This document shows positions 1 to 64,000 of a stretch of DNA of 64,000 bases, one piece after another. Made by a program: the position numbers and the translations under genes. The stretch covers positions 78,237 to 142,236 of the forward strand of contig CAKPMY010000002.1 in assembly GCA_934168245.1 (NCBI GenBank). Reading direction: 5' to 3'. Numbering within the stretch: the first letter of the stretch is position 1; each line of letters starts with the position of its first letter. The notes beneath the pieces were generated by a model. It made no database searches. It saw only the letters and a program-made list of their open reading frames with translations, and had not been told where the DNA came from. The DNA is from an uncultured Bacilli bacterium. Its GTDB lineage: Bacteria; Bacillota_I; Bacilli_A; RF39; UBA660.

Positions 1-537
1 CTTAGTCTCTTTTAGATTCTGTACAATTCTTCCTTCACTTTCTTTTAAATGTCCATGAACAACAGCCACATACTCTCTTAAACTAACATAATTATTCCAA
101 TTTTCTTGTAATTGATTCTTAATCTTTTCGTTTTTAGCAAGTACTACAATACCAGATGTCTCTTTATCTAATCTATGTACTATAAATACTCTAGCACTTT
201 TATCTTTACTTTTTAAATATTCTGAAACAATATGATACAAAGTCTTTTCTTTCTCTTTTGCTGTTGCTATTGTTAAAAGCCCAGCTGGTTTATTAACAAC
301 AATAATATTATCATCTTCAAATAAAACTTCAAAAGGTAATACTTTCTTATTCTTACTATCAGTATCTATTACTATATCCATCCCATTAATTACTGGATAA
401 TTATATTGTCTAACTTTAACATTATTAACAAAAATAGATCCATGAGTCAAATATTGTTTAATTTTCTTCTTAGGCATATCTAAATTATTATATAAATAAT
501 CTAAAAGTTCCCCATTCTTATTAACCTTTATTTTCAT
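1..537 (-). CDS. RluA-family 23S rRNA pseudouridine synthase (partial; C-terminus lies beyond window start)
   Basis: Minus-strand frame translates MKIKVNKNGELLDYLYNNLDMPKKKIKQYLTHGSIFVNNVKVRQYNYPV...VVNKPAGLLTIATAKEKEKTLYHIVSEY...FIVHRLDKETSGIVVLAKNE. This is an S4-like N-terminus plus the RluA catalytic HRLD motif. ATG is at 537-535 and the frame stays open to position 1. Confidence 0.7.
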   Translation of the reverse strand, partial: MKIKVNKNGELLDYLYNNLDMPKKKIKQYLTHGSIFVNNVKVRQYNYPVINGMDIVIDTDSKNKKVLPFEVLFEDDNIIVVNKPAGLLTIATAKEKEKTLYHIVSEYLKSKDKSARVFIVHRLDKETSGIVVLAKNEKIKNQLQENWNNYVSLREYVAVVHGHLKESEGRIVQNLKETK

Positions 538-597
538 ATTACCGCCTCTCCTATACCAACAATTATAATACAATTATCAGTCATATCAAAGAAAAAT

Positions 598-1317
598 CTA
601 CTTAAATTTCTCCTCTATCCATTTATCCAAACTATTAGTCATAACTTCCTTAGAAACTTCTTTTACTTCTTTTATTCCTTTACTTGTAGAAACACCATAT
701 CCACTATCTCTAACTAATTCTATATCGTTATCTGAATCTCCTACAGAAATAACATCTCTAGTATCTATCTTTTTCTTATTACAAATAACTTCTACTCCCG
801 TAAATTTATTTATTTCTTCATGTACTATATCTACATAATATGTACTATTAATATAATTCTTTGTATAAGTAATTTTTAAATTCAACTTATCTAATCTAGA
901 AATAACTTCTTCTCTATCTGTATCGCTCTTACATACTATTTCTAATTTATATATATCTTTTATATCTTCTAAATTAACAAGTCTAAACTTCCTATCTTTT
1001 CTACAAGCATATATATCATAATCTTTAAAGGTATTATAAATTCTCTTAACATTAGAAACCAAAACACTCTTCTTAAATAATATCTTCTCTTTATTAACAT
1101 CATATACAACCGCCCCATTAGAAGCAACTACATAATCTAAAAATGAAAAGTCTCTATTATAATAAAGTATATCTCCTAAACATCTACTAGTCGCAATCGT
1201 AAATAATACTTTTTTCTCTCTTCTTATTTTATCTATTGCTAAAACTACTGGAAAACTTATTGCCAATTCTTCTCCTACTAAAGTCCCATCAAAATCACTA
1301 ACTAATAATTTATACAT
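598..1317 (-). CDS. Cof-type HAD-IIB family hydrolase (sugar phosphatase-like)
   Basis: N-terminal DFDGTL motif (MYKLLVSDFDGTLV) and C-terminal GDSDNDIEL motif, which are HAD motifs I and IV. Length 239 aa. Confidence 0.75.
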   Translation of the reverse strand: MYKLLVSDFDGTLVGEELAISFPVVLAIDKIRREKKVLFTIATSRCLGDILYYNRDFSFLDYVVASNGAVVYDVNKEKILFKKSVLVSNVKRIYNTFKDYDIYACRKDRKFRLVNLEDIKDIYKLEIVCKSDTDREEVISRLDKLNLKITYTKNYINSTYYVDIVHEEINKFTGVEVICNKKKIDTRDVISVGDSDNDIELVRDSGYGVSTSKGIKEVKEVSKEVMTNSLDKWIEEKFK

Positions 1318-1320
1318 ATC

Positions 1321-1929
1321 CTATTTCCCCTTACGTTTAATTAAATCTTCACATTGTATTAATAAAATTATCTCTATCCCTGCTAAAGCATATCCTGCTA
1401 TTATATCTGATGCATAATGTACTCCAACATATATTCTACTGATTCCAATTCCAAGTATTAAAAATCCCAGTACAAAACAACTTACCCATCTTAAATATTT
1501 ATTCTTTATTCTAACCATTGCTAAGTAGAATAAAAATCCATATACACAAACTGATATCATCGCATGTCCTGATGGAAATGAATATCCACTCTCACTAACA
1601 AGTCTTAATATATTAGGTCTATCTCGCCTAACTATATGTTTAATTATTGTATTTACTATTACTGAATCCAACGCTGATATAGTTAATAATAAACTATCTT
1701 TATTTCTAAATATAACAATAAATATAACTACTACTCCAACTATTGTTACTGGATTACCAAACCAAGTAATTGTTTTAAAAAACTTATCTAAAAAACTACA
1801 TCTAATTCCTATTAAAGCCTCATAAATACTACTATCAAAAACAAGATTCTTATCAAATAAGACTACTCCTAACATACTAAGAAATATTAATAGAAGTATA
1901 CTTATAATAATTAAATATTTCTTCTTCAT
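1321..1929 (-). CDS. PAP2 family membrane phosphatase (phosphatidic acid / undecaprenyl-PP phosphatase-like)
   Basis: Multi-TM protein with the PAP2 signature KX6RP (RRDRP), PSGH (PSGHA) and SRX5HX3D (SRIYVGVHYASD). Confidence 0.7.
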   Translation of the reverse strand: MKKKYLIIISILLLIFLSMLGVVLFDKNLVFDSSIYEALIGIRCSFLDKFFKTITWFGNPVTIVGVVVIFIVIFRNKDSLLLTISALDSVIVNTIIKHIVRRDRPNILRLVSESGYSFPSGHAMISVCVYGFLFYLAMVRIKNKYLRWVSCFVLGFLILGIGISRIYVGVHYASDIIAGYALAGIEIILLIQCEDLIKRKGK

Positions 1930-1930
1930 C

Positions 1931-3109
1931 TTATTCTTCTCCTAACTTATTTCTAACTAGATTTTTATAAACATCTACTCCTGGTTGATTAAAAGGCTCT
2001 ACATCGAATAAATATCCTGAATATGCTGCACTCATCATAAAAAATGCACTTAATTTACCAATATTTTCTTCATTTATCTTATCTATAGTTATAACATTAC
2101 AAAAAGTATTATGCGAAGAATGGGCTAACACTACTGAATCTAAAACTAAATTATTTATATCATCAAGTCTCCTACTCTTATATTTAAAATCAGTAACATC
2201 TAAAATCTTAATAAACGTCTCAAATATAATCGGATTTCCCTCTTGTATAAATTGTCCTAATGAATGTAAATCCCTTGTACCTATCGTAGAAACTGGAAAT
2301 ATACCCTTTTTATCCTTGCCTTCAGTCTCTCCAAATAATTGTTTTAACCATTCTAAATAATAATTAAACTTCTCTTCATACACTGAATAATTTTCTATAT
2401 ATTTTCCCATTTCAAATAAACTTCTTCTACTACAAGCATAAGTATAAGCCATATCTTTTAAAGTATTAAGTCCTTCTCTATAACCCATAATTAACTTTTT
2501 TATATCTAAAGAAAATGCCATTGGTAATAAATGTCCTGCTGTTATTAATGAATATCTTCCTCCTATATCATTATCTATTATAAACGATCTATATCCATAC
2601 TCTCTAACTTCTTCTCTTAACTTACCAGTATCACTATTAGTAGTAATAATTATTCTCTTCTTCATCTCTTCTAAACTATATTTACTCTGCATTAATTCTT
2701 TAACTAATTGATAATTAATATCTACTTCCATCGTAGTACCAGTCTTACTAATAACATTAACATAAAAATTCTTGTCTTTTAAATATTCCAAAGTCTCACT
2801 TATATATCCACTAGATAAATTATTACCCAAATATATTACTCTAAACTTATCTTTATAATAACCATTAAACAATCTATTTAAGGCACAACTTCCTAAATAA
2901 GAGCCCCCTATTCCAATAACAACTAAACAGTCAGAATTATTTTTTATCTCATCTCTAAGTTCTAAAATAGTTGAAACTAGTTTTTTATCTACATCCCTAG
3001 TCCACCCAATCATCTTACTATTATTAAACTTCTCATCAATTTCTTCTTTTCTCTTTATATTTTTATTAAAGATCTCATTATCTATTTTTGCTAAGTCAAT
3101 TTTAACCAT
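1931..3109 (-). CDS. pgi: Glucose-6-phosphate isomerase (short form)
   Basis: CLVVIGIGGSYLGSCA matches the PGI phosphate-binding motif. It is a SIS-fold protein of 392 aa, slightly shorter than the typical 450 aa. Confidence 0.6.
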   Translation of the reverse strand: MVKIDLAKIDNEIFNKNIKRKEEIDEKFNNSKMIGWTRDVDKKLVSTILELRDEIKNNSDCLVVIGIGGSYLGSCALNRLFNGYYKDKFRVIYLGNNLSSGYISETLEYLKDKNFYVNVISKTGTTMEVDINYQLVKELMQSKYSLEEMKKRIIITTNSDTGKLREEVREYGYRSFIIDNDIGGRYSLITAGHLLPMAFSLDIKKLIMGYREGLNTLKDMAYTYACSRRSLFEMGKYIENYSVYEEKFNYYLEWLKQLFGETEGKDKKGIFPVSTIGTRDLHSLGQFIQEGNPIIFETFIKILDVTDFKYKSRRLDDINNLVLDSVVLAHSSHNTFCNVITIDKINEENIGKLSAFFMMSAAYSGYLFDVEPFNQPGVDVYKNLVRNKLGEE

Positions 3110-3162
3110 TAAATCACCTTCAAAACTATTATATCAAAAAAAATAGCCGACCGGCTATTAAT

Positions 3163-3651
3163 TTAACGTTTTACTGCGACCTTCATTGGTTTTTTCTTTG
3201 CTTCTAAATCACGATCATATATACTATGTAATGCTTTAAAACACTCATCGGCTAATTCTACTCTATCAGCATATACAACTAATACTGATCTAGTAACTTT
3301 ATTTGATGCATATGTTCTAAAATCTCCAGCACCATATCTAAATCCACCAACATCTACTTTTTTTGGTCTACCATCTCTATCTTGTTCACAAACTGTTCCT
3401 AAGTAACAATCAAATGCTACTATAGAATTTCCTGCTCTTTTTATAATTTGTGCTCCAACGATACTATTATCTTTAAGAATTGCTTCTCCAATACTTATTG
3501 ATGGACATATTCCTGGCTCTTTTTCATATATTGAACGATCCTCTATTCTTCCTCCACCATCTTCATATATTGGTGTAACAATGCAATGTTCATTGCTTGT
3601 TCCTACAATAGTATAATATCTACTATCTAAACTATTATTATAAAAACTCAT
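3163..3651 (-). CDS. Conserved hypothetical protein (162 aa, Gly-rich; function not recognised)
   Basis: Intact ORF with a good coding look (IVGTSNEHCIVTPIYEDGGGRIEDRS...). No signal peptide or TM segment. I could not assign a family with confidence. Confidence 0.4.
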   Translation of the reverse strand: MSFYNNSLDSRYYTIVGTSNEHCIVTPIYEDGGGRIEDRSIYEKEPGICPSISIGEAILKDNSIVGAQIIKRAGNSIVAFDCYLGTVCEQDRDGRPKKVDVGGFRYGAGDFRTYASNKVTRSVLVVYADRVELADECFKALHSIYDRDLEAKKKPMKVAVKR

Positions 3652-3758
3652 CTAAATACCCCCTAAACGTTTCACTATTATATCACACTTCATTCGAAAA
3701 AGCAAAAAAAGTTGCTACAGCCGCAACTTTTCCCATAATTTTATAATAAAACTTAAAT

Positions 3759-4475
3759 TTATGCTTCAAAAATTCTCTTATCTTTATCAACATAATCTAC
3801 AACTGCATCTATTCCTAAGGATTTAAGTATTTCTACTAATTCTTTTTGTAATGCAATCACTTCTTCTTTATTAACATCACTAAATCCATCTATTGGTACA
3901 AATATATGACTAGTCTCTTCAGTAACTTTACTTTTCTCTCCTTGTCTCCATGTCCATCTTCTAGTTTTAACTTCATCACCTGAAACATATACTATTTCGC
4001 CAACTTCTGGATGTTCAACTTCTTCACTTCCAAAAGGAACAAATGTATCAGATTCTACTGCACCTCTTATTTCTAAATTCCCCTTAAAGTTATCAACATC
4101 ATGTACACCTACAGGTAAAATATATTTAATTGATAAAGCATTACATATATCTACAATAGGATTAATATGAGGTATTTCTCCTCCTTTAGAAATTCTAGTC
4201 ATTAATGCTTCTATTGAACACATAAACTTATTCGGATTAATTCCCAAATTTTTAAATGCTTCACGATAAGGAATGATTAATTGATTTTCTTTTACTCGCC
4301 CTTCACCAAGTCTTTCTCTAGCACTTTTAATAGATTCTTCTAACATTTTATCTGTAAAATCTAATTTAGTTTTATTATCAAAATTATTAAAATAAACTAT
4401 CCCAAAATATGCATTTGGAACCTTCTCAAAAAATTCTTCTGAAACTATAAATTTCATTTTAATCATCTCCCACAC
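3759..4475 (-). CDS. B3/B4 tRNA-binding domain protein (PheT-related)
   Basis: 238 aa. The central segment LIIPYREAFKNLGINPNKFMCSIEALMTRISKGGEIPHINPIVDICNALSIKYILPVGVHD resembles the B3/4 domain of the Phe-tRNA synthetase beta subunit. Confidence 0.5.
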   Translation of the reverse strand: MWEMIKMKFIVSEEFFEKVPNAYFGIVYFNNFDNKTKLDFTDKMLEESIKSARERLGEGRVKENQLIIPYREAFKNLGINPNKFMCSIEALMTRISKGGEIPHINPIVDICNALSIKYILPVGVHDVDNFKGNLEIRGAVESDTFVPFGSEEVEHPEVGEIVYVSGDEVKTRRWTWRQGEKSKVTEETSHIFVPIDGFSDVNKEEVIALQKELVEILKSLGIDAVVDYVDKDKRIFEA

Positions 4476-4506
4476 TAATTATAATGCAAAATAAAAAGAA
4501 AATCTA

Positions 4507-5994
4507 CTAATTAAGATTCTCTTTATTTTTCTCTTTCATAACTATCGTACTACCAATCGCAATTACAAGTATTATTCCAAGTACAATATAAGCCGCTGAC
4601 ACTGTATCTGGATTAACTATTCTATTATATATTGCACTAACAGTAACTTTACCCTCTGGCATTATAAAAGTTCCATCACTATTTACTTCAATCTCATTAC
4701 CATTCTCATCTTTAACAATAATTCTTTTTAAACTATACCCTTCTTTAACTGTTACGTTTACTTTTACTACTTCTCCTGGATAAGCATCAAATTTAACACT
4801 AATCGTTCCTTCTTCAGTAGCCTCTTTTATTACCGGATAATTTAGATACATGTATTTAGCAAGCATTAAAGGCTCGCAAGATATTTGTGTCTCAATCTCT
4901 TTCCTTGGGGCAGCCCAATTATCAACAGTAGAAAATAATAAATAGCCATTTCGTTTTCCATCACTATCATAATTATTTGTAATTTTAAAAGCAATTCTTC
5001 CAGTAACTGGATAATTAACTTCATATACTTTTTTACCATTAAAGTCATACTTAAAAACAGCAGTCTTATCATTAATAATAGCTGTAATTATATAGCCATC
5101 ATACCCATTTGGTGTATAATCACTTATCACATCATAATATACAGAATTAATACTAGCATCTTCATATTGAGCACTAAATACTACATTACCATCTAAGTCT
5201 AGTTTTACGATAGACCCTAATGAAGCACCGTGATTATTTTTTTCACCAACCACTACAATTCCATCTATTTTACCATTTTTATCATAACTGAACTTAAAGT
5301 TCAAAATACTAAAGTCAATATTCTTCGTCCAAATAACATTACTAGCAGAACCATCAAATTTAATAACATTAGCACCACCACTATTAAAGACAGCAGAAAC
5401 TTGATTATTTTCTATATATTTCAATCCATCTGTTTTTATATAATCTTTTACATCTTTTTCCCAAACTACATTTCCCTTTAAATCAAACTTTGTCATAACC
5501 CAAGGAGAATTAATACTTAAATCGGAAGATGTAGTTAAAAATACTATCAAGTATCCATCATGTGTTCCAGTATTATCATAACTATTATATTTTAAATGAT
5601 AAGTATCAGATCCATTTCCACCATATTGTTTCTTAAAAATTGCTGTTCCAGAAGCATCATAAACAGTAACTAAAAGATCTGAAGTACCATTGACAGTATA
5701 TCCTTGGTTATTCGTAGCGGTTAATTGTTCAACAGTAATATTAGAATAATTATCTTTAATATTATAAACAATCTTATTATCAAGACTATGTTTTAATATA
5801 CCACCAGAATATGGAAATAAAAATCCATCGATTATTCCTTTATTATTATAACTAGGAAAAACACGCACATCATTAAAACATCCTTCTACTTTCTCATTAT
5901 ACGTAAGAGTTAAATTCAAAGCCTCAACTCCACTAGGAAAAAATAAAAATCCCATTAGGAATAACAAAATAAAAATGCTTTTTCTTATCTTCAT
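4507..5994 (-). CDS. Surface repeat protein, paralog A (signal peptide, beta-propeller-like NYDxxGxxDGY repeats, Ig-like domain, C-terminal TM anchor)
   Basis: N-terminal signal peptide MKIRKSIFILLFLMGFLFFPSGVEA. Repeated DGY/DxxGN motifs. The C-terminus VKFDAYPGEVVKVNVTVKEGYSLKRIIVKDENGNEIEV...SAAYIVLGIILVIAIGSTIVMKEKNKE is near-identical to the C-termini of the two paralogs upstream. Confidence 0.6.
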   Translation of the reverse strand: MKIRKSIFILLFLMGFLFFPSGVEALNLTLTYNEKVEGCFNDVRVFPSYNNKGIIDGFLFPYSGGILKHSLDNKIVYNIKDNYSNITVEQLTATNNQGYTVNGTSDLLVTVYDASGTAIFKKQYGGNGSDTYHLKYNSYDNTGTHDGYLIVFLTTSSDLSINSPWVMTKFDLKGNVVWEKDVKDYIKTDGLKYIENNQVSAVFNSGGANVIKFDGSASNVIWTKNIDFSILNFKFSYDKNGKIDGIVVVGEKNNHGASLGSIVKLDLDGNVVFSAQYEDASINSVYYDVISDYTPNGYDGYIITAIINDKTAVFKYDFNGKKVYEVNYPVTGRIAFKITNNYDSDGKRNGYLLFSTVDNWAAPRKEIETQISCEPLMLAKYMYLNYPVIKEATEEGTISVKFDAYPGEVVKVNVTVKEGYSLKRIIVKDENGNEIEVNSDGTFIMPEGKVTVSAIYNRIVNPDTVSAAYIVLGIILVIAIGSTIVMKEKNKENLN

Positions 5995-6077
5995 AACTAC
6001 ACCTCTCCTATCTTATAAAAAGATTATACCAAAATAATAGAAACTATCAAACCCTAAGTCTGATAATTTCTATTTAT

Positions 6078-7550
6078 TTATACTTTTTCTTTATTTTTCT
6101 CTCTCATAACTATCGTACTACCTATCGCAATTACAAGTATTATTCCAAGTACAATATAACAAGCAGAAACTGTATCTGGATTAACTATTCTATTATATAT
6201 TGCACTAACAGTAACTTTTCCCTCTGGCATTATAAATGTCCCATCACTATTTACTTCTATCTCATTACCATCCTCATCTTTAACGATAATTCTTTTTAAA
6301 CTATATCCTTCTTTAACTGTTACATTTATTTTAACTACCTCTCCTGGATAAGCATCAGATTTAACAGTAATAGTACCACCAACAACTTCTTTCTTAGCTA
6401 CCGGAAACATATCATATGTGTATTTTAAAACTCTATAATAGCAATGATCTTTTCTAGAGTATATTTCAGTATTACTATCATCTTTTCTACTCTCAATACC
6501 TCGTTCATATAACAAATAGCCATTTTTTCTTCCACTACTATCATAATTATTAAAAATTGAAAAATTAATATTACTACTATCAGAAATAGTTTTTTCATAA
6601 ACTTTAATTCCTTCATAATTATACTTTAAAAGAAGCGTTTTATTATCAGATGTTACAGCAATAACTACATAGCCATCATATGTACCATCAGGAAGATAAC
6701 TAGCCTTTCCATCAGTAAAATAAGAATAAACATCACTTTTGTCATAAACAGTTGAAAAAATAATATTACCATCTAAATCATACTTTATTATTATACCAGT
6801 ATCATTATTTGCTCCAACAAGTATAACTCCATCAAAATTACCATTTTTATCATAACTATAGTCAAAAGAATAAAGGTCAATATTTGTATTTTTTTCCCAA
6901 CTTTGACTAATAATTCCCTTTTTTTCAAGAGATGAATTTTTAATATAAAAAATAGAATCAACTTTATTATCAACTACATAATATAAATCTCCACTATAAT
7001 AATCATTGATGTTTTTTTTCCAAACCACACCACCATTCAAATCAAACTTTACCATAACATAACCAGGAATAACATCCAAGTCAGAAGAATCAGTTCTAAA
7101 TACTACAATATTGCCATCATTAATTCCAAAATCATTATACGACTTAAAAGAAGAAATATATTCATCTTCACCATTACCACCATACTGCTTAATAAAAAGT
7201 TTGTTACCGTCTTTATCATAACCAGTTATCAACAAATCAGAAGAACCAGCAATATTATATTCACTATCAACATTTGAATATATATCTTTAACCCAAATTC
7301 TACCCAAATTAGAATCATAGTATTTTTTATAAATAAGTTTATTGTCTAAACCATACTTTATGTTCGTATCACCATCAAGAAATAAAAAGCCATCTATAGA
7401 ACCAGTATTATCATAACTAGGTAGCATCGTAAAACCACATCCATTAGATGCACTATAAGAAAGAGTTAACTCTAGTGCATTCGTCTTACATGGAAACAAA
7501 ATAGTAATGACTAAAATAATTAAGATAAAAATACATCTTTTTAACTTCAT
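6078..7550 (-). CDS. Surface repeat protein, paralog B
   Basis: Same architecture as 4507..5994. The 3' ~300 nt are about 90% identical at DNA level. It has its own TTGATA-16-TATAAT promoter and a GGAGAGG RBS. Confidence 0.6.
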   Translation of the reverse strand: MKLKRCIFILIILVITILFPCKTNALELTLSYSASNGCGFTMLPSYDNTGSIDGFLFLDGDTNIKYGLDNKLIYKKYYDSNLGRIWVKDIYSNVDSEYNIAGSSDLLITGYDKDGNKLFIKQYGGNGEDEYISSFKSYNDFGINDGNIVVFRTDSSDLDVIPGYVMVKFDLNGGVVWKKNINDYYSGDLYYVVDNKVDSIFYIKNSSLEKKGIISQSWEKNTNIDLYSFDYSYDKNGNFDGVILVGANNDTGIIIKYDLDGNIIFSTVYDKSDVYSYFTDGKASYLPDGTYDGYVVIAVTSDNKTLLLKYNYEGIKVYEKTISDSSNINFSIFNNYDSSGRKNGYLLYERGIESRKDDSNTEIYSRKDHCYYRVLKYTYDMFPVAKKEVVGGTITVKSDAYPGEVVKINVTVKEGYSLKRIIVKDEDGNEIEVNSDGTFIMPEGKVTVSAIYNRIVNPDTVSACYIVLGIILVIAIGSTIVMREKNKEKV

Positions 7551-7637
7551 AACTACACCTCTCCTATCTTATAAAAATATTATATCAAAATAAAAAGAAT
7601 TATCAAATACCAACATTCAATAATTCTTCTTAATAAT

Positions 7638-9146
7638 CTACATATCTTTATTATCTTTTTGTTTAACAACAATCAAACTACCAACTGCAATCAATAGTAC
7701 TACTCCAAGCACCATATAAGCAGCAGATACTGTATCCGGATTAGTTATTCTTTTATATATCGCACTAACAGTAACTTTTCCTTCTGGCATTACAAAAGTT
7801 CCATCACTATTAACTTCTATTTCTTTACCAGTCTCATCTTTAACGATAATTCTCTTTAAACTATATCCTTCTTTAACTGTTACATTTACTTTAACTACTT
7901 CTCCTGGATAAGCATCAGACTTAACACTAATAATTCCTTCTTCACTATTCTCTTTTACTACGGGATAGTTATCATACGTATACTTTGCAACCATTAAATC
8001 TTCACAAATAGTAATATCATATGTATCTACTGACTCTTGAATCCTACTTGGAATAAAGTCCTGATTTGAATTAAAAAACATTAAATATCCATTTTGTTTT
8101 TTATTGACATCATAGTTGTTAAAAACTTTACCACCAAAAGTACCTTGAGAATAAACAATCTCCCAATTCTTCTTGCCAGTATAATCATATTTTAGAATTA
8201 CAGTTTTTCTTCCTTCAGCATCAGCAGTAACTCCCGTAACTATATATCCATCAAAACTTCCATCTGGCAAATAACTACTTATAACATCATAGTATATAGC
8301 CCAAGTATCAGTTTTATCATAACCACTTCTAAAAATTTCATTACCTTCAAAATCATATTTAATTATTTCTGCAGTGTCGCCATCAGACTTAACAAATCCA
8401 GCAACCACAAATCCGTCTATCTTACCATTCTTATCATAACTATAATTAATATTATTAATAGAAATTCCTGTATTTATATTTAAAACTGTTTCATTCGTAT
8501 TTACGTTAGTAATATATAGTACAGAATCATCAGGATTAGTAACAGAAAAAGCCGTTTTATTTTTTGTAAAAAGAAGAACATTTCTAGTAAACTCATTTAT
8601 ATTTTTTTCCCAACGAACATTACCATTTAAGTCAATCTTTAACATGAAGAAACTTAATGCATCTGTAAATTCTGAAGAATTAGTCAAGAAAAACACTAAA
8701 TATCCATCATGTACACCTTTATTGTTATATGACTTCATACCCATTATGCCATAATCAATACCATCACCGCCATATTGAGTTTTAAAAAGTCCACTGTCAT
8801 CATCATTATAAGCAGTAATTAAAAGATCGGCCTCACCTTCAACCATATATCCATCACTATTAGAAGCCCTAATCGTTGAAACATCAACAGTATATACATC
8901 TTTTTCTTTTCCATCATATACTATCTTATTATTAAGATCCTGTTTAGTAATACCATTACTATCTATATATAATAATCCATCAATTTCCCCATTATTATCA
9001 TAGCTTGGTAATACAGCCAAATCGTCAAAACACTTTTGTAACTTCTCATTATATGTAAGTTTTAAATCTAGTGCCTGAACTCTACTAGGAAAAACCAAAA
9101 CACCTACTAAAGCCAGCACAATAAAAATACTTTTTCTTATCTTCAT
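7638..9146 (-). CDS. Surface repeat protein, paralog C (start moved to the internal Met)
   Basis: The ORF as listed starts at 9275 and would overlap the upstream gene's stop. The Met at 9146 (MKIRKSIFIVLALVG...) matches the N-termini of the paralogs and is preceded by a GGAGAAG RBS. The C-terminus is shared with the paralogs. Confidence 0.6.
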   Translation of the reverse strand: MKIRKSIFIVLALVGVLVFPSRVQALDLKLTYNEKLQKCFDDLAVLPSYDNNGEIDGLLYIDSNGITKQDLNNKIVYDGKEKDVYTVDVSTIRASNSDGYMVEGEADLLITAYNDDDSGLFKTQYGGDGIDYGIMGMKSYNNKGVHDGYLVFFLTNSSEFTDALSFFMLKIDLNGNVRWEKNINEFTRNVLLFTKNKTAFSVTNPDDSVLYITNVNTNETVLNINTGISINNINYSYDKNGKIDGFVVAGFVKSDGDTAEIIKYDFEGNEIFRSGYDKTDTWAIYYDVISSYLPDGSFDGYIVTGVTADAEGRKTVILKYDYTGKKNWEIVYSQGTFGGKVFNNYDVNKKQNGYLMFFNSNQDFIPSRIQESVDTYDITICEDLMVAKYTYDNYPVVKENSEEGIISVKSDAYPGEVVKVNVTVKEGYSLKRIIVKDETGKEIEVNSDGTFVMPEGKVTVSAIYKRITNPDTVSAAYMVLGVVLLIAVGSLIVVKQKDNKDM

Positions 9147-9237
9147 AACCACACTTCTCCTATCTTCTACCATAATTATACCAAAACAAAAAAAATTATC
9201 AAACCCTAAGTCTGATAATTTTCTTTTTCTTATAAAT

Positions 9238-12200
9238 TTACCTATACGCCACAACATGATGTGTCTTTTTATCATTAATTAACTCTACCACATCACTCTT
9301 TTGTACACGACCATCTACCATAGTTTTCCTTTTCTTATCCTTATGAACCTCTATTTCATAAATGGTTTCCTTAAATTTATAAGTAATCTTAAATGTAGTC
9401 CAACAATCTGGAATACTAGGCTCTACTCTTAACGTATTACTCTTCTTCTTCATACCTAAAATATCTCTAATACCTACATTATAGAACCATCCAGAAGAAC
9501 CAGTATACCAAGTCCATCCAGCCTTACCAGCAAAGTTTTCATTAGAAGAGATATCTGCTGCAATTACATAAGGCTCTGCTCCATACTTCATAACCGCCGA
9601 ATTATTCAAAGTCCTATTAATTGGATTTATCATCTGATAATACTTATAAGCCTTATCAGTATATCCCATCTTAATTAAAGCCATAATATACCAACTAACC
9701 GCATGTGTATATTGACCTCCATTTTCTCTAATACCTTTAGGATAATTCATAATATATCCAGGATTATTTAATGACTTACTAAAAGCCGGATTAAGTAACT
9801 TAATAATATCATTATCTCTATCGACTAACTTCTCTTCTACTTCTTCAATTACTTTTAAACTTCTTTCCTCATCCGCAACTCCAGATATAACTGAAAAACT
9901 CTGAGAAATTAAATCAATCTTACATTCACTATTATCTTTACTACCTAACTTATCTCCATTATCAAAATATGCTCTTAAATAATAATCTTTATCCCAACCA
10001 TACTTATTCAAATTACTCTTCAATTCATCATTAAATTTAACATACGAAGAAACATCTAACGCTACATTATTCTCCTCTACCAAAGCAACAAACTTATCAA
10101 TTATATTATACAAGAAGAATCCTAACCAAACACTTTCTCCCTTACCTTTAATACCTACTCTATTCATTCCATCATTCCAGTCACCTCCACCCATTAATGG
10201 TAACTTATGACTACCTAAATTAGACATAGATAATTTTAAAGACTTCAAACAATGATTAAGAATCGTATCACTACTACTAGAATAACTAAAATTCATCGTC
10301 TTCTCATACTCATAAACACTAAGTAAACTACCCGTAACATAAGGAACTTTTTCCCCTAAAATATCCTTATCCCCAGTAACTTCAATATAATTAATAACAG
10401 CATATACTAGCCATAAAAAATCATCCTTATAACGACTTCTAAGTCCAAACTTACTATCTTCATGCCACCAATGTAGAACATCACCTTCTCTAAATTGATG
10501 TGCCGCATTACAAATAATCTGCTCTCTCGTAAACTCCGGTTTTACTAAAACTATATTCATAGCATCCTGTAACTGATCTCTATATCCAAAAGCCCCAGAT
10601 ACTTGATAAAAACCAGCTCTAGCCATAATTCTAGAAGAAATAGTCTGATACAAATACCAATTATTAATCATATAATCAAAACTCTTATCTGGACTTTGAA
10701 CCTTAATAGTACCAAGAGTCTCATTCCAATACTTCTTAACTTTATCAAAAGCCATATCAACAAAATTAAGATCACTATATTTTCTAACTAATCCTTCTCC
10801 TATACATTCACTTCTATCAGCAACCAACATAAATACTATAGTCTTCTCTTCCTTAGCCTTCAAACTAATCTTACTATTAATACTCTTAACTAAGATTCTA
10901 TCACTACACCAAGAACTAATCTTTTCATTACAAGACATATATACACATACATCACTATAATTAATACTATAAGCATTACGTAGTTTTAATAAATTATCTT
11001 CCTCCATATACTCAGATAAAATATGTCTAGCTGTCTTCTCTTCAAAATTACCAAACGTTGGATTAATCCAAAAACAAGTATCAACATCCTGCTTTTTATT
11101 AGTCTTATTACTTAACTTAACCAAATATAATTTTACTGGTTCATTAATACTAACAAACTCTGTAATTTCTTTTCTTAACTCCAAAGATTCACTCTCTAAA
11201 ATACTATATCCCATACCATGAGTACACTTATCAGATACAAATAACTTATCATTAAACTTAAATCCCTCAGACCTGTCATTAACAACTAAATCATTAGTCC
11301 AAGACGTAATCTTAAACTCCGAAGAATTTTCAAAATAAGTAAATCCAGCCCCATTATTAGTAATAACAGTTCCAAACTCACTATTCGCAATAACATTACT
11401 CCAAGGAACAGGTGTCTTATTATTATAAATAACATACTCTTCCCCATTATTTATAAATCCACCAAAGCCATTATCAAACTCATACTCTCCCCGTTTCTTT
11501 ATCGCAACATTCTCTTCATACTTTTTCTCTTCATAATTACTAATCTTATTATTCTTCTGTAACTCACTAACTGCAACACTCAAACTAATATGATCTCTTA
11601 CGATAAATCTAAGTCTAGGTACAACTCCAAATAAATTCATCTCTTCTCTAGATAAACCACTTCCATCTATTACTTTAATAATACCTGGAGTATGATAAAA
11701 ACTATTAACTGAATATATTCTATATATCTCATCATCAATCTCTTTATTAATAACATCTCTATACTCATCTTCATTATTAATAATAACTATATCTACAAAA
11801 ATAGAATTATTCTTATAATACTCAAATGCTTTAAGTATACTAAATACAAAAGATAAATCACTAATATCATTAATATCCACTAAAATAATTGGTCTATCTC
11901 CACTAATTCCAAACTTCCACAACCCAGTCTGTGATAAACTATTTCTTCTTAATAAATCCATTCTCTCTTCATTAACTGATATTTTAGTAGTCTGATATAA
12001 ATAATTAAGCATTATATTATAAAGCCTTAACTCATCCCCCATAAGATCCATACTCTTATTATTTACAACACTTGCTAAAGAAGCTACTCTAAATATTTTA
12101 TTAATATCTCTTTTATTATTATAAGCATTAATAATTTCATCTATTTGTTCAGTACTTCTTCCAAAACCAACAACCACATAAACCGTTACTTCTCCATTAG

Positions 12201-15200
12201 GAACTATCTCTATCTTATTTCTAATACTACTAATTGGATCCAAGTTATCCCCCACATAGTTACTAAGTTTTGTAGAAAGACTAACTGGATTACTAGTTGT
12301 ATAACCCCTACCAATAAATCTACTTCTCTCAGTCTCATAACTATATTTATCAACAGGATTATCAATAATCAATCTACTAACCATATAATTATTAATACTA
12401 GAGTCTCCTCTACTTTTTCTCTTCATTATAAGAGCATTATTCTTATTATCCCATTCACTAGAAATAAACATATTATTAAATACCCTATGTGAAACATCAT
12501 CCATATTCTCGGATAATATAACCTCAGTATAAGTAGTTAGTTCTAAATTCTTATTAACATTACTATTATTTCTAAAAGAAATCTTTCTAATCTCAGCATT
12601 ATGATATGGACTAACTACAATCTCTGTAGTAGTCGTAATTAACCCATCAGTTCTTAAATACTTAATCCTATCAGATGCAAAAACAACTTCATAATTATCA
12701 CTATTCTTATTAATTGGAGCATAAGTATTAGACCAAACATAATTAGTATCTACATCTTTTATATACATAAATATTCCATAGTCTTGTTCTGTAACCTTAC
12801 GATATCTATTTAATTGTAAAGTTCTATATCTAGAAAAACTATTACCTCGATCATTCATAAGTAAAGCATATTTCTTATTCGATAAAACAGACACTTCTGG
12901 CATATAAGAAATATAATTAAATGTTCTAATATCATTCTCTATTCTTTCTTTTCTATAATCATACTTTTTATACTTAGCCATCTTCATATCTATATCAGTC
13001 TTTATCTGTACTTTTTCTTTAAGTAATATATCAAAAGTTCTAACTAATACATTTTCCTGGAAATAGTTCTTTACTGCTCCTAGTTTCAAATAATTAACTA
13101 TTCCTGCTAAAATCATTCCCTGATGATGTGCAAAGTAAGCTGACACAACACCAGTATTATCATAGTCATATGATTCATATAACCCATATTTACCAAACAT
13201 TTCTAAGTCTCTAAATTTCTCTATATTAGACATTACTTCTCTTGGAAATAACTCTAAAGCCATTATTGATGCATATGGAGAAAGAACTATTCTATTATCT
13301 TTATCTTCTTTTGCTTTTAAATACGGAGTTGAAAAAGCCCTATATTTATAATTTAGTGAATTATCTAACTCATTATAAGCAGCCTCACTAATACCCCATG
13401 GCAACTTCTTATTTATTTTTTCTATATAATCCTTCTGACAAAAATAAGCAAACTGATATGACTCATCCATCAATGTATTAGGATAATTCTTTAAAAATAA
13501 TAGCGGCATAAAATACTCAAAAGAAGTACCAGACCAAGAAATAAGTCCTTTACGTCCTTTATATGTAGTTAAAGATTTATCAAGAGAAAACCAATGTTTA
13601 ACAGGAACATCTCCCTTACAAATTGCTAAATAACTAGTAAGTCTAGCCTCACTCGCAAACTTATTATAGTTATATATTGAAAGTCTTCCCTCACTATCAT
13701 CATATCCAATACTAAATACATTCTTCTTTGTATATAACTTTGAAAAGTCAGCTTTTTTAATTAAACTATCACATCTTTTAACTAAATCTATAAACCCATG
13801 ACTATTTAAAAACTCTCTACAAACAACCAAACTAGAAACAAAATTACCTGAATCTACTAAAGATACAAATCTTGGGCTAAGAACTTCCATAGTCAAAATA
13901 TTATACCAGTTATATAAATGTCCATTCCACTTTTCTAACTTCTCTACTGTATCTAAAATATTAGAAATTAATGTCCTAGCCTCATCTTTTGTAATAAACT
14001 CCATCTCACAAGATGAAACTATACTAACTAATGAATACCCTATCGCTGTAGGACTAGTTCTCTTATCTAACTTTTCTTCTCTATTTTCCTGATAATTATC
14101 TGGTATTAAATAATTATATTTACTACATAAATTATCTGAAAAATACATCCAAGTATCATAAGCCAACCTAGTAAGATTCTCTTCTACCTCACCACTAATA
14201 CTATTCTTAGGTTTAATATCTAAACTAACAAAGTATAAAACAAATGGTGCCGTAATAAACATACCCGCTACTACATAAGAAATATATGACTTAAATATAA
14301 CTCCTAAAATAATAAAAATAATACCAAAAATATAATTAACTATAAAACTCTTCAAATACCCAACTAAACTCTTATTTAACTTCTTACTTGCCTCTTCTGC
14401 TGTAGTCCAATTAAGTAAATTCTTATGTGATACAAAAAGTCTATATAAAGTTCTAAAAAAAGCATCCATATAAACCCCAGTATAAAAAGGTATATTAATA
14501 AAAGTAATATAAGCCCTATATAATAAACTACGTCCCCCTACTAATAAATTCTTATAGTACACTGTCTTATTTTTATTTTTAAATTTAACTTTACTATACA
14601 AGAAAAATATAATTGAAATAGCAATCTCTAAAACTACAAATAAAATCCAAAGTACTGACTTAGTCCCATTAAATGACATTGCCAAAAGTAATATAAGTAA
14701 TAAACTAGGCATTAAAAACATTCTAAGAATATTATCTAATATTTTTAATTTTCCAAGTAAATTTATTGGATTTTTTACTTTAAGATTTTTTTTATTTTTA
14801 ACAGTATTTAAAAGCCACCCAATAATTTGTGTATCTCCTCTAGCCCATCTATGTTGTCTAGATACATCTGTTAAAAAGTCAGATGGCGCATCATCTATCA
14901 ATTCTACATCTGAAACATATCCAACTCTTAAATAATTACCTTCTAATAAGTCATGTGACAAAATCAAATTATCTGGAAAGGTATCTCCAAGTATTTTATC
15001 AAAACACTCTAAATCATATATTCCCTTACCTATAAAATTCCCTTCTCCAAAGAAATCTTGATATGTATTAAAAAGTGTTGCTGAATAAGTATCAAATCCA
15101 CCTACTCCAGCAAATATCTGACTATATAAACTCTTATTAGTAGCCTCTATTGAAGAACTAACTCTTGGTTGCATAATCCCATATCCAGAAATTACCTTAG

Positions 15201-16878
15201 TCTTCTCTTTATTTAAAACTGGTCTATTTAAAGGATGTGCCATTGCTCCTATTAAGTTTAAAGCCGTACTTAAAACAAGTCTAGTATCAGTATCTAATGT
15301 AATAACATATTTAATACCTAACTCTTTTCCCTGTAATGTATTAATAAAGAAATTCTTTTTACTAAGATTATCATTCATCTTACCAAGTAATACTTTATTA
15401 AACTGAACTAGTGCCCCTCTTTTTCTCTCATATCCTAAGTAACACTCTTCACTCTCATTCCATACTCTTCTTCTATAAATAAAATGAAATAATTCCTTAC
15501 CATATTTTTTATTTAAAGAAGAAACTATTTTTTCTCCTGCTTCAACTAATTCTTGATCATACTCCTCGTCTTTCTTAGAAGAGGCTTTAACATCCCCTAA
15601 TAAAGTAAAATATAAATTATTAGACTTATTAATTAAATAAAATGTCTCTAATACATCAAACATCTCTTTAATTTTCTCTGTACTACTAATAATAGTTGGA
15701 ATTACTACCATCGTTGTAGCACTCTTATCTAATCCATTAGAAAAATTAATTTTAGGCATAACCGTAATTGGTAAAATCTTACTAAAAATAACATCTACAA
15801 TTTTTATCAATACCTGACTAACTGGAATTAATAGAATTAAAAATCCTAAAGCCCTAAGTCCAATAAAATATTTAGACAAGAAAAAACTAATAATAAAAGT
15901 TCCTAAACACATAAAAACTAAATAAAGAATTGTTCTTAGTTTATAATTTTTATTTTTAAATAAATAAAATCCAATATGCTTCTCTTCTTTTAAACTAATA
16001 CTATAAAGTTTACCAAGTAATTCTAATTCACTACATCTTTTCCCTCTAGCAAGTCTAACTATCTGTTCCCTATACATCATCTTTGTATCAACAGTCATAC
16101 TCTTATATACTTTATCCATAAGTAATAGTTTTTCTGTTGCTGAAATATTTTTAAATAGTTCTTCTTCATTAAGCTCAAATAATAGTTTTAAATCTCCAAA
16201 TATATTAGAAATCAAAATATTATTATCAATTCTCTCTTGAAAAAAATCATTAATAATTTCTTTTAAACTAACATTCTTTGCTTCTAATAATTCATTTATC
16301 TCTTTAAATATATAATTACTTCTATTACCAAGTTTTTTTATCTGACTATTAACTTCATAAATATAATACTGATTCTCAGTAATATTAAACTTTTCATCTA
16401 TAAAATCATTTAATGTTACTTCATTCTTATCACAACTATTAATAATTTTACTAACTTTATTTTTTATTAATAATTTATCTTTCTCATCTTCACTAAGTAA
16501 ATACAACTTCTCTGTATAAATAAAGATCAAAAGATATTTAATTGCTAAAATCTCTCTATATGAAAAATCATAACTCTCATTTCTTTGATATTTTTTTAAT
16601 TCGGAAACTAATGTTTTAAAAGGAATATTATAATTATTCGCAACTGCTATTTGTCTAAGACAATAGTATAAACTTTTGGTATTTTTTATTAATTTACGTA
16701 TTTCTCTTTTGTTATGAACAATATTTGTTTTATGCTCTACTAACAAATAAAAATTATCAATTATCCATTCATTGTTAATTCCTACGTATGTTGCTTGTTT
16801 TGTTTTTTCTATTAAATAATTATAATATTTATTTATTTTTTTGAAGTTTGTAAAGAAATTAAAATACGTATCGTTCAT
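9238..16878 (-). CDS. Cyclic beta-1,2-glucan synthase-like giant protein (2546 aa): N-terminal cytoplasmic region, TM segments, GT84-like glycosyltransferase, C-terminal GH94 glycoside-phosphorylase-like domain
   Basis: The processive GT motif QHRWARGD and the DTDTRL (DxD) region lie in the middle. The C-terminal region carries the GH94 signature FGYRDQLQD plus HWWHEDSKFGLRSRYKDD. Several TM helices cover roughly aa 300-900 (one example starts LGTFIISFFLSKYFIG...). The architecture is that of Cgs/NdvB/ChvB. Confidence 0.75.
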   Translation of the reverse strand: MNDTYFNFFTNFKKINKYYNYLIEKTKQATYVGINNEWIIDNFYLLVEHKTNIVHNKREIRKLIKNTKSLYYCLRQIAVANNYNIPFKTLVSELKKYQRNESYDFSYREILAIKYLLIFIYTEKLYLLSEDEKDKLLIKNKVSKIINSCDKNEVTLNDFIDEKFNITENQYYIYEVNSQIKKLGNRSNYIFKEINELLEAKNVSLKEIINDFFQERIDNNILISNIFGDLKLLFELNEEELFKNISATEKLLLMDKVYKSMTVDTKMMYREQIVRLARGKRCSELELLGKLYSISLKEEKHIGFYLFKNKNYKLRTILYLVFMCLGTFIISFFLSKYFIGLRALGFLILLIPVSQVLIKIVDVIFSKILPITVMPKINFSNGLDKSATTMVVIPTIISSTEKIKEMFDVLETFYLINKSNNLYFTLLGDVKASSKKDEEYDQELVEAGEKIVSSLNKKYGKELFHFIYRRRVWNESEECYLGYERKRGALVQFNKVLLGKMNDNLSKKNFFINTLQGKELGIKYVITLDTDTRLVLSTALNLIGAMAHPLNRPVLNKEKTKVISGYGIMQPRVSSSIEATNKSLYSQIFAGVGGFDTYSATLFNTYQDFFGEGNFIGKGIYDLECFDKILGDTFPDNLILSHDLLEGNYLRVGYVSDVELIDDAPSDFLTDVSRQHRWARGDTQIIGWLLNTVKNKKNLKVKNPINLLGKLKILDNILRMFLMPSLLLILLLAMSFNGTKSVLWILFVVLEIAISIIFFLYSKVKFKNKNKTVYYKNLLVGGRSLLYRAYITFINIPFYTGVYMDAFFRTLYRLFVSHKNLLNWTTAEEASKKLNKSLVGYLKSFIVNYIFGIIFIILGVIFKSYISYVVAGMFITAPFVLYFVSLDIKPKNSISGEVEENLTRLAYDTWMYFSDNLCSKYNYLIPDNYQENREEKLDKRTSPTAIGYSLVSIVSSCEMEFITKDEARTLISNILDTVEKLEKWNGHLYNWYNILTMEVLSPRFVSLVDSGNFVSSLVVCREFLNSHGFIDLVKRCDSLIKKADFSKLYTKKNVFSIGYDDSEGRLSIYNYNKFASEARLTSYLAICKGDVPVKHWFSLDKSLTTYKGRKGLISWSGTSFEYFMPLLFLKNYPNTLMDESYQFAYFCQKDYIEKINKKLPWGISEAAYNELDNSLNYKYRAFSTPYLKAKEDKDNRIVLSPYASIMALELFPREVMSNIEKFRDLEMFGKYGLYESYDYDNTGVVSAYFAHHQGMILAGIVNYLKLGAVKNYFQENVLVRTFDILLKEKVQIKTDIDMKMAKYKKYDYRKERIENDIRTFNYISYMPEVSVLSNKKYALLMNDRGNSFSRYRTLQLNRYRKVTEQDYGIFMYIKDVDTNYVWSNTYAPINKNSDNYEVVFASDRIKYLRTDGLITTTTEIVVSPYHNAEIRKISFRNNSNVNKNLELTTYTEVILSENMDDVSHRVFNNMFISSEWDNKNNALIMKRKSRGDSSINNYMVSRLIIDNPVDKYSYETERSRFIGRGYTTSNPVSLSTKLSNYVGDNLDPISSIRNKIEIVPNGEVTVYVVVGFGRSTEQIDEIINAYNNKRDINKIFRVASLASVVNNKSMDLMGDELRLYNIMLNYLYQTTKISVNEERMDLLRRNSLSQTGLWKFGISGDRPIILVDINDISDLSFVFSILKAFEYYKNNSIFVDIVIINNEDEYRDVINKEIDDEIYRIYSVNSFYHTPGIIKVIDGSGLSREEMNLFGVVPRLRFIVRDHISLSVAVSELQKNNKISNYEEKKYEENVAIKKRGEYEFDNGFGGFINNGEEYVIYNNKTPVPWSNVIANSEFGTVITNNGAGFTYFENSSEFKITSWTNDLVVNDRSEGFKFNDKLFVSDKCTHGMGYSILESESLELRKEITEFVSINEPVKLYLVKLSNKTNKKQDVDTCFWINPTFGNFEEKTARHILSEYMEEDNLLKLRNAYSINYSDVCVYMSCNEKISSWCSDRILVKSINSKISLKAKEEKTIVFMLVADRSECIGEGLVRKYSDLNFVDMAFDKVKKYWNETLGTIKVQSPDKSFDYMINNWYLYQTISSRIMARAGFYQVSGAFGYRDQLQDAMNIVLVKPEFTREQIICNAAHQFREGDVLHWWHEDSKFGLRSRYKDDFLWLVYAVINYIEVTGDKDILGEKVPYVTGSLLSVYEYEKTMNFSYSSSSDTILNHCLKSLKLSMSNLGSHKLPLMGGGDWNDGMNRVGIKGKGESVWLGFFLYNIIDKFVALVEENNVALDVSSYVKFNDELKSNLNKYGWDKDYYLRAYFDNGDKLGSKDNSECKIDLISQSFSVISGVADEERSLKVIEEVEEKLVDRDNDIIKLLNPAFSKSLNNPGYIMNYPKGIRENGGQYTHAVSWYIMALIKMGYTDKAYKYYQMINPINRTLNNSAVMKYGAEPYVIAADISSNENFAGKAGWTWYTGSSGWFYNVGIRDILGMKKKSNTLRVEPSIPDCWTTFKITYKFKETIYEIEVHKDKKRKTMVDGRVQKSDVVELINDKKTHHVVAYR

Positions 16879-16952
16879 GACATCAACTCTCCTATTTAAA
16901 TTATATCATAAATGATTGTAAATAGAATATCAAAATAAGTCGAAAAAGTCGT

Positions 16953-16979
16953 AAAAAAAAACCTTGTCTAAACAAGGTT
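16953..16979 (-). terminator. Rho-independent terminator after tRNA-Ser
   Basis: Hairpin AACCTTG-TCTAAA-CAAGGTT at 16960-16979. On the minus strand it is followed by T8 (plus-strand A-run 16953-16960). Confidence 0.6.
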
Positions 16980-16989
16980 ACTTTTCTTA

Positions 16990-17080
16990 TGGCGGAGTAG
17001 GAGAGATTTGAACTCTCGCGCCAGTTGCCCGACCTACACCCTTAGCAGGGGCGCCTCTTCAGCCTCTTGAGTACTACTCC
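16990..17080 (-). tRNA. tRNA-Ser (GCT)
   Basis: Reverse complement GGAGTAGTACTCAAGAGGCTGAAGAGGCGCCCCTGCTAAGGG...GGTTCAAATCTCTCCTACTCCGCCA. Anticodon loop CTGCTAA. Long variable arm. 91 nt with encoded CCA. Confidence 0.85.
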
Positions 17081-17107
17081 ATTTCCTCTTGTGCGTCCGC
17101 ATATATA

Positions 17108-17136
17108 ATATTACACGAATTACCCTTACTTGTCAA
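17108..17136 (-). promoter_or_regulatory. Sigma-A promoter for tRNA-Ser (TTGACA-17-TAATAT)
   Basis: The minus strand reads TTGACA agtaagggtaattcgtg TAATAT, about 20 nt upstream of the mature tRNA-Ser 5' end. Confidence 0.55.
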
Positions 17137-17137
17137 T

Positions 17138-17165
17138 AACAAAATAAAAGACCTTCGAAAAGGTC
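17138..17165 (-). terminator. Rho-independent terminator after the tRNA Ile-Asn-Glu operon
   Basis: Hairpin GACCTT-CGAA-AAGGTC at 17150-17165, followed on the minus strand by TTTTATTTT. Confidence 0.55.
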
Positions 17166-17201
17166 AAATAAAAATCCAACATGCTGGAATTATATTCAAT
17201 A

Positions 17202-17278
17202 TGGTGACGAGTACGGAATTCGAATCCGTGAATGCTGCCGTGAAAGGGCAGTGTGTTAAGCCACTTCACCAACTCGCC
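17202..17278 (-). tRNA. tRNA-Glu (TTC)
   Basis: Reverse complement GGCGAGTTGGTGAAGTGGCTTAACACACTGCCCTTTCACGGCAG...TTCGAATTCCGTACTCGTCACCA. Anticodon loop CTTTCAC. Confidence 0.8.
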
Positions 17279-17281
17279 ATA

Positions 17282-17358
17282 TGGCGCCCCAACTAGGACT
17301 TGAACCTAGGACCCCTTGATTAACAGTCAAGTGCTCTAACCGACTGAGCTATTGAGGC
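17282..17358 (-). tRNA. tRNA-Asn (GTT)
   Basis: Reverse complement GCCTCAATAGCTCAGTCGGTTAGAGCACTTGACTGTTAATCAAGGGGTCCTAGGTTCAAGTCCTAGTTGGGGCGCCA. Anticodon loop CTGTTAA. Confidence 0.85.
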
Positions 17359-17365
17359 AAATTAA

Positions 17366-17442
<77 letters not shown>

Positions 17443-17571
17443 ATTAATTAACTGACTTCTTAAGTTTACAATACTTTTTTAAATTTTGCAAGAGAAAATT
17501 CACATTTTTAAATATATTTCTCAACTGCAATAATAGAATACTATAGAAAAAGTAAGAAAGTCAAGTATTTT

Positions 17572-19890
17572 TTACTCTTTTCTTACTTTTAATTCTAAAT
17601 AATTAATTGTTTTCTCAAACGTATAATACATAAAGTGTGCAAATGCAATACATATCGCAATAATTACAACCATTCTAAAGTTCAATGTTGAGAATGAGAA
17701 TAATGTTCTAAATCCAAAGAAACCAGTAATATATAATGATACCATGGCTACAAATAAACAAGATCTTAAAGGATTAAATGGTAAACAAGTCTTAAATAAT
17801 AACATAAAAGCAACATACCCTGTAACAACAGCCGATAAGGTGGAAGTTTGTTCGTACGTAAAATTAAATATTCTACTAGCAATAAATACTACTAAAATAT
17901 TTAAAATTATTGTAAATGCCGGTGGTACTGCTCTTTTCAAAACTCGCTTCAAGAAATGTTTTTGTACTAAATCATAATTATCTTGTAATGCCAAAATAAA
18001 TGATGGTATTCCGACTGTTACCGTACTAGCAAGTGATAATTGAATTGGTATAAATGGATATGGCATATCAATAAAGATAAAGATAATTGCAAGTAAGGTA
18101 GCATATATTGTCTTAACTAAAAATAATGATGAACTCTTCTCTATATTATTAATAGTTCTTCTACCCTCTGCCACTACATAAGGCATAGATGAAAAGTTTG
18201 AATCCAATAAAACTAGTTGACTAACATTTTTAGTCGCATCAGATCCAGATGCCATTGCTACTGAACAGTCTGCTTTCTTTAAAGCCAAGACATCATTAAC
18301 ACCATCCCCTGTCATCGCAACCGTATGACCTAAATGTTGTAGTGCCAAGACAATAGTTTTTTTCTGTTCTGGAGTAACTCTACCAAAAATATCATACTTC
18401 TCTACAGCATTTAATATATCTTCATCACTCTTTAAAGTAGTTGCATCAACTAATTTAGCCTCTTCTGAAAAACCAGCCCTACAAGCAATACCATAAACCG
18501 TATTAGGATTGTCCCCTGAAATAATTTTCAAAGTAACACCTTGCTCTTTAAAATATTGTAACGTCTCATTAGCATCACTTCTAATTTTATCTTGTAATAA
18601 AAGTAAAGCAATCGGTTTAACATCTTCTAAATCTTTAGTCTTAGCCTCTCCTAACAAAATAACTCTATATTCATTAGTATATTCCTCTACCTTCTTCATA
18701 ATAGAATCATTTTTCTTTAAAATAAACTCCGCTGCTCCTACAACATAAACCTTATCTTTCAAGACTATCCCTGAATACTTCTTTGCTGAAGAAAAAGGCA
18801 AAGTCTTAACAACTTCAAAATTATCTCTTTTCCCATACTTATCTAATAAAGCAATCGCAGTCGGATTATTCTCACCTAAACTATTATTAATATTGCCAAT
18901 AATCTCTCCAATATCATCATCAGTAAATAAAACTTCAGCCGCCACTTCCATCTTACCTTCTGTAATTGTTCCTGTCTTATCTAAACATAAAGTATCAACC
19001 CTAGCCAAAGTCTCTATACAATATAAATCTTGTACCAATACTTTTCGCTGTGAAAGTCTAATTACACTAACCGCTAAAACTGTACTAGTAAGTAAAACTA
19101 ATCCTTCTGGAATCATTCCAATTAAAGCCGCAACCGTTGAAACAACAGCCTGTGAAACAGTATTTCCCTCTATATACATCTGTCTACTAAATAAAAGTAC
19201 TCCAACTGGTACAATTAAAAATGAAATTGTCGAAATAATCTTATTTAAACTTCGCATAATCTCTGAAGAAACTGCTTTTATATACTTAGTATCACTAGAA
19301 ATCTTAGCCGTATAATTATCATATCCAATATGTTCAACCTGACAAACGGCTTTCCCAGATACTATAAAACTTCCTGATAATAACATATCTCCTTTTTTCT
19401 TAAATATAGTATCAGCCTCTCCCGTAATAAATGACTCATCAACTTCAACCTCTCCATCCCTAATTACAGAATCAACTACTATCTGATTACCTATCTCTAC
19501 TTTTATAATATCATCTAAAACAACTTCATTAATACCTATTTCTTTTTCTATTGAATCTCTAACAACATGTATTTTAGAAGCCGCTACTACCTTTAACTTA
19601 TCCAAAGTCCTCTTACTTCTAAGTTCCTGAATAATACTAATCAATGTATTAATAGTAATTATTATGATAAATGTCAAATTCTTAAATGATCCAACACATA
19701 TAACCGCAACAGCCAATATTATATTGATTATATTGAATAAAGTTATAACATTTTCTCTAACTATTTCAGAAACTATCTTAGTACCCACTTCAGTATCTAT
19801 ATTTACTAACTTGTCTTCTACTCTTTTATTGACTTCATAATTAGTTAAGCCAACTTTTATATCTGGATTATATCTTTCAACTTTCTTCAT
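17572..19890 (-). CDS. P-type cation-transporting ATPase (E1-E2, HAD superfamily)
   Basis: Phosphorylation motif DKTGTIT, hinge MTGDGVNDVLALKKADCSVAM, and about 8 TM segments. 772 aa. Confidence 0.8.
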   Translation of the reverse strand: MKKVERYNPDIKVGLTNYEVNKRVEDKLVNIDTEVGTKIVSEIVRENVITLFNIINIILAVAVICVGSFKNLTFIIIITINTLISIIQELRSKRTLDKLKVVAASKIHVVRDSIEKEIGINEVVLDDIIKVEIGNQIVVDSVIRDGEVEVDESFITGEADTIFKKKGDMLLSGSFIVSGKAVCQVEHIGYDNYTAKISSDTKYIKAVSSEIMRSLNKIISTISFLIVPVGVLLFSRQMYIEGNTVSQAVVSTVAALIGMIPEGLVLLTSTVLAVSVIRLSQRKVLVQDLYCIETLARVDTLCLDKTGTITEGKMEVAAEVLFTDDDIGEIIGNINNSLGENNPTAIALLDKYGKRDNFEVVKTLPFSSAKKYSGIVLKDKVYVVGAAEFILKKNDSIMKKVEEYTNEYRVILLGEAKTKDLEDVKPIALLLLQDKIRSDANETLQYFKEQGVTLKIISGDNPNTVYGIACRAGFSEEAKLVDATTLKSDEDILNAVEKYDIFGRVTPEQKKTIVLALQHLGHTVAMTGDGVNDVLALKKADCSVAMASGSDATKNVSQLVLLDSNFSSMPYVVAEGRRTINNIEKSSSLFLVKTIYATLLAIIFIFIDMPYPFIPIQLSLASTVTVGIPSFILALQDNYDLVQKHFLKRVLKRAVPPAFTIILNILVVFIASRIFNFTYEQTSTLSAVVTGYVAFMLLFKTCLPFNPLRSCLFVAMVSLYITGFFGFRTLFSFSTLNFRMVVIIAICIAFAHFMYYTFEKTINYLELKVRKE

Positions 19891-20045
19891 TTTTGCCTCA
19901 CCTACATTACTTAAAATATATCATAAATATAACGATTAGTCTATCAACACAACTTAACAAAATGTCAACTATTTAAAACTTTTCTTAAAAAAAGACTTGT
20001 CAACTGTCAATTTTTAGTATAAAATAAATTATGCAATCAGGAAAT

Positions 20046-20121
20046 GGGCTGTTAGCTCAGTTGGTAGAGCAACTGACTCTTAATCAGTGGGTCTAGGGTT
20101 CGAATCCCTAACAGCCCACCA
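20046..20121 (+). tRNA. tRNA-Lys (CTT)
   Basis: GGGCTGTTAGCTCAGTTGGTAGAGCAACTGACTCTTAATCAGTGGGTCTAGGGTTCGAATCCCTAACAGCCCACCA. Anticodon loop CTCTTAA. Confidence 0.85.
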
Positions 20122-20140
20122 TTTATATTGATTGCATAAG

Positions 20141-20172
20141 TCTAACAAATACATTTTGTTAGATTTTTTTGT
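20141..20172 (+). terminator. Rho-independent terminator after tRNA-Lys
   Basis: Hairpin TCTAACAAA-tacat-TTTGTTAGA followed by T7. Confidence 0.7.
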
Positions 20173-20309
20173 TTATATATAAGGGCTTCTCTCATTACAT
20201 CATTCAAAAATCAAAGACTAAAACAATAAGTATTATCATATCGCCCAGTAACAATACTAAACACTAAAACCTTTCAAAACAAAAAAACGGCACCTTTTCG
20301 GCACCTTTT

Positions 20310-21047
20310 TTATCCTTCAATACACGTATAACCATTATTTCTCATATTATTTAAAAAATCATTATACTCAGTATGTGAAGTTATCATTTCTAGTAATTTT
20401 TCATTTTCTTTAACATTATAATTTGCTGTAAAATATGTAATATTATTTTTTATTTCTACCCCTCCACTAATTCCTTTTGTATTAGAATTTTCTATAGCCT
20501 CTTTATTAGAAATTGTCCAATCATCATCCTCCGCTTTATAATTATTTTTAAATTTCTTTTCAATATATAATGTATGATATACTATTGAACCATTTTCAAA
20601 TGTCGTAGTACTCCTAATAAAGCCATCATATTTATTACTAGTTTCCGTCATTGAACAAACAACTATTTTTTTATTATTTGTATTTTCTTGTTGCTGATTG
20701 CCATTATCTTCATTTTGTCCACTTTGATTATTATTTTGGCCTTGGTTGTTATTTTGACCTTGATTACTATCTTGATTTTGATTATTATTTTGGCTCTGAT
20801 TGTTTTCTATTTGGCTATTATTTTGTTCTGTACTAACCTCTTGAGGCTTATTTTCATTTTGATCAGTTTCATCTTGTACTTTTTCATCATCATTTTTCTG
20901 TGCTGCATTACCAGTACTATCAGTTATTTCTTGTACCTCATCACTATTTTTTTTATTGGCTACATCATTATTAGTACTCTTCTTACCACATCCATAAACA
21001 CATAATAAAATCATAAAAATAATTACTAAAAACCTTATTTTCTTCAT
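20310..21047 (-). CDS. Lipoprotein with N/Q-rich low-complexity linker
   Basis: Signal peptide plus Cys (MKKIRFLVIIFMILLCVYGCGKKS), a long QNNNQ low-complexity region and a C-terminal globular part. Confidence 0.55.
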   Translation of the reverse strand: MKKIRFLVIIFMILLCVYGCGKKSTNNDVANKKNSDEVQEITDSTGNAAQKNDDEKVQDETDQNENKPQEVSTEQNNSQIENNQSQNNNQNQDSNQGQNNNQGQNNNQSGQNEDNGNQQQENTNNKKIVVCSMTETSNKYDGFIRSTTTFENGSIVYHTLYIEKKFKNNYKAEDDDWTISNKEAIENSNTKGISGGVEIKNNITYFTANYNVKENEKLLEMITSHTEYNDFLNNMRNNGYTCIEG

Positions 21048-21175
21048 ACTTCAACAACTCCTAACATTATTATATCACATCTAAAAAGATTATATAATAA
21101 CAATCATACCACCCAAAAATTATTCAAGTCCTTTTTTGCTACCTTTTGCATACACTTAAAAAGAAAGGAGAATTT

Positions 21176-21784
21176 ATGTATCAATTACCAATATTACCTT
21201 ATGCTTTCCAAGACTTTGAACCATTTATCGATACTCATACCATGGGTCTTCACTATCACAAACACCAACAAACCTACCTAAACAATCTAAATAACCTACT
21301 AATGCAAAATAACTATCCATACAACTATAAAGAAGAAGAACTAATAAATCATATCAACAACTTTCCAAAATCCGATCAAGAAGACATCCTCTTTAATCTT
21401 GGCGGTGTAATAAACCATAATCTATACTGGAAAAGTATAAAACCAAAAAATAATCAATTACCAACTGCTGCCCTAAAAAACCAACTCGAAAGACAATATA
21501 AAACTTACGATAACTTCTTACAAAATCTAAAAGACCAAGCCCTAAAAGTAAAAGGTTCTGGCTATACCTTCCTAGTAATTGGTAACGACCACAATCTAGA
21601 AATTCTAAATACTAAAAATCAAGATTCCCCATATCTCTATGGCTACACTCCTATTCTAGCAATCGATCTCTGGGAACATGCCTATTACTTAAACTATGAA
21701 AATGAACGTTCTAGATACTTAGATAATCTTCTAAAACTTCTAGACTTCACTTATGCTAATGAAATCTATAACAAAAGACAATAA
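21176..21784 (+). CDS. sodA: Fe/Mn superoxide dismutase
   Basis: YQLPILPYAFQDFEPFIDTHTMGLHYHKHQQTY and DLWEHAYY motifs. The start is placed at the ATG at 21176 behind an AAAGGAG RBS. The ORF listed from 21146 has no RBS. Confidence 0.85.
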   Translation: MYQLPILPYAFQDFEPFIDTHTMGLHYHKHQQTYLNNLNNLLMQNNYPYNYKEEELINHINNFPKSDQEDILFNLGGVINHNLYWKSIKPKNNQLPTAALKNQLERQYKTYDNFLQNLKDQALKVKGSGYTFLVIGNDHNLEILNTKNQDSPYLYGYTPILAIDLWEHAYYLNYENERSRYLDNLLKLLDFTYANEIYNKRQ

Positions 21785-21813
21785 CGATTAACTATATCAT
21801 TATTGTCTTTTTA
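21777..21813. terminator. Bidirectional terminator hairpin between sodA and the convergent amidotransferase gene
   Basis: AGACAATAA-N14-TTATTGTCT followed by TTTTT. It overlaps the sodA stop codon. Confidence 0.5.
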
Positions 21814-21841
21814 TTATTCCCTACCAAACTACTAACAAAAC

Positions 21842-22432
21842 TTATTCATCCTTAACAAATCTTTCTAGTAACTTTCGACTTCCTTCATCATACTCAAGCA
21901 TTCTCTCTGGATGCCATTGTACTCCTACTTGAAACACATCATTATCCCCTTCTACTGCTTCAATTAATAAATCATCACTATAACCAACCACTCTAAATAA
22001 ACAACTCTTACTAACAGTTTGTAAATGATGTGAATTAACCATGATCCTAGAACTACCAAATATACTCTTTAATATCCCATCACTTAAAGTAACTCCATGT
22101 ACATATCCTTCATCCTTCTTATGACTATCATTTCCAATAGAAATTAGTCCAAGAGAACTACCATATAAACACATTGATTGCATTCCTTGACAAATACCAA
22201 GTAACTTCAACTTATTCTCTAAAGCATATGAAATCAAATAAAAATCAATCGGACCAACATCATCTCCACCCGTAAGTAAAATACCATCTACTTTACTCAC
22301 CTTCCTATCAATTTCATCTCTTGAATCATTATCATTAATTAAAATGACTTTTCCACCAAATTTCTCTATTCCCTTAACATAATACTCATTAGCAACATCC
22401 GAGTTTTCTCTTCTAATTAAAACACCTATCAT
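21842..22432 (-). CDS. Class I glutamine amidotransferase-like / gamma-glutamyl hydrolase (peptidase C26) family protein
   Basis: Catalytic Cys context LLGICQGMQ. His/Glu near the C-terminus (VQWHPE). 196 aa. Confidence 0.65.
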   Translation of the reverse strand: MIGVLIRRENSDVANEYYVKGIEKFGGKVILINDNDSRDEIDRKVSKVDGILLTGGDDVGPIDFYLISYALENKLKLLGICQGMQSMCLYGSSLGLISIGNDSHKKDEGYVHGVTLSDGILKSIFGSSRIMVNSHHLQTVSKSCLFRVVGYSDDLLIEAVEGDNDVFQVGVQWHPERMLEYDEGSRKLLERFVKDE

Positions 22433-22447
22433 AACAAAAAAGAAAAG

Positions 22448-23668
22448 TTATCTTAACTTTCCTTTAACTCCTTTCATACCTTTAACTCCACCATTAGCAG
22501 CAAATCCTTGTAAAATATTAGAATCAAACGAATGAGTCTTACTAATTCTCTTCTTATACTCTTTAATTCCAATATTAATCATTTCATCTAACATACTAGT
22601 AAAGTCAACTCCTTTAGCCTCCCATAAGTAGAAAGCTAAACTTCCAGGAATAGAATTAATCTCATTTATATATACTTTCTTTGCCTTATCATCTATTAAA
22701 AAGTCAATTCTAGAGTTTCCCGCAGATCCTAAAGCCTTAAATGCTCTAACTGCCACATCTTCTACTTCTTTTCTCATCTTCTCACTAATATCAGCAGGTA
22801 ACTTTCTATTAGTAGAAGCCATACCCTTAGAAGTCTTAACTGCTCCTTTTCCTTTTAACTTACCATTCTTACCTCCACCAATATATTTATCAGTATAAGT
22901 TAAGAATTTATTACCAGATAATACCTCTTCAATTTCACTAACTTTTTGATGTTCAAAATTACCCATAACAGCAATATTAACTTCTACTAAGTTTTTAACA
23001 ACTTCTTCTACTACAATCTTTGAATCATATTGAATAGCCTCATCTATTCCTTCAATTAAACTAGCCTCATCTTCACATACACTAATACCAACAGAAGATC
23101 CTGTAGTAGCCGGTTTAACTATAACTGGATATTTAAGTTTAGCAATTTTCTTAATAACTTCCTCTTTATCATGTTTATAATCTATATCATAAAACCATAC
23201 ATAATCAGTCATTGGAAGTCCAGCACTAGCCCATACATCCTTCATAAAAGCCTTATCTTGTCCCACAACTGCTGCATATACATTAGGTCCAACAAATGGA
23301 ATACCTATAGTTTGTAAATATCCTTGTAATACTCCATCCTCAACATTAGTACCATGTACTATTGGAAATGCAATATCAATCTCTTTAACTATAGTTCTAG
23401 GAAATTTCTTTTTTTGTAATACATAAGCCCCATTCTTATAATATAAAACTACATTCTTTGCATACTTTTTAATCAAAGACAAATCTTGATATACATCAAT
23501 ATCCTTTAACATATCCCCTGTATACCATTCTCTATCTTTAGTAACATAAATTGGAATAACTTCATATTTTTCTTGATCCATTTTATTCATGGCTTGAATC
23601 GCTGAAATAATACTTACCTCATGTTCAACTGTTTCTCCCCCAAAAATAACACCAACTTTAATTCTCAT
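22448..23668 (-). CDS. ddl: D-alanine--D-alanine ligase (long form with Lys/Gly-rich insertions)
   Basis: Hallmark N-terminus KVGVIFGGETVEHEVSIISA, an ATP-grasp fold and the C-terminal NEINSIPG motif. It lies directly upstream of the murF-like gene. Confidence 0.75.
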   Translation of the reverse strand: MRIKVGVIFGGETVEHEVSIISAIQAMNKMDQEKYEVIPIYVTKDREWYTGDMLKDIDVYQDLSLIKKYAKNVVLYYKNGAYVLQKKKFPRTIVKEIDIAFPIVHGTNVEDGVLQGYLQTIGIPFVGPNVYAAVVGQDKAFMKDVWASAGLPMTDYVWFYDIDYKHDKEEVIKKIAKLKYPVIVKPATTGSSVGISVCEDEASLIEGIDEAIQYDSKIVVEEVVKNLVEVNIAVMGNFEHQKVSEIEEVLSGNKFLTYTDKYIGGGKNGKLKGKGAVKTSKGMASTNRKLPADISEKMRKEVEDVAVRAFKALGSAGNSRIDFLIDDKAKKVYINEINSIPGSLAFYLWEAKGVDFTSMLDEMINIGIKEYKKRISKTHSFDSNILQGFAANGGVKGMKGVKGKLR

Positions 23669-23682
23669 TTTTAAAAATCCTC

Positions 23683-25296
23683 CTACTCATTATATGTATC
23701 AGGCAAATCATTTTCAAACAATGCAAATATATCTTGCTTGCCATTATATATACTATTAATAAAAGCATACGCTTCTCTAACATCATTAAATACTATTATT
23801 TTATCTTTGTCAAATCCTTGCATTAATAATCCTTCATATATTGGTTTAGTTCTTTTCTCTCCAATAAGTATGGCATAATCAGCAACAAATGCAATTTCTT
23901 CTCCAAACTGCTTATTATAAAATTCTTCCTTCTCCCCAAGTTCTACCATTCCTGGAGTAACAACTATTTTTATACCTTTCATCATTTCTAAAACACGACA
24001 AGCATTCTTTGCTCCAATCGGATTAGAATTATAAGCATCATCTATTTGATAAAAATTACCAATCTTCTTAAGTTCCAATCTATGCTCTATTGGTCTAATC
24101 AACTTAACAGCCTCAACTAACTCATCTAATGAAATACCAAATTCCATTCCACAAGCAATACCAGCTAGAATATTATAAACATTATGTTCTCCAAGTAACT
24201 TAGTCTCAAAATGATATGTATTTTTATCTTTCTTAAATGTAACATCAAAATTAGTACCTTTATAAGTATATTCTATATTAACAGCCTTAACATCTGCATC
24301 ACTATTATTAATACCAATCCAAATAGTTTTAACTTTATTTTTCAATTTATAACTAACTTGTTTAGGATCATCAGCATTAAGTATCGCAAATCCATCACTA
24401 GGTAATGACTCAATCAACTCAAACTTAGCCTTAACAATATTCTCTTCACTTCCAAACGACTCTAAATGTGCCGTTCCAATAGTTGTAAGAATACCATACT
24501 TTGGTTTAACAAAATCACAAAGTGCTTTTATTTCTCCTCTAACATAAGCTCCCATCTCTGCTATAAAAACATCAGTAAATATATCTAAATGATTATTAAT
24601 AGCCATCATTAATCCATAATCAGTATTTAAATTCTTGGGAGTTGCAAAAGCATTATACTTAACATTTAAAATATCACTCAATATATTCTTAGAACTAGTC
24701 TTACCATAACTACCAGTAATACCAATTACCTTTAAATTATTCATAGATCTAAGTCTACGTTTAGCCTTATTTTTATAATAGAAATATACTAATTTTTCTA
24801 TTGGCTTATTAATAATATTAGCAATAAATACAACTAAAGTATTCAAATACATCATAACAGATATAACAAGAACCATTTTCCAAGTAAGTACTACATCATT
24901 AATATTTAATCCTAAAATAACTACTGGTATTAAATATAAAACACTACTCGTAAAAATAAGTCTCTTAATTCTCTTTGTAACAACTAACGGTTTCTTATTC
25001 TGATCTGTATCTATTCTCTTCTTCCATTTCATACCTAAGTATAAATTCAACAATATAACAACAACACTAACTATAACTGCTGAATATTTTATATCATAAA
25101 GTACCAAACTTTCTACTAACAAAATACCTATAATTACTAAATCTAAATCTAAAAACTGATTCTTATTTTTTACTAGCCATTTTAAATATCTATTATTTTC
25201 ATTATAAAGATTTTGTTGAATCATATGTAATGTTCTTTTCATCTTATAAAATAATAAAAATAGAAATGACAAAAGTAACAATATTTTTATAACCAT
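23683..25296 (-). CDS. murF: Mur ligase family protein, MurF-like (UDP-MurNAc-tripeptide--D-Ala-D-Ala ligase) with an N-terminal 4-TM segment
   Basis: Central P-loop VIGITGSYGKTSSKNIL and C-terminal DDAYNSNP motif, typical of MurF. The first ~150 aa contain about four hydrophobic helices where the usual MurF N-terminal domain should be. Confidence 0.65.
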   Translation of the reverse strand: MVIKILLLLSFLFLLFYKMKRTLHMIQQNLYNENNRYLKWLVKNKNQFLDLDLVIIGILLVESLVLYDIKYSAVIVSVVVILLNLYLGMKWKKRIDTDQNKKPLVVTKRIKRLIFTSSVLYLIPVVILGLNINDVVLTWKMVLVISVMMYLNTLVVFIANIINKPIEKLVYFYYKNKAKRRLRSMNNLKVIGITGSYGKTSSKNILSDILNVKYNAFATPKNLNTDYGLMMAINNHLDIFTDVFIAEMGAYVRGEIKALCDFVKPKYGILTTIGTAHLESFGSEENIVKAKFELIESLPSDGFAILNADDPKQVSYKLKNKVKTIWIGINNSDADVKAVNIEYTYKGTNFDVTFKKDKNTYHFETKLLGEHNVYNILAGIACGMEFGISLDELVEAVKLIRPIEHRLELKKIGNFYQIDDAYNSNPIGAKNACRVLEMMKGIKIVVTPGMVELGEKEEFYNKQFGEEIAFVADYAILIGEKRTKPIYEGLLMQGFDKDKIIVFNDVREAYAFINSIYNGKQDIFALFENDLPDTYNE

Positions 25297-25299
25297 AAT

Positions 25300-26025
25300 C
25301 TAACCTCCTAAAAAACTATTTAATATATTAACAACTTGTCCTAAATTCTCTAAATAAGCATAATGTGTCCCCGGCAATACTATAAGTGCCGCATCTATCA
25401 TTATTTTTTCTAATTCTTGTGCTTCCTGCACTGGCACAGCCTCATCATGCTCCCCCCATATTAATAACGTTGGCTCCTCTATTCTTCTCGCGAACCCTGC
25501 TAAATCTTCATTAACTACATTTACTAATGTCTGTCTCATTATTGGACTAGCCATTCTATAATCAGGAGAACCAATATATTGCTTCATAAACTCTCCTAAT
25601 TTATCCATTCCTGGTAATTTTTTTATTGCTTTCAAAATTTTAACTGATAATGATAAGTTTTCTTTTTCTTTCATACAAGGACTGCCAAACAAAACTAATT
25701 TTTCTATAGGATTATCCGCCGAAAAGTATATTGCTACCCTTCCTCCAAAAGAATGACCTATAACAGTTGGCTTTTTAATATCTAATTTGTCTACCAATTT
25801 TTCTACCAAAACTGCATAATCTTTCACAGTCCAAGCCCGATCTGGTTCATCACTTTCTCCAAAGCCTGGAAAATCAATAATTGTAATTCTATGATTACTA
25901 CATAAATTATCACCCAACGGCTTCATCATCTGAATATTTTGACCCCATCCATGTAAAAGTAAAACATCTTTGCCTTCACCATATTGTATGTAATTAACAC
26001 TTATATTGCCTATTTTAATTTTCAT
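25300..26025 (-). CDS. Alpha/beta hydrolase fold esterase
   Basis: Nucleophile elbow GHSFGG, and the HGWG oxyanion region. Confidence 0.7.
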   Translation of the reverse strand: MKIKIGNISVNYIQYGEGKDVLLLHGWGQNIQMMKPLGDNLCSNHRITIIDFPGFGESDEPDRAWTVKDYAVLVEKLVDKLDIKKPTVIGHSFGGRVAIYFSADNPIEKLVLFGSPCMKEKENLSLSVKILKAIKKLPGMDKLGEFMKQYIGSPDYRMASPIMRQTLVNVVNEDLAGFARRIEEPTLLIWGEHDEAVPVQEAQELEKIMIDAALIVLPGTHYAYLENLGQVVNILNSFLGG

Positions 26026-26121
26026 GCTTCCATCACCTATACAAAAATTATATCATAAATAGTACTATACAATAGAAAAAATCAACATTTCAGAGTAAAA
26101 TACTGTAAAAAAAAAAGCGAA

Positions 26122-26733
26122 TTATTTTTCACTCTTTTTATAAACCTTTTCTTTTTCAGTTGTAAGAGAAACCATACCTTCTGCTTTTTCTCCATTTAAA
26201 ATTTTTGTCTTAACATCATTAAAACTACTAATTCCTTCTAATTCAAAACCAATTTTATTTAAACCAATAACAAAATCACTAAAATTAGTAATAAATAAAT
26301 GACCATCAAGTACTTCTGTGCCCTTATCTCTTGCTATAACAGAGAAAGGTTTAGTGCCATTTTCTTCTCCTCCAACACTATAATGACCAGATATATTATC
26401 GATTATAACAGAAACCTTATCATCATAAATACTAGGCTCTCCTATGAAATAACCTTCTTCATTAAGTGAATCAACATCCGCAAAAATACTGAAGTTTAAT
26501 CCTAAATTAATATCTTCAATTACTCTACCATTATTATTTAGTTTTTCAATAACATCTCCAAACGTTTCTACAACATCAACTGAAACATCATCATTATGTC
26601 TAAATAAAAATGCTTCTGTATAAGAATCCCAAACTGGGCCATCTTCAAAAGTAAATAAAGTATATTTTTTTCCTCTTTCTGTTATCTCTTTAAAAGTAAG
26701 TAAACTGTTTTTATCGCAAATTCCTTTTTTCAT
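26122..26733 (-). CDS. Hypothetical protein
   Basis: 203-aa ORF with coding-like composition. No recognised motifs. Confidence 0.4.
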   Translation of the reverse strand: MKKGICDKNSLLTFKEITERGKKYTLFTFEDGPVWDSYTEAFLFRHNDDVSVDVVETFGDVIEKLNNNGRVIEDINLGLNFSIFADVDSLNEEGYFIGEPSIYDDKVSVIIDNISGHYSVGGEENGTKPFSVIARDKGTEVLDGHLFITNFSDFVIGLNKIGFELEGISSFNDVKTKILNGEKAEGMVSLTTEKEKVYKKSEK

Positions 26734-26965
26734 ATTTATCTATCTCCTTTTTATCTAAAATTCATAACAAAAATATATGTACATCTAAACTTTTTTAGAA
26801 CATAATTCGTACTAAAAAAGGTTCTCATATTATATCACAAATAAATAGAAAGTGCAAGTTACCAGTAAAAACAATTTCAAAGAAAAATCCAATAAAAAAG
26901 AGCCCAGCATTTCACTGTCTCTAAACTAATTCTAACTTCACTATCTAGTCACTTTAAAATTCCAC

Positions 26966-28081
26966 TTATTTTAATAAATTATCAAAAAATTGTACTCTTT
27001 CAGTAGAACCATTACTCTTAACTGCCGTATTTTTCTTCAAAGTCGTAACAAAGTTAATAATCGTAGTTAAATCATCTGCTGAAGCATAAGCTCCTTCACT
27101 TCCAAAAATACCAGTTCCATCTGCCAAGTATAAAACATGATAGTTATTACCATTAAATATTCCATCAAGCAACACATACTCAACACCATTTTTCTTATCT
27201 TTCTTAGCCTCTATATCTGAAAACCCAGCATTTTCTAACTTTACTTTCATTGTATACATATTAGCCTTAACTTCTGCAAAACCAATATCAGCATTACTCA
27301 TAATACAAGCAAGGGAATCTTGTGAATCTTTTATTAAAACAGACTCATAATCATTCAAATTATATTCCATTCCTGATACAAAACTCCATCCCTTAGGAAC
27401 TTTACCTGTTCTACCATTTACCGTAACATCAGAAGTATCAGTAGCAACAACACCTGGATCATCTTTACTAGGACTAGCACTCTTCTTATCTCCAGATGTC
27501 ATAAGATAACAAACCCCAACCGTAATAATTGCAATAACAACTACAAATCCCAAAGTTATTAAATTACTAGACTTAGTAATCTTTACAATAGATGCTGCAT
27601 TGTTCTTATTAGATAAATCTGTAGCATCCATAGAAATAGTCGAATTATTAGGAACAGTATTGTTACCATTACCATTCATATTGTTATTATTCATATTATT
27701 AGGAACAGTATTGTTATTTACCATACCGTTATTATTAATCACACCATTATTACTTGGCACAATATTCATAATAGTAGAATTATCACCAACTCCATTATTC
27801 GCCATAACAGGAGTAGAAGAATTATTACTAATGTCACTTATATTACTATTTGTATCATTACTATTATTTACATTTGTAGCAACCATACTAGAATTAGCAC
27901 TATCAACACTTGTTGACACATCAGTCAAAATCTCTGTAGTATCATCAGCAACCGAAATATTATTAATTATTGCCTCTTGATTACTAGGAGTAACCGCAAC
28001 AGTATTATCAAACCTAGTTCCACAATTAGAACAAAATAAACTTCCATTATCAACAGGACTATTACACTTTGGACAATTCAT
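26966..28081 (-). CDS. Zinc-ribbon domain membrane protein (N-terminal CxxC-x10-CxxC, N/S-rich linker, one TM, C-terminal extracytoplasmic domain)
   Basis: CPKCNSPVDNGSLFCSNCG zinc ribbon, and the TM helix LITLGFVVVIAIITVGVCYL. Start placed at the second ATG (28081), which has an AAAGGAGGG RBS 6 nt upstream. Confidence 0.55.
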   Translation of the reverse strand: MNCPKCNSPVDNGSLFCSNCGTRFDNTVAVTPSNQEAIINNISVADDTTEILTDVSTSVDSANSSMVATNVNNSNDTNSNISDISNNSSTPVMANNGVGDNSTIMNIVPSNNGVINNNGMVNNNTVPNNMNNNNMNGNGNNTVPNNSTISMDATDLSNKNNAASIVKITKSSNLITLGFVVVIAIITVGVCYLMTSGDKKSASPSKDDPGVVATDTSDVTVNGRTGKVPKGWSFVSGMEYNLNDYESVLIKDSQDSLACIMSNADIGFAEVKANMYTMKVKLENAGFSDIEAKKDKKNGVEYVLLDGIFNGNNYHVLYLADGTGIFGSEGAYASADDLTTIINFVTTLKKNTAVKSNGSTERVQFFDNLLK

Positions 28082-28177
28082 TAAAAGCCCTCCTTTATTA
28101 TACATAAATTATAGCAATATAAAAGAATAAAATCAATATTTTATTCCTGACACATCATTATCAAATTACTCATAAAA

Positions 28178-28681
28178 TCACTTAACTTTTACAAAAGAAT
28201 TAATAATCAAATCAAAATCATCATTAAACTCTTCTGCCCTATCTTTATCACAAATAAGCCTATAACTAAAAACATTCTCCTCATTAAACTCAACAGCCGT
28301 AGTAATTTGTTTCTTGTCATTTTCATAAACACCCATACAAATATGATCTAAACAATTAAATGATTCTCTCTTATAATCATCATCTACTAAACCATCCGAT
28401 ATAGAACTAGCCCTATTTTTATTATTATCAGAATCCATACCTTCTGTATTTTCTGTAACATCTATTGTAATTTTCGTATTTCCTTCCTTCTCACTAATTG
28501 TATAACTCCCATTCTTCTTATTAACCTTAAATCCAGTACCATAATTAAATCCAAACTCCTCATCACGATACTTCAAAAACTTCACTTTATTAAAAAATAC
28601 AAAGTAAATAACAAATAATACTATAATTAAGGCTAAAAATATTCCTAACCATAAAATAATCTTCTTATACTTCTTATCCAT
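28178..28681 (-). CDS. Hypothetical membrane-anchored protein
   Basis: N-terminal TM helix ILWLGIFLALIIVLFVIYFVFF. Start placed at the Met at 28681, after a GAGG RBS. Confidence 0.45.
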   Translation of the reverse strand: MDKKYKKIILWLGIFLALIIVLFVIYFVFFNKVKFLKYRDEEFGFNYGTGFKVNKKNGSYTISEKEGNTKITIDVTENTEGMDSDNNKNRASSISDGLVDDDYKRESFNCLDHICMGVYENDKKQITTAVEFNEENVFSYRLICDKDRAEEFNDDFDLIINSFVKVK

Positions 28682-28758
28682 AACATCAACCTCAAAAAAA
28701 TAATACCATAAAAACAAATAAATAGAAATATCTAAGAATAATATATACTGGTGATAAT

Positions 28759-29427
28759 ATGAAAACTAAGCAGGTTATTTCTCTTTTCTTAATAATAAAT
28801 ATCATTTTCTTTACTCATATTCTAAATATAAATGCTTTCAAATCAAAAACAAATAATGAAGAATACAAAATATCAGCAATAGAAAAAAACTATAAAATCC
28901 AAGTTTACTATCCAATAACTAAGTATAAAAAATTAAATACTACCATTAACAAGCAAATCACGAATTATATAAAAGAATTTAAAAACGATGTTAAAAACTC
29001 AACCATTCCTATAAATCAATACTACGATTTAATCATTTTATATGAAAAGTATGAATATTCCAATTATTTGTCTTTTATTTTTAGAATTGAAGATTTTACT
29101 GGTGGGGCTCATCCCAATCATCGTATTTATACCGTTGTTTATAACAAAGAAACTAACAGTTTTGAAACTTTAGAAAATTTAATTATGAAAAATAAAGATA
29201 CTTTAAATATCATCTCCGAAATAAGCAGAAATGAATTAAAAACTAACAAACGAATTACCGATATTTCCATGTTATATGAAGGAACCAAGCCAATTAAAGA
29301 AAACTTTCAAAACTTTGTCTTTTCTAAAGATGGTATAATTTTCTTTTTTCCTCAATACCAAGTTGCTCCTTACAGTCAAGGCGAATTTAATGTAACAATT
29401 CCATATTCAAAATTACTCAATCAATGA
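28759..29427 (+). CDS. DUF4163/DUF3298 domain protein (RsiV/PdaC-like extracytoplasmic domain)
   Basis: Signal/anchor N-terminus. YYPITKYKKLNTTINKQITNYIKEF resembles DUF4163, and FTGGAHPNHRIYTVVYNKETN...PQYQVAPYSQGEFNVTIPYSKL resembles DUF3298. Confidence 0.55.
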   Translation: MKTKQVISLFLIINIIFFTHILNINAFKSKTNNEEYKISAIEKNYKIQVYYPITKYKKLNTTINKQITNYIKEFKNDVKNSTIPINQYYDLIILYEKYEYSNYLSFIFRIEDFTGGAHPNHRIYTVVYNKETNSFETLENLIMKNKDTLNIISEISRNELKTNKRITDISMLYEGTKPIKENFQNFVFSKDGIIFFFPQYQVAPYSQGEFNVTIPYSKLLNQ

Positions 29428-29469
29428 TATAATTATCTAAAAATAAAAGTAACAAAAGAGGTGTAAAAA

Positions 29470-30066
29470 ATGAATACAATAAAATGTCCTTATTGTAGCC
29501 ATGAAAATTCAAATACAAACGATAAATGTGAACACTGCAACAAACAACTAATAATTGATGCGAAACAGTCAAATATAGATTTATCAACAGCTAATAATCA
29601 AAATTATATCCATTATACAAAACAACTAATAGAAATAATTAGTGGTATAATATTCACTGTTATAGGTATAGTCGTTATTATTCCTACATCTAAAACTGTA
29701 TTTAAAGCAACTGATACCATTAACATTATTGTTAGTGCATACTTTTCACTTATTGGTATTATAATAGCAATCTATGGAATTTCAAGAGTAATCAAAGGAA
29801 TCAAAAGAACCTTTGCCTATTACAATGGCAACCTAAATGTCGAAGAAAGAGAAGAAAATAGAAATATTTTTGGAAAAGATGGAGAGTTTGCTACCACTAT
29901 GCAGGCCGGTGCTTGGTATGCCTCATGGATTGGAATTACAATATTTCTTATCACAATGACCTATGAAGATCCAGATTCTAGTTTTAACATAGTATTCTAT
30001 ATTATTATCATAATTTATTTTATTATAGCCGTTCGTAGAATAATCACAAGAAGAAAAAAGAAATAA
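29470..30066 (+). CDS. Zinc-ribbon domain membrane protein
   Basis: CPYCSHENSNTNDKCEHCNK zinc ribbon followed by about 4 TM helices. 198 aa. See the finding on a possible frameshifted extension. Confidence 0.55.
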   Translation: MNTIKCPYCSHENSNTNDKCEHCNKQLIIDAKQSNIDLSTANNQNYIHYTKQLIEIISGIIFTVIGIVVIIPTSKTVFKATDTINIIVSAYFSLIGIIIAIYGISRVIKGIKRTFAYYNGNLNVEEREENRNIFGKDGEFATTMQAGAWYASWIGITIFLITMTYEDPDSSFNIVFYIIIIIYFIIAVRRIITRRKKK

Positions 30067-30404
30067 TCCTGACCTACCCAACATAATTAAAAATAACTCT
30101 AATAATGTTGAAAATTCAATAACTAATACTGAAAACATAAACAATGAAACCGATTTAACTAATTTAGTATCTCAAGGTAAATTATATTACCCTGCTTTAC
30201 CGGCTGACTTAGAGGAAAGATTAAAACCTCTATCTCAAACAGTATCAACTCAAATCATTGAAAACTGGCAAGAAAAAGATAAGAAATCAGCTCAAATATT
30301 TACAGTCCGTAGCGAAAAAGATACAAATAAGCAAATGTAAACATTAAAATGTTTGCATTTTTTTAACAGTTCCTGTACACTAGAAAGTCAAGGAGTAGAT
30401 ATTA

Positions 30405-31214
30405 ATGAAAAAAGTAGAGTTAAAAAATGCTAAAGAGAAATTTGCTAATGCCCGAGAACTTTGTCCAGGAATGTCTGAAGAAATGTATATAGTAACAGAT
30501 TATTTAGCAACCGTCATTAAAGACACAGTAATACCCGAAAAACTTATCCTAACAGTCTTAGATATCCTTGCTGATATTGATAAAGGTAAAACAAGTTACA
30601 AAGAAAAACCATTTCCTGAATTTTTTATAAAAGATACCAAGGCCACAACTATCAGAATGCTAGCCCTTCCAAAATATATCGATGAAATTGCTGATGAAGA
30701 ATTTGCTAAACAATATCGTAAAGTAAGTAAAGAAATTTTTAATCTTGCACCACCAAAATCAATAAAAACAGAACTTGGCGAAGAATATCCTGAATATGCC
30801 AAAGTTGCTGCTAACTATTGGGCTAATGCTATTCAAGCACCTAAACTTAATAACGGTGATGGTTTTACTTCATTCATCGCAACTGCCGCCGCAGGTCCTG
30901 TAAAAAAATATACTGATGAAGAAATAAAAACTTTCCAAGACAACCTTACAGAAAGCATTTATGAATTAACAGAAACATATGGAGAATGTTTACTATATGT
31001 AGATTATGGACCATGCCCTATTCTAGCCAATGCCGGTAGTTTAATCGGTGTTAATCAAATGTTTGGTTATCCTTGGAAAACTAGAATGTACATTACAAAA
31101 AAATCAGTTGAAGTAAAAGAAGGCTATGGTGCCAATAGAAAAGTTATATATTCAAAATTAGATGTTCTAAAAAACGGAGTCAAAAAGGTTCTTAATATAA
31201 AACCAAAACAATAA
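30405..31214 (+). CDS. Hypothetical protein, tandem paralog 1 (269 aa)
   Basis: MKKVELKNAKEKFANARELCPGMSEEMYIVTDYLATVIKDTVIP... The AGGAG RBS sits 7 nt upstream. Confidence 0.55.
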   Translation: MKKVELKNAKEKFANARELCPGMSEEMYIVTDYLATVIKDTVIPEKLILTVLDILADIDKGKTSYKEKPFPEFFIKDTKATTIRMLALPKYIDEIADEEFAKQYRKVSKEIFNLAPPKSIKTELGEEYPEYAKVAANYWANAIQAPKLNNGDGFTSFIATAAAGPVKKYTDEEIKTFQDNLTESIYELTETYGECLLYVDYGPCPILANAGSLIGVNQMFGYPWKTRMYITKKSVEVKEGYGANRKVIYSKLDVLKNGVKKVLNIKPKQ

Positions 31215-31279
31215 TTTATATAAAGTTATCATTTAGATAATAAACGTAATAATTATATAGACTAAGGAGGATGTTATCA

Positions 31280-32077
31280 ATGGAAATACCAAAATTAAAA
31301 AATGCTAAAGAAAAATTTGCTAAAGCAAGAGAACTTTGTCCAGGCATGGAAGAAGAAATGTATGTTATGACTGATTATTTAGCAACTGCCATCAAAGATA
31401 CAGTAATACCAGCAAGACTTATCCTAACTGTATCTAGTATTGAAAATGCTATAAAAAAAGGAAAAAGCAATTATAAAGAAAGTCCGTTTCCTGAACTTTT
31501 TATAAAAGATCCTTGGCGTGCATCAGTAGCAATAACAGCACTTTCTCAATGTGTTGATGAAATTGCTGATAAAGACTTTGCTGACGAATATCGAAAACTA
31601 GGTAATGACTTTTTTGGTGCTGTACTGCCAAAAAAAATAAATACTGCAAATGGTGAAGATTATCCAGAATACGCCAAAGTTGCTGCTGAATATTGGGCAA
31701 ACACACTTCAAACAAGAAACTTTAATAATGGCGATGAACTTACCTCAATCTTTGCCATGGCTATAGCAGGTTCAAAAAGAGAATATACAGAAGAGGAACT
31801 AAAAATATTTAAAGAAAGTTTAGCCGAAAATGTTTACGAAAAAGTAGAAACCTATGGAACATGTACTATAGATGTAGATTATGGACCATGCTACCTTCTA
31901 GCCAAAGCCGGAAAATTAATTGATGTAGATCCTTTTGATTATCCATGGAAAACTAGTATGATTGCTACTAAAGAAAAAGTTACAGTACGTGCCGGCTATG
32001 GTGCAGACAGAAAAGTTTTATATCAACAAAATAGTAATGAAAAATCAAAGAAATTAACAAAAGATACCACCAACTAA
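31280..32077 (+). CDS. Hypothetical protein, tandem paralog 2 (about 266 aa)
   Basis: MEIPKLKNAKEKFAKARELCPGMEEEMYVMTDYLATAIKDTVIP..., colinear with the upstream gene. Start placed at the ATG at 31280, 10 nt after an AAGGAGG RBS. Confidence 0.55.
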   Translation: MEIPKLKNAKEKFAKARELCPGMEEEMYVMTDYLATAIKDTVIPARLILTVSSIENAIKKGKSNYKESPFPELFIKDPWRASVAITALSQCVDEIADKDFADEYRKLGNDFFGAVLPKKINTANGEDYPEYAKVAAEYWANTLQTRNFNNGDELTSIFAMAIAGSKREYTEEELKIFKESLAENVYEKVETYGTCTIDVDYGPCYLLAKAGKLIDVDPFDYPWKTSMIATKEKVTVRAGYGADRKVLYQQNSNEKSKKLTKDTTN

Positions 32078-32105
32078 AAAAGAAACATCTTTAACATAAG
32101 TAAAT

Positions 32106-32141
32106 AAAAAGACTTCAAAAATAACATTAAGAAGTCTTTTT
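32106..32141. terminator. Bidirectional rho-independent terminator
   Basis: AAAAAGACTTC-N14-GAAGTCTTTTT between convergent genes. Confidence 0.6.
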
Positions 32142-32178
32142 ATTTACTTAAAAATATTAAACAGTTAATGTAAGTTTT

Positions 32179-32883
32179 TTACTTTTTCTTAACAAACTTT
32201 TTATCTACGCCTACTAAAACAGCATTAGGTAATGGTGGTCTTAAACTCAAACTAGTTGGATACCATATATCTAATCCAGTCCGTTTACTATTTCCACTTG
32301 CCATAAACTGAAATGCAGCCTCCTCTTCCCCAAATGCAATTTCTTTAGCCTTACACATCACATTCCAAGTAGGACTACTTTTGATTAATCTACCATCTTT
32401 AGTAAAACAATTCACTCTTGCTACTTGCCATCCATCAGTATTACCAATTTTAATTTTTACAGTAATACCATCATGTTCAAATTCTAGATTACTACTTAAT
32501 TCATCTTCATTAACAGAATGTAATGGTGGAATGTTCATATTATAATTATTTGGTCTCCATAAATGAAGGCAATAAGGATGAGTATTAATATAGTCTTCTT
32601 CTCTTGGATGAAGTTGAAATACAACCTCTTCTTCCGCAAATAACTTTTCTTTTATCATCTGCATTTCTTCAAATGAAGGACATCTTTTAATATTTGCCCC
32701 ATTCTTTCTATGCAAAGAAACACTTACATGATCCCAGCCAAAACCATTTGATGCAACTAAAAAAAAGAATTCTCCATCTTTATGTCTATCAATAACAAAA
32801 GCACCATTGTGTTCATCACCAACAACACCATCACCATATAAGTCTACTCTTACAAGACCACATACCATATCTAAATTTTTCAT
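32179..32883 (-). CDS. Hypothetical protein (234 aa), higher GC than surroundings, internal two-lobed repeat
   Basis: GC is about 35% against about 27% nearby. Motifs GFGWDHVSVSL, FAEEEVVFQLHP...HLWRP and FGEEEAAFQFM...DIWYP. It has its own TTGACA-17-TAGAAT promoter and is followed by a terminator. Confidence 0.5.
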   Translation of the reverse strand: MKNLDMVCGLVRVDLYGDGVVGDEHNGAFVIDRHKDGEFFFLVASNGFGWDHVSVSLHRKNGANIKRCPSFEEMQMIKEKLFAEEEVVFQLHPREEDYINTHPYCLHLWRPNNYNMNIPPLHSVNEDELSSNLEFEHDGITVKIKIGNTDGWQVARVNCFTKDGRLIKSSPTWNVMCKAKEIAFGEEEAAFQFMASGNSKRTGLDIWYPTSLSLRPPLPNAVLVGVDKKFVKKK

Positions 32884-33060
32884 AAAAATTCCCCACTTAC
32901 TAGTGGATTATTCTATACTGTAAAAGAAAGCTTGTCAACCACAACAAAACATCGCGAAAAAAAATATTTACATGAAATTTATTTTAAAATTAACATCATC
33001 CTGAGATTTTCCTCGTTCGTTCATATATAACAGAAATAAAGTCGGAGTAAAAAGCAGAGT

Positions 33061-33093
33061 AAAAAAAGAAAAATCGTTGATATCCAACGATTT
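33061..33093 (-). terminator. Rho-independent terminator after tRNA-Gly
   Basis: AATCGTTG-atatc-CAACGATT followed on the minus strand by a T-run. Confidence 0.6.
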
Positions 33094-33105
33094 TGATAAC
33101 ATATT

Positions 33106-33180
33106 TGGAGCGAACGAGGGGAATCGAACCCCCATCACAGCCTTGGCAAGGCCGTATTCTAACCATTAAACCACATTCGC
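33106..33180 (-). tRNA. tRNA-Gly (GCC)
   Basis: Reverse complement GCGAATGTGGTTTAATGGTTAGAATACGGCCTTGCCAAGGCTGTGATGGGGGTTCGATTCCCCTCGTTCGCTCCA. Anticodon loop TTGCCAA. Confidence 0.85.
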
Positions 33181-33183
33181 AAT

Positions 33184-33257
33184 TGGAGGGGCCTACCGGA
33201 TTTGAACCGGTGATCAGGGTGTTGCAGACCCACGCCTTACCACTTGGCTAAAACCCC
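33184..33257 (-). tRNA. tRNA-Cys (GCA)
   Basis: Reverse complement GGGGTTTTAGCCAAGTGGTAAGGCGTGGGTCTGCAACACCCTGATCACCGGTTCAAATCCGGTAGGCCCCTCCA. Anticodon loop CTGCAAC. Confidence 0.8.
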
Positions 33258-33269
33258 ATTGCATTTAAA

Positions 33270-33298
33270 ATTATAACAGATGATTTTAAAAATTTCAA
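33270..33298 (-). promoter_or_regulatory. Sigma-A promoter for the tRNA Cys-Gly pair (TTGAAA-17-TATAAT)
   Basis: The minus strand reads TTGAAA tttttaaaatcatctgt TATAAT, about 12 nt upstream of the tRNA-Cys 5' end. Confidence 0.6.
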
Positions 33299-33347
33299 CA
33301 AAATTGTATCATTTTTATAATTTTATGCTAAAAAAGAAGCAATATTA

Positions 33348-34607
33348 CTACTGCTTCACTACAAAATCACAAATATTTTTAAAATTATACCTAAATTCAT
33401 TGTTACTAACAATAGGCACAAGTCCAATAACTTCATTATAATAATACATTGTATCATCAGAAACTACCATTACATTTCCATCTTTAACCTTCCATTCAGA
33501 AACAGAATCAAAACGAAATAACAGAGCTGCCTTATCCAAATCAGTTTTGAAAACCTTATAAAAATCTCCTTTATCCGTAACAAAATAATACATATCATTA
33601 TCTTTCTGAACTAACTTTGCTCCATACTTTTCCTTTAACCTATTATTAACAACAACATTAGTCCAAATTTTCTTATCATCCAAATACTCCTTAGCCGAAA
33701 CTGTTACTAAATTTCTTCCAGAAATATTCTTAAATCCCTTCTTAACATTACCAACTTCTTTAACAGTCTCCTGATCAGCATTTAACACATACTGCTTCTT
33801 TTTATCTAAATCTGTAAAATAAAACTTTCCATCATACTGTCCATTAATATACATATTAAATGATATATGTTCATCTAAATCTATTCTACCTTTACCTCCA
33901 TCAACAACATCATATAAATAAAAGGCTGCATACTCATTACCAGAATTCATATCCGTATTAATTGAAACATAATAATGCCCAGTAAGTAAAGATAGTTTGT
34001 TCTCATACTGATCAACATTTAAAAAATCTTTTTTCACAAAATTACCGCTCTTTAATATATAAAATCCACGATAAGCCCAAACCGTAAAAAATGTCTTTTC
34101 TGGAATATTATTCAAATAAAATTTATAATTACCATCCTCAGTCGCAACAGTATCACTCTTCCAAGAAAGGGCCGTATACTTTTTCTTTTTTAGTTCTCCA
34201 ATAATTTTATTAAATGATGGACTATTAACCTGTTTCAAATAACTATAACTTGCTTGAACATTATTATAATTACAATAAATATCACTAGTTTTATCATTCT
34301 TATAAATTGGATAAATACACTTTAAATCATCTTCTTTAAAAAACTTTACATCCTTAATTATTCTATCCTGACCATTATAATTATGATCGAAATAAAAGAA
34401 ATACGTATCTTTATTATCATCGACCACTTTAAATGAATAAGTATTTTTCTTACCCACAATCTTCATTTTTTCAATAATTAAATACGAATTATCTTTTGTA
34501 ATAATAGAATACTCCACCTCATGATGCTTAATTAAAACTTGTACAACAACTTGCAAGGCCAAGCCTGCAACACCCAAAAGTAATAAAATAGGAAGTAACT
34601 TTTTCAT
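33348..34607 (-). CDS. Secreted hypothetical protein (419 aa)
   Basis: Signal peptide MKKLLPILLLLGVAGLALQ, rich in Y/K/D. A terminator hairpin GAAGCA-N10-TGCTTC plus a T-run lies at the stop. Confidence 0.5.
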   Translation of the reverse strand: MKKLLPILLLLGVAGLALQVVVQVLIKHHEVEYSIITKDNSYLIIEKMKIVGKKNTYSFKVVDDNKDTYFFYFDHNYNGQDRIIKDVKFFKEDDLKCIYPIYKNDKTSDIYCNYNNVQASYSYLKQVNSPSFNKIIGELKKKKYTALSWKSDTVATEDGNYKFYLNNIPEKTFFTVWAYRGFYILKSGNFVKKDFLNVDQYENKLSLLTGHYYVSINTDMNSGNEYAAFYLYDVVDGGKGRIDLDEHISFNMYINGQYDGKFYFTDLDKKKQYVLNADQETVKEVGNVKKGFKNISGRNLVTVSAKEYLDDKKIWTNVVVNNRLKEKYGAKLVQKDNDMYYFVTDKGDFYKVFKTDLDKAALLFRFDSVSEWKVKDGNVMVVSDDTMYYYNEVIGLVPIVSNNEFRYNFKNICDFVVKQ

Positions 34608-34664
34608 ACTATCACCATCTTCATTATAGCAAAAAAAAAAGTCTAAATAAAGACTTTAATTTTT

Positions 34665-35126
34665 CTAATCCTCTTCATCTTCATCATCATCATGACTATG
34701 AGAATAATATTTCTTTTTCATTTCCATCATATAACTACTAATTTCAGTTTCAATCTCTGGTAAAGCCTCTACTCCAATATTAGAAAGAGTAATAAATTCC
34801 TTTACTGTATCAATGTAAACTTTACCCCAAATTAATCCACCTTTGACTTTTAAATCATTAAATAAATCAGGAGTTACTGAATCCAAAAAGTATCCAAATA
34901 CTACTCTCTTACGTCCAATAAGAATTCTCTTATCAGTAAGAGCAACAACTGCCGTACCTAAAATATCTAACGGATTATCATTCTTTTGAGCCACAAATAC
35001 ATACAAAACCTTTTCTCCTGGATTTAAGTGTTTCTCTACGATTGATGCATTCTGTTTTAGACGCCATCCTATTGTAGAAGGATGCGCCTCTTTAAATTTT
35101 AATGCCTTTTTATAAACTATGCCCAT
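34665..35126 (-). CDS. Bacterial PH-domain (YokE/bPH) protein with acidic tail
   Basis: GWRLKQNASIVEKHLNPGEKVLYVFVAQKNDNP...ALTDKRILIGRKRVV fits the bPH pattern. Start placed at the Met at 35126, 5 nt after a GGAGG RBS. C-terminus is DDDEDEED. Confidence 0.5.
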   Translation of the reverse strand: MGIVYKKALKFKEAHPSTIGWRLKQNASIVEKHLNPGEKVLYVFVAQKNDNPLDILGTAVVALTDKRILIGRKRVVFGYFLDSVTPDLFNDLKVKGGLIWGKVYIDTVKEFITLSNIGVEALPEIETEISSYMMEMKKKYYSHSHDDDEDEED

Positions 35127-35322
35127 ATTGACCTCCAAACTAACTGTAGCAATTTACTAAAATTATTATAACATACTTAAAATAAACTGCAAAATAATTT
35201 TTCTAAAGAACCAACACTAATAGTAAAATTGTGTACTATTAAAAAATTATGTCTTATCTTGTCGACAGAAAAAGAAATAGTAAAAAACTAGCCATCATAT
35301 TCTTAAATGAGGACGTGATACT

Positions 35323-36237
35323 ATCAAAAAAACTATTGGATTACCAAGAGCATTACTCTACTATTATGACAAAGACTTCTGGCAAGCCTTCTTTACTGAC
35401 CTAGGCTTCGATACAATTATAAGCTCCAAAAGTAACAAAAAAATCCTACAAAATGGCACAACTTTTGCCAATTCTGAAAGTTGTCTAGCCATAAAAATAT
35501 ATCTAGGTCATATCCTAGACTTAAAAGATAAATGTGACTATATTCTAGTACCCAGAATGTATTCAATAAAGAAAAATGAACAGGTTTGTACAAATTTCAA
35601 CTGCCTATACGATCTCGTAAACAATCTTTTCGACGTAAAAATATTAAACTACAATATCGACCTAACTAAAGGAAAAACTAAACTAATAGCCTTTCTAAAA
35701 CTAGGTGAAGACTTAGGTATATCATATATAGAAACCTACAATGCTTTTAAACGTGCCGAAAAAAAAGCGCAAGAACAAAGAAAAATCAATGAAGAAGCCC
35801 AGCGTCAACTCCTAGAAACAAGTAACCTAAAAATACTTCTTGCTGGCCACCCTTACAATTTATATGATGACCTAATCGGAAAAGCCATAACCGACTTTCT
35901 AACCCAAAATAACATTTCAGTTCTCTACAGTGACAAAATAGATAACACAATAATTGATACCGAGTGTCAACAACTATCAACAGACATTCACTGGACTCAT
36001 AGTAAAGAAGTAGTTGCCAGTATCAATTACTATCATGATAAAGTTGACGGAATCATTATAATATCTTCATTTCCATGTGGACCAGACTCCCTAAGTAATG
36101 AACTAGTAACCAGAAAAATAAAAAACATTCCTATCATTACTCTAGTATTTGAAGACCTAAACAGTGAGTCTGGCATCATCACTAGACTTGAAAGTTTTAT
36201 AGATATCCTAGAAAGGAGAAATCTATGTCAAAAATAA
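35323..36237 (+). CDS. 2-hydroxyacyl-CoA dehydratase/activase-associated DUF2229-like protein, N-terminal half. Homology begins at an ATC codon (35323); the first in-frame ATG is at 35557
   Basis: The frame is open from 35311 and encodes (I)KKTIGLPRALLYYYDKDFWQAFFTDLGFDTIISS..., the family-typical N-terminus (MKIGIPRALLYY...). A GAGGA RBS lies 9 nt upstream of ATC at 35323. The listed ORF from 35557 lacks 78 conserved residues. Confidence 0.5.
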   Translation: MKKTIGLPRALLYYYDKDFWQAFFTDLGFDTIISSKSNKKILQNGTTFANSESCLAIKIYLGHILDLKDKCDYILVPRMYSIKKNEQVCTNFNCLYDLVNNLFDVKILNYNIDLTKGKTKLIAFLKLGEDLGISYIETYNAFKRAEKKAQEQRKINEEAQRQLLETSNLKILLAGHPYNLYDDLIGKAITDFLTQNNISVLYSDKIDNTIIDTECQQLSTDIHWTHSKEVVASINYYHDKVDGIIIISSFPCGPDSLSNELVTRKIKNIPIITLVFEDLNSESGIITRLESFIDILERRNLCQK

Positions 36238-37292
36238 TTAGTTTTCCACATCTAGGTGACTACTATATCCCAATCGAAACCTTTTTAAAAAGAACAACTC
36301 ATTTAAAAGTTAAACCTTCTCCACCTATCACAAAAAAAACAATTGAACTCGGTGCCAAATATTCACCAGACTCAGTCTGTCTCCCATTCAAATACAACCT
36401 TGGTAACTTCATAGAATCTCTAAATCAAGGCGCAACCGTACTCTTTACTGCCGGTGGAGGTTGTCGTTACCGCTACTATGCCGAAGTAACCAAAACAATT
36501 CTAAAAGACCTAGGCTTTGACTTTGAATTTTACAATCTAATCGAAAATGGCAAACTAAATCTCCTAAAAGTCTATAAAAACTTTAAAAAACTAAATCCAA
36601 ACCTAAACTTAATCTATTTTATTCATCAACTACTATACACAGTCTTCTTCATCTGGCACATGGATAAAATTGACAAAATAATCAGAACAAGAATCGGTTT
36701 TGAAATTGAAAATAACTCCTTTCTAAAAATTAAAAATAAAATGCTAACATCCTTCAAAAAAACAAAATCCATTACCAAACTATCCTACCGCTATTTTAAA
36801 TACAAACACCTCATCAAAAAAATTCCTATCGCAAAACCAAAAAACTGTCTAAAAGTCGGTATAATTGGTGAACTATACACTGCCATGGAACCATTCGCAA
36901 CCTATTTTCTTGAAAAAGAATTGGCCAAAATGCATATTGAAATAAAAAGATACACCAATCTAAGTTACCTCCTTTGGCAAAAAAAATATCTAACACCTCA
37001 CATGTTAAAAGTAACAAAGCCCTACTGTAAATACACTCTAGGTGCTGACGGACTAGATAACGTTTACCGAACTATAAAACTCATAAATAAAAAATATGAC
37101 GGTATTATTCATACTAAACCATTTGGTTGTACCCCAGAAATAGGCGCCATTCCCATAATTCAAAAAATATGTAACGACCATGAAATGCCTATAATTTTCT
37201 TTTCATACGATGTTGAAACTTCCGATGAAGGAATAAAAACTAGATTAGAAGCCTTTGAAGACTTAATAAGAATAAGGAGAGATAAAAAATGA
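36225..37292 (+). CDS. 2-hydroxyacyl-CoA dehydratase/activase-associated protein, second subunit-like
   Basis: MSKIISFPHLGDYYIPIETFLKRTTHLKVKPSPPITKKTIELGAKYSPDSVCLPFKYNLGNFIESLNQGATVLFTAGGGCRYRYYAE resembles the conserved partner of BadF/BadG-type activases. It overlaps both the upstream and downstream genes, suggesting translational coupling. Confidence 0.55.
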   Translation: MSKIISFPHLGDYYIPIETFLKRTTHLKVKPSPPITKKTIELGAKYSPDSVCLPFKYNLGNFIESLNQGATVLFTAGGGCRYRYYAEVTKTILKDLGFDFEFYNLIENGKLNLLKVYKNFKKLNPNLNLIYFIHQLLYTVFFIWHMDKIDKIIRTRIGFEIENNSFLKIKNKMLTSFKKTKSITKLSYRYFKYKHLIKKIPIAKPKNCLKVGIIGELYTAMEPFATYFLEKELAKMHIEIKRYTNLSYLLWQKKYLTPHMLKVTKPYCKYTLGADGLDNVYRTIKLINKKYDGIIHTKPFGCTPEIGAIPIIQKICNDHEMPIIFFSYDVETSDEGIKTRLEAFEDLIRIRRDKK

Positions 37293-38239
37293 TTAAAGGT
37301 TACCTAGGAATTGATATTGGTTCAATATCTACAAAAGGAGTCATAATAGACAAAAATAACACCATTCTAGCAAGTACCTATCTATGGACTAAAGGAAATC
37401 CAATAAATGCCGTAAAAGAAGTCCTAAAAGATCTACAAACTCAAATAAAAAACAAAAATATAAAAATAGTTTCAGTCGGTACCACTGGTTCAGCCAGAAA
37501 ACTAATTGGCACTATGTTAAATGCCACAATCATAAAAAATGAAATCACTGCTCATGCTATTGGAACCTTATCAAGATATCCAAATATCAGAACCATTATC
37601 GAAATTGGAGGCCAAGACTCTAAAATAATTCTCATTAAAGATGGAATCGTAATAGACTATGCCATGAATACCTTGTGTGCCGCTGGTACAGGTGCTTTTT
37701 TAACTAGTCAGGCCAAACGTCTAGAGATTCCTATCGAAGAATTTGGCAAAATTGCCTTAACTAGTACCAATCCTGCCTCTATTGCTGCTAGATGCACAGT
37801 CTTTGCTGAAAGTGACTTAGTTCATAAAGCCCAACTAGGCTATGAAAAAAAAGATATAGTCGCTGGTCTTTGTCGAAGCATTGCCTTAAACTACCTAAAC
37901 AACGTTGCCAAAGGTAAAAAAATAGAAGACCCAATCATCTTTCAAGGTGGAGTATCTAAAAATATAGCCGTCAAAAAAGCCTTTGAAGACATTTTAAATA
38001 CCAAAATAATTACTGATAAAGACGGACATCTAATGGGTGCCCTAGGTGTAGCCATTCTCTCTAAAGAAAAAGAAGAAATAAACTTCTCCTTTAACATCAT
38101 TACCGATAGTTTTAAAACAACCAGTAAAAACTGTGAAAACTGTCCTAATAATTGTGAAATAATCTGTATCGAGAAAAATAACCATCTAATTGACTCTTGG
38201 GGCAATCGTTGTGAACGAGGCAAAGTAAAAACTTCTTAA
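37289..38239 (+). CDS. BadF/BadG/BcrA/BcrD-type ATPase (CoA-substrate-specific enzyme activase, HgdC-like) with Cys-rich C-terminus
   Basis: ASKHA-fold N-terminus LGIDIGSISTKGVIIDKNN. GTTGSAR and GGQDSK motifs. The C-terminus CENCPNNCEIICIEKN...WGNRCERG is a putative metal/FeS-binding region. Confidence 0.65.
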   Translation: MIKGYLGIDIGSISTKGVIIDKNNTILASTYLWTKGNPINAVKEVLKDLQTQIKNKNIKIVSVGTTGSARKLIGTMLNATIIKNEITAHAIGTLSRYPNIRTIIEIGGQDSKIILIKDGIVIDYAMNTLCAAGTGAFLTSQAKRLEIPIEEFGKIALTSTNPASIAARCTVFAESDLVHKAQLGYEKKDIVAGLCRSIALNYLNNVAKGKKIEDPIIFQGGVSKNIAVKKAFEDILNTKIITDKDGHLMGALGVAILSKEKEEINFSFNIITDSFKTTSKNCENCPNNCEIICIEKNNHLIDSWGNRCERGKVKTS

Positions 38240-38249
38240 CCGTCTATCA

Positions 38250-38300
38250 AATAATCAAACAAAAAAAAGATAATATAGTTAGAACACTTCTCAACTATCT
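38250..38300. terminator. Bidirectional terminator hairpin between the convergent activase and ABC-F genes
   Basis: AAGATAATATAGTT-N13-AACTATCTTATCTT followed by T-runs on both strands. Confidence 0.5.
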
Positions 38301-38307
38301 TATCTTT

Positions 38308-39891
38308 TTATTTTTTTTCAATATACTCTTCGTATGGAACACATCTATCTATAATAGTTCCATCATCTAATATCTCAATTATTCTATTCGCAACTGTACT
38401 ATTAAGTTCATAGTCTCTAGAAGTAAATAGAACTTCTCCTTGGAAATTAATTAGTCCTTTATTTAATGATGTAATACTTTCCAAATCCAAATGGTTAGTA
38501 GGTTCATCTAATATTAAGAAATTAGGTCCTTCTAACATCATCTTAGATAACATACATCTCATCCTTTCTCCACCAGATAATACATTTACTTTCTTAAATA
38601 CATCATCTCCAGAAAATAACATTCTACCTAAGAAACCTCTAAGTACTGTTTCATCCTTAATATCATAATATTGTCCAATCCACTCAATAATATTCTTATC
38701 AACATCAAAATACTCTGTATTATCTTGTGGTAAATAGCCAGGTACAATAGTCTTACCCCATTCAATACTACCCTTATCATATTTACCCTTACCAGATAAA
38801 ATATTAAACAACGTCGTCTTAACCATATCGTTATTAGCAAGTATCGCAATCTTATCACCTTTAAGTACTGTAAATGATACCTTATCTAAAATTTTCTTAC
38901 CATCAACTACTTTAGTTAGGTTTTCTACTTTTAATATTTCCTTACCAGCAGGCTTTTCTATCTTAAAATCAATATAAGGATATTTTCTAGAAGAAGGAAC
39001 TATCTCATCTAATTGAATCTTATCAAGCATTTTTTTTCTAGAAGTTGCTTGTTTTGACTTTGAAGCATTAGCCGAGAATCTCGCAATAAAGGCTTGTAAT
39101 TCTTTAATTTTCTCTTCTTTTTTCTTATTAGAATCTCTCATCTGTTTCTGTAGCAATTCACTAGATTCATACCAGAAATCATAGTTACCAACATAAAGTT
39201 TAATCTTACCATAATCAATATCCGCAATATGTGTACATACTTTGTTTAAGAAATGTCTATCATGTGAAACAATAATAACTGTATTATTAAAATTAATTAA
39301 AAACTCTTCTAACCATTTAATAGCCTCAATATCCAAACTGTTAGTAGGCTCATCTAAAAGTAATATATCTGGATTTCCAAATAATGCTTGAGCAAGTAAA
39401 ACCTTAACTCTAAGTTTTACTGGTAACTCGCCCATTAAAACATAATGATACTCTTCCTTAACACCTAAATTATTTAAAAGTGTACTAGCATCAGACTCTG
39501 CATTCCAGCCATCTAAGTCCATAAATTCAGCCTCTAAATTGGCTAACTTCATACCATCTTCTTCACTAAACTCAGTCTGCTCATACATCTTATTCTTCTC
39601 TTCCATTATTTCATATAGTTTACTATTTCCCATAATAACTACATCAATAACTCTCTTATCATCAAACTCATAATGATCTTGCTTCAAAATAGAAAGTCTT
39701 TCATTTTTAGAAATAACAACTTCTCCAGTCGTTGTTTCAATCTCACCTGATAATATTTTTAAAAATGTTGATTTACCAGAACCATTTGCCCCAATCAAAC
39801 CATAACAATTACCATTAGTAAATTTTATATTAACATCTTCAAATAAGACTCTCTTTCCAAATTTTAAACTAACATTATTTACTTGTATCAT
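38308..39891 (-). CDS. ABC-F family ATPase (tandem ABC domains, no TM domain; translation-factor/ribosome-associated type)
   Basis: Two Walker A motifs (GANGSGKST, GRNG-like in the second domain) and two ABC signatures (LSGG). 527 aa with inter-domain linker. Confidence 0.75.
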   Translation of the reverse strand: MIQVNNVSLKFGKRVLFEDVNIKFTNGNCYGLIGANGSGKSTFLKILSGEIETTTGEVVISKNERLSILKQDHYEFDDKRVIDVVIMGNSKLYEIMEEKNKMYEQTEFSEEDGMKLANLEAEFMDLDGWNAESDASTLLNNLGVKEEYHYVLMGELPVKLRVKVLLAQALFGNPDILLLDEPTNSLDIEAIKWLEEFLINFNNTVIIVSHDRHFLNKVCTHIADIDYGKIKLYVGNYDFWYESSELLQKQMRDSNKKKEEKIKELQAFIARFSANASKSKQATSRKKMLDKIQLDEIVPSSRKYPYIDFKIEKPAGKEILKVENLTKVVDGKKILDKVSFTVLKGDKIAILANNDMVKTTLFNILSGKGKYDKGSIEWGKTIVPGYLPQDNTEYFDVDKNIIEWIGQYYDIKDETVLRGFLGRMLFSGDDVFKKVNVLSGGERMRCMLSKMMLEGPNFLILDEPTNHLDLESITSLNKGLINFQGEVLFTSRDYELNSTVANRIIEILDDGTIIDRCVPYEEYIEKK

Positions 39892-39948
39892 TCTTCTTCA
39901 CCACCGCTCCTTAATTCTACTATAAATAAAAAAATAAGGCAAGTATAA

Positions 39949-40554
39949 CTACTTAACCTTATAAAATATTGAAATCACTTTAGCAAACTCATAAAGTATA
40001 ATATTACTTTTATTTATCGCAAAACCTTTACCTAAAGCCTTACCACCTATCGTAAGTGCCGCCACTATTGCTGCTATAGATAATCCCGTAAACAAGATAC
40101 TGAAATTAAACTTTTCCGCAACAACTGCCGCTATTGTCGTAGCCGCTGTACCAGAAATAATTCCACATACATCCCCGACTACATCACAACAAAAGTTAGA
40201 TACCTTAGAAGCATTTTTCTTAAACTTAACTGCCACATCTGCACCTTTAACTTTTCTAGAATTCATTGAATGAAAAACTTTTTCATCACTACTAGTAACC
40301 GCTACACCTACTATATCAAATAAAATACCAATGCCCACAAAGAGTAACGTTACAAGTATTCCACCAACTATTGATAATTTAGGTAAAGTAACCTGTGATA
40401 CATAAGAAAGTCCAAAGGATAATGTAAAGGCAATTATAATAATCTTAACAATCCATCTCATATCGGCTTTCTTTTTATTAATTCTTTCTTTTCTCTTAGT
40501 TTCAATAACTAATCCTTGAAATTCATCTTTTTCTAATTTCTTCTTACTATTCAT
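39949..40554 (-). CDS. Small four-TM membrane protein with DxxxD motif. Candidate OapA (OLE-associated protein A)
   Basis: 201 aa. Basic N-terminus, then four hydrophobic helices. CCDVVGDVCG contains DVVGD. RBS AGGAAAGGGT. It lies immediately downstream of the 600-nt ncRNA and is co-oriented with it. Confidence 0.5.
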   Translation of the reverse strand: MNSKKKLEKDEFQGLVIETKRKERINKKKADMRWIVKIIIIAFTLSFGLSYVSQVTLPKLSIVGGILVTLLFVGIGILFDIVGVAVTSSDEKVFHSMNSRKVKGADVAVKFKKNASKVSNFCCDVVGDVCGIISGTAATTIAAVVAEKFNFSILFTGLSIAAIVAALTIGGKALGKGFAINKSNIILYEFAKVISIFYKVK

Positions 40555-40599
40555 ATACCCTTTCCTATAGAAAAAATAGTATAAAATACTATTTTCAAT

Positions 40600-41196
40600 T
40601 AAAAAAAACTAATGGCTCTAAACATAGTAAACTTTGAATCTTAGGTCAAGTAGGATTTCCCTTATCTCTACGTATCCGTTACCAGATACATGGTTCCCCT
40701 TTAAAGAGATAAGTATGATGTTACCATTCATACGACTTGATTACCACTTAGTATCCACTGCAATCCTATGTAAAGCGCACTCTAGGAGATTTCCTCACCA
40801 ACACTTTATTATTTATTCTTTTTTGCAAGAGCAATTTCATAAAGCAATATTTATTAAAGTTGGCCTGTTCTAATAAACAAGTTCTTTAATCCCAATACTC
40901 TCACTCAAGACAAGCTACACTGTACATAACTTTCGCCACAATACAGGTTCCTAGCCTACCTCGTAACAAGTCCATCAGTATAAAACGTATAGGCTTATCA
41001 CAAATAATAGGTCTCCACGGATAATGGGTCGTTTGTCGTATGCCATTACGAGCGCCCATTCTCCTCATCTTCAGCATCCACCCTACACTGGGCGTATAAA
41101 GCAAACACCAAAGGTTTCACAGATATGCTCGATAACGGTTGTTTAATCCCGTCTTCCTAATAAAGTAACTGACTAGAATAATGTGCCATCAATTAC
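40600..41196 (-). ncRNA. Large structured ncRNA candidate (about 600 nt), consistent with OLE RNA
   Basis: ORF-free. GC is locally raised. The minus-strand transcript is purine-rich. A near-consensus promoter lies just upstream. Length and the downstream oapA-like gene fit the OLE locus. I found no tRNA-like end (so not tmRNA), no GAGGAAAGTCC (so not RNase P) and no group II domain V. Confidence 0.5.
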
Positions 41197-41202
41197 ATCC
41201 CT

Positions 41203-41231
41203 AGTATATCATATGTCTTAGGAACTGTCAA
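41203..41231 (-). promoter_or_regulatory. Sigma-A promoter (TTGACA-17-TATACT) driving the ncRNA
   Basis: The minus strand reads TTGACA gttcctaagacatatga TATACT. A second overlapping TTGACA (GTCAACTTGACAG) is present. Confidence 0.6.
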
Positions 41232-41429
41232 GTTGACACACTTTTTCAAAAAAACTCAAAAACTACCACTATACTAAAATAAACAAGCAATAAATGATAC
41301 ATAGAAACAAACTTAATAGATTGATCTATAAAATTATAAAAGTAAAATCTAAATCGCCTCATATAATCCCAATCAAAAAGAAGAGTCGTCTCAAAATAAC
41401 TCTTCCTTCTAAATCATACTTCTTATCTC

Positions 41430-42116
41430 TTAACTATTTCTAATCTTATTAACAAAATAATTAATTTTACCAGCCCAAGTATTACCTTCAGCATATCTAG
41501 GAGCAATCTTTTCAACTGTATCTAATCCTACACTATAATAATTCTTATATAAATTATTAATAAGACCCATAATACCATCTTCTAAAGTATCAAACTTCTT
41601 ATATTTACCCCCATTACAACCAGGACTTCCCTTCTGACCACTAACATTAAAACAACTTCTTGCTAGATTAGAACACTTAGAGCCACAGCCAGTCTCATGT
41701 AAGATAATAGCCGTCGCAACATACGGATCAACTCCCTTTTCAAGGCAATTAACCGCAATAAAATACCCTTTTCCAGCCATAATATCCGTACCTAAATTCT
41801 TATCAAGTTTAAGTGTAAGCTCTTCTATTGTAAGCCCATCAAAAACCTCAATCCTAGGTGGAATTAATACTGATGCTGGAGCAGTCTCCATATCAATAGC
41901 CGTAATAGAAGCATCATCAACTCTATACTCCTCCATATTCTTACAAAGAGCACTATCAGATGCCATAATATTATTCGTATTTATTTCATTAAATGAAAGA
42001 TAATCATTCTTTTCTAAATTAGCCTTTTCTTGTAACTTTATTCCTAAAGAAACCATTAAAACTGAAATTATAATTAAAAGACAACTAACAATCTTAGTCT
42101 TTTTCATTAAATTCAC
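41430..42116 (-). CDS. Secreted peptidoglycan hydrolase, glucosaminidase (FlgJ/LytD-like) domain
   Basis: N-terminal TM/signal. PYVATAIILHETGCGSKCSNLARSCFNVSG...FDTLEDGIMGLINNLYKNYYSVG resembles the mannosyl-glycoprotein endo-beta-N-acetylglucosaminidase domain. Confidence 0.55.
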   Translation of the reverse strand: MNLMKKTKIVSCLLIIISVLMVSLGIKLQEKANLEKNDYLSFNEINTNNIMASDSALCKNMEEYRVDDASITAIDMETAPASVLIPPRIEVFDGLTIEELTLKLDKNLGTDIMAGKGYFIAVNCLEKGVDPYVATAIILHETGCGSKCSNLARSCFNVSGQKGSPGCNGGKYKKFDTLEDGIMGLINNLYKNYYSVGLDTVEKIAPRYAEGNTWAGKINYFVNKIRNS

Positions 42117-42170
42117 CTCAACTATATAAATTAATTTTATATTATTGTTTGCAAAAAGTCAAACTTCTAT

Positions 42171-43751
42171 CTAATTCTTAATTCTAAACGTATAAGGTGC
42201 CCTCTTATAAACTAATTTTAAAGCAACTGCTATATATATCACTGTAAATACTATTCCAAATACTGAAAAATAGAAAAAAGAAGTTCTAACACTAATAAGT
42301 GAATATAAAATGAAATAAGTAATTATCGAAACAATTGTATAAGAATACTCTTTCATTTCTAAATTTTTATTATAAGGCTGTAACAAATAATAAATAACCA
42401 AGTAATGCACTGAGAAAAATACACTAAGTATAATTATAAATAAAGCAATCGTAACATAATTAATAATACTAGTACCTCCAGTTACAAAAATCACAGCCAA
42501 AGTACTTAGTGCCATAACTAAAGCCGGTACTAAATTAATCCTAATAATAGTCTCTAATCTCTTCTTAAACAAATTAAGTATTACATTACTCTCTCTATAA
42601 AAATTATATGTAAGCATTGCATGATCACAATTATAAAACATAGCCTGTGTAACTACTGCTCCTCGATTAATAAAATACATAATAAATAAAAAGCAGCCAG
42701 GTTTATTAAGCATAAAATCATGAATTCCTTTAAATGACTTCTCACTAGAAAGTGCAAAAACAATTAAAAGTATCGCCAACCCAACAATAATTACACAAAT
42801 TCTCTTAGCACTTCTCATTAATATTTCTCTATGTCGTTCAAAAAATATTGTATTAAATAAATCATACCCTTTCTTATCCTTAATCTTCTTCTCCTCAATT
42901 ACCTTATCTTTATCTTTTATTCTAACCATTTCCTGTCTAGCATAACTAGCCGCTTCACTAGAATTCATTGCTGCCTTAAGTGTATTAAGTTTTTTATAAA
43001 TAAGTTTATAATCATCTATTCTAAGTAAATATCTATAACAAAAGATACTAAAAATCCCAAACACCAAAGTACCAATATAAACAACTACATCTGGTAAAAC
43101 AATCCCAAAATAAGGAAGTGCCGAAACACCAAGTAAAACTCCAAGCACAACTAAAGTATTTCTATAATCAGCCGTAAATACATAACCCTTTTTCCTATAA
43201 AAGAAAACCGTAAAAGCCTCTCCCACTATTCTAGTCAGAAAACTAAATAGAATAAGGAAAATACATTCAAGCACTGAATAATCTAACACAAATGAAAAAA
43301 CAAAGAATCCTAACGAATTAAGTACTAAAGATAATCCCAAAGTCCAATACAAAGTCGCCTTCATAAATTTTTTAGCATCCATATTAAACAAAATAATACT
43401 TAGATACTTTTTCGGATTAACATTCAAAATATTCCCATTAATAAACATTCCAATAATAGTAAAAATAAAATAAATATGGATAAATGTCGCTGTAACATTC
43501 TTAGGACTAATAATCTCACTAATATAAAACAATACAAAAAAATATAATAATCTATACCCAATAAATCTAAGCACAGATATACCTATACTAAATACTCTAG
43601 CAAACTTCTTTAATCCTTGTCCCTTATATACATCATCATTTAATAAATCCCTAAGTATTGGTAACTTCTTAAAGAAATATATATTTGCATTAATAGCATA
43701 AGTCAAATCTATCTTTAAAGACATCTTCAAAGTATTAAGCATTTTTCTCAT
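42171..43751 (-). CDS. Large polytopic membrane protein, putative ABC exporter permease partner (526 aa)
   Basis: At least 10 hydrophobic helices. It overlaps the upstream ABC ATPase stop by 17 nt, which suggests an operon. Confidence 0.5.
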   Translation of the reverse strand: MRKMLNTLKMSLKIDLTYAINANIYFFKKLPILRDLLNDDVYKGQGLKKFARVFSIGISVLRFIGYRLLYFFVLFYISEIISPKNVTATFIHIYFIFTIIGMFINGNILNVNPKKYLSIILFNMDAKKFMKATLYWTLGLSLVLNSLGFFVFSFVLDYSVLECIFLILFSFLTRIVGEAFTVFFYRKKGYVFTADYRNTLVVLGVLLGVSALPYFGIVLPDVVVYIGTLVFGIFSIFCYRYLLRIDDYKLIYKKLNTLKAAMNSSEAASYARQEMVRIKDKDKVIEEKKIKDKKGYDLFNTIFFERHREILMRSAKRICVIIVGLAILLIVFALSSEKSFKGIHDFMLNKPGCFLFIMYFINRGAVVTQAMFYNCDHAMLTYNFYRESNVILNLFKKRLETIIRINLVPALVMALSTLAVIFVTGGTSIINYVTIALFIIILSVFFSVHYLVIYYLLQPYNKNLEMKEYSYTIVSIITYFILYSLISVRTSFFYFSVFGIVFTVIYIAVALKLVYKRAPYTFRIKN

Positions 43752-44460
43752 CCCTTAAACAACTAATAATCTTATCTTTATATTTCTTTGTATTTAGATT
43801 TTTCTTTTCCACAAGTTCTAGTTTTTTATTATTAAGTATTATAATCTCATCACATAAATCCATTGCTATTTCTAAAATATGTGTTGAAAATATAATAATA
43901 TGTTCATTCTTTAAAGACTTTAATAACTTCTTCATCTCATCTTGAACTACAACATCTAAAGATGTCAATGGCTCATCTAATAAAATTACTTTAGGATGAT
44001 TAATTATATTAATTAAAATCTGCATCTTATTCTTCATACCATGTGAATAGTCTTTCAATAACTTATCTTGGTCTTCTCTTTTTATATCAACCATTTTAAA
44101 GTAATCATCTATTGTTTTATCACTATCTATTCGTTCTTTATTAATTTCCATAAAAAAACTTAAGAATTCCCTTGCTGTTAAAAACTCCGGTACTATTGGT
44201 GTAGAAACAACATACCCTATATCATTAGTAGAAAGTCTCTCTTTACCAAATTCATTTTCTAAATAAAAACTTCCTCCATCAATAGAAATGTCATTATTTA
44301 AAGAGTTAAAAAAAGTTGTCTTTCCTACCCCATTACGTCCAATCAATCCATAAATTTTACCTGACTCAAATGTAAAGTCAATGTCTTTTAAAACTTCTTT
44401 TTCTCCAAAACTTTTAGTTAATCCCACTACTTCAAGTCGCACAAAAACCACCTCTAGCAA
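43735..44460 (-). CDS. ABC transporter ATP-binding protein
   Basis: Walker A GRNGVGKTT, signature LSHGMKNKM, Walker B ILLDEPLTSLD. The true start is possibly the GTG at 44442 after a GAGGTGG RBS. Confidence 0.75.
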   Translation of the reverse strand: MLEVVFVRLEVVGLTKSFGEKEVLKDIDFTFESGKIYGLIGRNGVGKTTFFNSLNNDISIDGGSFYLENEFGKERLSTNDIGYVVSTPIVPEFLTAREFLSFFMEINKERIDSDKTIDDYFKMVDIKREDQDKLLKDYSHGMKNKMQILINIINHPKVILLDEPLTSLDVVVQDEMKKLLKSLKNEHIIIFSTHILEIAMDLCDEIIILNNKKLELVEKKNLNTKKYKDKIISCLRDEKNA

Positions 44461-44498
44461 TTATTATATCAAGAAAAAAGAATAAATGCCATCAACAC

Positions 44499-45530
44499 TT
44501 ATTCTTTTGGTAGTTTGAAATCTTTAAATCCATTTACATAGTTCTGTTCATATTTATATGCATCTCTACACATATCTTCAATACCAAGTTCTGCCCTCCA
44601 ACCTAATTCTTCATAAGCCTTAGTAGGTTCCGCATAACAAGCATCTATATCTCCTGGTCTTCTTCCCACAATTTTTCTTGGTACTTTTACATTATTAATT
44701 CTCTCATATGCATCGGCAAGTTCTAAAACGCTATATCCATTACCAGTACCTAAATTATAATATTTAATACCTGTATTATTAACAGCCTTTTCGATAGCCT
44801 TTAAATGTCCCTTTGCCAAATCAACAACGTGAATGTAATCTCTAACACCAGTACCATCTACTGTATTATAGTCATTTCCAAAGACACTTAATATTTCAAG
44901 TTCTCCTGTCGCAACTTTCATTATATAAGGCATTAAATTATTTGGAATTCCATTAGGAGATTCTCCAATTAATCCTGAACTATGTGCTCCAATTGGATTA
45001 AAATAACGTAAAATTATTGCTGAGAAATCCTTATCAGAAACACATATATCTTTTAATATTTGTTCATTAAATAATTTTGTTGTACCATACGGATTTGTTG
45101 TAGATAAAGGAAAATCTTCACGGATTGGTAAACTCTTTGGTGAACCATAAACCGTAGCACTAGATGAAAAGACAAATGCCTTAACTCCATGCTTTTCCAT
45201 AACCTTACAAAGTTTAATAGTAGAAAGCAAATTATTCTCATAATAATTAATTGGTAAAGAAACAGATTCCCCTACAGCCTTGTATCCTGCAAAATGAATA
45301 ACTGCATCAATCTTATTTTCTGAAAAGATCTTATCAAGTATCTCCTCATCACAAACATCTTCTTGATAAAACTTAAAATCTTTACCTGTAATATATTTTA
45401 TCTTATTCTTAACAGAAATATCTGCATTATATAAATTATCAACCACAACGATATCATAGCCTGCATTTAATAGTTCAACGCAAGTATGACTACCAATATA
45501 CCCTAATCCTCCAGTAACTAATATATTCAT
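44499..45530 (-). CDS. galE: UDP-glucose 4-epimerase
   Basis: NAD-binding GGLGYIGSH, catalytic YGTTK (YxxxK). 343 aa SDR-extended fold. Confidence 0.8.
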   Translation of the reverse strand: MNILVTGGLGYIGSHTCVELLNAGYDIVVVDNLYNADISVKNKIKYITGKDFKFYQEDVCDEEILDKIFSENKIDAVIHFAGYKAVGESVSLPINYYENNLLSTIKLCKVMEKHGVKAFVFSSSATVYGSPKSLPIREDFPLSTTNPYGTTKLFNEQILKDICVSDKDFSAIILRYFNPIGAHSSGLIGESPNGIPNNLMPYIMKVATGELEILSVFGNDYNTVDGTGVRDYIHVVDLAKGHLKAIEKAVNNTGIKYYNLGTGNGYSVLELADAYERINNVKVPRKIVGRRPGDIDACYAEPTKAYEELGWRAELGIEDMCRDAYKYEQNYVNGFKDFKLPKE

Positions 45531-46048
45531 TACATACCTCCATAGAATTTATTATATTCTTCCAAAACCAGTAGCATTTCTCTACCGATATCTACACTTA
45601 TTGTACCATTTTTCAAGCAATTTTGCAAGAAGCCCTCTAGGTCATCAAAATGTATATAAAATAACCCAAATTCTGATAATCTTTCCAACTCATCATAATT
45701 AGTCTCCTCAAAATTGGGCTCTTCATCACATAACACTGTATAATAGAAAATACTATTATAAACATTTTTATCAGTATTCATATAATTTTTAGCATACGTA
45801 ACAATCTGTAAAAAAGGCCCATCTATTGTCTCTATCCTAATCCCAGTCTCTTCCTTTATTTCTCTAAGTAAAGCCTCCCGCATATCCTCATTTTTCTGAA
45901 CATGTCCTCCTGGAAATTGATATGTATTATTATTATAAGCAATTAAAATTTCATTCTTACTATTTATTATCAATCCTTTAACCCTAGTAACTTCATAATC
46001 TAAATCACTTATATCTAACTTATCATCATTAATAAATATCTGTTTCAT
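45530..46048 (-). CDS. NUDIX hydrolase
   Basis: Nudix box GGHVQKNEDMREALLREIKEETGI (GX5EX7REUXEEXGU). Confidence 0.7.
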   Translation of the reverse strand: MKQIFINDDKLDISDLDYEVTRVKGLIINSKNEILIAYNNNTYQFPGGHVQKNEDMREALLREIKEETGIRIETIDGPFLQIVTYAKNYMNTDKNVYNSIFYYTVLCDEEPNFEETNYDELERLSEFGLFYIHFDDLEGFLQNCLKNGTISVDIGREMLLVLEEYNKFYGGM

Positions 46049-46059
46049 CTAACTCTCCT

Positions 46060-47220
46060 CTAGTAAATATATCTTTCCCAATAATCAATAACTGACGAAC
46101 TAACAGTATTAAAATAAGTCTCAATCATAGTTGAAAGATAATTAGATTTCTTCCATATTGGATACTCATTAGAATCATAACAGCTATATCTAACTGTTGC
46201 TGTCATATATTCAAATGTCGAAGCCCGATCTTCATTAGCACTAGTCTGGGCATAATTATTAACAAAATACGAACCTGGAGTACCAGTCTTACTATATGAA
46301 TATGAACTATTCTCACTTCCATATGTAAAGTCCACAGGATTAAAACTATTCCATGCTGTAAACTTTCCTCCTGCACTCTCTATATAATGTTCTATATAAT
46401 GTAACATTTCATGATGAAAACTATCTGCAAATGGAAAATCCATCGCAATAGAAATAATTGCCTTCCTAGGTGAAAAGTCTGTAACACCCGTAACATTATC
46501 TGAAGTATAATTTTTAATAAGATAAACATTTAACGTCATATTCTGTTTAGAAAATTCTCTAAAAAACCCGACCGGATACATAGCAAGTGCCGAATTAAGT
46601 TGCTCTAAAGAGGATTTCATAACATTCGTATCTGTAATAGAATTAGTTCCAATATTCCCAACTACATAACCATTAGTCTCACTACCATATAAAACTTTAA
46701 TTCCATAAGTATCCTCTATTTGCTTACGATAAGTAACTAACGGATCAACTACCGGAGTAGGATCTGGTTCAGGTGTTGGAATCGGAGTTGGTGTAGGAAT
46801 TACCTCAGTTTTACTAGAATTACCATTACTAGGCTGTTGTGTATTATTACCAGTATTATTATTAGGAACATTACTAGAACCAGAATTACTACTAGAACTA
46901 TTATTACCGATATTATCATTACTACCAGTAGTACCATTACTATTATTATCAGTACTATTAGAATCACCAGTAGTAGTATTATCACCAGTAGTAACATTAT
47001 CCCCGTCATCACTATTATCTGGCTTCGCCGGAGGATTACCATCATTAGTAGTTATAATAACCTCACCAGTATCAGGATTGCTCTTCTTTATATCTTTAAT
47101 CGGATCTAGCGTATTTTCCGCCGAAAAATTCATATAAAGGCCCGTCATTATTAAAAGAATAGCCAAAAATATCATAGCCGAAGCAATTCTATTAATCGTC
47201 TTATTATTCATTCCTATCAC
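46060..47220 (-). CDS. Membrane-anchored secreted protein with G/D/N/T/S low-complexity linker, P/T-rich segment and C-terminal HExxH domain (putative zinc metallopeptidase)
   Basis: N-terminal TM IASAMIFLAILLIMTGLY. PTPTPIPTPEPDPTP linker. HHEMLHYIEH motif. Confidence 0.45.
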   Translation of the reverse strand: MIGMNNKTINRIASAMIFLAILLIMTGLYMNFSAENTLDPIKDIKKSNPDTGEVIITTNDGNPPAKPDNSDDGDNVTTGDNTTTGDSNSTDNNSNGTTGSNDNIGNNSSSSNSGSSNVPNNNTGNNTQQPSNGNSSKTEVIPTPTPIPTPEPDPTPVVDPLVTYRKQIEDTYGIKVLYGSETNGYVVGNIGTNSITDTNVMKSSLEQLNSALAMYPVGFFREFSKQNMTLNVYLIKNYTSDNVTGVTDFSPRKAIISIAMDFPFADSFHHEMLHYIEHYIESAGGKFTAWNSFNPVDFTYGSENSSYSYSKTGTPGSYFVNNYAQTSANEDRASTFEYMTATVRYSCYDSNEYPIWKKSNYLSTMIETYFNTVSSSVIDYWERYIY

Positions 47221-47305
47221 CTTATCATAAATTGATTATAACAAAGTAGAAAAAAAAAAGAAAGCCTAAGCCACTTCCTTTACAAATTAAACAAGTAAAG
47301 TAGTC

Positions 47306-48535
47306 TTAAGCTGCCCTTTTAACTAAAACATTTGCTTTATTCATTTCACTAATTTTATTATATAACTCTTGCGCCTCTTCTTTTTTTCCTTCTCGGTATA
47401 ATTGTCCTGCTCTATTCATCATTGCTTCTATTTCCATTTGATTAGAAGAACTCTGTACTTGTTCAAAGCCTAATAAACCTTTTTGTTGTGCAAGAGAATT
47501 ACTTAGTCTCTCTATTTGTCCTTTATTAACTAAAATAGCCTTTACCCTATCCTCACTTAATTTACGTATCTGCATAACTCCATTTGAAGAAACTACAGGA
47601 GTCTGTGCTACTGGAACAAGGGTATTATTTGAATATGCCGCTACTAAAGGAGAAACATTACTATCATTTGGTCTAGGTGCAGGGATACTTAAAATATTAT
47701 CATTAACTACAGGTGCAACAGGTTCAACTTCAGAAACAGAAGTAGTACCAGCCTCAGGAACAGTAGAAATAACTGTCGAAATAGGAATAACTTCTTCAGG
47801 CTTTATAACCGGTGTCACTACATTATGATAATCAACTTCTCCATTCAAATTATTAGTTGCATTATTCTTTTCTACCTCAGGCTTTTTCTCTTCTTTTTCT
47901 ACAACTGCCGTTTCTTCAACCCCTTGTTTAGAAGTAGAATCGTCCTTTGTCTCTTCTGCCTTTTTATCTTCATTATTATTAAAAATACCTTCAAATATAT
48001 TAGGAATTTTAGGTAAAGCCGGAGCATCAATTTTAATAGTAGGTGCTAATCCATTACCTATAATATTAGACTTATTCTCTGGTAAAATTGATTTAATAGG
48101 GCCATTACTAATTGTTTCCTTAACTGGTTTATTACCTTGAACAGATTCTTTCTTTTTAGAAGTATCATCTACTTTTAAAGGGGAATCTCCTTTAATTACT
48201 TCATTCTTTGCAACAGTATCAACATTTTTTTCTTTAACAATTTCATTTTTTACAATAGGAACTGTACTCTTTTCTTCAACTACTTCGTCAACTTTTACTT
48301 TCTTCTGTACATTTTCTTTTCCTGAAGCAACCACTGAAAAACTCTCAAACTGCTCAAAACTATCGGTTAAATTATCAGCCCCTTCTGCTGCTTTAACCAA
48401 ACACTCTATATATTTTTCCCTTTCTTCATCGTCTTCTATACTAGCCATAGCCTTTATCTTATCGCAAAAGAAATCGCATAAAAATATTTTTAAGTCTTTA
48501 ACAGCACTATCATCAACATTATCTAGTCCCATCAT
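47306..48535 (-). CDS. Hypothetical protein (409 aa; acidic N-terminus, K/E/V-rich low-complexity middle, helical C-terminus)
   Basis: ORF with no recognised motifs. The C-terminal 90 aa look like a coiled coil. Confidence 0.4.
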   Translation of the reverse strand: MMGLDNVDDSAVKDLKIFLCDFFCDKIKAMASIEDDEEREKYIECLVKAAEGADNLTDSFEQFESFSVVASGKENVQKKVKVDEVVEEKSTVPIVKNEIVKEKNVDTVAKNEVIKGDSPLKVDDTSKKKESVQGNKPVKETISNGPIKSILPENKSNIIGNGLAPTIKIDAPALPKIPNIFEGIFNNNEDKKAEETKDDSTSKQGVEETAVVEKEEKKPEVEKNNATNNLNGEVDYHNVVTPVIKPEEVIPISTVISTVPEAGTTSVSEVEPVAPVVNDNILSIPAPRPNDSNVSPLVAAYSNNTLVPVAQTPVVSSNGVMQIRKLSEDRVKAILVNKGQIERLSNSLAQQKGLLGFEQVQSSSNQMEIEAMMNRAGQLYREGKKEEAQELYNKISEMNKANVLVKRAA

Positions 48536-48543
48536 CTCACCAC

Positions 48544-48816
48544 CTAAACATTAGCAATTTTCTTTAGAAGACGTTGTACTTCAGCCCATTCAGCATCATC
48601 GGTAATTTCTTGAATTTTAAGGCCTTCATTATCTTTAAATAATCTCGAAATATATATAATTTGCTCCCCTTCGGCACCTCTAATTTCATTCTTTGTATAT
48701 ACAATATATTGCTTTAAGTTATCATCGGAAACTAAATAAGTAACAAGAAAAACTTCATTCTTATTACCTTGAGCATCAATAATTTCAATTTTCCTATCTT
48801 CACCCACAGCAAACAC
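48544..48816 (-). CDS. DUF1292-like small acidic protein
   Basis: 90 aa. IEIIDAQGNKNEVFLVTYLVSDDNLKQYIVYTKNE...ITDDAEWAEVQRLL fits the DUF1292 pattern. Confidence 0.45.
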   Translation of the reverse strand: MFAVGEDRKIEIIDAQGNKNEVFLVTYLVSDDNLKQYIVYTKNEIRGAEGEQIIYISRLFKDNEGLKIQEITDDAEWAEVQRLLKKIANV

Positions 48817-48862
48817 CCTCTATTCTAATCATAATTATAGCCGATTTTAAACCATAAGTAAA

Positions 48863-49987
48863 CTATTTTTTATAAACTAAACTACTAAGTTTACTCAAAT
48901 TTTTCTCAAATGAAACAAAAAATTTATCTAATTCTTCAAACGTCGTAAGATAAGATAAACTAATTCTTATACTATGACTTGCTCTTTCCATATCATTAGT
49001 AACCGCAAGTACCGCCAAAGAATAATTACCTGTAGAACAAGCAGTCTGCGTTGAAATATATATATCATCTGCTTCTAAAGCATGTAACATAGTCTCAGGC
49101 TTTATTCCTGGTAAACTAACATTAACTATATATGGCAAACAAAATTCATTACTATTAATTGAAACATCTAATAATTCTAACTTATCAAGTAAGTATTTAT
49201 GTAACTCTACAACATGTTCATTCTTCTTATCAAAATCTTCATATGCTAATCTTAAAGCCTTAGAAAAAGAAACAATCAATGGCGTTGCTGGTGTACCAGA
49301 TCTAAATACAGTTGTAGATTTACCTCCATGAATTAAAGGCTCTATACTAATTTTACTTTTTTTAATTAAACATCCAATACCCTTCATTCCATAAAATTTT
49401 TGTCCTGATATACTGGCTAAATCAACTACACTTAAATCGACTTTCATCTTACCAATACACTGTGTCATATCACTATGAAAAAATACTTTCGGATGTTTTT
49501 TTACAATCTCACTAATAGCCTTCAAATCTTGTACTACTCCAACTTCACTATTAACCGCAGCTATAGTTACTAAAACAGTATCATCTCTAATTAGTTTTTC
49601 TAAGTCTTCTAAATCGACTAATCCCTTACTATCTAACTTAACATAACTAACTTCATATCCTAAAGTTTCCAAGTATTTAACTGTAACACTAACTGAAGAA
49701 TGTTCAAGTTCTGTTGTTATTATATGTTTCCCAGTATGTTTACCACAAATTCCTTTAATTGCTAAATTATTAGCCTCACTTGCACCCGACGTATAAATCA
49801 CTTCATCTCTATTAACTCCAAGTATTGAAGCAATTTGATTAGTCGCAGCATCAATTAACTGTTTAGCCTCTACTCCTAACTTATGTAATGAATTAGGATT
49901 ACCAATATATTTCTTTGTAACTTCCACATAAGTATTTAAAACATCAGCATTAACTGGTGTTGTTGCACTATAATCTAAATAAACCAT
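48863..49987 (-). CDS. Cysteine desulfurase (class V aminotransferase, NifS/IscS family)
   Basis: LDYSATTPV N-terminus. PLP-lysine region ISGQKFYGMKGIG. Active-site Cys near the C-terminus (TQTACSTGN). Confidence 0.7.
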   Translation of the reverse strand: MVYLDYSATTPVNADVLNTYVEVTKKYIGNPNSLHKLGVEAKQLIDAATNQIASILGVNRDEVIYTSGASEANNLAIKGICGKHTGKHIITTELEHSSVSVTVKYLETLGYEVSYVKLDSKGLVDLEDLEKLIRDDTVLVTIAAVNSEVGVVQDLKAISEIVKKHPKVFFHSDMTQCIGKMKVDLSVVDLASISGQKFYGMKGIGCLIKKSKISIEPLIHGGKSTTVFRSGTPATPLIVSFSKALRLAYEDFDKKNEHVVELHKYLLDKLELLDVSINSNEFCLPYIVNVSLPGIKPETMLHALEADDIYISTQTACSTGNYSLAVLAVTNDMERASHSIRISLSYLTTFEELDKFFVSFEKNLSKLSSLVYKK

Positions 49988-50002
49988 CCTGACACCTCTT
50001 TT

Positions 50003-50185
50003 TTACTCATCACTATCTCCAGAAATATGATAAAGATCATAATTGATTCTAGCAACCGCTAACTCTATTGTCATAAGTTTTTCACTATTATCTAACTTCT
50101 CATCATCTTCTAATAATCTTACTATTTCCTCAGCAATTTTAATAATTTCATCTTTATTTTTATGCAAATTAATTTTATCCATCAT
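50003..50185 (-). CDS. Small hypothetical protein (about 60 aa)
   Basis: Short acidic ORF. The start is uncertain and the RBS is weak. Confidence 0.3.
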   Translation of the reverse strand: MMDKINLHKNKDEIIKIAEEIVRLLEDDEKLDNSEKLMTIELAVARINYDLYHISGDSDE

Positions 50186-50231
50186 ATAATTCAAAAAAAT
50201 CACCTCTTCAAAATATTATACTATAAATTTA

Positions 50232-50849
50232 TCAATCTTTATATTCTTTTATAATATCATATAACTTCTGCATTTTTAAGTCTAATTTTTCTATATCCGA
50301 AGCACATGCTACTAACTCATCTTTTATATTTTTAGGAATTTCTTTAGGCAACTTATAATCTAATTTATGTTCCAAACTAGCCCAACAATCCATCGCTACT
50401 GTCCTAATCTGTATCTCTGCCTCTACATACTCTGTAATTTCTTCTAGATGTAATGGTATTAATACATTCAAATGATAACTACTATATCCCGAATCCTTAG
50501 GATTCTTAATATAATCAGTTTCTTCTTTTATAATAAATTCATTAGAAGACTTAATAATATTAACAATATCATAAACATCAGAAATAAATGAACATACTAT
50601 TCTAATTCCTATCATATCATGAACATATCTAACTAAATTATAAGTATTAAATTTTTGTTTCTTCTTCTTTAATTTATTAGAGGCACTCTCTATACTCTTA
50701 ATCCTAGCTTTTACATGTTCCACTGGATTATAATTACATTTAAACTCATGTTCTTTAAGTAAAATATCTATCTCTGTTTCCAACTTCTTTTTAGCAAACT
50801 CATACTTCAACATTATCTCTCTAAATTCTCTATCTTCTCTAAAATCCAT
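50232..50849 (-). CDS. Small alarmone synthetase (RelQ/RelP-like (p)ppGpp synthetase)
   Basis: RelA/SpoT synthetase domain motifs IGIRIVCSF, YSSYHLNV, EIQIRTVAMDCWASLEHKLDYK. 205 aa. Confidence 0.75.
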   Translation of the reverse strand: MDFREDREFREIMLKYEFAKKKLETEIDILLKEHEFKCNYNPVEHVKARIKSIESASNKLKKKKQKFNTYNLVRYVHDMIGIRIVCSFISDVYDIVNIIKSSNEFIIKEETDYIKNPKDSGYSSYHLNVLIPLHLEEITEYVEAEIQIRTVAMDCWASLEHKLDYKLPKEIPKNIKDELVACASDIEKLDLKMQKLYDIIKEYKD

Positions 50850-50857
50850 TATACCTC

Positions 50858-51127
50858 CTATTTATTAGTATTTTGATAATAATCCCTCTCCGCAATAGAT
50901 GAAGAAACAGTATCTAATTCTTCATAATCTAAAACATCATCATAATTAAACACATCTTCTATCAAGTAAAGTATCTCTTTTAAACTAGCACACTTCTTAT
51001 AATCAATTCCATTTCTCTCAAGTACTTCCATCTCATAATTAGTTAAAGAAAGTCCATTCTCTAAATTAACTAACTCTAAAGATTTAAAGTCCATATTCTT
51101 AACAATATCTTCTATATTATATTCCAT
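50858..51127 (-). CDS. Small acidic hypothetical protein (89 aa)
   Basis: The ORF ends 8 nt upstream of the alarmone synthetase start and is co-oriented with it. Confidence 0.4.
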   Translation of the reverse strand: MEYNIEDIVKNMDFKSLELVNLENGLSLTNYEMEVLERNGIDYKKCASLKEILYLIEDVFNYDDVLDYEELDTVSSSIAERDYYQNTNK

Positions 51128-51177
51128 TACTCAGTAAATCCTTTCAAAACATTAAAAATAGAACTTGTCAAAAAGCC

Positions 51178-51711
51178 CTATTTACATACATAACCATTAT
51201 TCTTTAAATGAGTCATTAATTCCCCTTCAGTATATTTATCATTAATACTTAAAGTAACTACATCACTACTTTTAGTATTGGGATTAATCTTTATCTTTAA
51301 TCCATCATTATCATAAAACTCAATATTATTAAGTATAATAGTCTCATTACTTAAAGCATTAACTGTAACAACCAAGTAGTTATCACCCTTAGTCACTTTA
51401 ACACTATCTTCATCTAAATAAGCATAAGATTTTTCTAAAGCAAACTTAAAAGCCTCCAAATACTTATCATCTTCCAAATACTTATCTGGAAAAATAATTG
51501 TCTTTGTAAGTGTCATCTTACTAATCTTATTACTATCTAAAGAGGTTTTTAAGTTTTCTCTAATAGTAATACCTAACTCATCAGTACTTTTTCTACTACA
51601 TTCTACATACGGTTGTTTCGCTGTCGCAACTAAATAGAAGATAATAACAATCATAATTGCTACAATAACAACTGGAAAAACTCTAGTTTTCTTCCTACTC
51701 ACTATAACCAC
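51178..51711 (-). CDS. Hypothetical membrane-anchored protein
   Basis: N-terminal TM VFPVVIVAIMIVIIFYLVA. 177 aa. Confidence 0.45.
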   Translation of the reverse strand: MVIVSRKKTRVFPVVIVAIMIVIIFYLVATAKQPYVECSRKSTDELGITIRENLKTSLDSNKISKMTLTKTIIFPDKYLEDDKYLEAFKFALEKSYAYLDEDSVKVTKGDNYLVVTVNALSNETIILNNIEFYDNDGLKIKINPNTKSSDVVTLSINDKYTEGELMTHLKNNGYVCK

Positions 51712-51790
51712 CTCTCACCATTATTATATCAATAACAAAATAATAGTCAAGGAAAAGAAAAGTACCTTAAACATAAGGTACTTATATAAT

Positions 51791-52186
51791 TTATTTAATT
51801 TCAATAATTTTTTTATTTTCTTCTTCAGTTTTCTTTGGAACAGTAATTTTTAAGCATCCATCAGTAAATGTAGCATCGATCTTATCTTGATCCAAATCAC
51901 CTAGATAAAATGATCTCTCATATTTACCATAAACTCTCTCACGACGAATATAATTCTTCTTTTCATCTTCTTCGTCATTTTCACTATTCTTAGAAGCAGT
52001 AATTGTTAAATAACCATTCTTAGCCTCTACTGAAATATCATTTTTTGAAAAACCAGGAACATCCATCTCAATATGGTAATTTCCATCTTTTTCATAAATA
52101 TCACATTTCATATTTTGTTCCTTCTTAGTTGTTAAAAAATCATCAAAAACATCATCTAAATAAAATTTTCTTGGAATTAAATCCAT
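51791..52186 (-). CDS. Hsp20/alpha-crystallin family small heat-shock protein
   Basis: The alpha-crystallin domain spans roughly DIYEKDGNYHIEMDVPGFSKNDISVE...GKYERSF...ATFTDGCLKITVPK. Start placed at the Met at 52186, because the ATG at 52252 is listed in the ORF track but lies upstream of the mapped promoter. Confidence 0.75.
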   Translation of the reverse strand: MDLIPRKFYLDDVFDDFLTTKKEQNMKCDIYEKDGNYHIEMDVPGFSKNDISVEAKNGYLTITASKNSENDEEDEKKNYIRRERVYGKYERSFYLGDLDQDKIDATFTDGCLKITVPKKTEEENKKIIEIK

Positions 52187-52217
52187 ACTTATCATCTTCC
52201 TTTCATTTACAATATAT

Positions 52218-52259
52218 ATTATACTCCTATTTTTAGCACTTGTCAATAGCAAGTGCTAA
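52218..52259 (-). promoter_or_regulatory. Sigma-A promoter (TTGACA-17-TATAAT) with CIRCE-like HrcA operator overlapping the -35
   Basis: The minus strand reads TTAGCACTTGCTATTGACAAGTGCTAA, i.e. TTAGCACTT-N9-AAGTGCTAA, against the CIRCE consensus TTAGCACTC-N9-GAGTGCTAA. The TTGACA lies inside the spacer and the TATAAT lies 17 nt downstream. Confidence 0.6.
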
Positions 52260-52348
52260 TTATTATTAATATTTTCAAAAAAATAATTAAATATTCCAAA
52301 AACTTATGTTATACTATATATAAATAGAATAAAGGTGAGGTAAAAACA

Positions 52349-53059
52349 ATGAATAATATAGGAAAAGAAAGAAAAAAAATAGAATTAGCCGACGTAATTA
52401 TTATCAGTGCAATTATAGTTGCTATAATAATTGCTATAATCGGAACAATAATTTGGGTAAGGTATAATCATAGTAAGGAACAAAAGAAAGAACAGTCAAC
52501 ATATACGACCATTCCAAACAATGAAAAATACAAATATAAAATAGATAATAATAAAATAAGTTTCTACAATGGTAAAAAAGTAGTAGACACATATACCTGT
52601 ATAAGTGATTGTTCTATTAGAAAAACAGCAGTAGATCAATTCATAATTGATTATGATGCATTTATACCAATATATGATAACAATAAATATATAATTTATA
52701 ATATTGATATAAAATCTACATACTATACTTTTGATACCTATCCAGAAAAAACTCTTAATGAAAATATTGGTATAATAACAAAAAATAATAAAAAAGGTGC
52801 TATTAAGAGAAATGGTGGTCTAGTTCTAAATACTGACTTCGATGCTATTGAAGTAACTAATAATTATATGGTTACTCTTCAAAACGGAATAGTAAATATT
52901 TATAATAGTTCAAATGTAAAATTAACAAACAACGAAATAATAAACATGTATGAAGTTATGCCATTAGAAAAAGATAATAAATTATACTTATATCTTACTG
53001 ATCTAAATGGTTCAAAAACTGTATTAGAATATAATCCAATCGCTAGAACATTTAATTAA
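52349..53059 (+). CDS. Hypothetical membrane-anchored protein (236 aa)
   Basis: N-terminal TM IIISAIIVAIIIAIIGTIIWV. The extracytoplasmic domain is N/Y/K-rich. Confidence 0.45.
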   Translation: MNNIGKERKKIELADVIIISAIIVAIIIAIIGTIIWVRYNHSKEQKKEQSTYTTIPNNEKYKYKIDNNKISFYNGKKVVDTYTCISDCSIRKTAVDQFIIDYDAFIPIYDNNKYIIYNIDIKSTYYTFDTYPEKTLNENIGIITKNNKKGAIKRNGGLVLNTDFDAIEVTNNYMVTLQNGIVNIYNSSNVKLTNNEIINMYEVMPLEKDNKLYLYLTDLNGSKTVLEYNPIARTFN

Positions 53060-53135
53060 GAAGGTTAACCCTTCTTTTTTTTATTTAGTATTACTTCCAA
53101 CAGAAAAGGAACAGCCTATAAACTGTTCCTTTTAA

Positions 53136-56100
53136 TTATTCTTGTTTTAATTCAAATCTTGCTAAATACTCATTAACTAATTTCATAGTCTTATTGTATT
53201 CAACTGTTAACTCTTCAAAGTTAGCATTAACAAAGTCTTTATCTTCTTCTTTACTCTTTAATTCATGTTGATAACTAATATCTGCTAACTTCATAAATCC
53301 TAAGTACTTACAATCACTCTTTAGAGAATGAACTTCTATTGCATAATCATGCATATTAGCCTCTTCCTTATACTGATTAATTCTACCCCATTTAGCAGGA
53401 ACATCAGCAACGAAATCTCCTAATGTCATATTATACATTTCCATATCACCAAGTAATTCTAATGACTTATCCATGTCAACATTATTATCTCTTAAGAACT
53501 TCTCCATAGCCTCATCACTCTTATCAGTAGCAACTTCTACAGGAGCAGGAGTCTCTTCTTTTACTTCAGCAGGTTTCTCTGCAACTGGTTCTTCAACCTT
53601 AGTCTCAGGAACTTCTACCTTTTCCTCAGCAGGTTTCTCTGTAACTGGTTCTTCAGTCTTAGTCTCAGGAGTCTCTTCTTTTACTTCAGCAGGTTTCTCT
53701 GTAACTGGTTCTTCAGCCTTAGTCTCAGGAGCCTCTTCTTTTACCTCAGCAGGTTTCTCTGTAACTGGTTCTTCAGCCTTAGTCTCAGGAGCCTCTTCTT
53801 TTACCTCAGCAGGTTTCTCCGCAACCGGTTCTTCAGTCTTAGTCTCTGGAGTTTCTACCTTTTCTTCAGCAGACTTCTCTGCAACTGGTTCTTCAACCTT
53901 AGTCTCTGGAGTCTCTTCTTTTACCTCAGCAGGTTTCTCCGCAACCGGTTCTTCAGTCTTAGTCTCTGGAGTTTCTACCTTTTCTTCAGCTGACTTCTCT
54001 GCAACTGGTTCTTCAACCTTAGTCTCTGGAGTCTCTTCTTTTACCTCAGCAGGTTTCTCTGCAACTGGTTCTTCAGCCTTAGTCTCAGGAGCCTCTTCTT
54101 TTACCTCAGCAGGTTTCTCTGTAACTGGTTCTTCAACTTTAGTTTCAGAAACTTCTACTTTCTCTTCAGCAGGCTTTTCTGTAACTGGTTCTTCAACTTT
54201 AGTTTCAGAACCTTCTACTTTTTCTTCAGCAGGTTTCTCTGCAACTGGTTCTTCAGCCTTTGTCTCAGGAGCCTCTTCTTTTACCTCAGCAGGTTTCTCT
54301 GCAACTGGTTCTTCAGCCTTTGTCTCAGGAACCTCTTCTTTTACCTCAGCAGGCTTCTCTGCAACTGGTTCTTCAACCTTAGTCTCAGAGACTTCTACCT
54401 TCTCCTCAGCAGGCTTCTCTGCAACTGGTTCTTCTACCTTAGTCTCAGGAGCCACATCTTTTTCTTCTACAGGTTTCTCTGTAACAGTTTCCTCAACCTT
54501 AGCCTCAGGAGCCTCTTTCTTTATTTCAATAACATCTTTCTTTTCCTCTACTGGTGCATCTTTTAACACACTCTCTCTACCAGGAAGTACATTAGAAGTT
54601 CTTCTTTCCCCTACTACTCCAAGTGTTTTACCATCAAAGAACTTATGAATAATCTTATCAAGTTCTATTGTATCGATTGGCATTGGTAAATAACTATCAA
54701 AGCCTTCTGCTAAATACTTCTCTCCCATACCATTCATAACATTTGCTGTTAAAGCAACTATTGGTGGTATTTCATAATCATCCAATCTACGAAGAATTCT
54801 AATCGTTTCAATACCGTCCATACCTGTCATCATATGATCTAGGAAAATAATATCATAATGATTACCATACTTGAATTTATAAATACAATCTTTACCAGAT
54901 TCAGCAGTATCTACATTAAAGTTATACTTCTTTAATAATCTCTCTGAAACTTTTAAATTCAAAGGACTATCATCAACTACTAATGCCGTAAAGTCTGTAC
55001 AATCTAAGAAATCTTTTACTCTTGTCGTCGTATTAGTTTGAGTAACACTACCTATCGGTGTAGGATCAATTACTTTTAATGGTAAATCTACAAAGAAAGT
55101 AGTACCAACTTCAAACTCACTTTCAAACCAAATTTTACCACCCATCAAGTCTACGAACTTTTTAGTAATAACAAGTCCTAATCCAGTACCCTCTATTTCA
55201 TTAGAAACAGCACTGTCAAGTCTTGAGAACTTTTCAAATAACTTATTAAAGTCTTCTTTCTTAATACCATATCCAGTATCTGAAATTTTAATATGTAAAA
55301 GTACAGAATCAACACCAGTCTTTTCAGATACCATAGCAACTTTAATTTTACCAACCTCAGTATACTTAACTGCATTATTAGTAATATTTAATAATACTTG
55401 ATATACCTTAGTAGCATCTGCATAAACTTTAGAAGGAATTTGTTCATCCATTTCTATATAAAGTTTAACTGGACTATTTCCAAGTCTTGCTTCTATAACA
55501 CTAGATAAGTCTCTTACAATCTTAGTAAGACTACATTCTCTATTAGCAAGTGTATCATTACCAGACTCAATTTTAGAAATATCCAAAATATTATTAATTA
55601 TATCAACCAAATTTGTACCAGCAGTCGCAATACTTTGAATATCATTACGAGCCGCTGTTTCATCAAATACATTACTATTAAGAAGCGAATCACTAAATCC
55701 TATAATAGCATTCATTGGAGTTCTAATTTCATGTGACATATTTGATAAGAAATCTGTCTTAGATCTATTAGATTTATCAATATCTGATTTTAAACTATCT
55801 ATTTCATTAACTAAATGAATATCTGGATTCTCAATAATGAAATATAAGAAGAATACTTGTAATGAACAACAAATTACATAAATACTAACTTTATTAAGTA
55901 AAATCTGCGCTGTAAGCATAACTGCCATAACAAACATTATCAATGTAATAGCAACTCTTCTTTTTAGTGCATACTGTTTACAAGTTGTATGAGTAGCAAC
56001 TAAAACACAAGTACACATAATTGTTAAACATGCAAGTACAATATATTCATTTGTACCGGCAATAAATCCTGTACTAACAGTCTCAAAATTTGATTTAGGT

Positions 56101-56519
56101 AAAATTAAGTACCCAACAAATATTAAGATTGAGGAAATCATAATAATTCTCGTTCTATGACTTCCTTTAAATAAATCTTTGAACGAATTAAATTTTAAAT
56201 CACATAAATATACAAAACAATATACACAGTATAGACTTACCCATAAAATGAAGCCCAACCAGTGAAGAATTGAAATAACATTCGAAACTACAGGTGAATT
56301 AAAATAACCTAATGAAAGTACATATAATAATTCAGAAATTAAAATATAAAGTACTGAAATTAATATAGCTGCATATATTTTACTTCTTAAACCTGATTGT
56401 CTAGCCTTAGAGTAATATATCGTAATAAGGAAGCCAGTGAACATTAAACAAGTAAATACAAGGAAAAAACTAGTTGAAAGATTTTCTTGTATATTAAATA
56501 TACTAGTCATTAAAATCAT
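53136..56519 (-). CDS. Unorthodox hybrid sensor histidine kinase: multi-TM sensor, HisKA, HATPase_c, receiver, long PEVK-like repeat linker, C-terminal HPt domain
   Basis: H-box SHEIRTPMNAIIGFS. G-boxes GTGLGL. Receiver ALVVDDSPLN...DIIFLDHMMTGMDG. About 17 x 20-aa repeats (EEPVAEKPAEVKEEAPETKA). C-terminal HPt H-box HSLKSDCKYLG. Confidence 0.75.
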   Translation of the reverse strand: MILMTSIFNIQENLSTSFFLVFTCLMFTGFLITIYYSKARQSGLRSKIYAAILISVLYILISELLYVLSLGYFNSPVVSNVISILHWLGFILWVSLYCVYCFVYLCDLKFNSFKDLFKGSHRTRIIMISSILIFVGYLILPKSNFETVSTGFIAGTNEYIVLACLTIMCTCVLVATHTTCKQYALKRRVAITLIMFVMAVMLTAQILLNKVSIYVICCSLQVFFLYFIIENPDIHLVNEIDSLKSDIDKSNRSKTDFLSNMSHEIRTPMNAIIGFSDSLLNSNVFDETAARNDIQSIATAGTNLVDIINNILDISKIESGNDTLANRECSLTKIVRDLSSVIEARLGNSPVKLYIEMDEQIPSKVYADATKVYQVLLNITNNAVKYTEVGKIKVAMVSEKTGVDSVLLHIKISDTGYGIKKEDFNKLFEKFSRLDSAVSNEIEGTGLGLVITKKFVDLMGGKIWFESEFEVGTTFFVDLPLKVIDPTPIGSVTQTNTTTRVKDFLDCTDFTALVVDDSPLNLKVSERLLKKYNFNVDTAESGKDCIYKFKYGNHYDIIFLDHMMTGMDGIETIRILRRLDDYEIPPIVALTANVMNGMGEKYLAEGFDSYLPMPIDTIELDKIIHKFFDGKTLGVVGERRTSNVLPGRESVLKDAPVEEKKDVIEIKKEAPEAKVEETVTEKPVEEKDVAPETKVEEPVAEKPAEEKVEVSETKVEEPVAEKPAEVKEEVPETKAEEPVAEKPAEVKEEAPETKAEEPVAEKPAEEKVEGSETKVEEPVTEKPAEEKVEVSETKVEEPVTEKPAEVKEEAPETKAEEPVAEKPAEVKEETPETKVEEPVAEKSAEEKVETPETKTEEPVAEKPAEVKEETPETKVEEPVAEKSAEEKVETPETKTEEPVAEKPAEVKEEAPETKAEEPVTEKPAEVKEEAPETKAEEPVTEKPAEVKEETPETKTEEPVTEKPAEEKVEVPETKVEEPVAEKPAEVKEETPAPVEVATDKSDEAMEKFLRDNNVDMDKSLELLGDMEMYNMTLGDFVADVPAKWGRINQYKEEANMHDYAIEVHSLKSDCKYLGFMKLADISYQHELKSKEEDKDFVNANFEELTVEYNKTMKLVNEYLARFELKQE
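53521..54540 (-). repeat. Tandem 60-nt repeat array (about 17 units, 120-nt higher-order periodicity) inside the hybrid kinase gene
   Basis: Consecutive 60-nt stretches are near-identical, e.g. 53701-53760 vs 53761-53820, and 53821-53880 vs 53941-54000. Confidence 0.85.
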
Positions 56520-58390
56520 TCACCATCACCTCCTAAATACCTCTCTAAGATTTTATGTAAATCTTTATACTTAAATGGTTTTGCTAAGTAATCCGTAAAT
56601 CCTTCACTTATGTATCTATCTCTAGATCCAGAATAAGAATTTGCTGTTAATGCAATAACTGGAACTGTACAACCATCATCTCTTAAAATATGAACAGTAG
56701 CAATACCATCTAAATCAGGCATCATATGATCTAGGAATATAATGTCATAATGATTTTTCTTAACCAATTCAATACAATCTCTACCATTAGATGTACTACT
56801 TAAATCTAAGTTAAATTGCTCTAATAATCTTGTAGCAAGTTTAATGTTAACTATATTATCATCAACTACTAATGCTTTCTTACCTGCTAAGTTAAGTAGT
56901 TTTCTCTCAACAACGCCAGAGTTATCAAATGAAATAGCTCCGACTTTCATATCATCAACAACTACTTGATCAAGACTTATAAGGTATCTTGTACCCTTAC
57001 CTTTTTCATTTTTAAAATCAATGGTACCACCCATAATTTCAATAAGTCTTTTAGCAACAATCAAACCTAACTTAACACTATCAGTACCAATTGAAGAGCC
57101 TTCCTCAGAGAAATCTTCAAAACTTCTATTAAATTCAGCCTCTGTCATTTCATGACCTGTATTAGCAACAATCAAACTCAACTTGTAATTATCACCAACG
57201 TAAGCACCACCAACATCTAATGATACACTACCAAATTTCGTATGACTAATAGCATTAGCCAAAACATTAACTAATATTTTATATATCTTATCAGAGTCAC
57301 CCTTAAACTTCGTAGGAATATTACCATCAACATTAATCTTAAAGTCTAAAACATCACGACTTACTTTTGCTGATGTAACACTATTTATCTCTAATAATAA
57401 ATCTTCAATTCGATACTCTTTACTATCAGTTTTTTCTTTACCAGACTCAATTCTTGAAATATCAAGAATATTATTTATAAGTTCAAGTAAATCCCCAGAT
57501 GCTTGTTTAATATCTTTAACATCACGTTTTACAAGATCTTGTGTCAATTCTTTTTCTTCTAATAAAGCCTGACTAAAGCCTAAAATTGTATTCATTGGAG
57601 TTCTAATTTCATGAGAAATACTTGCCAAGAAATCACTCTTTGCCTTATTAGCAGCCTCAGCCTCTTTTCTACTTTCCTCTGCTTGAGAAAGTAATTTTGT
57701 ATCCTGACTCTCAATCGTAAAGAACAAAGCATTAAATAAGAATACATACATTATATAAACCATATTGAAACGATAATTAAATATTACAAAAACCAGTATT
57801 GAAAAGAACATAAATACAATACTAAAGTAAAGTACTGGAGCATTCAATTCCTTTGGATTAGTCTTTCTATATCTCCAAATCATGATAGTAGATGCAATAG
57901 CCCCAATCAAAGACATAAAGAATATTATATACATACCTTGTCCACCAATTAATAAATAACGAGGATTAATATTTGTATGATATGCAATTGGTAACATAAA
58001 TGTAACCACATATATTAAAGCATCAATAATTATTAAAGCAACACCTAATACTCTTCTAGTTTTAGTATAATTAGTAATAAGTGTTTCATTAATAGTAACT
58101 GAATAAATATAAACTAATGCTACAGAAGTAAATACTATATCCGCCAAAACATGAACACGACATAACACTTCCGTAAAGATTGGATGTTTATCCATATTTG
58201 CTATAGCAAAAACACAACCTATATCAAGAATACCTAACACTACTAAGAAAATAACTAAAATTGTAAAGAACAGGTTTGCAAGCCGCCGTTCATCTTTAGC
58301 CTTTTTCTTCCAGAAATATAAACACATAATAACGATTGAATAACACAATCCAACTAAACTTATTGCAGAACTAAATAACACAAAGCACAC
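56516..58390 (-). CDS. Hybrid sensor histidine kinase (multi-TM sensor, HisKA, HATPase_c, receiver)
   Basis: H-box SHEIRTPMNTILGFS. Receiver ALVVDDNIVN...DIIFLDHMMPDLDG. A 4-nt ATGA overlap with the downstream kinase gene. Confidence 0.75.
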   Translation of the reverse strand: MCFVLFSSAISLVGLCYSIVIMCLYFWKKKAKDERRLANLFFTILVIFLVVLGILDIGCVFAIANMDKHPIFTEVLCRVHVLADIVFTSVALVYIYSVTINETLITNYTKTRRVLGVALIIIDALIYVVTFMLPIAYHTNINPRYLLIGGQGMYIIFFMSLIGAIASTIMIWRYRKTNPKELNAPVLYFSIVFMFFSILVFVIFNYRFNMVYIMYVFLFNALFFTIESQDTKLLSQAEESRKEAEAANKAKSDFLASISHEIRTPMNTILGFSQALLEEKELTQDLVKRDVKDIKQASGDLLELINNILDISRIESGKEKTDSKEYRIEDLLLEINSVTSAKVSRDVLDFKINVDGNIPTKFKGDSDKIYKILVNVLANAISHTKFGSVSLDVGGAYVGDNYKLSLIVANTGHEMTEAEFNRSFEDFSEEGSSIGTDSVKLGLIVAKRLIEIMGGTIDFKNEKGKGTRYLISLDQVVVDDMKVGAISFDNSGVVERKLLNLAGKKALVVDDNIVNIKLATRLLEQFNLDLSSTSNGRDCIELVKKNHYDIIFLDHMMPDLDGIATVHILRDDGCTVPVIALTANSYSGSRDRYISEGFTDYLAKPFKYKDLHKILERYLGGDGE

Positions 58391-58512
58391 TCCCTTTACG
58401 ACTCGTTAGTATAAGGCACCCTAACTAGCCATCTTCTATTATCTAAAGTTAATTTTACAATAAATGTTAAAAAAAAACAACACAATAAAGAAAAAAGAGT
58501 GACAAATTCACT

Positions 58513-60861
58513 CTAATTATTAACATCCCATTTCCAGTTTTTAATATATGGCATATCCTCACCATATTCACTGATATAGTCTTTATGTTTTGAAAGCATA
58601 TCCAAGCACCAATCAACAAGTGCCTTAGATGTATCTGCATATCTTGGAATCTCTTTCAATACTGCAATTACTAAATGGAATCTATCTATTTCATTTTGTA
58701 CTCTTATATCGAAAGTAGTTGTTATTGTACCTTCTTCTTTATATCCATGTACATGCATATTACGATTTTCTCTTTTATATGTCAACTGATGAATCAAAGA
58801 AGGATAACCATGGAAGTTAAATATAATTGGCTTATTCTTTGTAAATATAGCATTATATTCTTGATCACTCATACCATGTGGATGTGTCTCTGGAGATTGT
58901 AATTTCATTAAATCTACTACATTAACTACTCTAATTTTAATACCCTTAACTGTTTTTCTTAATATGTCAACTGCTGCTAATGTCTCAAGTGTTGGAGTCT
59001 CCCCACAACAAGCCATTATAACATCAGGATTTCCTCCATCATTACTAGCAAAATCCCAAACTCCAAGTCCCTTAGTACAATGTTCTTTTGCTTGCTCTTT
59101 TGTTAACCATTGTGGTCTTGGATGTTTAGAAGCAACTATTACATTTACATAATTTTTAGTTCTAATACAATGTTCAAAACAAGAAAGTAAACAGTTTGTA
59201 TCTGGAGGTAAATACATTCTAACAACATCAGCCTTTTTCGTAACTAAATGATTTAAGAAGCCTGGATCTTGATGTGTATATCCATTATGATCCTGTTGAA
59301 AAACATGCGATACAAGTAAATAATTCAATGATGCTATTGGTGCCCTCCAAGGAATCTGATTACATACTTTTAACCATTTAGCATGTTGACTAGCCATAGA
59401 ATCAACTATTCTAATAAAAGCCTCATAACTATGAATAAAACCATGTCTACCCGTAAGTAAATATCCCTCTAGCATACCCTGACATAAATGTTCAGACAAG
59501 TATGAATCCATTACTCTACCAGTATTAGATAAATATTCATCCTCTGGTTTAATTGTCTTATAATTCCAAGTTCTATTTTCAACTTCAAATACATGATTAA
59601 ATCTATTAGATAATGCCTCATCTGGTCCAAATATTCTAAAGTTTTTATTTTCTTTATTTAAAACAAATACATCTCTTATATACTTACCAAGTTCCATCGT
59701 GTCTTGTCCAACTATACAACCCGGAGTCTTAACATCAACTGCATAATCTTGCCAATTAGGTGTATTAATATCTTTTAATAATAATCCCCCATTTGCATAA
59801 TTACTTGCTCCCATACATTTACTTGGAGCAGGACATAACTCTCTAAGTTCTTTTATAAGTCTACCATTTGCATCAAATAACTCTTCTGGATGATAACTTA
59901 GTAACCATTTTTCTATTACTTTAATATTTTCAGGATTATCTCTTGTTATTGGAATTGGTACTTGATGTGCTCTAAAACTTCCTTCCATTCTCTTAGCCCC
60001 TACTTCTTTAGGACCAGTCCATCCCTTAGGAGTAGTTAAAATTATCATTGGATAATTCCCAGTTCCAGTTTTCTTAATCTTCTTTATATCTTTAACAACC
60101 TTTTCTAAAACTTCAGCCATCTTCTCATGCATTTTCATTGGATCTGTTCCTGTTACAAAATATGGCTTCCAACTAAGTCCATAGAAAAAGTCTTCCATCT
60201 CTTCTACACTCATTCTTCCAAATATAGTAGGATTTGCTATTTTAAATCCATTACGATGTAAAATTGGTAATACAACACCATCAGTCTTAGGATTTAAAAA
60301 TTTATTAATATTCCAAGAAGTTGCTAAAGGCCCAGTCTCAGCCTCTCCATCTCCTACAACACATGCCGCTATTAGATCAGGATTATCTAAAACGGCTCCT
60401 GCTGCATGTGATAAACTATATCCCAATTCTCCACCTTCATGAATAGATCCTGGAGTCTCAGGAGCAACATGTGAAGATACCCCTCCTGGAAAACTAAACT
60501 GTTTACATAACTTTTTAAGTCCTGCTTCATCCTCAGTTATTTCTGGATAAAACTTAGTATATACTCCCTCTAAATAATTATTAGCAATCATCGCCTGACC
60601 ACCATGTCCAGGTCCTGATAAATATATCATTTTTAAATCATATTTCTTTATAATTCTATTCAAATGCATATAAATAAAATTTTGTCCTGGAGCAGTACCC
60701 CAATGCCCAACTACATTAGGTTTAATATCTGTTATAACAAGTCCTCTTCTAACTAAAGGATTATCTAACAAATATAATTGAGCAACAGACAAATAATTTA
60801 ATGCCCTAAAATACTTATTCATTAAATTTAATTCTTTTCTAGATAACACCGGCATAAACAC
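58513..60861 (-). CDS. xfp: Xylulose-5-phosphate/fructose-6-phosphate phosphoketolase
   Basis: 782 aa. N-terminus LSVAQLYLLDNPL...GHWGTAPGQNFIYMHLNR...GPGHGG. The thiamine-PP motif region GDGEAETGP is conserved. Confidence 0.85.
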   Translation of the reverse strand: MFMPVLSRKELNLMNKYFRALNYLSVAQLYLLDNPLVRRGLVITDIKPNVVGHWGTAPGQNFIYMHLNRIIKKYDLKMIYLSGPGHGGQAMIANNYLEGVYTKFYPEITEDEAGLKKLCKQFSFPGGVSSHVAPETPGSIHEGGELGYSLSHAAGAVLDNPDLIAACVVGDGEAETGPLATSWNINKFLNPKTDGVVLPILHRNGFKIANPTIFGRMSVEEMEDFFYGLSWKPYFVTGTDPMKMHEKMAEVLEKVVKDIKKIKKTGTGNYPMIILTTPKGWTGPKEVGAKRMEGSFRAHQVPIPITRDNPENIKVIEKWLLSYHPEELFDANGRLIKELRELCPAPSKCMGASNYANGGLLLKDINTPNWQDYAVDVKTPGCIVGQDTMELGKYIRDVFVLNKENKNFRIFGPDEALSNRFNHVFEVENRTWNYKTIKPEDEYLSNTGRVMDSYLSEHLCQGMLEGYLLTGRHGFIHSYEAFIRIVDSMASQHAKWLKVCNQIPWRAPIASLNYLLVSHVFQQDHNGYTHQDPGFLNHLVTKKADVVRMYLPPDTNCLLSCFEHCIRTKNYVNVIVASKHPRPQWLTKEQAKEHCTKGLGVWDFASNDGGNPDVIMACCGETPTLETLAAVDILRKTVKGIKIRVVNVVDLMKLQSPETHPHGMSDQEYNAIFTKNKPIIFNFHGYPSLIHQLTYKRENRNMHVHGYKEEGTITTTFDIRVQNEIDRFHLVIAVLKEIPRYADTSKALVDWCLDMLSKHKDYISEYGEDMPYIKNWKWDVNN

Positions 60862-60940
60862 CCTCCTATTCTTAATCTATTATAGCCTAAACACAAAAAA
60901 AGATAAAGATATTTTTCAATCTTTATCTTATTAATTTTAC

Positions 60941-62005
60941 CTAAATAGTTGCTCCATCATCTTTAGAAACAGTAGGAGTAACATTGTCACTATTTACTAT
61001 ATTTTCTTTGGCTTCTGGAATATTTTTCAATGAAACAGACTCAGTACTATCAACACTTGTATTAGTATTTACTGCCTCATCTTTACTACTAGTATCCATA
61101 GTTGCATTAACTGCAACCCCAGTATTTACTGCTGGAAAAGTAGTTATACCATTAGGATTATTATTTACAGGTTCATTAACAGTATTGTTAACTAAAGCAG
61201 TTTCACCTTTATTTTTTTTCTTTCTATTAACTATAAAGAATACAACTCCTCCAATAATTACAACCCCTACAACAACAAGTATAATTATATTAGTAGTATT
61301 ATATAATGTAAATGCAAATTCTATATTTTTAAAATCTTTAGTCTTAGTTAAATCCCAAGCCAAATCCTTACCATCATTATTTACACTAGTAGCATTATTA
61401 CTAATTGCTTTATATGGTAATTTTACTGTAAATTTCATATCCATATTACTCATATATTGTTCTAATAATGCACTATCATCACTTGATATACCAAAATCAT
61501 CATCTGTAGTAGTATCATCTTCTTCTCTACTATAAGAAGTCTCAGTATCATCTGTATTATCCATTTCAGGAATACTAGAATTATCAAACTTAAATGTCGC
61601 TGTATAAGTATTCTTTAAAAAACCTTTTTTAACTTTAAATATTTTACTAATTTCTTCAGCATCTCCTGCTGTTCCCATCATATTTGATAATTCATAAGAA
61701 ACATCATCTTTCTCACTACTATAAGTATTAATATCAAGGTTGTTAGCATAAATTTTAACACCCTTCATAGTATCTTCTTTATAATCTTCTACTTTAAAGC
61801 CTCTACTCTCTATTTCTTTTTTATCAGCATCATCTAGTATTTCTTTTCCTTCTAGAAAACTTTCATCTATTGCATAAATAATAGTATAATTAAACTTTCC
61901 ATTCTTTGTAATTTCCATTGTTGCATTAAATTTCATACATCCTGTCAACATAAATGCTATTATTGCCACAAATAGCACTTTTAAAATTTTAACACTTCTC
62001 TTCAT
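60941..62005 (-). CDS. Lipoprotein with C-terminal TM anchor, tandem paralog 1 (354 aa)
   Basis: Lipobox LTGC. Shares MKFNATMEI / VKKGFLKNTY / FTVKLPYKAISNNAT / TM helix with the upstream paralog. The C-terminal tail is Asn/Thr/Val-rich. Confidence 0.5.
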   Translation of the reverse strand: MKRSVKILKVLFVAIIAFMLTGCMKFNATMEITKNGKFNYTIIYAIDESFLEGKEILDDADKKEIESRGFKVEDYKEDTMKGVKIYANNLDINTYSSEKDDVSYELSNMMGTAGDAEEISKIFKVKKGFLKNTYTATFKFDNSSIPEMDNTDDTETSYSREEDDTTTDDDFGISSDDSALLEQYMSNMDMKFTVKLPYKAISNNATSVNNDGKDLAWDLTKTKDFKNIEFAFTLYNTTNIIILVVVGVVIIGGVVFFIVNRKKKNKGETALVNNTVNEPVNNNPNGITTFPAVNTGVAVNATMDTSSKDEAVNTNTSVDSTESVSLKNIPEAKENIVNSDNVTPTVSKDDGATI

Positions 62006-62092
62006 AACTCTCTCCTCTATCTTACTATGAGTATAATCTATATAAGAGTTTTATTCAAGAAAAAAAACAGGAAATCCTGTTTTTATTGTAAA

Positions 62093-62890
62093 TTATTTTT
62101 TGCTATGAACATTATTCTTAGTAACATTATAGTTCTTTTTCATTATTATAAATACAACTACTACAATAACAACTATTGCTAAAAGAACTATCATAAATAT
62201 ATTTGTTATATTATACAAGGAAAATTCAAAATTGATAGTTCCGAATTCATCCGCTTTTAATAAGTTCCAAGATAATTCCTTACCATCATTTTTACTATCA
62301 GTAGCATTATTACTAATTGCTTTATATGGTAATTTTACTGTAAAAGTTACTTCTTCTGTACCTTTATATTTTTCTAATTTTTCTAGTAACTCAGCACTTT
62401 CTTCATCTTCTGTTGCATTAAGATAATTTGCTAAATTACTTAAATCATCAAGTGAATAATCTCCAAGATCAAATTTAGCACTATAAGTATTCTTAAAGAA
62501 TCCCTTTTTTACTTTAAATAATTTTGCTTCTTCATCATTATTAATTACTGCTGAAAGATCATAATTATCAGTTTCTTTATCACTACTTACATCTCTAATT
62601 TTAAGATCTTTAATAGCAAGATTAACACCTTTCATTCCTTTAGCATTATAATTTGTAACTGTTATTCCTGCTTGATTTAACGCTGAAATCTTATCTGCTG
62701 AAAGTATTTCATTATCTCCTACAACTTCTTCTTTAAAAGCAAGTAACGAACTATATGAAATTACTCCATTAGGTTGAATCTCCATTACTGCATTAATCTT
62801 TGTACAACCTGATAATACAAATACCATTAGCATAACAAATACTACTTTTAAAGTCTTTTCCATTTTTTTCACAAACTTCTCCCCTTTCAT
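62093..62890 (-). CDS. Lipoprotein with C-terminal TM anchor, tandem paralog 2 (265 aa)
   Basis: Lipobox LSGC. The same conserved blocks as 60941..62005. Confidence 0.5.
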   Translation of the reverse strand: MKGEKFVKKMEKTLKVVFVMLMVFVLSGCTKINAVMEIQPNGVISYSSLLAFKEEVVGDNEILSADKISALNQAGITVTNYNAKGMKGVNLAIKDLKIRDVSSDKETDNYDLSAVINNDEEAKLFKVKKGFFKNTYSAKFDLGDYSLDDLSNLANYLNATEDEESAELLEKLEKYKGTEEVTFTVKLPYKAISNNATDSKNDGKELSWNLLKADEFGTINFEFSLYNITNIFMIVLLAIVVIVVVVFIIMKKNYNVTKNNVHSKK

Positions 62891-63055
62891 TGCGCATATT
62901 ATACATCAAAAAAGGTTTTAAATCAATAATAATTTTACACAGATTGCATTTAACTATTTAACTAACCCTAATTTTACACAGCCAACATATAAGTAACCAT
63001 ATTTATCCATAGAAAAAGCAAATAATCATCAAATCATTTGCTTTCTATTCTGTCT

Positions 63056-64000
63056 CTATTTAGCAATTACTTCACAAATTAATGAACTAATCTCTGTTGG
63101 ATTATCTATTGGAAGTCCGGCTATCATTTTAGCCTCTGCATATAAAATCTTTGTATATTTATCAAACTCTTCTTTATTACTTGCATACAAATCTTTTAAT
63201 TTATCAGCGATTGGATGCTTCTCATTTACTTCAAGTACTTGTTGTGCTTTAATTCCCATATCATTAGGCATTGCATCAAATACTTTTTGCATCTCTATTG
63301 AAACATCTCCCTTAGTAGTTAAACATACTGGATGTTTCTTTAATTTATTACTAAATTTAACCTCACTAACATCTCCAATAAGTTCCTTCATATGTTTTAA
63401 TAAGTCAACATTATCTTCATTTACTTTCTTTAATTCTTCTTTTTCTTCATCACTTTCAAGGCCTAAGTCCTCATTTTCAACATTAGCAAACTTCTTACCT
63501 TCATATTCTTGAATAGCCGTAATTGCAAACTCATCTACATAATCAGTTAAGTATAAAATATCAAAGTCATGATCTTTTACTTGTTCAACATTAGGCATAG
63601 CATCAATTTTCTTAATAGATGAACCAGCTGCATAATAAATCTTTTCTTGTCCATCTTTCATACTATCAACATATTCTTTTAAAGTAACAAGTTTTTCTTC
63701 TTTAGCTGAATAAAACATAACTAAGTCTTTTAACTTATCTTTATCAGCACCAAAGTTATTATAAACTCCGTACTTTAATTGAACACCAAATGTCTTAAAG
63801 AATGAAATATAATTTTCTCGATCATTCTTTAACATATCTTCTAATTCTTTACGAATCTTACTTTCAATATTTTTAGCAATCAATTTCAAGTTATGACTTT
63901 CTTGTAATACTTCTCTTGAAATATTTAATGATAAATCTTCACTATCTACAACACCTTTAACAAAACTAAAGTAATCTGGCAATAGATCAGCACATCTATC
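63056..64000 (-). CDS. htpG: Hsp90 chaperone HtpG (C-terminal part; the gene start lies beyond the window end)
   Basis: YFSFVKGVVDSEDLSLNISREVLQ and C-terminal dimerisation-domain homology. The frame stays open to position 64000. Confidence 0.8.
   Translation of the reverse strand, partial: DRCADLLPDYFSFVKGVVDSEDLSLNISREVLQESHNLKLIAKNIESKIRKELEDMLKNDRENYISFFKTFGVQLKYGVYNNFGADKDKLKDLVMFYSAKEEKLVTLKEYVDSMKDGQEKIYYAAGSSIKKIDAMPNVEQVKDHDFDILYLTDYVDEFAITAIQEYEGKKFANVENEDLGLESDEEKEELKKVNEDNVDLLKHMKELIGDVSEVKFSNKLKKHPVCLTTKGDVSIEMQKVFDAMPNDMGIKAQQVLEVNEKHPIADKLKDLYASNKEEFDKYTKILYAEAKMIAGLPIDNPTEISSLICEVIAK

Follow-up and report, generated by a model that had tools for sequence, protein, structure and literature searches.

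Three paralogous genes in the genome of an uncultured, peptidoglycan-containing, low-GC human-gut Bacillota raise the question of how neighbouring surface-protein genes come to share nearly identical 3′ ends while their central parts have diverged, and what role is played by the palindrome in front of them. The genes lie in tandem on the minus strand of the 64-kb stretch of DNA analysed here (the window): gene C (7638-9146, 502 aa), gene B (6078-7550, 490 aa) and gene A (4507-5994, 495 aa), each with all its sequence features where the preliminary description had placed them. In mechanical ORF lists and in public gene calls, gene C starts at 9275 (545 aa) and overruns its promoter into the synthase ORF; both a ribosome binding site and the signal peptide are found at the ATG at 9146, the start that had rightly been chosen before. 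The downstream edge of the array is a junction remnant on the same strand (4476-4506), consisting of a T-tract and TATAAT without a hairpin, and is followed by a gene for a B3_4-domain protein.

The three-gene arrangement is real. The order synthase-C-B-A-B3_4 was found at 100% identity in contigs of other samples, of which L010 (94.7 kb, 39.7x coverage) and L012 (9.1 kb) span all three genes, and B was present on 11 contigs of 50-200 kb. It is extremely improbable that three copies, or their near-identical ends, resulted from repeat mis-assembly. Some contigs of other samples do break within B or C (L013-L016, L093) and the repeat in L002 contains N-runs, but C-B-A is 100% identical in the independent gut-metagenome assemblies L010 and L012 from different samples, and the copies differ by at least 22 mismatches per 290 nt, which renders them resolvable by short reads.

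Domain searches and structure prediction support the view that the genes encode a tandem family of surface-anchored β-propeller repeat proteins. All three predicted proteins comprise a Sec signal peptide, a roughly seven-bladed β-propeller, an Ig-like Flg_new_2 domain, an invariant NPxT motif, a transmembrane helix and a Lys-rich tail. In the gene C protein, the propeller (aa ~27-361) is joined by a short linker to Flg_new_2 (aa 394-467), followed by the motif NPDTVSA, the helix (aa ~470-500) and the tail; A and B share this architecture. The signal peptide and central DGY-type repeats seen earlier are indeed common to all three, with five S-Y-D-x-x-G-x-x-D-G-Y-type motifs per protein, and the Ig-like domain preceding the membrane segment was identified in all three as Flg_new_2 (PF18998; 28.8-36.8 bits, gathering threshold 23.6). 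The AF2 model of the gene C protein (pLDDT 82.6, pTM 0.77) shows 26 strands followed by a β domain and the helix 470-500. Foldseek matched it to the propellers of CylK, BamB, WD40 proteins and methanol dehydrogenase (E 1e-7 to 1e-5), in line with the suggested propeller, and these matches are generic, with TM-scores of 0.2-0.34 for the full-length model. The propeller was not assigned to any Pfam family, and none of the three proteins reached the DUF5122, SBBP or PQQ/BamB-like models. Distant phmmer relatives combine DUF5122, SBBP or PQQ_2 propeller repeats with SLH or Por_Secre_tail surface anchors, whereas propeller matches at E ≤ 1e-10 comprised only 31 clusters at 50% identity among 1.84 billion representatives. 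The propeller is the exposed, fast-evolving and presumably the binding part (dN 0.07-0.11 at dS 0.19-0.26, compared to dN 0.017-0.020 at dS 0.16-0.19 in flanking genes). Judged only from this architecture, the proteins might serve in adhesion or in binding to a host, glycan or phage-exposed target.

The conserved 3′ modules of C (7651-7950), B (6091-6390) and A (4523-4822), all on the minus strand, extend from the DAYPGE codons to the tail, encode Flg_new_2, NPxT and the transmembrane segment, and form a 300-nt repeat family of 85-90% identity. Nucleotide identity among the genes rises from 40-70% in the first 1200 nt to 85-97% in the last 300 nt; scanned in 60-nt windows, it reached 85-97% within the last ~300 nt compared to 30-78% in the remainder, in agreement with the ~90% reported before. 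This pattern could reflect recent local expansion with gene conversion of the 3′ ends, the palindrome being an operator through which a dimeric regulator controls each copy separately. Between the A and B modules, identity is 92.4% over 290 nt, and the two form a within-genome cluster, third positions included. However, the N-terminal parts share only 39-46% amino acid identity (dS 0.8-0.96, dN ~0.5), and the propellers are synonymously saturated, with third-position distances of 0.42-0.48 among paralogs. In its N-terminal part, gene C clusters with genes of "type 1" from other genomes (100% bootstrap). The claim of a recent expansion thus did not hold: the array is old as judged from these distances and trees, and its paralog lineages predate the split from other genomes.

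In the C-terminal parts, the paralogs retain 77-93% amino acid identity (dS 0.30-0.53, dN 0.03-0.14). The anchor is under selection across genomes as well (70-86% amino acid conservation, pS 0.25-0.5), and genomes with propellers only 24-53% identical to those of A, B and C carry the same anchor sequence. Purifying selection on the anchor therefore accounts for most of the 3′ similarity, with genuine recombination in addition; gene conversion is clear for A and B and in other genomes and weak for C. The pS in the 3′ modules of the window copies (0.25-0.38) is lowered, yet not small, which suggests that conversion among them was not recent. In this part, gene C lies at a third-position distance of 0.23-0.28 from A and B and of 0.25 from the copy L3_1 of another contig, and conversion of C can barely be distinguished from constraint.

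Selection as the sole cause, with neither gene conversion nor unequal crossover, would agree with the conserved anchor and with the near-saturated C-part pS (0.38-0.52) of many paralog pairs. We nevertheless consider it very improbable, as it is contradicted by conflicting trees, a chimera, mosaics and an allele replacement. In the trees, W_A, W_B and W_C denote the window genes, and L2_1, L3_1, L8_1, L8_2, L9_1 and L9_2 copies on the contigs so numbered. The N-part tree groups W_C with L2_1 (100% support), while the C-part tree groups W_B with L2_1 (100%), W_A with W_B and L2_1 (100%; 93% from third positions) and L9_1 with L9_2 (100%; 98% from third positions), so that the conflict, with 98-100% bootstrap, includes third-position-only trees. 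The L002 gene switches from C-like to B-like sequence immediately past the DAYPGE codons, at the 5′ edge of the B module, and is followed by the matching B-A type junction; in this contig, B exists only as a C::B fusion, and A has an ortholog. At one conserved locus, related genomes carry 2, 2, 3 and 2 copies with abrupt mosaics, in which identity changes between 100% and 60% within genes: L3_1 and L8_1 are 100% identical over ~1000 nt and then 59-91%, and L3_1 matches L8_2 at its 3′ end with 96-97% identity. Contig L093 shows 96.3% identity across synthase and junction and on into gene C for ~190 nt; past a sharp breakpoint, it carries a propeller that is only 45% identical. The two-copy state of L002, a scaffold at 4.7x coverage with N-runs, could represent an assembly collapse. 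Comparison of the related genomes shows, at the sequence level, homologous recombination across the homology of anchor, junction and signal peptide. The suggested recombination at the 3′ module and the proposed variability of the locus between strains, in copy number, mosaics and propeller replacement, are both borne out.

The array lies downstream of a gene on the minus strand (9238-16878) for a 2546-aa protein with GH94 and Glycoamylase domains, which resembles cyclic β-1,2-glucan synthases and is context only, being outside the family. This position, pointed out earlier, is shared by close relatives (L002, L010, L093) and is not conserved across the family; the link is lineage-specific.

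Each gene is preceded by its own predicted strong promoter on the minus strand, a TG-extended TTGATA-16-TATAAT (C, 9175-9202; B, 7579-7606; A, 6023-6050), as had been described; these are the three best promoter-like sites within 3600-17500, with 11 of 12 consensus matches. Minus-strand hairpins follow the stop codons of the synthase (9183-9231, core stem 9188-9226, z -3.2), of C (7591-7632, 19 bp with one G-C and four G-U pairs, z -2.8) and of B (6036-6074, 18 bp, z -5.1). The first has the -35 of C within its 3′ arm and is followed by a T-run, the second overlaps the -35 of B, and the third overlaps the -35 of A and is followed by a T-rich tract. The palindrome TTATCAGACTTAGGGTTTGATAA at 9196-9218 (chance expectation 0) has a near-copy, …GTTTGATAG, upstream of A in the stem 6036-6074. 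It had been noted in two of the three upstream regions; as the junction 7591-7632 contains a diverged but fully pairing version, all three carry the hairpin.

The overlap with the -35 seen earlier concerns the 3′ arm, which holds TTGATA. Across 9 junctions, the outer half-sites AATTATCA and TGATAATT do not vary, and they overlap the -35, as would be expected of an operator. In contrast, full pairing is achieved on the sense strand only, via G-U pairs; in the junction alignment, 92% of cells are paired compared to 48-60% in slid controls, with compensatory change at four pairs. L009, L017 and L018 share the layout of stop, hairpin, T-run and TGnTATAAT but have a hairpin of unrelated sequence, and the hairpin is absent 5′ of the first copy in L003, L006 and L008, where the gene in front is unterminated. 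In the 64-kb window, we found neither a further copy of the palindrome nor, in a search for the proposed binding regulator, a regulator gene adjacent to the array. A sense-strand RNA hairpin with a T-tract directly past each stop is likelier to be a terminator than an operator; together with the age of the paralogs, this makes recent expansion under individual operator control improbable. Most likely, the junction hairpin is an intrinsic terminator whose 3′ arm carries the -35 of the next promoter. Termination may be weak, since the hairpins, with 1-3 G-C pairs, are very rich in AU and only one of the three (6036-6074) passes a standard terminator scan.

For the anchoring step only, the NPxT motif, hydrophobic helix and Lys-rich tail could be a sortase-type (class-B-like) sorting signal, so that the proteins, after cleavage, would be attached to peptidoglycan instead of being retained by the helix. 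Of 248 family and related sequences, 172 contain N-P-x-T, among them all full-length close family members (sequences lacking it are mostly fragments or distant relatives), and members with a diverged helix keep the motif (NPQTSAL, NPQTAAV, NPETAAI). Ddl and a Mur ligase are encoded in the window. NPQTN or NPKTG are recognition motifs of class B sortases (PMC11987632), while residue five here is V, T, M or A instead of G, N or S. Among NCBIfam models, the tail was matched best by the IsdC C-terminus (E 0.006) and by LPXTG_anchor, the latter at 14.8 bits and below its cut-off of 15.9. No sortase-like ORF was detected in the window or in any family locus examined. The helix residues Y477, L480, G481, L484, I492 and V493 are invariant, a pattern more expected of a functional membrane helix than of a disposable signal, and we regard sortase processing as possible but rather doubtful.

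Overall, we favour, with a probability of about 0.72, an old tandem array of separate transcription units that display strain-variable surface propellers on a constant anchor and recombine between copies and strains. An AU-rich hairpin and T-run directly past the preceding stop would end the upstream transcript; the 3′ arm is placed so as to provide the -35 of the next promoter, and the T-run its 16-nt spacer ahead of the TG-extended TATAAT. Purifying selection keeps the 3′ anchor module nearly constant, and each variable propeller cassette is flanked by homology, provided by this module, the conserved junction and the start of the signal peptide. Recombination across these stretches homogenises 3′ ends (A and B here; both L009 copies), adds or deletes copies (two versus three; the C::B chimera) and swaps whole propeller alleles between strains, and the outcome would be a set of surface propellers that varies by strain.

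The protein family is unnamed and the type of system an ordinary one, as swapping exposed domains on a conserved anchor is a familiar route to cell-surface variation. The β-propeller fold is shared with DUF5122 (delta-60), SBBP and PQQ/BamB-like surface propellers, none of whose Pfam models A, B and C reach. As in the class B sortase substrate IsdC, N-P-x-T directly precedes a hydrophobic segment and basic tail, but the HMM match is weak and under family thresholds, the fifth residue differs, and a NEAT domain, an iron-uptake context and, in the loci examined, a sortase are lacking. In compact operon junctions, intrinsic terminators are known to overlap the next promoter, in the order stop, hairpin and U-tract with the -35/-10 within or adjacent; compared to such overlaps in general, that of the array is exact and repeated, with the -35 in the 3′ arm and the U-tract as 16-nt spacer, and this layout of predicted function is conserved in the family with two unrelated hairpin sequences. 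Tandem paralogous surface-protein genes also make up the Listeria monocytogenes clusters inlG-inlC2-inlD-inlE and inlG-inlH-inlE, whose products likewise combine a variable N-terminal binding domain with a conserved C-terminal region (B-repeat and sorting region in internalins). The stalk of A, B and C is the "divergent InlB B-repeat" domain (PF18998), and the L002 C::B chimera is an event of the same kind as in internalin clusters. Unlike internalins, A, B and C lack an LRR or internalin domain, carry a β-propeller as passenger and NPxT instead of LPXTG, and belong to a family restricted to uncultured gut bacteria. The emm-like genes of Streptococcus pyogenes (mrp-emm-enn) are two to three tandem paralogs that encode coiled-coil proteins with LPXTG tails under Mga control; their exposed N-terminal part is hypervariable, their signal peptide and 3′ wall-anchor region are conserved, and they recombine between copies and strains. 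While A, B and C differ from them in the propeller passenger and in a constitutive-looking consensus promoter per gene, both systems combine tandem copies, a constant signal peptide and 3′ anchor, a variable N-terminal part and recombination.

The three surface-protein paralogs lie in tandem on the minus strand as genes C (7638-9146, 502 aa), B (6078-7550, 490 aa) and A (4507-5994, 495 aa). Comparing them pairwise in 60-nt windows, we found a nucleotide identity of 30-78% in the first ~1200 nt, rising to 85-97% in the final ~300 nt. A repeat finder recovered these ends as one 300-nt family (4523-4822, 6091-6390 and 7651-7950; 85-90% identity), so that the shared gene ends and diverged middles reported in the preliminary description hold. 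DNA identical to the window is present in human-gut metagenomes, Hadza samples included, and the order synthase-C-B-A-B3_4, where B3_4 denotes a domain of the gene downstream of A, is 100% identical across independent assemblies of other samples. Two contigs span all three genes (L010, 94.7 kb at 39.7x coverage, and L012, 9.1 kb). This identity among assembled contigs makes mis-assembly a very unlikely source of the copy number. The low G+C content of the window (29%), together with its genes for a D-Ala-D-Ala ligase and a Mur ligase and an OLE RNA, indicates that the host is a walled, low-GC Bacillota. The OLE (ornate large extremophilic) RNA is of full length (40596-41205, minus strand; 375 bits, E 1e-106) and flanked by ORFs on the same strand (39949-40554 and 41430-42116), which is notable for a human-gut bacterium.

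Some gene starts around the array need comment. Public gene calls and a mechanical ORF list begin gene C at 9275 (minus strand), giving 545 aa; the added stretch (9147-9275) starts within the last part of the synthase ORF and passes through the hairpin and promoter. The ribosome-binding site and signal peptide point to the ATG at 9146 as the true start. For the B3_4-domain gene the listed start is a GTG at 4475, and an alternative ATG at 4457 (MKFIV…; 4457-4475, minus strand), preceded by GGGAG, matches a public gene call of 232 aa. A and this gene are not separated by a terminator; of a junction, only a vestige of the T-tract and TATAAT is left.

Searches against Pfam recognised a single family in A, B and C, Flg_new_2 (PF18998, a divergent InlB B-repeat), near each C-terminus (aa ~384-467; 36.8, 30.0 and 28.8 bits, respectively, against a gathering threshold of 23.6), and NCBIfam recognised none. 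Together with a helix predicted at aa 470-500, these matches agree with the Ig-like domain and transmembrane anchor previously proposed for the shared end. The AlphaFold2 model of C (79 aligned sequences; pLDDT 82.6, pTM 0.77) comprises a signal-peptide helix, 26 beta-strands within aa 29-360 forming about seven four-stranded blades (pLDDT mostly 80-95), a disordered linker (aa 362-379), a small beta domain (aa 384-466) and the C-terminal helix. Each blade carries an S-Y-D-x-x-G-x-x-D-G-Y hairpin and a D-L-x-G-N-x-x-W hairpin. With this model, Foldseek retrieved generic propellers, namely CylK, BamB, WD40 proteins and methanol dehydrogenase (probability 1.00, E 1e-7 to 1e-5); the TM-scores were low (0.2-0.34) because the full-length model was the query. 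The suspected beta-propeller is thus the predicted fold of the N-terminal part of the family.

By sequence, the propeller family is small. A profile search of solved structures gave no match below E 0.16, DUF5122, SBBP and PQQ_2 propeller repeats had no Pfam match in A, B or C at E <= 0.1, and protein C detected a single distant fragment among the genome contigs (L001, 33% identity). Among 1.84 billion representatives searched, propeller matches at E <= 1e-10 fell into only 31 clusters at 50% identity. More distant phmmer relatives combine DUF5122, SBBP or PQQ_2 repeats with SLH or Por_Secre_tail anchors, which implies that they are surface proteins too. None of the sources gave a functional name for any relative; the ten derived from NCBI are labelled "MAG: hypothetical protein".

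The likeness of the gene ends had been taken as a signature of gene conversion. We found that constraint on the anchor also contributes. Among the window paralogs, the propeller part has dS values of 0.8-0.96 and dN of ~0.5, and the anchor part dS of 0.30-0.53 and dN of only 0.03-0.14. The same anchor amino-acid sequence recurs in genomes with propellers no more than 24-53% identical to those of A, B and C; L3_1, a copy in another genome, has exactly the helix of C, for example; and in many paralog pairs of other genomes the synonymous differences of the anchor are nearly saturated. The propeller gains amino-acid changes 4-6 times faster than neighbouring genes at equal synonymous distance. 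Recombination is indicated by bootstrapped trees of the propeller and anchor parts, which are in conflict. In the propeller tree, C joins its ortholog in L002, a related contig, and "type 1" genes of other genomes with 100% support, and A and B each branch off deeply on their own. The anchor tree unites A, B and the L002 gene in one clade (100%; 93% on third positions alone) and pairs the two L009 copies (100%; third positions 98%); neither clade exists in the propeller tree. Such clustering is what concerted evolution or gene conversion between paralogs would produce, with weak support in the case of C. The 3' likeness accordingly reflects two joint processes, purifying selection on the anchor and recombination, so that the original reading stands in part.

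Mosaic genes in related genomes fit the same pattern. The L002 gene resembles C as far as the DAYPGE codons, which mark the start of the 3' module, and B thereafter, and is followed by a junction of the B-A type. An unequal crossover between the 3' modules of C and B, with loss of B, would yield such a gene; taken alone, the contig may be an assembly collapse, given its low coverage and N-runs. Large, well-covered contigs of related genomes carry 2, 2, 3 and 2 array copies at a second locus, itself conserved, where a two-component system, CinA and Asp/Glu racemase precede the array and acyltransferases follow it. L3_1 is 100% identical to L8_1, a copy in a different contig, over ~1000 nt and 59-91% identical thereafter, and its 3' end matches L8_2 at 96-97%. 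A further contig, L093 (OIYO01000642.1, reverse strand, ~6300-7088), is 96.3% identical to the window from the synthase through the junction to a point ~190 nt into gene C. Beyond this breakpoint, the first array position holds a completely different propeller allele, with 45% amino-acid identity to C and none above 49% to any sampled copy in the aligned part; the contig ends within the gene. The divergence of propeller and anchor, the trees and the mosaics across genomes argue that the family expanded anciently and not, as first proposed, recently. Propeller cassettes are exchanged by recombination across the conserved gene ends that flank them. Phase-variable surface genes are marked by a length-variable repeat tract in promoter or ORF, or by a nearby site-specific recombinase with inverted repeats. 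The array does not fit this type, as its promoter spacer is constant and the genes surrounding it, which were annotated more fully than ORFs elsewhere in the window, included no recognised recombinase.

The junctions between array genes are built alike. Each gene is preceded by a TTGATA-16-TATAAT site with a TG extension that agrees with the consensus at 11 of 12 positions; these sites rank as the top three promoter-like sequences in 14 kb and support a private promoter for each gene. Their sequence is conserved in the junction alignment, and the hexamers and spacing (within 16-18 nt) predict sigma-A/sigma-70-type promoters. The spacer is 16 nt in every junction examined, and phase variation by spacer length was therefore rejected. 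A palindrome had been noted upstream of two genes. The copies before C and A, of which none would be expected by chance, have no further match in the window, and B carries a diverged version, so that all three genes possess one. All three junctions fold into hairpins of 18-19 bp (z-scores of -5.1, -2.8 and -3.2 versus shuffles) that start 2-10 nt past the preceding stop codon and are followed by a T-run.

Several observations suggest that the hairpin acts as RNA. On the sense strand, the G/A "imperfection" of the palindrome pairs as G-U, and pairing is intact at all five positions at which the hairpin upstream of B differs (C-G to U-A, C-G to U-G, A-U to G-U, G-U to A-U and one extra G-U pair). 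Pairing holds in 92.2% of cells across nine junctions of five genomes, compared to 48-60% for slid controls; compensatory changes on both sides occur in four pairs, and the covariation score exceeds that of all 500 shuffles. In L009, L017 and L018, a hairpin of unrelated sequence (GACTTTAG…CTAAGGTC; 9 bp, 3 G-C pairs) occupies the same position, followed by T6 and TGnTATAAT, with the -35 (TTGACT) again within the loop and 3' arm and a spacer again of 16 nt. Where the gene in front of the array lacks a terminator, as it does at the first copy of L003, L006 and L008, the promoter stands without a hairpin. Transcripts from these promoters lack the hairpin, which can consequently act only on RNA from the upstream gene. 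The window stems contain 1-3 G-C pairs and are thus not the G+C-rich stems of typical terminators; a terminator scan recovered only the B-A junction of the three, and Rfam assigned the junctions to no family. The junction hairpin is best read as an intrinsic terminator, AU-rich and weak, that is fused to the promoter of the following gene, which would make each array gene an insulated unit. Less probably, the palindrome has an operator role, given the invariance of its outer half-sites; the -35 hexamer and its complement account for this invariance as well. A Fur-box-like operator was rejected, since neither the order of the half-sites nor their separation of 11 nt fits one. Scanning metagenomes with a degenerate form of the palindrome gave at least 120 loci; among the matches listed, two were relevant (L059 and L093), and the others are chance matches in AT-rich DNA of unrelated environments with no bearing on the operator question.

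The place of the array downstream of the glucan synthase proved to be true of the window and its close relatives (L002, L010 and L093); elsewhere, arrays occupy two other loci. Functional coupling to the synthase was rejected on account of this restricted adjacency. The synthase itself (9238-16878, minus strand; 2546 aa with GH94 and Glycoamylase domains in Pfam), encoded here by a Gram-positive gut bacterium, is similar to cyclic beta-1,2-glucan synthases, and the sole match of its N-terminal ~1000 aa, which belong to no Pfam family, is a very weak MdoH-like stretch in NCBIfam. In two related genomes, L009 (13271-15982; 903 aa, also with Big_13) and L018 (11142-11606; 154 aa), the gene after the array encodes a protein with a prepilin-type N_methyl domain, and in front of this gene stands the hairpin-promoter junction of the array genes; a gene for a T2SSE ATPase is found ~8 kb upstream of both arrays. 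The third locus type, in L017 (563-6444), places a family gene pair after genes with faint Peptidase_S26 (signal peptidase), DUF5305 and CBM_2 matches, which could be a set dedicated to secretion or assembly; the edge of this locus carries an IS605 OrfB/TnpB gene. The window also contains an adjacent pair of hybrid histidine kinase/response-regulator genes (1127 and 624 aa; 53136-58390, minus strand) beside a phosphoketolase gene (58513-60861); L017 has this XFP-HK neighbourhood too, there next to its array.

Just before the C-terminal helix, N469, P470, T472 and S474 are invariant among the 79 aligned sequences, as are several helix residues. The resulting N-P-x-T motif, with V, T, M, A or S as the fifth residue, is retained also in members whose helix sequence has diverged. 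A K/R-rich tail follows the predicted helix at the extreme C-terminus, in keeping with the hydrophobic segment and basic tail of sorting signals. The tail scored 14.8 bits with the LPXTG_anchor model TIGR01167, just under the cut-off of 15.9, and weakly matched a model of the C-terminus of IsdC (E 0.006), the archetypal class-B sortase substrate. Known sorting pentapeptides are LPXTG and, for class B sortase, NPQTN/NPKTG (PMC11987632). A motif scan of the window and related loci detected no TLxTC-type sortase ORF, and a search with the C-terminal 119 aa for the anchor module on other passenger domains returned only 9 short, uninformative fragments. Covalent wall anchoring may be an alternative to a plain membrane anchor.

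In a more speculative reading, NPxT, helix and Lys-rich tail would constitute an undescribed sortase-type (class-B-like) or other dedicated sorting signal that defines a family of strain-hypervariable propeller adhesins of uncultured human-gut Bacillota, and the fused terminator-promoter junctions would form modular "insulated cassettes" allowing propeller genes to be swapped, lost or gained without disturbing their neighbours' expression. We would give this joint reading roughly one chance in four. The interest of the array lies chiefly in the possible NPxT sorting signal and the terminator-promoter cassettes. It is a strain-variable surface locus of a never-cultured human-gut bacterium, and its family occurs in Hadza and other gut metagenomes. 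Constant anchors with exchangeable exposed domains are typical under pressure from hosts, phages or competitors, which makes A, B and C reasonable candidates for adhesins or phage receptors. The array genes could act as strain markers; metagenome assemblies break or collapse at the array because the 3' module is conserved.

Streptococcal emm-like genes, which encode M-like proteins, are tandem surface paralogs with a variable exposed domain and a conserved anchor that are reshaped by homologous recombination, and the array resembles them in these same respects. The array likewise resembles the Listeria inlC2/inlD/inlH cluster, in which inlH is a 5'-inlC2::3'-inlD recombinant (PMC3977354). A, B and C are not internalins, since Pfam detected no LRR or internalin domain in them, and their family reaches no named propeller family. 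Internalins and M-like proteins are well known, and the general principle is therefore not new; A, B and C represent a new, unnamed family of a known kind of system.

Follow-up and report, generated by a model that had tools for sequence, protein, structure and literature searches.

A probable synthase of cyclic beta-1,2-glucan in a single-membrane Bacilli lineage of the gut

Nearly all work on cyclic beta-1,2-glucans concerns Proteobacteria, in which they protect the periplasm against osmotic stress and take part in the interaction with hosts. The locus described here, in a 64-kb stretch of DNA from an uncultured gut Bacilli bacterium (hereafter, the window), raises the question of whether a giant reading frame, cgs, encodes a genuine synthase of these rings, and of what such an enzyme may do in a cell surrounded by one membrane. 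The contig was assembled from a gut metagenome of the Hadza and has ~94–96% identity to 'Mycoplasma sp. CAG:877'; the scaffolds of this clade measure 1.19–1.28 Mb, and its members live in the guts of humans, ruminants, rabbits, chickens and mice. The host is a wall-forming, single-membrane Bacilli lineage: the murF and ddl genes are found in the window and there is no evidence of an outer membrane, which agrees with the earlier note on this DNA, where a low-GC Firmicute had been proposed. As had also been read there, cgs is a single frame of 2546 codons; it is uninterrupted and has an ATG start. The local G+C content of 28% is equal to that of the surrounding genome and, since stop codons are frequent at this composition, a chance origin of a 7.6-kb open frame is ruled out.

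We consider it very probable that the product is a genuine Cgs/NdvB/ChvB-type enzyme that works like the Cgs/ChvB protein of Agrobacterium tumefaciens (Atu; PDB 8RF0, 8RF9; Sedzicki et al. 2024, PMC10901819), the orthologues of which are Brucella Cgs and Sinorhizobium NdvB. The two proteins match collinearly over the full length (E = 0, 1284 bits), with aligned stretches at residues 322–1020, 1034–1994 and 2001–2502 of the window protein and a weak one at 10–287, and they have the same domain order: an N-terminal domain (NTD), two membrane helices, the GT84 glycosyltransferase, four further membrane helices, the cyclization (CY) domain and the GH94 module (Table 1). Catalytic residues, the primer tyrosine, the six-helix anchor and the fold of the first 900 residues are all shared. 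The 8RF0 chain has 2818 residues, ~270 more than the window protein. The earlier note had proposed this architecture from the motifs QHRWARGD (aa 675–682), DxD (TLDTDT, 527–532) and FGYRDQLQD (2097–2105), all of which were located in the translation; the proposal is upheld by the collinear alignment, by the conservation of the three active sites and the primer tyrosine and by the modelled structure of the first 900 residues, which matches that of the Agrobacterium enzyme. Homologues of full length (2538–2557 aa) number more than 100. In a comparison of 45 homologues, which includes Clostridia sequences at 32–35% identity, the GT84 site (the Q of QxRW excepted), the primer tyrosine, the GH189 glutamate pair and the GH94 aspartate pair are invariant. 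A Bacillota homologue is already known, the CGS of Thermoanaerobacter italicus, whose biochemically characterised cyclization domain (TiCGS-Cy/Tg; PDB 8WY1) is the founding member of GH189; the work on it covered the isolated domain only (Tanaka et al. 2024, PMC10834661).

Table 1. Location of cgs, its predicted domains and the neighbouring features (nucleotide positions in the window).
Feature	Residues	Position	Strand	Basis or remark
tRNA cluster Ile-GAT, Asn-GTT, Glu-TTC, Ser-GCT		16990..17442	-	ARAGORN, Rfam
Putative cgs transcription signals		16905..16979	-	consensus scan and sequence reading
cgs, complete frame	1–2546	9238..16878	-	ORF listing
All-helical N-terminal domain	1–312	15943..16878	-	counterpart of NTD scaffold
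Membrane helices 1–2	~316–338, 342–364	15772..15942	-	hydropathy scan
GT84 glycosyltransferase domain	370–712	14743..15771	-	alignment to Atu
Membrane helices 3–6, with cytoplasmic loop between 4 and 5	713–888	14215..14742	-	hydropathy
Cyclization (CY) domain, GH189	889–1300	12979..14214	-	PDB 8wy1, Pfam Glycoamylase
C-terminal GH94-type phosphorylase (GP) module	1301–2546	9238..12978	-	Pfam
Three tandem surface-protein paralogs		7638–9275, 6078–7550, 4507–5994	-	directly downstream of cgs
galE		44499–45530		TIGR01179

In the GT84 domain, the UDP-binding Asp D429, R485 and D529/D531 of the DxD motif align to D527, R586 and D624/D626 of the Agrobacterium enzyme, the catalytic base D643 to D739, and R677/W678/R680 of the QxRW motif to R773/W774/R776. 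Tyr598 (GGFDTY) is the counterpart of Y694, the autoglucosylated primer in the IF1-homology loop, and is predicted by this alignment to have the same role; the roles of the Atu residues come from the Agrobacterium structure work (PMC10901819). The likeness to the bacterial cellulose synthase BcsA (GT2; PDB 4P00), likewise a membrane-embedded processive glycosyltransferase whose GT-A fold carries the motifs D, DxD, D and QxRW, exists at the fold level only, and Cgs has neither a translocation channel nor a PilZ domain according to the Agrobacterium structure (PMC10901819).

The glycosyltransferase is the part of the protein that escapes profile searches. The Pfam scan of the whole protein gave Glycoamylase, GH94 supersandwich and GH94 catalytic domain as the full set of matches, the NCBIfam scan matched zero models, and no glycosyltransferase family was recognised by either in residues 1–1072; the GT84 part was detectable solely by comparison with the solved structure. 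The domain-wise search suggested in the earlier note therefore returned the expected GH94 modules and not the expected GT domain. Because both libraries are blind to GT84, an outcome of GH94 modules only is a false negative in this case, and we reject the absence of a GT domain, since the silence reflects a gap in the libraries and the domain aligns to the solved structure. With the GT84 half unrecognised in this way and a homologue named 'glucoamylase family protein' in one source, such genes can be under-called in metagenome annotation.

The NTD is shorter than that of Agrobacterium, where the NTD scaffold holds the glucan primer, and its match to Atu residues 64–349 is collinear but weak (8.8 bits). 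An AF2 model of aa 1–900 (pLDDT 74 overall and >80 across most of aa 1–312) superposes on 8RF9 with a TM score of 0.71 over 1015 aligned columns, against 0.30 for BcsA, and this superposition of the whole fragment reveals the helical scaffold at the N-terminus despite the weak sequence similarity. The model has helices at aa 313–338 and 342–368, in agreement with hydropathy helices 1–2, while helices 3–6 (718–738, 741–763, 842–864 and 866–888 by hydropathy) align to the Atu membrane region. The six hydrophobic helices form a 2+2+2 pattern, the hydropathy scan showed no signal peptide, and the topology check proposed earlier places the helices in pairs with every soluble domain on the side of the N-terminus. 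This pairing, together with the enzyme's requirement for UDP-glucose and phosphate, leads us to infer that all soluble domains are cytoplasmic.

The CY domain matches the T. italicus domain with 320 bits (2e-94), and the Pfam Glycoamylase match covers aa 1073–1275. The acid/base E1077, E1121, the nucleophile E1165 and H1251/H1252 correspond to TiCGS E1356, E1400, E1442 and H1536/H1537 and are invariant. What the domain lacks is its helical insertion: residues 1020 to 1034 of the window protein, about 14 residues, span in the alignment ~141 residues of Atu (~1115 to 1256) and ~169 of the T. italicus chain (140 to 309), so that neither the ~120-residue four-helix insertion of Agrobacterium nor the ~170-residue one of the fellow Bacillota enzyme is present. 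In Agrobacterium the four-helix insertion mediates a dimer contact (PMC10901819). The gut Clostridia homologues are likewise devoid of it, and in a representative library, which carries no taxon names, matches of ~2400–2690 aa run unbroken across the insertion point and most longer ones break there; in this family of ~2900 clusters the compact, insertion-less forms look common. As the insertion is an accessory, non-catalytic feature, its absence leaves the membership in the Cgs family standing.

The GP module consists of a supersandwich domain (aa 1326–1571; PF06165, 6e-84) and a catalytic domain (aa 2050–2475; PF17167, 2e-112), in which D2101 and the catalytic acid D2236 correspond to Atu D2393 and D2528. 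Its C-terminal ~520 residues also align to soluble stand-alone catabolic enzymes with 210–260 bits and with the catalytic Asp conserved; in the window protein, however, it forms part of a fusion with a synthase, where its expected role is the control of chain length.

Homology to the characterised enzymes suggests both the chemistry and the size of the product. The GT84 domain would glucosylate its own Tyr598 from UDP-glucose and then lengthen a beta-1,2 chain on this primer; the GH94 module would phosphorolyse the non-reducing end, controlling the chain length and releasing glucose-1-phosphate; finally, the GH189 domain, with E1165 as the nucleophile and E1077 as the acid/base, would transfer the chain onto itself, which would free a ring of ~17–25 glucoses and regenerate the primer. 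With the enzyme anchored by its six helices at the cytoplasmic membrane face, the ring would be set free in the cytoplasm. At this point the parallel with Agrobacterium is left, since the window host has one membrane and no periplasm, and no fused ABC_membrane/ABC_tran exporter of the ChvA/NdvA/Cgt type and no dedicated modifying enzyme was detected in the 64-kb window, in which every ORF of at least 100 aa was annotated; neither an exporter nor modifying enzymes were seen beside cgs among the neighbours in 54 related loci. A GH3 gene near the corresponding block of one relative (L056) was considered as a beta-glucosidase and rejected as NagZ-like.

A different view of the activity would be that linear beta-1,2-glucan is what the enzyme produces or remodels, or that it serves mainly in the degradation of imported beta-1,2-glucooligosaccharides by phosphorolysis and disproportionation, and releases no rings, this failure being ascribed to the missing CY insertion and dimer contact. 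The isolated T. italicus domain does also disproportionate linear oligosaccharides, GH94 enzymes are reversible phosphorylases and the absence of an exporter nearby would fit such a role. The complete GT84 site and the invariant primer tyrosine would, however, be useless to a purely degradative enzyme, the insertion lies outside the catalytic barrel and is lacking in related glucanases as well, and the soluble domains are all cytoplasmic with no adjacent glucan uptake system. We leave this explanation a slim chance and retain cyclic glucan synthesis as the preferred function.

As to the fate of the ring, the literature search returned no report of cyclic beta-1,2-glucan produced in vivo by Bacillota, Gram-positives or this organism. 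Brucella cyclic glucan, for its part, is reported to act as a host immune modulator. It is conceivable, if rather unlikely, that the glucan of the window host leaves the cell by a non-ChvA route and has its function there, either as a cyclodextrin-like carrier that might capture host or dietary sterols and lipids for a biosynthetically poor organism or as a modulator of host immunity, and that this is why an entire clade of small-genome gut Bacilli retains a Cgs encoded by 7.6 kb.

The three surface-protein paralogs that had been noticed directly downstream of cgs are indeed there, and they may invite the idea of one functional unit, for example, a surface module that displays or binds the glucan. 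All three begin with a signal-peptide-like sequence, contain a Flg_new_2 domain and end in a hydrophobic anchor, and their mutual identity is 47–52%; the family has 193 homologues, no PDB relative was found for it, and a single-sequence AF2 model (pLDDT 42) was too poor for use. With its listed start, the first paralog would share 38 nt with the end of cgs. Its true start is probably Met44 (nt 9146), as the signal-peptide-like sequence begins there, downstream of a promoter-like site at 9202–9175. The paralogs thus begin 91 nt past cgs on the same strand with no terminator-like site between, and genes for proteins with dockerin and cohesin domains come after cgs in the genomes of two gut Clostridia. 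Nevertheless, a common unit is very unlikely: the promoter-like site before the first paralog is a strong one, the paralogs do not resemble the dockerin protein of the Clostridia in sequence, and the genes that occupy the slot between cgs and pgi are unrelated from one species to another. The synteny led us to reject the paralogs as conserved partners of cgs, since a gene of this kind is present there, in single copy, in the closest relatives alone (L001, L002, L056), and elsewhere the family adjoins a racemase and acyltransferases, far from cgs.

The tRNA cluster reported next to cgs has four genes, shares the strand of cgs and lies 111 nt upstream of its start codon; it is a neighbour outside the cgs system. 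Transcription of the synthase gene is likely governed by signals of its own: tRNA-Ser is followed by a terminator-like hairpin (16979–16960), a promoter-like TTGATA-17-TATGAT lies at 16933–16905 and an AGGAG ribosome-binding site precedes the ATG, all of these being pattern matches in a region where promoter-like sites are no more numerous than in shuffled sequences. The galE gene, earlier mentioned for UDP-glucose supply, is in the window (428 bits vs a cut-off of 262) at a distance of 28 kb, and was rejected as a conserved partner. Those neighbours that are conserved are housekeeping genes, namely a murF-like ligase, ddl, pgi, a PAP2 phosphatase and a Cof-type HAD protein. Pgi is an ordinary Gram-positive-type glucose-6-phosphate isomerase and was also rejected as a partner; its adjacency to cgs reflects general conservation of gene order, because the upstream synteny is conserved equally.

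The flanking order murF-ddl ... cgs-pgi-PAP2-HAD is kept across ~40 species-level genomes at 57–65% protein identity and, taken with the genome-like G+C content, it indicates vertical inheritance of cgs. The gene is intact in 44 of the 54 related species-level genomes and is cut by contig ends alone in 8 more; the possibility raised earlier that the frame is interrupted in other assemblies thus holds for two loci (L037 and L053) and fails for the large majority. An identical protein is encoded on 7 independent contigs, and dN/dS is 0.157 against the L056 ortholog: cgs is under purifying selection. The two interrupted frames, the fame of the family in Proteobacteria and the position of cgs, with a tRNA cluster on one side and a variable slot on the other, might suggest that the gene was recently acquired by horizontal transfer or is a decaying relic that no longer functions; in the face of this composition, gene order, integrity and selection, this is extremely unlikely.

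Gut Clostridia and a widespread clade of uncultured Bacilli of the gut possess a complete and strongly conserved synthase, which suggests that single-membrane commensals of the mammalian gut may be makers of cyclic beta-1,2-glucan rings as well. The compact, insertion-less form could serve as a convenient minimal enzyme for structural and biotechnological work. Should the product indeed be exported by a non-ChvA route and function outside the cell, this would amount, in single-membrane bacteria, to a physiological role and an export pathway for cyclic beta-1,2-glucans that are both new.

The giant minus-strand ORF that the earlier note had read as a Cgs-type gene (cgs) is an uninterrupted frame of 2546 codons with an ATG start, in which all three quoted motifs were found. 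It appears to have its own transcription and translation signals, in the form of pattern matches only: a terminator-like hairpin after tRNA-Ser, TTGATA-17-TATGAT and a putative AGGAG ribosome-binding site. Pfam matches are confined to the C-terminal 60% of the product; the GT84 half (aa 1-1072) matched no model in Pfam or NCBIfam, and the NCBIfam scan of the whole product gave zero matches. The earlier note had proposed to reject its reading if domain searches returned only GH94 modules and no GT domain. With Pfam and NCBIfam this test would wrongly reject the enzyme, and it is the comparison with solved structures that settles its identity. The cyclization domain of Thermoanaerobacter italicus CGS (8WY1) matches aa 890-1298 with 320 bits. 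For an AlphaFold2 model of residues 1-900 (26 homologues; pLDDT 74, pTM 0.68) the best PDB matches were three Agrobacterium Cgs entries (TM 0.64-0.71, E 1e-22 to 1e-25), the next, cellulose synthase BcsA, being far lower (TM 0.30), so that the N-terminal domain, despite its weak sequence similarity, belongs to the architecture of Agrobacterium Cgs. Automatic annotation of the family is inconsistent: for homologues (P0010 and P0098) one source gives the name 'glucoamylase family protein' and another 'cyclic beta-1,2-glucan synthetase'.

The residues picked out by mutagenesis and structure in PMC10901819 (Sedzicki et al.) and PMC10834661 (Tanaka et al.) were mapped onto the product, and an alignment of 45 homologues, down to 32-35% identity, shows no variation at any of them in the GT84, cyclization and phosphorylase domains. 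A hydropathy scan gives six membrane helices in pairs, arranged as in the six-helix anchor of Agrobacterium Cgs; all soluble domains would lie on the N-terminus side of the membrane. The structure matches, the invariant active sites, the anchor and the 1-900 model thus bear out the Cgs-type reading.

Features of the cgs product (aa) and of the window (nt). Atu, Agrobacterium tumefaciens Cgs, numbered as in chain 8RF0_A, which follows the paper (D624/D626, Y694, D739, R773, D2393, D2528); Ti, T. italicus CGS
Feature	Position	Counterpart or remark
cgs	9238..16878 (-)	
TLDTDT	aa 527-532	
QHRWARGD	aa 675-682	
FGYRDQLQD	aa 2097-2105	
Glycoamylase	aa 1073-1275	Pfam
GH94 supersandwich	aa 1326-1571	Pfam
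GH94 catalytic	aa 2050-2475	Pfam
GT84	D429	Atu D527
GT84	R485	Atu R586
GT84 (DxD)	D529/D531	Atu D624/D626
GT84 (primer Tyr)	Y598	Atu Y694
GT84 (catalytic base)	D643	Atu D739
GT84 (QxRW)	R677/W678/R680	Atu R773/W774/R776
Cyclization	E1077	Ti E1356 (acid/base)
Cyclization	E1121	Ti E1400
Cyclization	E1165	Ti E1442 (nucleophile)
Cyclization	H1251/H1252	Ti H1536/H1537
Phosphorylase	D2101	Atu D2393
Phosphorylase	D2236	Atu D2528
Membrane helices	aa 316-338/342-364, 718-738/741-763, 842-864/866-888	
~155-aa protein	cgs-pgi slot	loci L008, L011, L017, L018, L019, L026, L031, L033, L041, L048, L052, L054
galE	44499-45530	
OLE RNA	40596-41205 (-)	
201-aa membrane protein	39949-40554 (-)	
Hybrid kinase pair	53136-58390 (-)	
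Phosphoketolase	58513-60861	
Dehydratase-like trio	35557-38239 (+)	

Compared with the Agrobacterium chain 8RF0, which has 2818 residues, the product is shorter by about 270. The main deletion lies in the cyclization domain, where residues 1020-1034 take the place of a stretch of about 141 residues in the Agrobacterium enzyme and of about 169 in that of T. italicus. The missing stretch corresponds in Agrobacterium to a protruding four-helix motif that makes a dimer contact (PMC10901819), and in T. italicus to the 'insertion region', which related glucanases are without. When the N-terminal 1200 residues were searched against a library of 1.84 billion representatives (E<1e-30), 2930 clusters matched; those of about 2400-2690 aa align unbroken across the insertion point, while most of the longer ones are split there. 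The gut Clostridia homologues are without the helical insertion too, and the compact form is therefore probably a common variant and not a peculiarity of the gene in the window.

An identical product is encoded on a 94.7-kb Hadza gut metagenome contig that matches the window at 100%. DNA identity to 'Mycoplasma sp. CAG:877' is 96% in cgs; when all aligned segments are counted it is 94%. Two further gut genomes, one of them on a 1.19-Mb scaffold, share 92-95% identity in cgs and 90-92% over the aligned segments as a whole. Relatives of the neighbouring genes were found on contigs of 1.19 and 1.28 Mb, and these lengths, which may fall short of complete genomes, suggest a small genome. A MurF-like ligase and Ddl adjoin the locus, and the organism therefore makes peptidoglycan and is one of the uncultured Bacilli, not the wall-less mollicute that the name 'Mycoplasma' would imply.

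Taking one genome per species, we obtained 54 cgs loci, most of them from human, ruminant, rabbit, chicken and mouse gut at 57-65% identity, in genomes labelled Bacilli, Erysipelotrichaceae, Mycoplasmatota or Candidatus Faecimonas; gut Clostridia contributed six, at 32-35%. The frame is intact and full-length in 44 of the 54, cut by a contig end in eight and interrupted inside the contig in two (L037 and L053; longest frames 1685 and 1186 codons), where frameshift, assembly error or gene decay could be the cause. The order hydrolase, murF-like, ddl, cgs, pgi, PAP2, Cof-HAD is kept in about 40 of the 54 loci, the G+C content of cgs is that of the genome, and comparison with the 96% ortholog gives a dN/dS of 0.157. 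On these grounds cgs is an ancestral gene of the clade that selection has kept, and not a recent import.

On the surroundings of cgs, too, the earlier note was correct in all particulars. The gene is preceded by four tRNA genes in the same orientation, 111 nt away, three secreted, membrane-anchored surface-protein paralogs (4507-9275, minus strand) follow directly downstream, and galE is within the window. The slot between cgs and pgi, an ordinary glucose-6-phosphate isomerase gene, varies by species and may be empty or hold unrelated genes or, in 12 related genomes, a conserved cytoplasmic protein of about 155 aa (MNLQKDKYIIVEIIPTHS...), which does not occupy this slot in the window. Only the species of the window has three surface paralogs there; its close relatives (L001, L002 and L056; Cgs 94-97% identical) have a single copy, equivalent to the middle one, and in other genomes the family adjoins a racemase and acyltransferases. 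Each paralog has a signal peptide, an all-beta region of about 350 aa, an InlB B-repeat-like domain and a C-terminal anchor. The copies share 68-80% identity in the C-terminal 125 columns versus 40-44% elsewhere, a pattern which suggests that they duplicated recently and that their exposed part has diversified. This family is lineage-restricted (only 193 homologues) and has no solved structural relative. In all four gut Clostridia loci L044, L045, L046 and L051 an OmpR-type response regulator comes after cgs, and the partner histidine kinase was confirmed in both of those scanned for it, L044 and L045. The regulator is preceded by a dockerin protein of about 705 aa and a cohesin protein in two of the four (L045 and L051). 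The Clostridia locus may therefore be regulated, with no counterpart in the window.

The DNA around cgs has 26-33% G+C, and nearly every gene there is on the minus strand. Across positions 1-64000 each 2-kb step has a strongly negative GC skew (about -0.2 to -0.55) apart from 30-32 kb, where the genes are on the plus strand; the minus strand holds about 80% of the ORFs, an extreme strand bias in this lineage. A plus-strand island amid minus-strand genes encodes a DUF2229 activase-associated domain, an HGD-D-like component and a BcrAD/BadFG ATPase, resembling a 2-hydroxyacyl-CoA dehydratase set. An OLE (ornate large extremophilic) RNA is also present in the window, matching its model over the full length (positions 1-616/616, 375 bits), which merits attention in gut Bacilli that have a small genome and are not extremophiles. 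Next to it comes a membrane protein of four helices that matched nothing in Pfam or NCBIfam and would fit the OapA partner. Two adjoining hybrid histidine kinase/receiver proteins (1127 and 624 aa; ORF overlap 4 nt) neighbour a phosphoketolase, and about 500 residues past the receiver domain of the larger one had no Pfam match.

The architecture, residues, topology and selection are shown by the analysis itself; by homology, the chemistry and the glucan made would be those of the published model (PMC10901819, PMC10834661). Tyr598 would be autoglucosylated from UDP-glucose and a beta-1,2 chain extended on this primer, the GH94 module would trim the chain through phosphorolysis, and the GH189 domain would cyclise it, so that a ring of about 17-25 glucoses is set free in the cytoplasm. 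A fused ABC exporter of the ChvA/NdvA/Cgt type was found neither among the window ORFs of at least 100 aa scanned with Pfam nor adjoining cgs in related loci. The literature that we searched contains nothing on the fate of the ring in cells lacking a periplasm; T. italicus is given as Gram-negative in a review. The ring may be exported by a transporter, retained in the wall zone, released into the gut or used in the cytoplasm.

The cgs product genuinely belongs to an established enzyme family, one already known in Bacillota, and what is new is solely its membership from a little-studied gut lineage and its compact variant. What a cyclic glucan does in gut commensals with a single membrane, and how it is exported, is a real biological question, which sequence alone does not make tractable.

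What the first reader, a model, noticed from the sequence alone, without database searches (positions are those of the whole stretch)
39949..41231. Candidate OLE RNA / OapA ribonucleoprotein locus
Positions about 40600-41196 have no ORF longer than 80 codons, although stop-free stretches are rare in this DNA. GC is locally raised and the minus strand is purine-rich. The region sits behind a textbook TTGACA-17-TATACT promoter. About 45 nt further downstream on the same strand is a 201-aa protein with four predicted TM helices and a DVVGD (DxxxD) motif. A roughly 600-nt RNA co-transcribed with a small four-TM DxxxD protein is the defining arrangement of OLE RNA with OapA. OLE RNA is reported from anaerobic and extremophilic Firmicutes. 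The neighbours here (glucosaminidase, ABC-F) are not the published isoprenoid-gene context, so if this is OLE the locus is placed atypically.
Basis: partly seen in the sequence, partly recalled or inferred. Interest (0 to 1): 0.8.

Follow-up and report, generated by a model that had tools for sequence, protein, structure and literature searches.

The report
OLE RNA gene with oapA

Summary
The observation and the interpretation both hold. Rfam's OLE model (RF01071) matches window 41205-40596 (minus strand) end to end at 375 bits (gathering score 50, E 1e-106). No other large-RNA family matches.

In 62 related loci, 89% of cells in the OLE secondary structure are paired, against about 42% when the partners are slid. 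119 of 153 pairs show compensatory changes. The RNA is the full-length type: P7, P8 and a long P9 with a GGCC loop are all present.

The 201-aa protein, which starts 41 nt downstream, has four hydrophobic helices, an invariant DVVGD motif and a CNNM/CorB-like predicted fold. Its homologues lie directly behind an OLE RNA in 76 of 80 genomes. Some of these, in Clostridia, sit in the canonical xseB-ispA-ole-oapA-dxs cluster. It is therefore OapA.

ole has its own near-consensus extended -10 promoter, which is conserved in relatives. A weak hairpin with a U-run separates ole from oapA.

The gene context is non-canonical but is conserved in about 17 related gut Bacilli species: glucosaminidase-like gene upstream, ABC-F downstream, no isoprenoid genes anywhere in the 64 kb. 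OLE in gut metagenome-only lineages is already published. Novelty is low.

The parts
41203..41231 (-). Sigma-70-type promoter of ole: TTGACA, 17 nt, TGn-TATACT (extended -10). The inferred transcription start is near 41196.
   Evidence: 11 of 12 positions match, with TG before the -10; a TTGACA-17-TATAAT promoter matching at least 11 of 12 positions sits at the same place in 48 of 67 related loci, 14-22 nt before the invariant UGGCACAUUAUUCUAGUC. The start site itself is inferred, not measured.
40596..41205 (-). ole gene: OLE (ornate, large, extremophilic) RNA of the full-length type. P3, P4, P5/5.1, P6/6.1, P7, P8, long P9 and the 3' multi-stem domain are all present. Only the small variable hairpin at model positions 424-435 is absent.
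   Evidence: RF01071, 375 bits against a gathering score of 50, E 1.3e-106, model positions 1-616 of 616; 140 of 155 model pairs are canonical in this sequence; across 62 homologues 89.4% of cells are paired and 119 of 153 pairs show compensatory change; the P3 helix (RNA nt 41-48 with 395-402) covaries.
40571..40596 (-). A-U-rich hairpin (AUAGUAU-UUU-AUACUAU) followed by a U-run, lying between ole and oapA. It is a candidate leaky intrinsic terminator or 3'-end-forming element.
   Evidence: the 11-pair inner stem is in the minimum-free-energy fold, but the z-score is only -1.9; a hairpin with a U-run occupies this position in many relatives with unrelated stem sequences, including G-C-rich ones (L012, L016, L022, L032, L036, L038, L070, L072, L077). 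Other relatives have only a 13-30 nt gap with no hairpin. The function is inferred.
40558..40565 (-). Ribosome-binding site GGAAAGGG of oapA, 3 nt before the ATG at 40554-40552.
   Evidence: Read directly from the sequence.
39949..40554 (-). oapA: OLE-associated protein A, 201 aa. It has a basic N-terminal tail, four transmembrane helices and DVVGD at residues 124-128.
   Evidence: ORF, hydropathy and motif. D80, D124, G127, D128, G135, K172 and K176 are invariant in 51 diverse homologues; homologues lie directly downstream of OLE in 76 of 80 genomes; the AlphaFold2 model has pLDDT 88.8, and the top four PDB fold matches are all CNNM/CorB/CorC transmembrane domains; sub-threshold Pfam CNNM hit; 41-45% identity to the oapA genes of canonical ispA-ole-oapA-dxs clusters.
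39928..39960 (-). Hairpin overlapping the oapA stop codon, followed by U7. It is a candidate terminator that would end the ole-oapA transcription unit.
   Evidence: a 10-pair stem followed by AUUUUUUU. The z-score of -0.6 is not significant, so this is weak evidence from geometry alone.
41373..41412 (-). Terminator-like hairpin with a U-run after the upstream glucosaminidase-like gene. It would insulate ole from upstream transcription.
   Evidence: stem of 15 pairs plus an inner 2-pair stem, -15.5 kcal/mol, z-score -2.5, followed by UUUUU.
41430..42116 (-). Context gene upstream: a 228-aa glucosaminidase-like (cell-wall hydrolase-like) protein with an N-terminal membrane anchor. It is syntenic with ole in relatives and is not shown to be part of the system.
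   Evidence: PF01832, 28.6 bits, just below the 30.2 cutoff; present upstream of OLE in 17 related loci.
38308..39891 (-). Context gene downstream: a 527-aa ABC-F family ATPase. It is syntenic with oapA in relatives and probably has its own promoter. It is not shown to be part of the system.
   Evidence: two ABC_tran domains plus ABC_tran_Xtn; NCBIfam ABC-F family ATPase at 670 bits; downstream of oapA in 17 related loci; a promoter-like site lies at 39942-39914.

Best explanation
The region is the ole-oapA locus of an uncultured, low-GC (29%) gut bacterium of the class Bacilli.

Shown by tool results:
- A roughly 600-nt OLE RNA of the full-length type is encoded at 41205-40596 (-).
- Its fold is maintained by compensatory substitutions across the clade.
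- Its P9 apical loop keeps a self-complementary tetranucleotide. This fits the kissing-loop homodimer seen by cryo-EM in clostridial OLE RNAs.
- It is followed by oapA, which encodes a four-helix membrane protein with the invariant DxxxD motif and a CNNM/CorB-like fold.

Inferred from the sequence:
- ole is transcribed from its own near-consensus extended -10 promoter, starting near 41196.
- Most transcripts end at, or are trimmed to, the weak hairpin and U-run at 40596-40571.
- A minority read through to translate oapA. This would give much RNA and little protein.

Inferred from published work on Halalkalibacterium halodurans and the cryo-EM models (PMC12265935, PMC11332333), not tested here:
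- OapA dimers bind the RNA and hold OLE dimers at or in the cytoplasmic membrane.
- The particle helps the cell cope with stresses such as excess Mg2+, cold, short-chain alcohols and poor carbon sources.
- The mechanism I consider most likely is that OapA is a CNNM-like divalent-cation transporter, and that the RNA replaces the regulatory cytosolic domains found in MpfA/CorB-type proteins. I give this specific mechanism about 40%; it is unproven in any organism.
For: RNA identity:
- RF01071, 375 bits, full-length match.
- the same model scores 276-491 bits in 9 of 9 related loci that had nhmmer hits.

Structure:
- 89.4% of cells paired against 39-45% for slid partners; 119 of 153 pairs with double changes; 0 of 500 shuffles reach the observed values.
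- the 8-bp core of P3 is 89% paired and every pair covaries.

Dimer loop:
- the P9 loop is GGCC in 34 of 58 sequences, AGCU in about 13 and GUAC in about 7-8. All are palindromes.
- the P5.1 loop (GCCCA) and the P6.1 loop (GGCAU) are invariant.

Protein:
- motif, four helices, CNNM-like fold.
- OLE lies upstream on the same strand in 76 of 80 genomes.
- homologues at 41-45% identity sit in xseB-ispA-OLE-oapA (L063) and OLE-oapA-dxs-ftsJ (L078).

Expression signals.

A real locus, not an assembly artefact: one search found an identical OapA, with an identical or near-identical OLE, on 23 contigs read (32 index blocks) from independent human-gut metagenomes. One search confirms the OLE match in those loci.
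Against: Nothing contradicts the identification. The caveats concern function and expression.
- There are no expression data, so the transcription start, the 3' end and read-through are inferred.
- The hairpin between ole and oapA is weak: all A-U pairs, z-score -1.9. It is absent in about half of the relatives, where oapA follows OLE within 13-30 nt.
- No OapB (KOW-motif) or OapC (L7Ae-type) gene lies in the window. These partners are essential in H. halodurans, and their presence in this genome is unknown.
- The single-nucleotide bulge in P13 that OapB needs in H. halodurans is not evident here, although the GNRA loop (GUAA) is present.
- Fold-match E-values to CorB are marginal (1.4e-3 to 0.23). 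The Pfam CNNM hit is below its cutoff.
- The biochemical function of OLE is unknown in any organism.
Confidence: 0.96

Rival explanations
1. The gap is a protein-coding gene that has been disrupted by sequencing errors or is decaying into a pseudogene.
For: The ORFs of 79 and 67 aa within the region are the only hint.
Against: The same sequence recurs on independent metagenome contigs. Substitutions across 62 homologues are compensatory in RNA helices. The covariance-model E-value is 1e-106. The small ORFs lie on opposite strands and are not conserved features.
Confidence: 0.01
2. It is a different large structured RNA (ROOL, GOLLD, raiA, a group II intron, etc.) that only resembles OLE superficially.
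For: None.
Against: cmscan of the whole window against 4227 Rfam families at gathering thresholds returns only OLE and five tRNAs. The OLE match covers the whole model.
Confidence: 0.01
3. It is a true OLE homologue but a non-functional relic in a reduced gut genome. The reasoning is that the locus has lost the canonical gene cluster and the genome may lack OapB and OapC.
For: No isoprenoid or DNA-repair neighbours and no oapB or oapC were found in 64 kb. The literature notes that reduced-genome gut lineages often carry trimmed OLE variants and lack OapB and OapC (PMC11332333).
Against: The RNA is full length and retains P7, P8 and long P9. About 150 nucleotide positions are invariant across 62 species-level relatives. 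Helices are kept by compensatory change. The promoter is at or near consensus in 48 of 67 relatives. oapA is intact and its motif residues are invariant. All of this indicates purifying selection.
Confidence: 0.02
4. On function: OLE acts mainly as a ribozyme or as a scaffold for a broad stress-signalling hub (the 'bTOR' proposal). In this reading OapA is only a membrane anchor and the RNA does not regulate a cation transporter.
For: Published arguments: the size and conservation of OLE are typical of ribozymes, and it has several protein partners (OapB, OapC, bS21) and pleiotropic phenotypes (PMC11332333, PMC12054373, PMC12265935). Here, about a quarter of positions are invariant, many of them outside helices.
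Against: No catalytic activity has been reported. OapA is CNNM-like (PMC11332333). MpfA anticorrelates with OLE. Knockouts are sensitive to Mg2+. Nothing in this window discriminates between the two readings.
Confidence: 0.35

Closest known systems
OLE RNA (Rfam RF01071), full-length type as defined by Fernando & Breaker 2024 (PMC11332333)
   Same: The whole model matches at 375 bits. All the major helices are present, including P7, P8 and the long P9 arch with a palindromic GGCC loop. P3 is supported by covariation. The conserved loops of P4, P5.1 and P6.1 and the GNRA-capped P13 are present. The gene lies directly upstream of oapA on the same strand. The host is a Bacillota (class Bacilli) organism from an anaerobic habitat.
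   Different: It lacks the small, poorly conserved hairpin at model positions 424-435, as do all 62 aligned clade relatives. It is A-U-rich (38% GC). It has its own consensus promoter, unlike the H. halodurans copy, which is reported to be embedded in a long polycistronic transcript. The host is a human-gut commensal, not an extremophile.
OapA (BH2780 of Halalkalibacterium halodurans and its orthologues)
   Same: About 200 aa. Four transmembrane helices. A strictly conserved DxxxD motif (DVVGD). Conserved basic residues (K172, K176 and a lysine-rich N-terminus). A CNNM/CorB-like predicted transmembrane fold. Its gene follows ole directly.
   Different: It was not compared directly with the H. 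halodurans sequence, which could not be retrieved with these tools. The link is through 41-45% identity to oapA genes in canonical ispA-ole-oapA-dxs clusters of Clostridia. RNA binding was not tested.
Canonical ole gene cluster (xseA/xseB-ispA-ole-oapA-dxs-rrmJ/tlyA-argR-recN and others)
   Same: The ole-oapA core pair has the same order and orientation.
   Different: None of the isoprenoid, DNA-repair or rRNA-methylase neighbours occurs within 64 kb. Instead the order is: ABC ATPase, 526-aa membrane protein, glucosaminidase-like gene, ole, oapA, ABC-F. This arrangement is conserved in about 17 related gut and rumen Bacilli species.
OLE variants 1 (TANB77) and 2 (RF39) of reduced-genome gut lineages
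   Same: The ecological setting is the same: uncultured gut bacteria known only from metagenomes. Some loci retrieved with this OapA carry such trimmed RNAs. L062 and L067 lack P7 and/or P8. L031, L049, L073 and L086 lack the distal part of P9.
   Different: The RNA in this window keeps P7, P8 and the full P9, so it is not a variant.
MpfA/CorB/CNNM divalent-cation transporters
   Same: The predicted OapA fold matches their transmembrane (DUF21/CNNM) domain. The top four PDB matches are 7M1T, 7M1U and 7CFF.
   Different: OapA has no CBS pair and no CorC/HlyC domain. It carries DxxxD, which CNNM domains lack (PMC11332333). Sequence similarity is below the Pfam threshold (17.8 bits against 28.4).

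Membership tests
OLE RNA (RF01071) | The covariance-model score exceeds the curated gathering threshold over the full model | tested here: met
   375 bits against 50; E 1.3e-106; model positions 1-616 of 616; not truncated.
OLE RNA (RF01071) | An ornate secondary structure of about 25 helices, maintained by covariation | tested here: met
   153 pairs in 18 helices, 89.4% of cells paired against 39-45% for slid controls, and 119 pairs with changes on both sides. The alignment was made by MAFFT and was not fitted to the structure.
OLE RNA (RF01071) | A long-range P3 helix that encloses domain 1 (the proposed membrane-spanning stem) | tested here: met
   RNA nt 39-48 pair with 395-404. The 8-bp core is 89% paired in 62 sequences, and all 8 pairs show compensatory change.
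OLE RNA (RF01071) | Dimerisation loops: a self-complementary P9 loop and conserved P4, P5.1 and P6.1 loops | tested here: met
   the loop is GGCC here, and the palindrome is kept as GGCC, AGCU or GUAC in about 54 of 58 relatives. GCCCA and GGCAU are invariant, and P4 has an A-rich loop. Dimerisation itself was not tested.
OLE RNA (RF01071) | The gene lies immediately upstream of oapA on the same strand | tested here: met
   a 41-nt gap; the same arrangement in 76 of 80 related loci.
OLE RNA (RF01071) | OapB-binding site: a GNRA tetraloop on P13 plus a bulged nucleotide and P12.2 | tested here: inconclusive
   a GUAA tetraloop closed by G-C, with G..AA invariant in the clade. No bulge is evident in the 9-bp P13 stem. 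No oapB gene lies in the window.
OLE RNA (RF01071) | The host is a member of Bacillota, typically anaerobic or extremophilic | tested here: met
   identical and related loci come from human-gut, rumen and rabbit-gut metagenomes. The nearest genomes are labelled Bacilli, Erysipelotrichaceae or Tenericutes MAGs. The physiology of the host was not tested.
OLE RNA (RF01071) | An abundant, stable transcript of about 600 nt that localises to the membrane | not testable with these tools
   Only indirect evidence is available: a conserved near-consensus promoter.
OapA | A small protein of about 200 aa with four predicted transmembrane helices | tested here: met
   four hydrophobic segments; the AlphaFold2 model (pLDDT 88.8) has long helices at residues 32-59, 62-88, 115-149 and 153-181.
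OapA | A strictly conserved DxxxD motif | tested here: met
   DVVGD at residues 124-128. D124 and D128 are invariant in 51 homologues with pairwise identity as low as 32%.
OapA | A conserved cluster of positive charges, proposed to be the RNA-binding face | tested here: met
   K172 and K176 are invariant (GGKAxGK); 12 K/R in the first 33 residues. Their sidedness and any role in binding were not tested.
OapA | Homology to the oapA genes of canonical ole clusters | tested here: met
   45% identity (E 2e-54) to the protein downstream of xseB-ispA-OLE in L063, and 41% (E 7e-52) to the protein between OLE and dxs in L078.
OapA | A CNNM-like transmembrane fold | tested here: met
   the top four PDB matches are MtCorB (7M1T, 7M1U) and the CorC transmembrane domain (7CFF), with probability 0.99-1.00 and TM-score up to 0.55. 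The E-values are marginal (1.4e-3 to 0.23).
OapA | Binds OLE RNA and is required for its membrane localisation | not testable with these tools
   This needs a biochemical or imaging assay.
Canonical ole gene cluster | Isoprenoid and DNA-repair genes (dxs, ispA, xseA/B, recN and others) lie within about six genes of ole | tested here: not met
   Pfam scans of essentially all window ORFs found no DXP_synthase, polyprenyl_synt, Exonuc_VII or similar domain. The core pair is therefore a member of the ole-oapA system, but the locus is not an instance of the canonical cluster.
OLE variant 1 / variant 2 | P7, P8 and P9 shortened (variant 1), or P7 and P8 absent (variant 2) | tested here: not met
   P7 (17 pairs with the conserved CCUAUACG...CUGAUGGAC internal region), P8 and the full P9 are present. 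The RNA is therefore the full-length type.

The most novel reading that the evidence does not exclude
In this clade of uncultured gut Bacilli, ole-oapA has left the isoprenoid/DNA-repair cluster. It has become an autonomous two-gene unit with a consensus promoter and an attenuating hairpin between the RNA and oapA. It is held in conserved synteny with a membrane-anchored cell-wall-hydrolase-like gene upstream and an ABC-F translation ATPase downstream.

If that synteny reflects function and not shared descent, it would point to a direct link between the OLE particle and cell-wall turnover or ribosome-associated ABC-F activity. That would echo the reported bS21 partnership and the proposed contact between OLE domain 2 and the cell wall.

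My evidence does not exclude this reading. However, the association holds only among close relatives, so common ancestry is the simpler explanation.
Probability: 0.08. Interest if true: 0.45.

Novelty: already known. Interest (0 to 1): 0.22.

Why it matters
As a discovery it matters little. OLE RNA and OapA have been curated since 2006, any Rfam-based annotation would label this locus, and a GTDB-wide survey has already reported OLE in gut lineages known only from metagenomes.

It has some modest value as a data point:
- It is a full-length OLE in a human-gut commensal with a 29% GC genome.
- It is a compact, self-contained unit with its own promoter.
- It lies outside the canonical gene cluster.
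- Its relatives show natural swaps of the P9 loop palindrome (GGCC, AGCU, GUAC). These support the kissing-loop dimer independently of cryo-EM.

Minimal, autonomous loci of this kind could be convenient for heterologous reconstitution of the OLE particle.

Tried and rejected
- NCBIfam has no model that hits the 201-aa protein. Pfam gives only a sub-threshold CNNM hit. Family membership therefore had to be shown through gene context and motifs.
- The consensus terminator scan found nothing in 39500-41700, because the local hairpins are A-U-rich or have long loops. Folding individual stretches revealed them. Only the one after the upstream gene has a respectable z-score.
- I looked for OapB (KOW), OapC (L7Ae/YbxF), MpfA, dxs, ispA, xseAB and recN in the window by scanning essentially all ORFs against Pfam and by listing small intergenic ORFs. 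None was found. The rest of the genome could not be reached.
- I could not retrieve the H. halodurans OapA sequence for a direct comparison.
- The perfect palindrome TGTCAA-C-TTGACA that overlaps the -35 element looked like a possible operator. It occurs only in the window and its closest relative, and is degenerate elsewhere, so I dropped it.
- The ABC-F and glucosaminidase-like genes as functional partners: the synteny holds only among close relatives, and terminator-like hairpins separate the units. I did not adopt this.
- Three related loci (L024, L057, L059) have oapA homologues with no OLE within 6 kb upstream, by both nhmmer and Rfam. This remains unexplained; possible causes are ole lying elsewhere, or assembly errors.
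Full report
**Observation**

The finding spans 39949-41231, from the stop codon of a 201-aa ORF to the -35 element of a promoter.

Everything described is there:
- Between 40600 and 41196 the longest ORFs are 79, 67 and 40 aa, on both strands.
- The gene-free gap 40554-41430 (876 nt) is the largest in the window. The other long gaps hold tRNA genes.
- GC is 37.7% against 29.3% for the window.
- The purine bias is slight (54%). The real skew is G over C.
- TTGACA-17-TATACT with a TG extended -10 lies at 41231-41203 on the minus strand.
- The 201-aa ORF (39949-40554, minus strand) starts 41 nt after the RNA. It has four hydrophobic segments and DVVGD at residues 124-128.

**What the RNA is**

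A scan of the whole window against all 4227 Rfam families at curated thresholds returns one non-tRNA hit. It is OLE (RF01071) at 41205-40596, minus strand, at 375 bits against a gathering score of 50. The E-value is 1.3e-106 and the match covers model positions 1-616 of 616. No ROOL, GOLLD or raiA match appears.

In this sequence 140 of the 155 model base pairs are canonical. I matched the Rfam helices to the current nomenclature using loop features described in PMC12265935. All of the following are present:
- P4, with an A-rich loop;
- P5/5.1, with the GCCCA loop;
- P6/6.1, with the AAUGGCAU loop;
- P7, P8 and the long P9, with a GGCC loop;
- the GAGGAAA hairpin;
- the 3' multi-stem domain, with a GUAA-capped P13.

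Only a small, poorly conserved hairpin (model positions 424-435) is missing. The RNA is therefore the 'full-length' type. It is neither the P7/P8-less variant 2 of RF39 nor the trimmed variant 1 of TANB77, as defined in PMC11332333.

**Independent support from relatives**

The exact OapA sequence is on 23 contigs read (32 index blocks) from independent human-gut metagenomes, including Hadza samples, with the same neighbours.

I built an alignment of 51 diverse homologues, taken from a database search and a full HMMER scan (1092 representatives at E <= 0.001). I used it to fetch 80 loci from species-representative genomes. All are uncultured gut or rumen MAGs. Most are labelled Bacilli. Some are labelled Erysipelotrichaceae, Tenericutes or Mollicutes, and the more distant ones Oscillospiraceae or Clostridia. 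The closest is Bacilli bacterium HGM10852, with 90% OapA identity.

nhmmer with the window RNA finds an OLE-like sequence upstream on the same strand in 76 of the 80 loci. Rfam confirms OLE at 276-491 bits in 9 of 9 sampled loci.

I made a MAFFT alignment of 62 of these RNAs and scored it against the Rfam structure projected from the window sequence:
- 89.4% of cells are paired, against 39-45% when the partners are slid by 1-3 columns.
- 119 of 153 pairs have changes on both sides.
- 0 of 500 shuffles reach the observed values.

The long-range P3 helix is not in the Rfam model but is central to the recent transmembrane proposal. Here it forms between RNA nt 39-48 and 395-404. Its 8-bp core is 89% paired, and all eight pairs covary.

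The P9 apical loop stays self-complementary while its sequence changes: GGCC in 34 sequences, AGCU in about 13 and GUAC in about 7-8, out of 58. This is what a homodimeric kissing loop predicts. It agrees with the cryo-EM dimers summarised in PMC12265935.

**What the protein is**

No Pfam or NCBIfam model claims the protein. There is only a sub-threshold CNNM hit. This agrees with the published view that OapA is a distant CNNM relative (PMC11332333).

The features that define OapA are met:
- It has four transmembrane helices.
- The DxxxD motif is invariant. D80, G127, G135, K172 and K176 are also invariant.
- The N-terminus is lysine-rich.
- Its gene follows ole.

The AlphaFold2 model has pLDDT 88.8. 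Its top four PDB matches are MtCorB (7M1T chains A and B, 7M1U) and the CorC transmembrane domain (7CFF). Nothing else scores above noise.

Two more distant members of the same family connect it to the canonical cluster. One, at 45% identity, sits in xseB-ispA-OLE-oapA (L063, Congzhengia). The other, at 41% identity, sits in OLE-oapA-dxs-ftsJ (L078, Oscillibacter). These are the published canonical arrangements, so the protein is OapA.

**Expression architecture (inferred)**

The upstream glucosaminidase-like gene ends with a good hairpin and U-run at 41412-41373.

The ole promoter is not a chance match. A TTGACA-17-(TG)TATAAT promoter matching at least 11 of 12 positions lies at the same position in 48 of 67 relatives, 14-22 nt before the invariant UGGCACAUUAUUCUAGUC. 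This predicts a start near 41196 and strong transcription, which is consistent with the reported abundance of OLE.

Directly after the RNA (40596-40571) is an A-U hairpin with a U-run. Many relatives have a hairpin with a U-run at this position but with unrelated stems, some of them G-C-rich. Others have only 13-30 nt and no hairpin.

No promoter-like site lies in the 41-nt spacer before oapA; the only nearby candidate is a weak 9-of-12 match inside the OLE 3' end. I therefore infer that oapA is translated from read-through transcripts, with its RBS GGAAAGGG at 40565-40558. That would set a high RNA-to-protein ratio. A weaker hairpin followed by U7 overlaps the oapA stop codon. A promoter-like site precedes the ABC-F gene. 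None of this has been measured.

**Context**

Pfam scans of essentially all window ORFs show none of the canonical neighbours (dxs, ispA, xseAB, nusB, folD, recN). They also show no KOW-type OapB, no L7Ae-type OapC and no MpfA.

On the minus strand, read 5' to 3', the genes run:
1. small alarmone synthetase;
2. cysteine desulfurase-like gene;
3. DUF1292;
4. two genes of unknown function;
5. NUDIX;
6. GalE-like epimerase;
7. ABC ATPase;
8. a 526-aa membrane protein;
9. glucosaminidase-like gene;
10. ole;
11. oapA;
12. ABC-F.

tblastn of these neighbours against the 80 loci shows that the glucosaminidase-like gene, ole, oapA and ABC-F keep this order in about 17 species-level relatives, those whose OapA is at least about 55% identical. 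More distant relatives do not share it.

It is a conserved lineage trait, and shared descent explains the synteny adequately. Published neighbour lists already include cell-wall and translation genes (PMC12265935).

**Mechanism**

Shown here: a conserved, structured OLE RNA that probably dimerises, encoded next to a CNNM-like membrane protein with the OapA hallmarks.

Taken from the literature: OapA binds OLE and localises it to the membrane. The particle is needed under Mg2+, cold, alcohol and carbon-source stress in H. halodurans. MpfA anticorrelates with OLE (PMC11332333, PMC10898510, PMC12265935).

The working model I favour is that OapA is a divalent-cation transporter and that the RNA supplies the regulatory module. 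I give this about 40%. The ribozyme and signalling-hub ideas remain open. Nothing in this window discriminates between them.

**Verdict**

This is a standard member of a long-known RNA-protein system, detectable with the stock Rfam model, in a habitat and phylum where it has already been reported. Novelty: already known. Interest is low. The small points of value are:
- the autonomous promoter-RNA-hairpin-oapA layout;
- the relocated but conserved context;
- the natural swaps of the P9 loop palindrome.

Noticed in passing
L007-L086 (alignment A2, columns about 383-392); window RNA nt 340-345: The apical loop of P9 in related OLE RNAs switches between three different self-complementary tetranucleotides: GGCC, AGCU and GUAC. 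One sequence has GUAUAC. This is a natural covariation signature of an intermolecular kissing loop. Three or four sequences have non-palindromic loops.
   Followed up: partly
L013, L043, L047, L048, L055, L057, L058, L064, L086: Contigs that carry OLE and oapA with Bacilli-like neighbours are deposited as 'uncultured Muribaculaceae' or 'Bacteroidaceae' MAGs. The labels are probably wrong, or the contigs were mis-binned. This is the kind of non-Bacillota OLE hit that the literature attributes to assembly or binning problems.
   Followed up: no
L024, L057, L059: These loci have oapA homologues (50-55% identity) with no OLE RNA within the 6 kb fetched upstream, by both nhmmer and Rfam. Either ole and oapA are separated in these genomes, or these are orphan oapA genes.
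   Followed up: partly
window 41226-41238 (-): A perfect palindrome TGTCAA-C-TTGACA overlaps the -35 element of the ole promoter. It is present only here and in the closest relative and is degenerate elsewhere, so it is probably not an operator.
   Followed up: yes
window 9238-16878 (-): A giant 2546-aa protein with a glucoamylase-like domain, a GH94 supersandwich domain and a GH94 catalytic domain (cyclic beta-1,2-glucan synthase or glucan phosphorylase type). This is unusual for a small low-GC gut genome.
   Followed up: no
window 4507-9275 (-): Three tandem paralogous secreted proteins of 490-545 aa. Each has a C-terminal divergent InlB B-repeat (Flg_new_2). They lie immediately downstream of the GH94 giant gene.
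   Followed up: no
window 53136-58390 (-): Two adjacent hybrid histidine kinases of 1127 and 624 aa, each with HisKA, HATPase_c and receiver domains and multi-pass N-termini. A 391-aa antisense ORF (53473-54648, +) overlaps the first and is probably spurious.
   Followed up: no
window 30405-32077 (+): Two tandem paralogues of 269 and 268 aa share an N-terminal motif (KNAKEKFA.ARELCPGM.EEMY) and have no Pfam match. The downstream gene at 32179-32883 (-) carries DUF7694.
   Followed up: no
window 35557-38239 (+): A three-gene cluster (DUF2229, HGD-D-like, BcrAD/BadFG activase ATPase) converges on the ABC-F gene. It is syntenic with the ole locus in the closest relatives (L007, L008, L011, L021, L025).
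   Followed up: partly
window 22448-25296 (-), 41430-42116 (-), 28759-29427 (+): D-Ala-D-Ala ligase, a Mur ligase, a glucosaminidase-like protein and a PdaC/DUF3298 protein show that this organism makes peptidoglycan, even though related MAGs carry 'Tenericutes' or 'Mollicutes' labels.
   Followed up: no
window 17285-17442 (-), 20046-20118 (+), 33109-33257 (-): Five tRNA genes in three places account for the other long gene-free gaps in the window.
   Followed up: no
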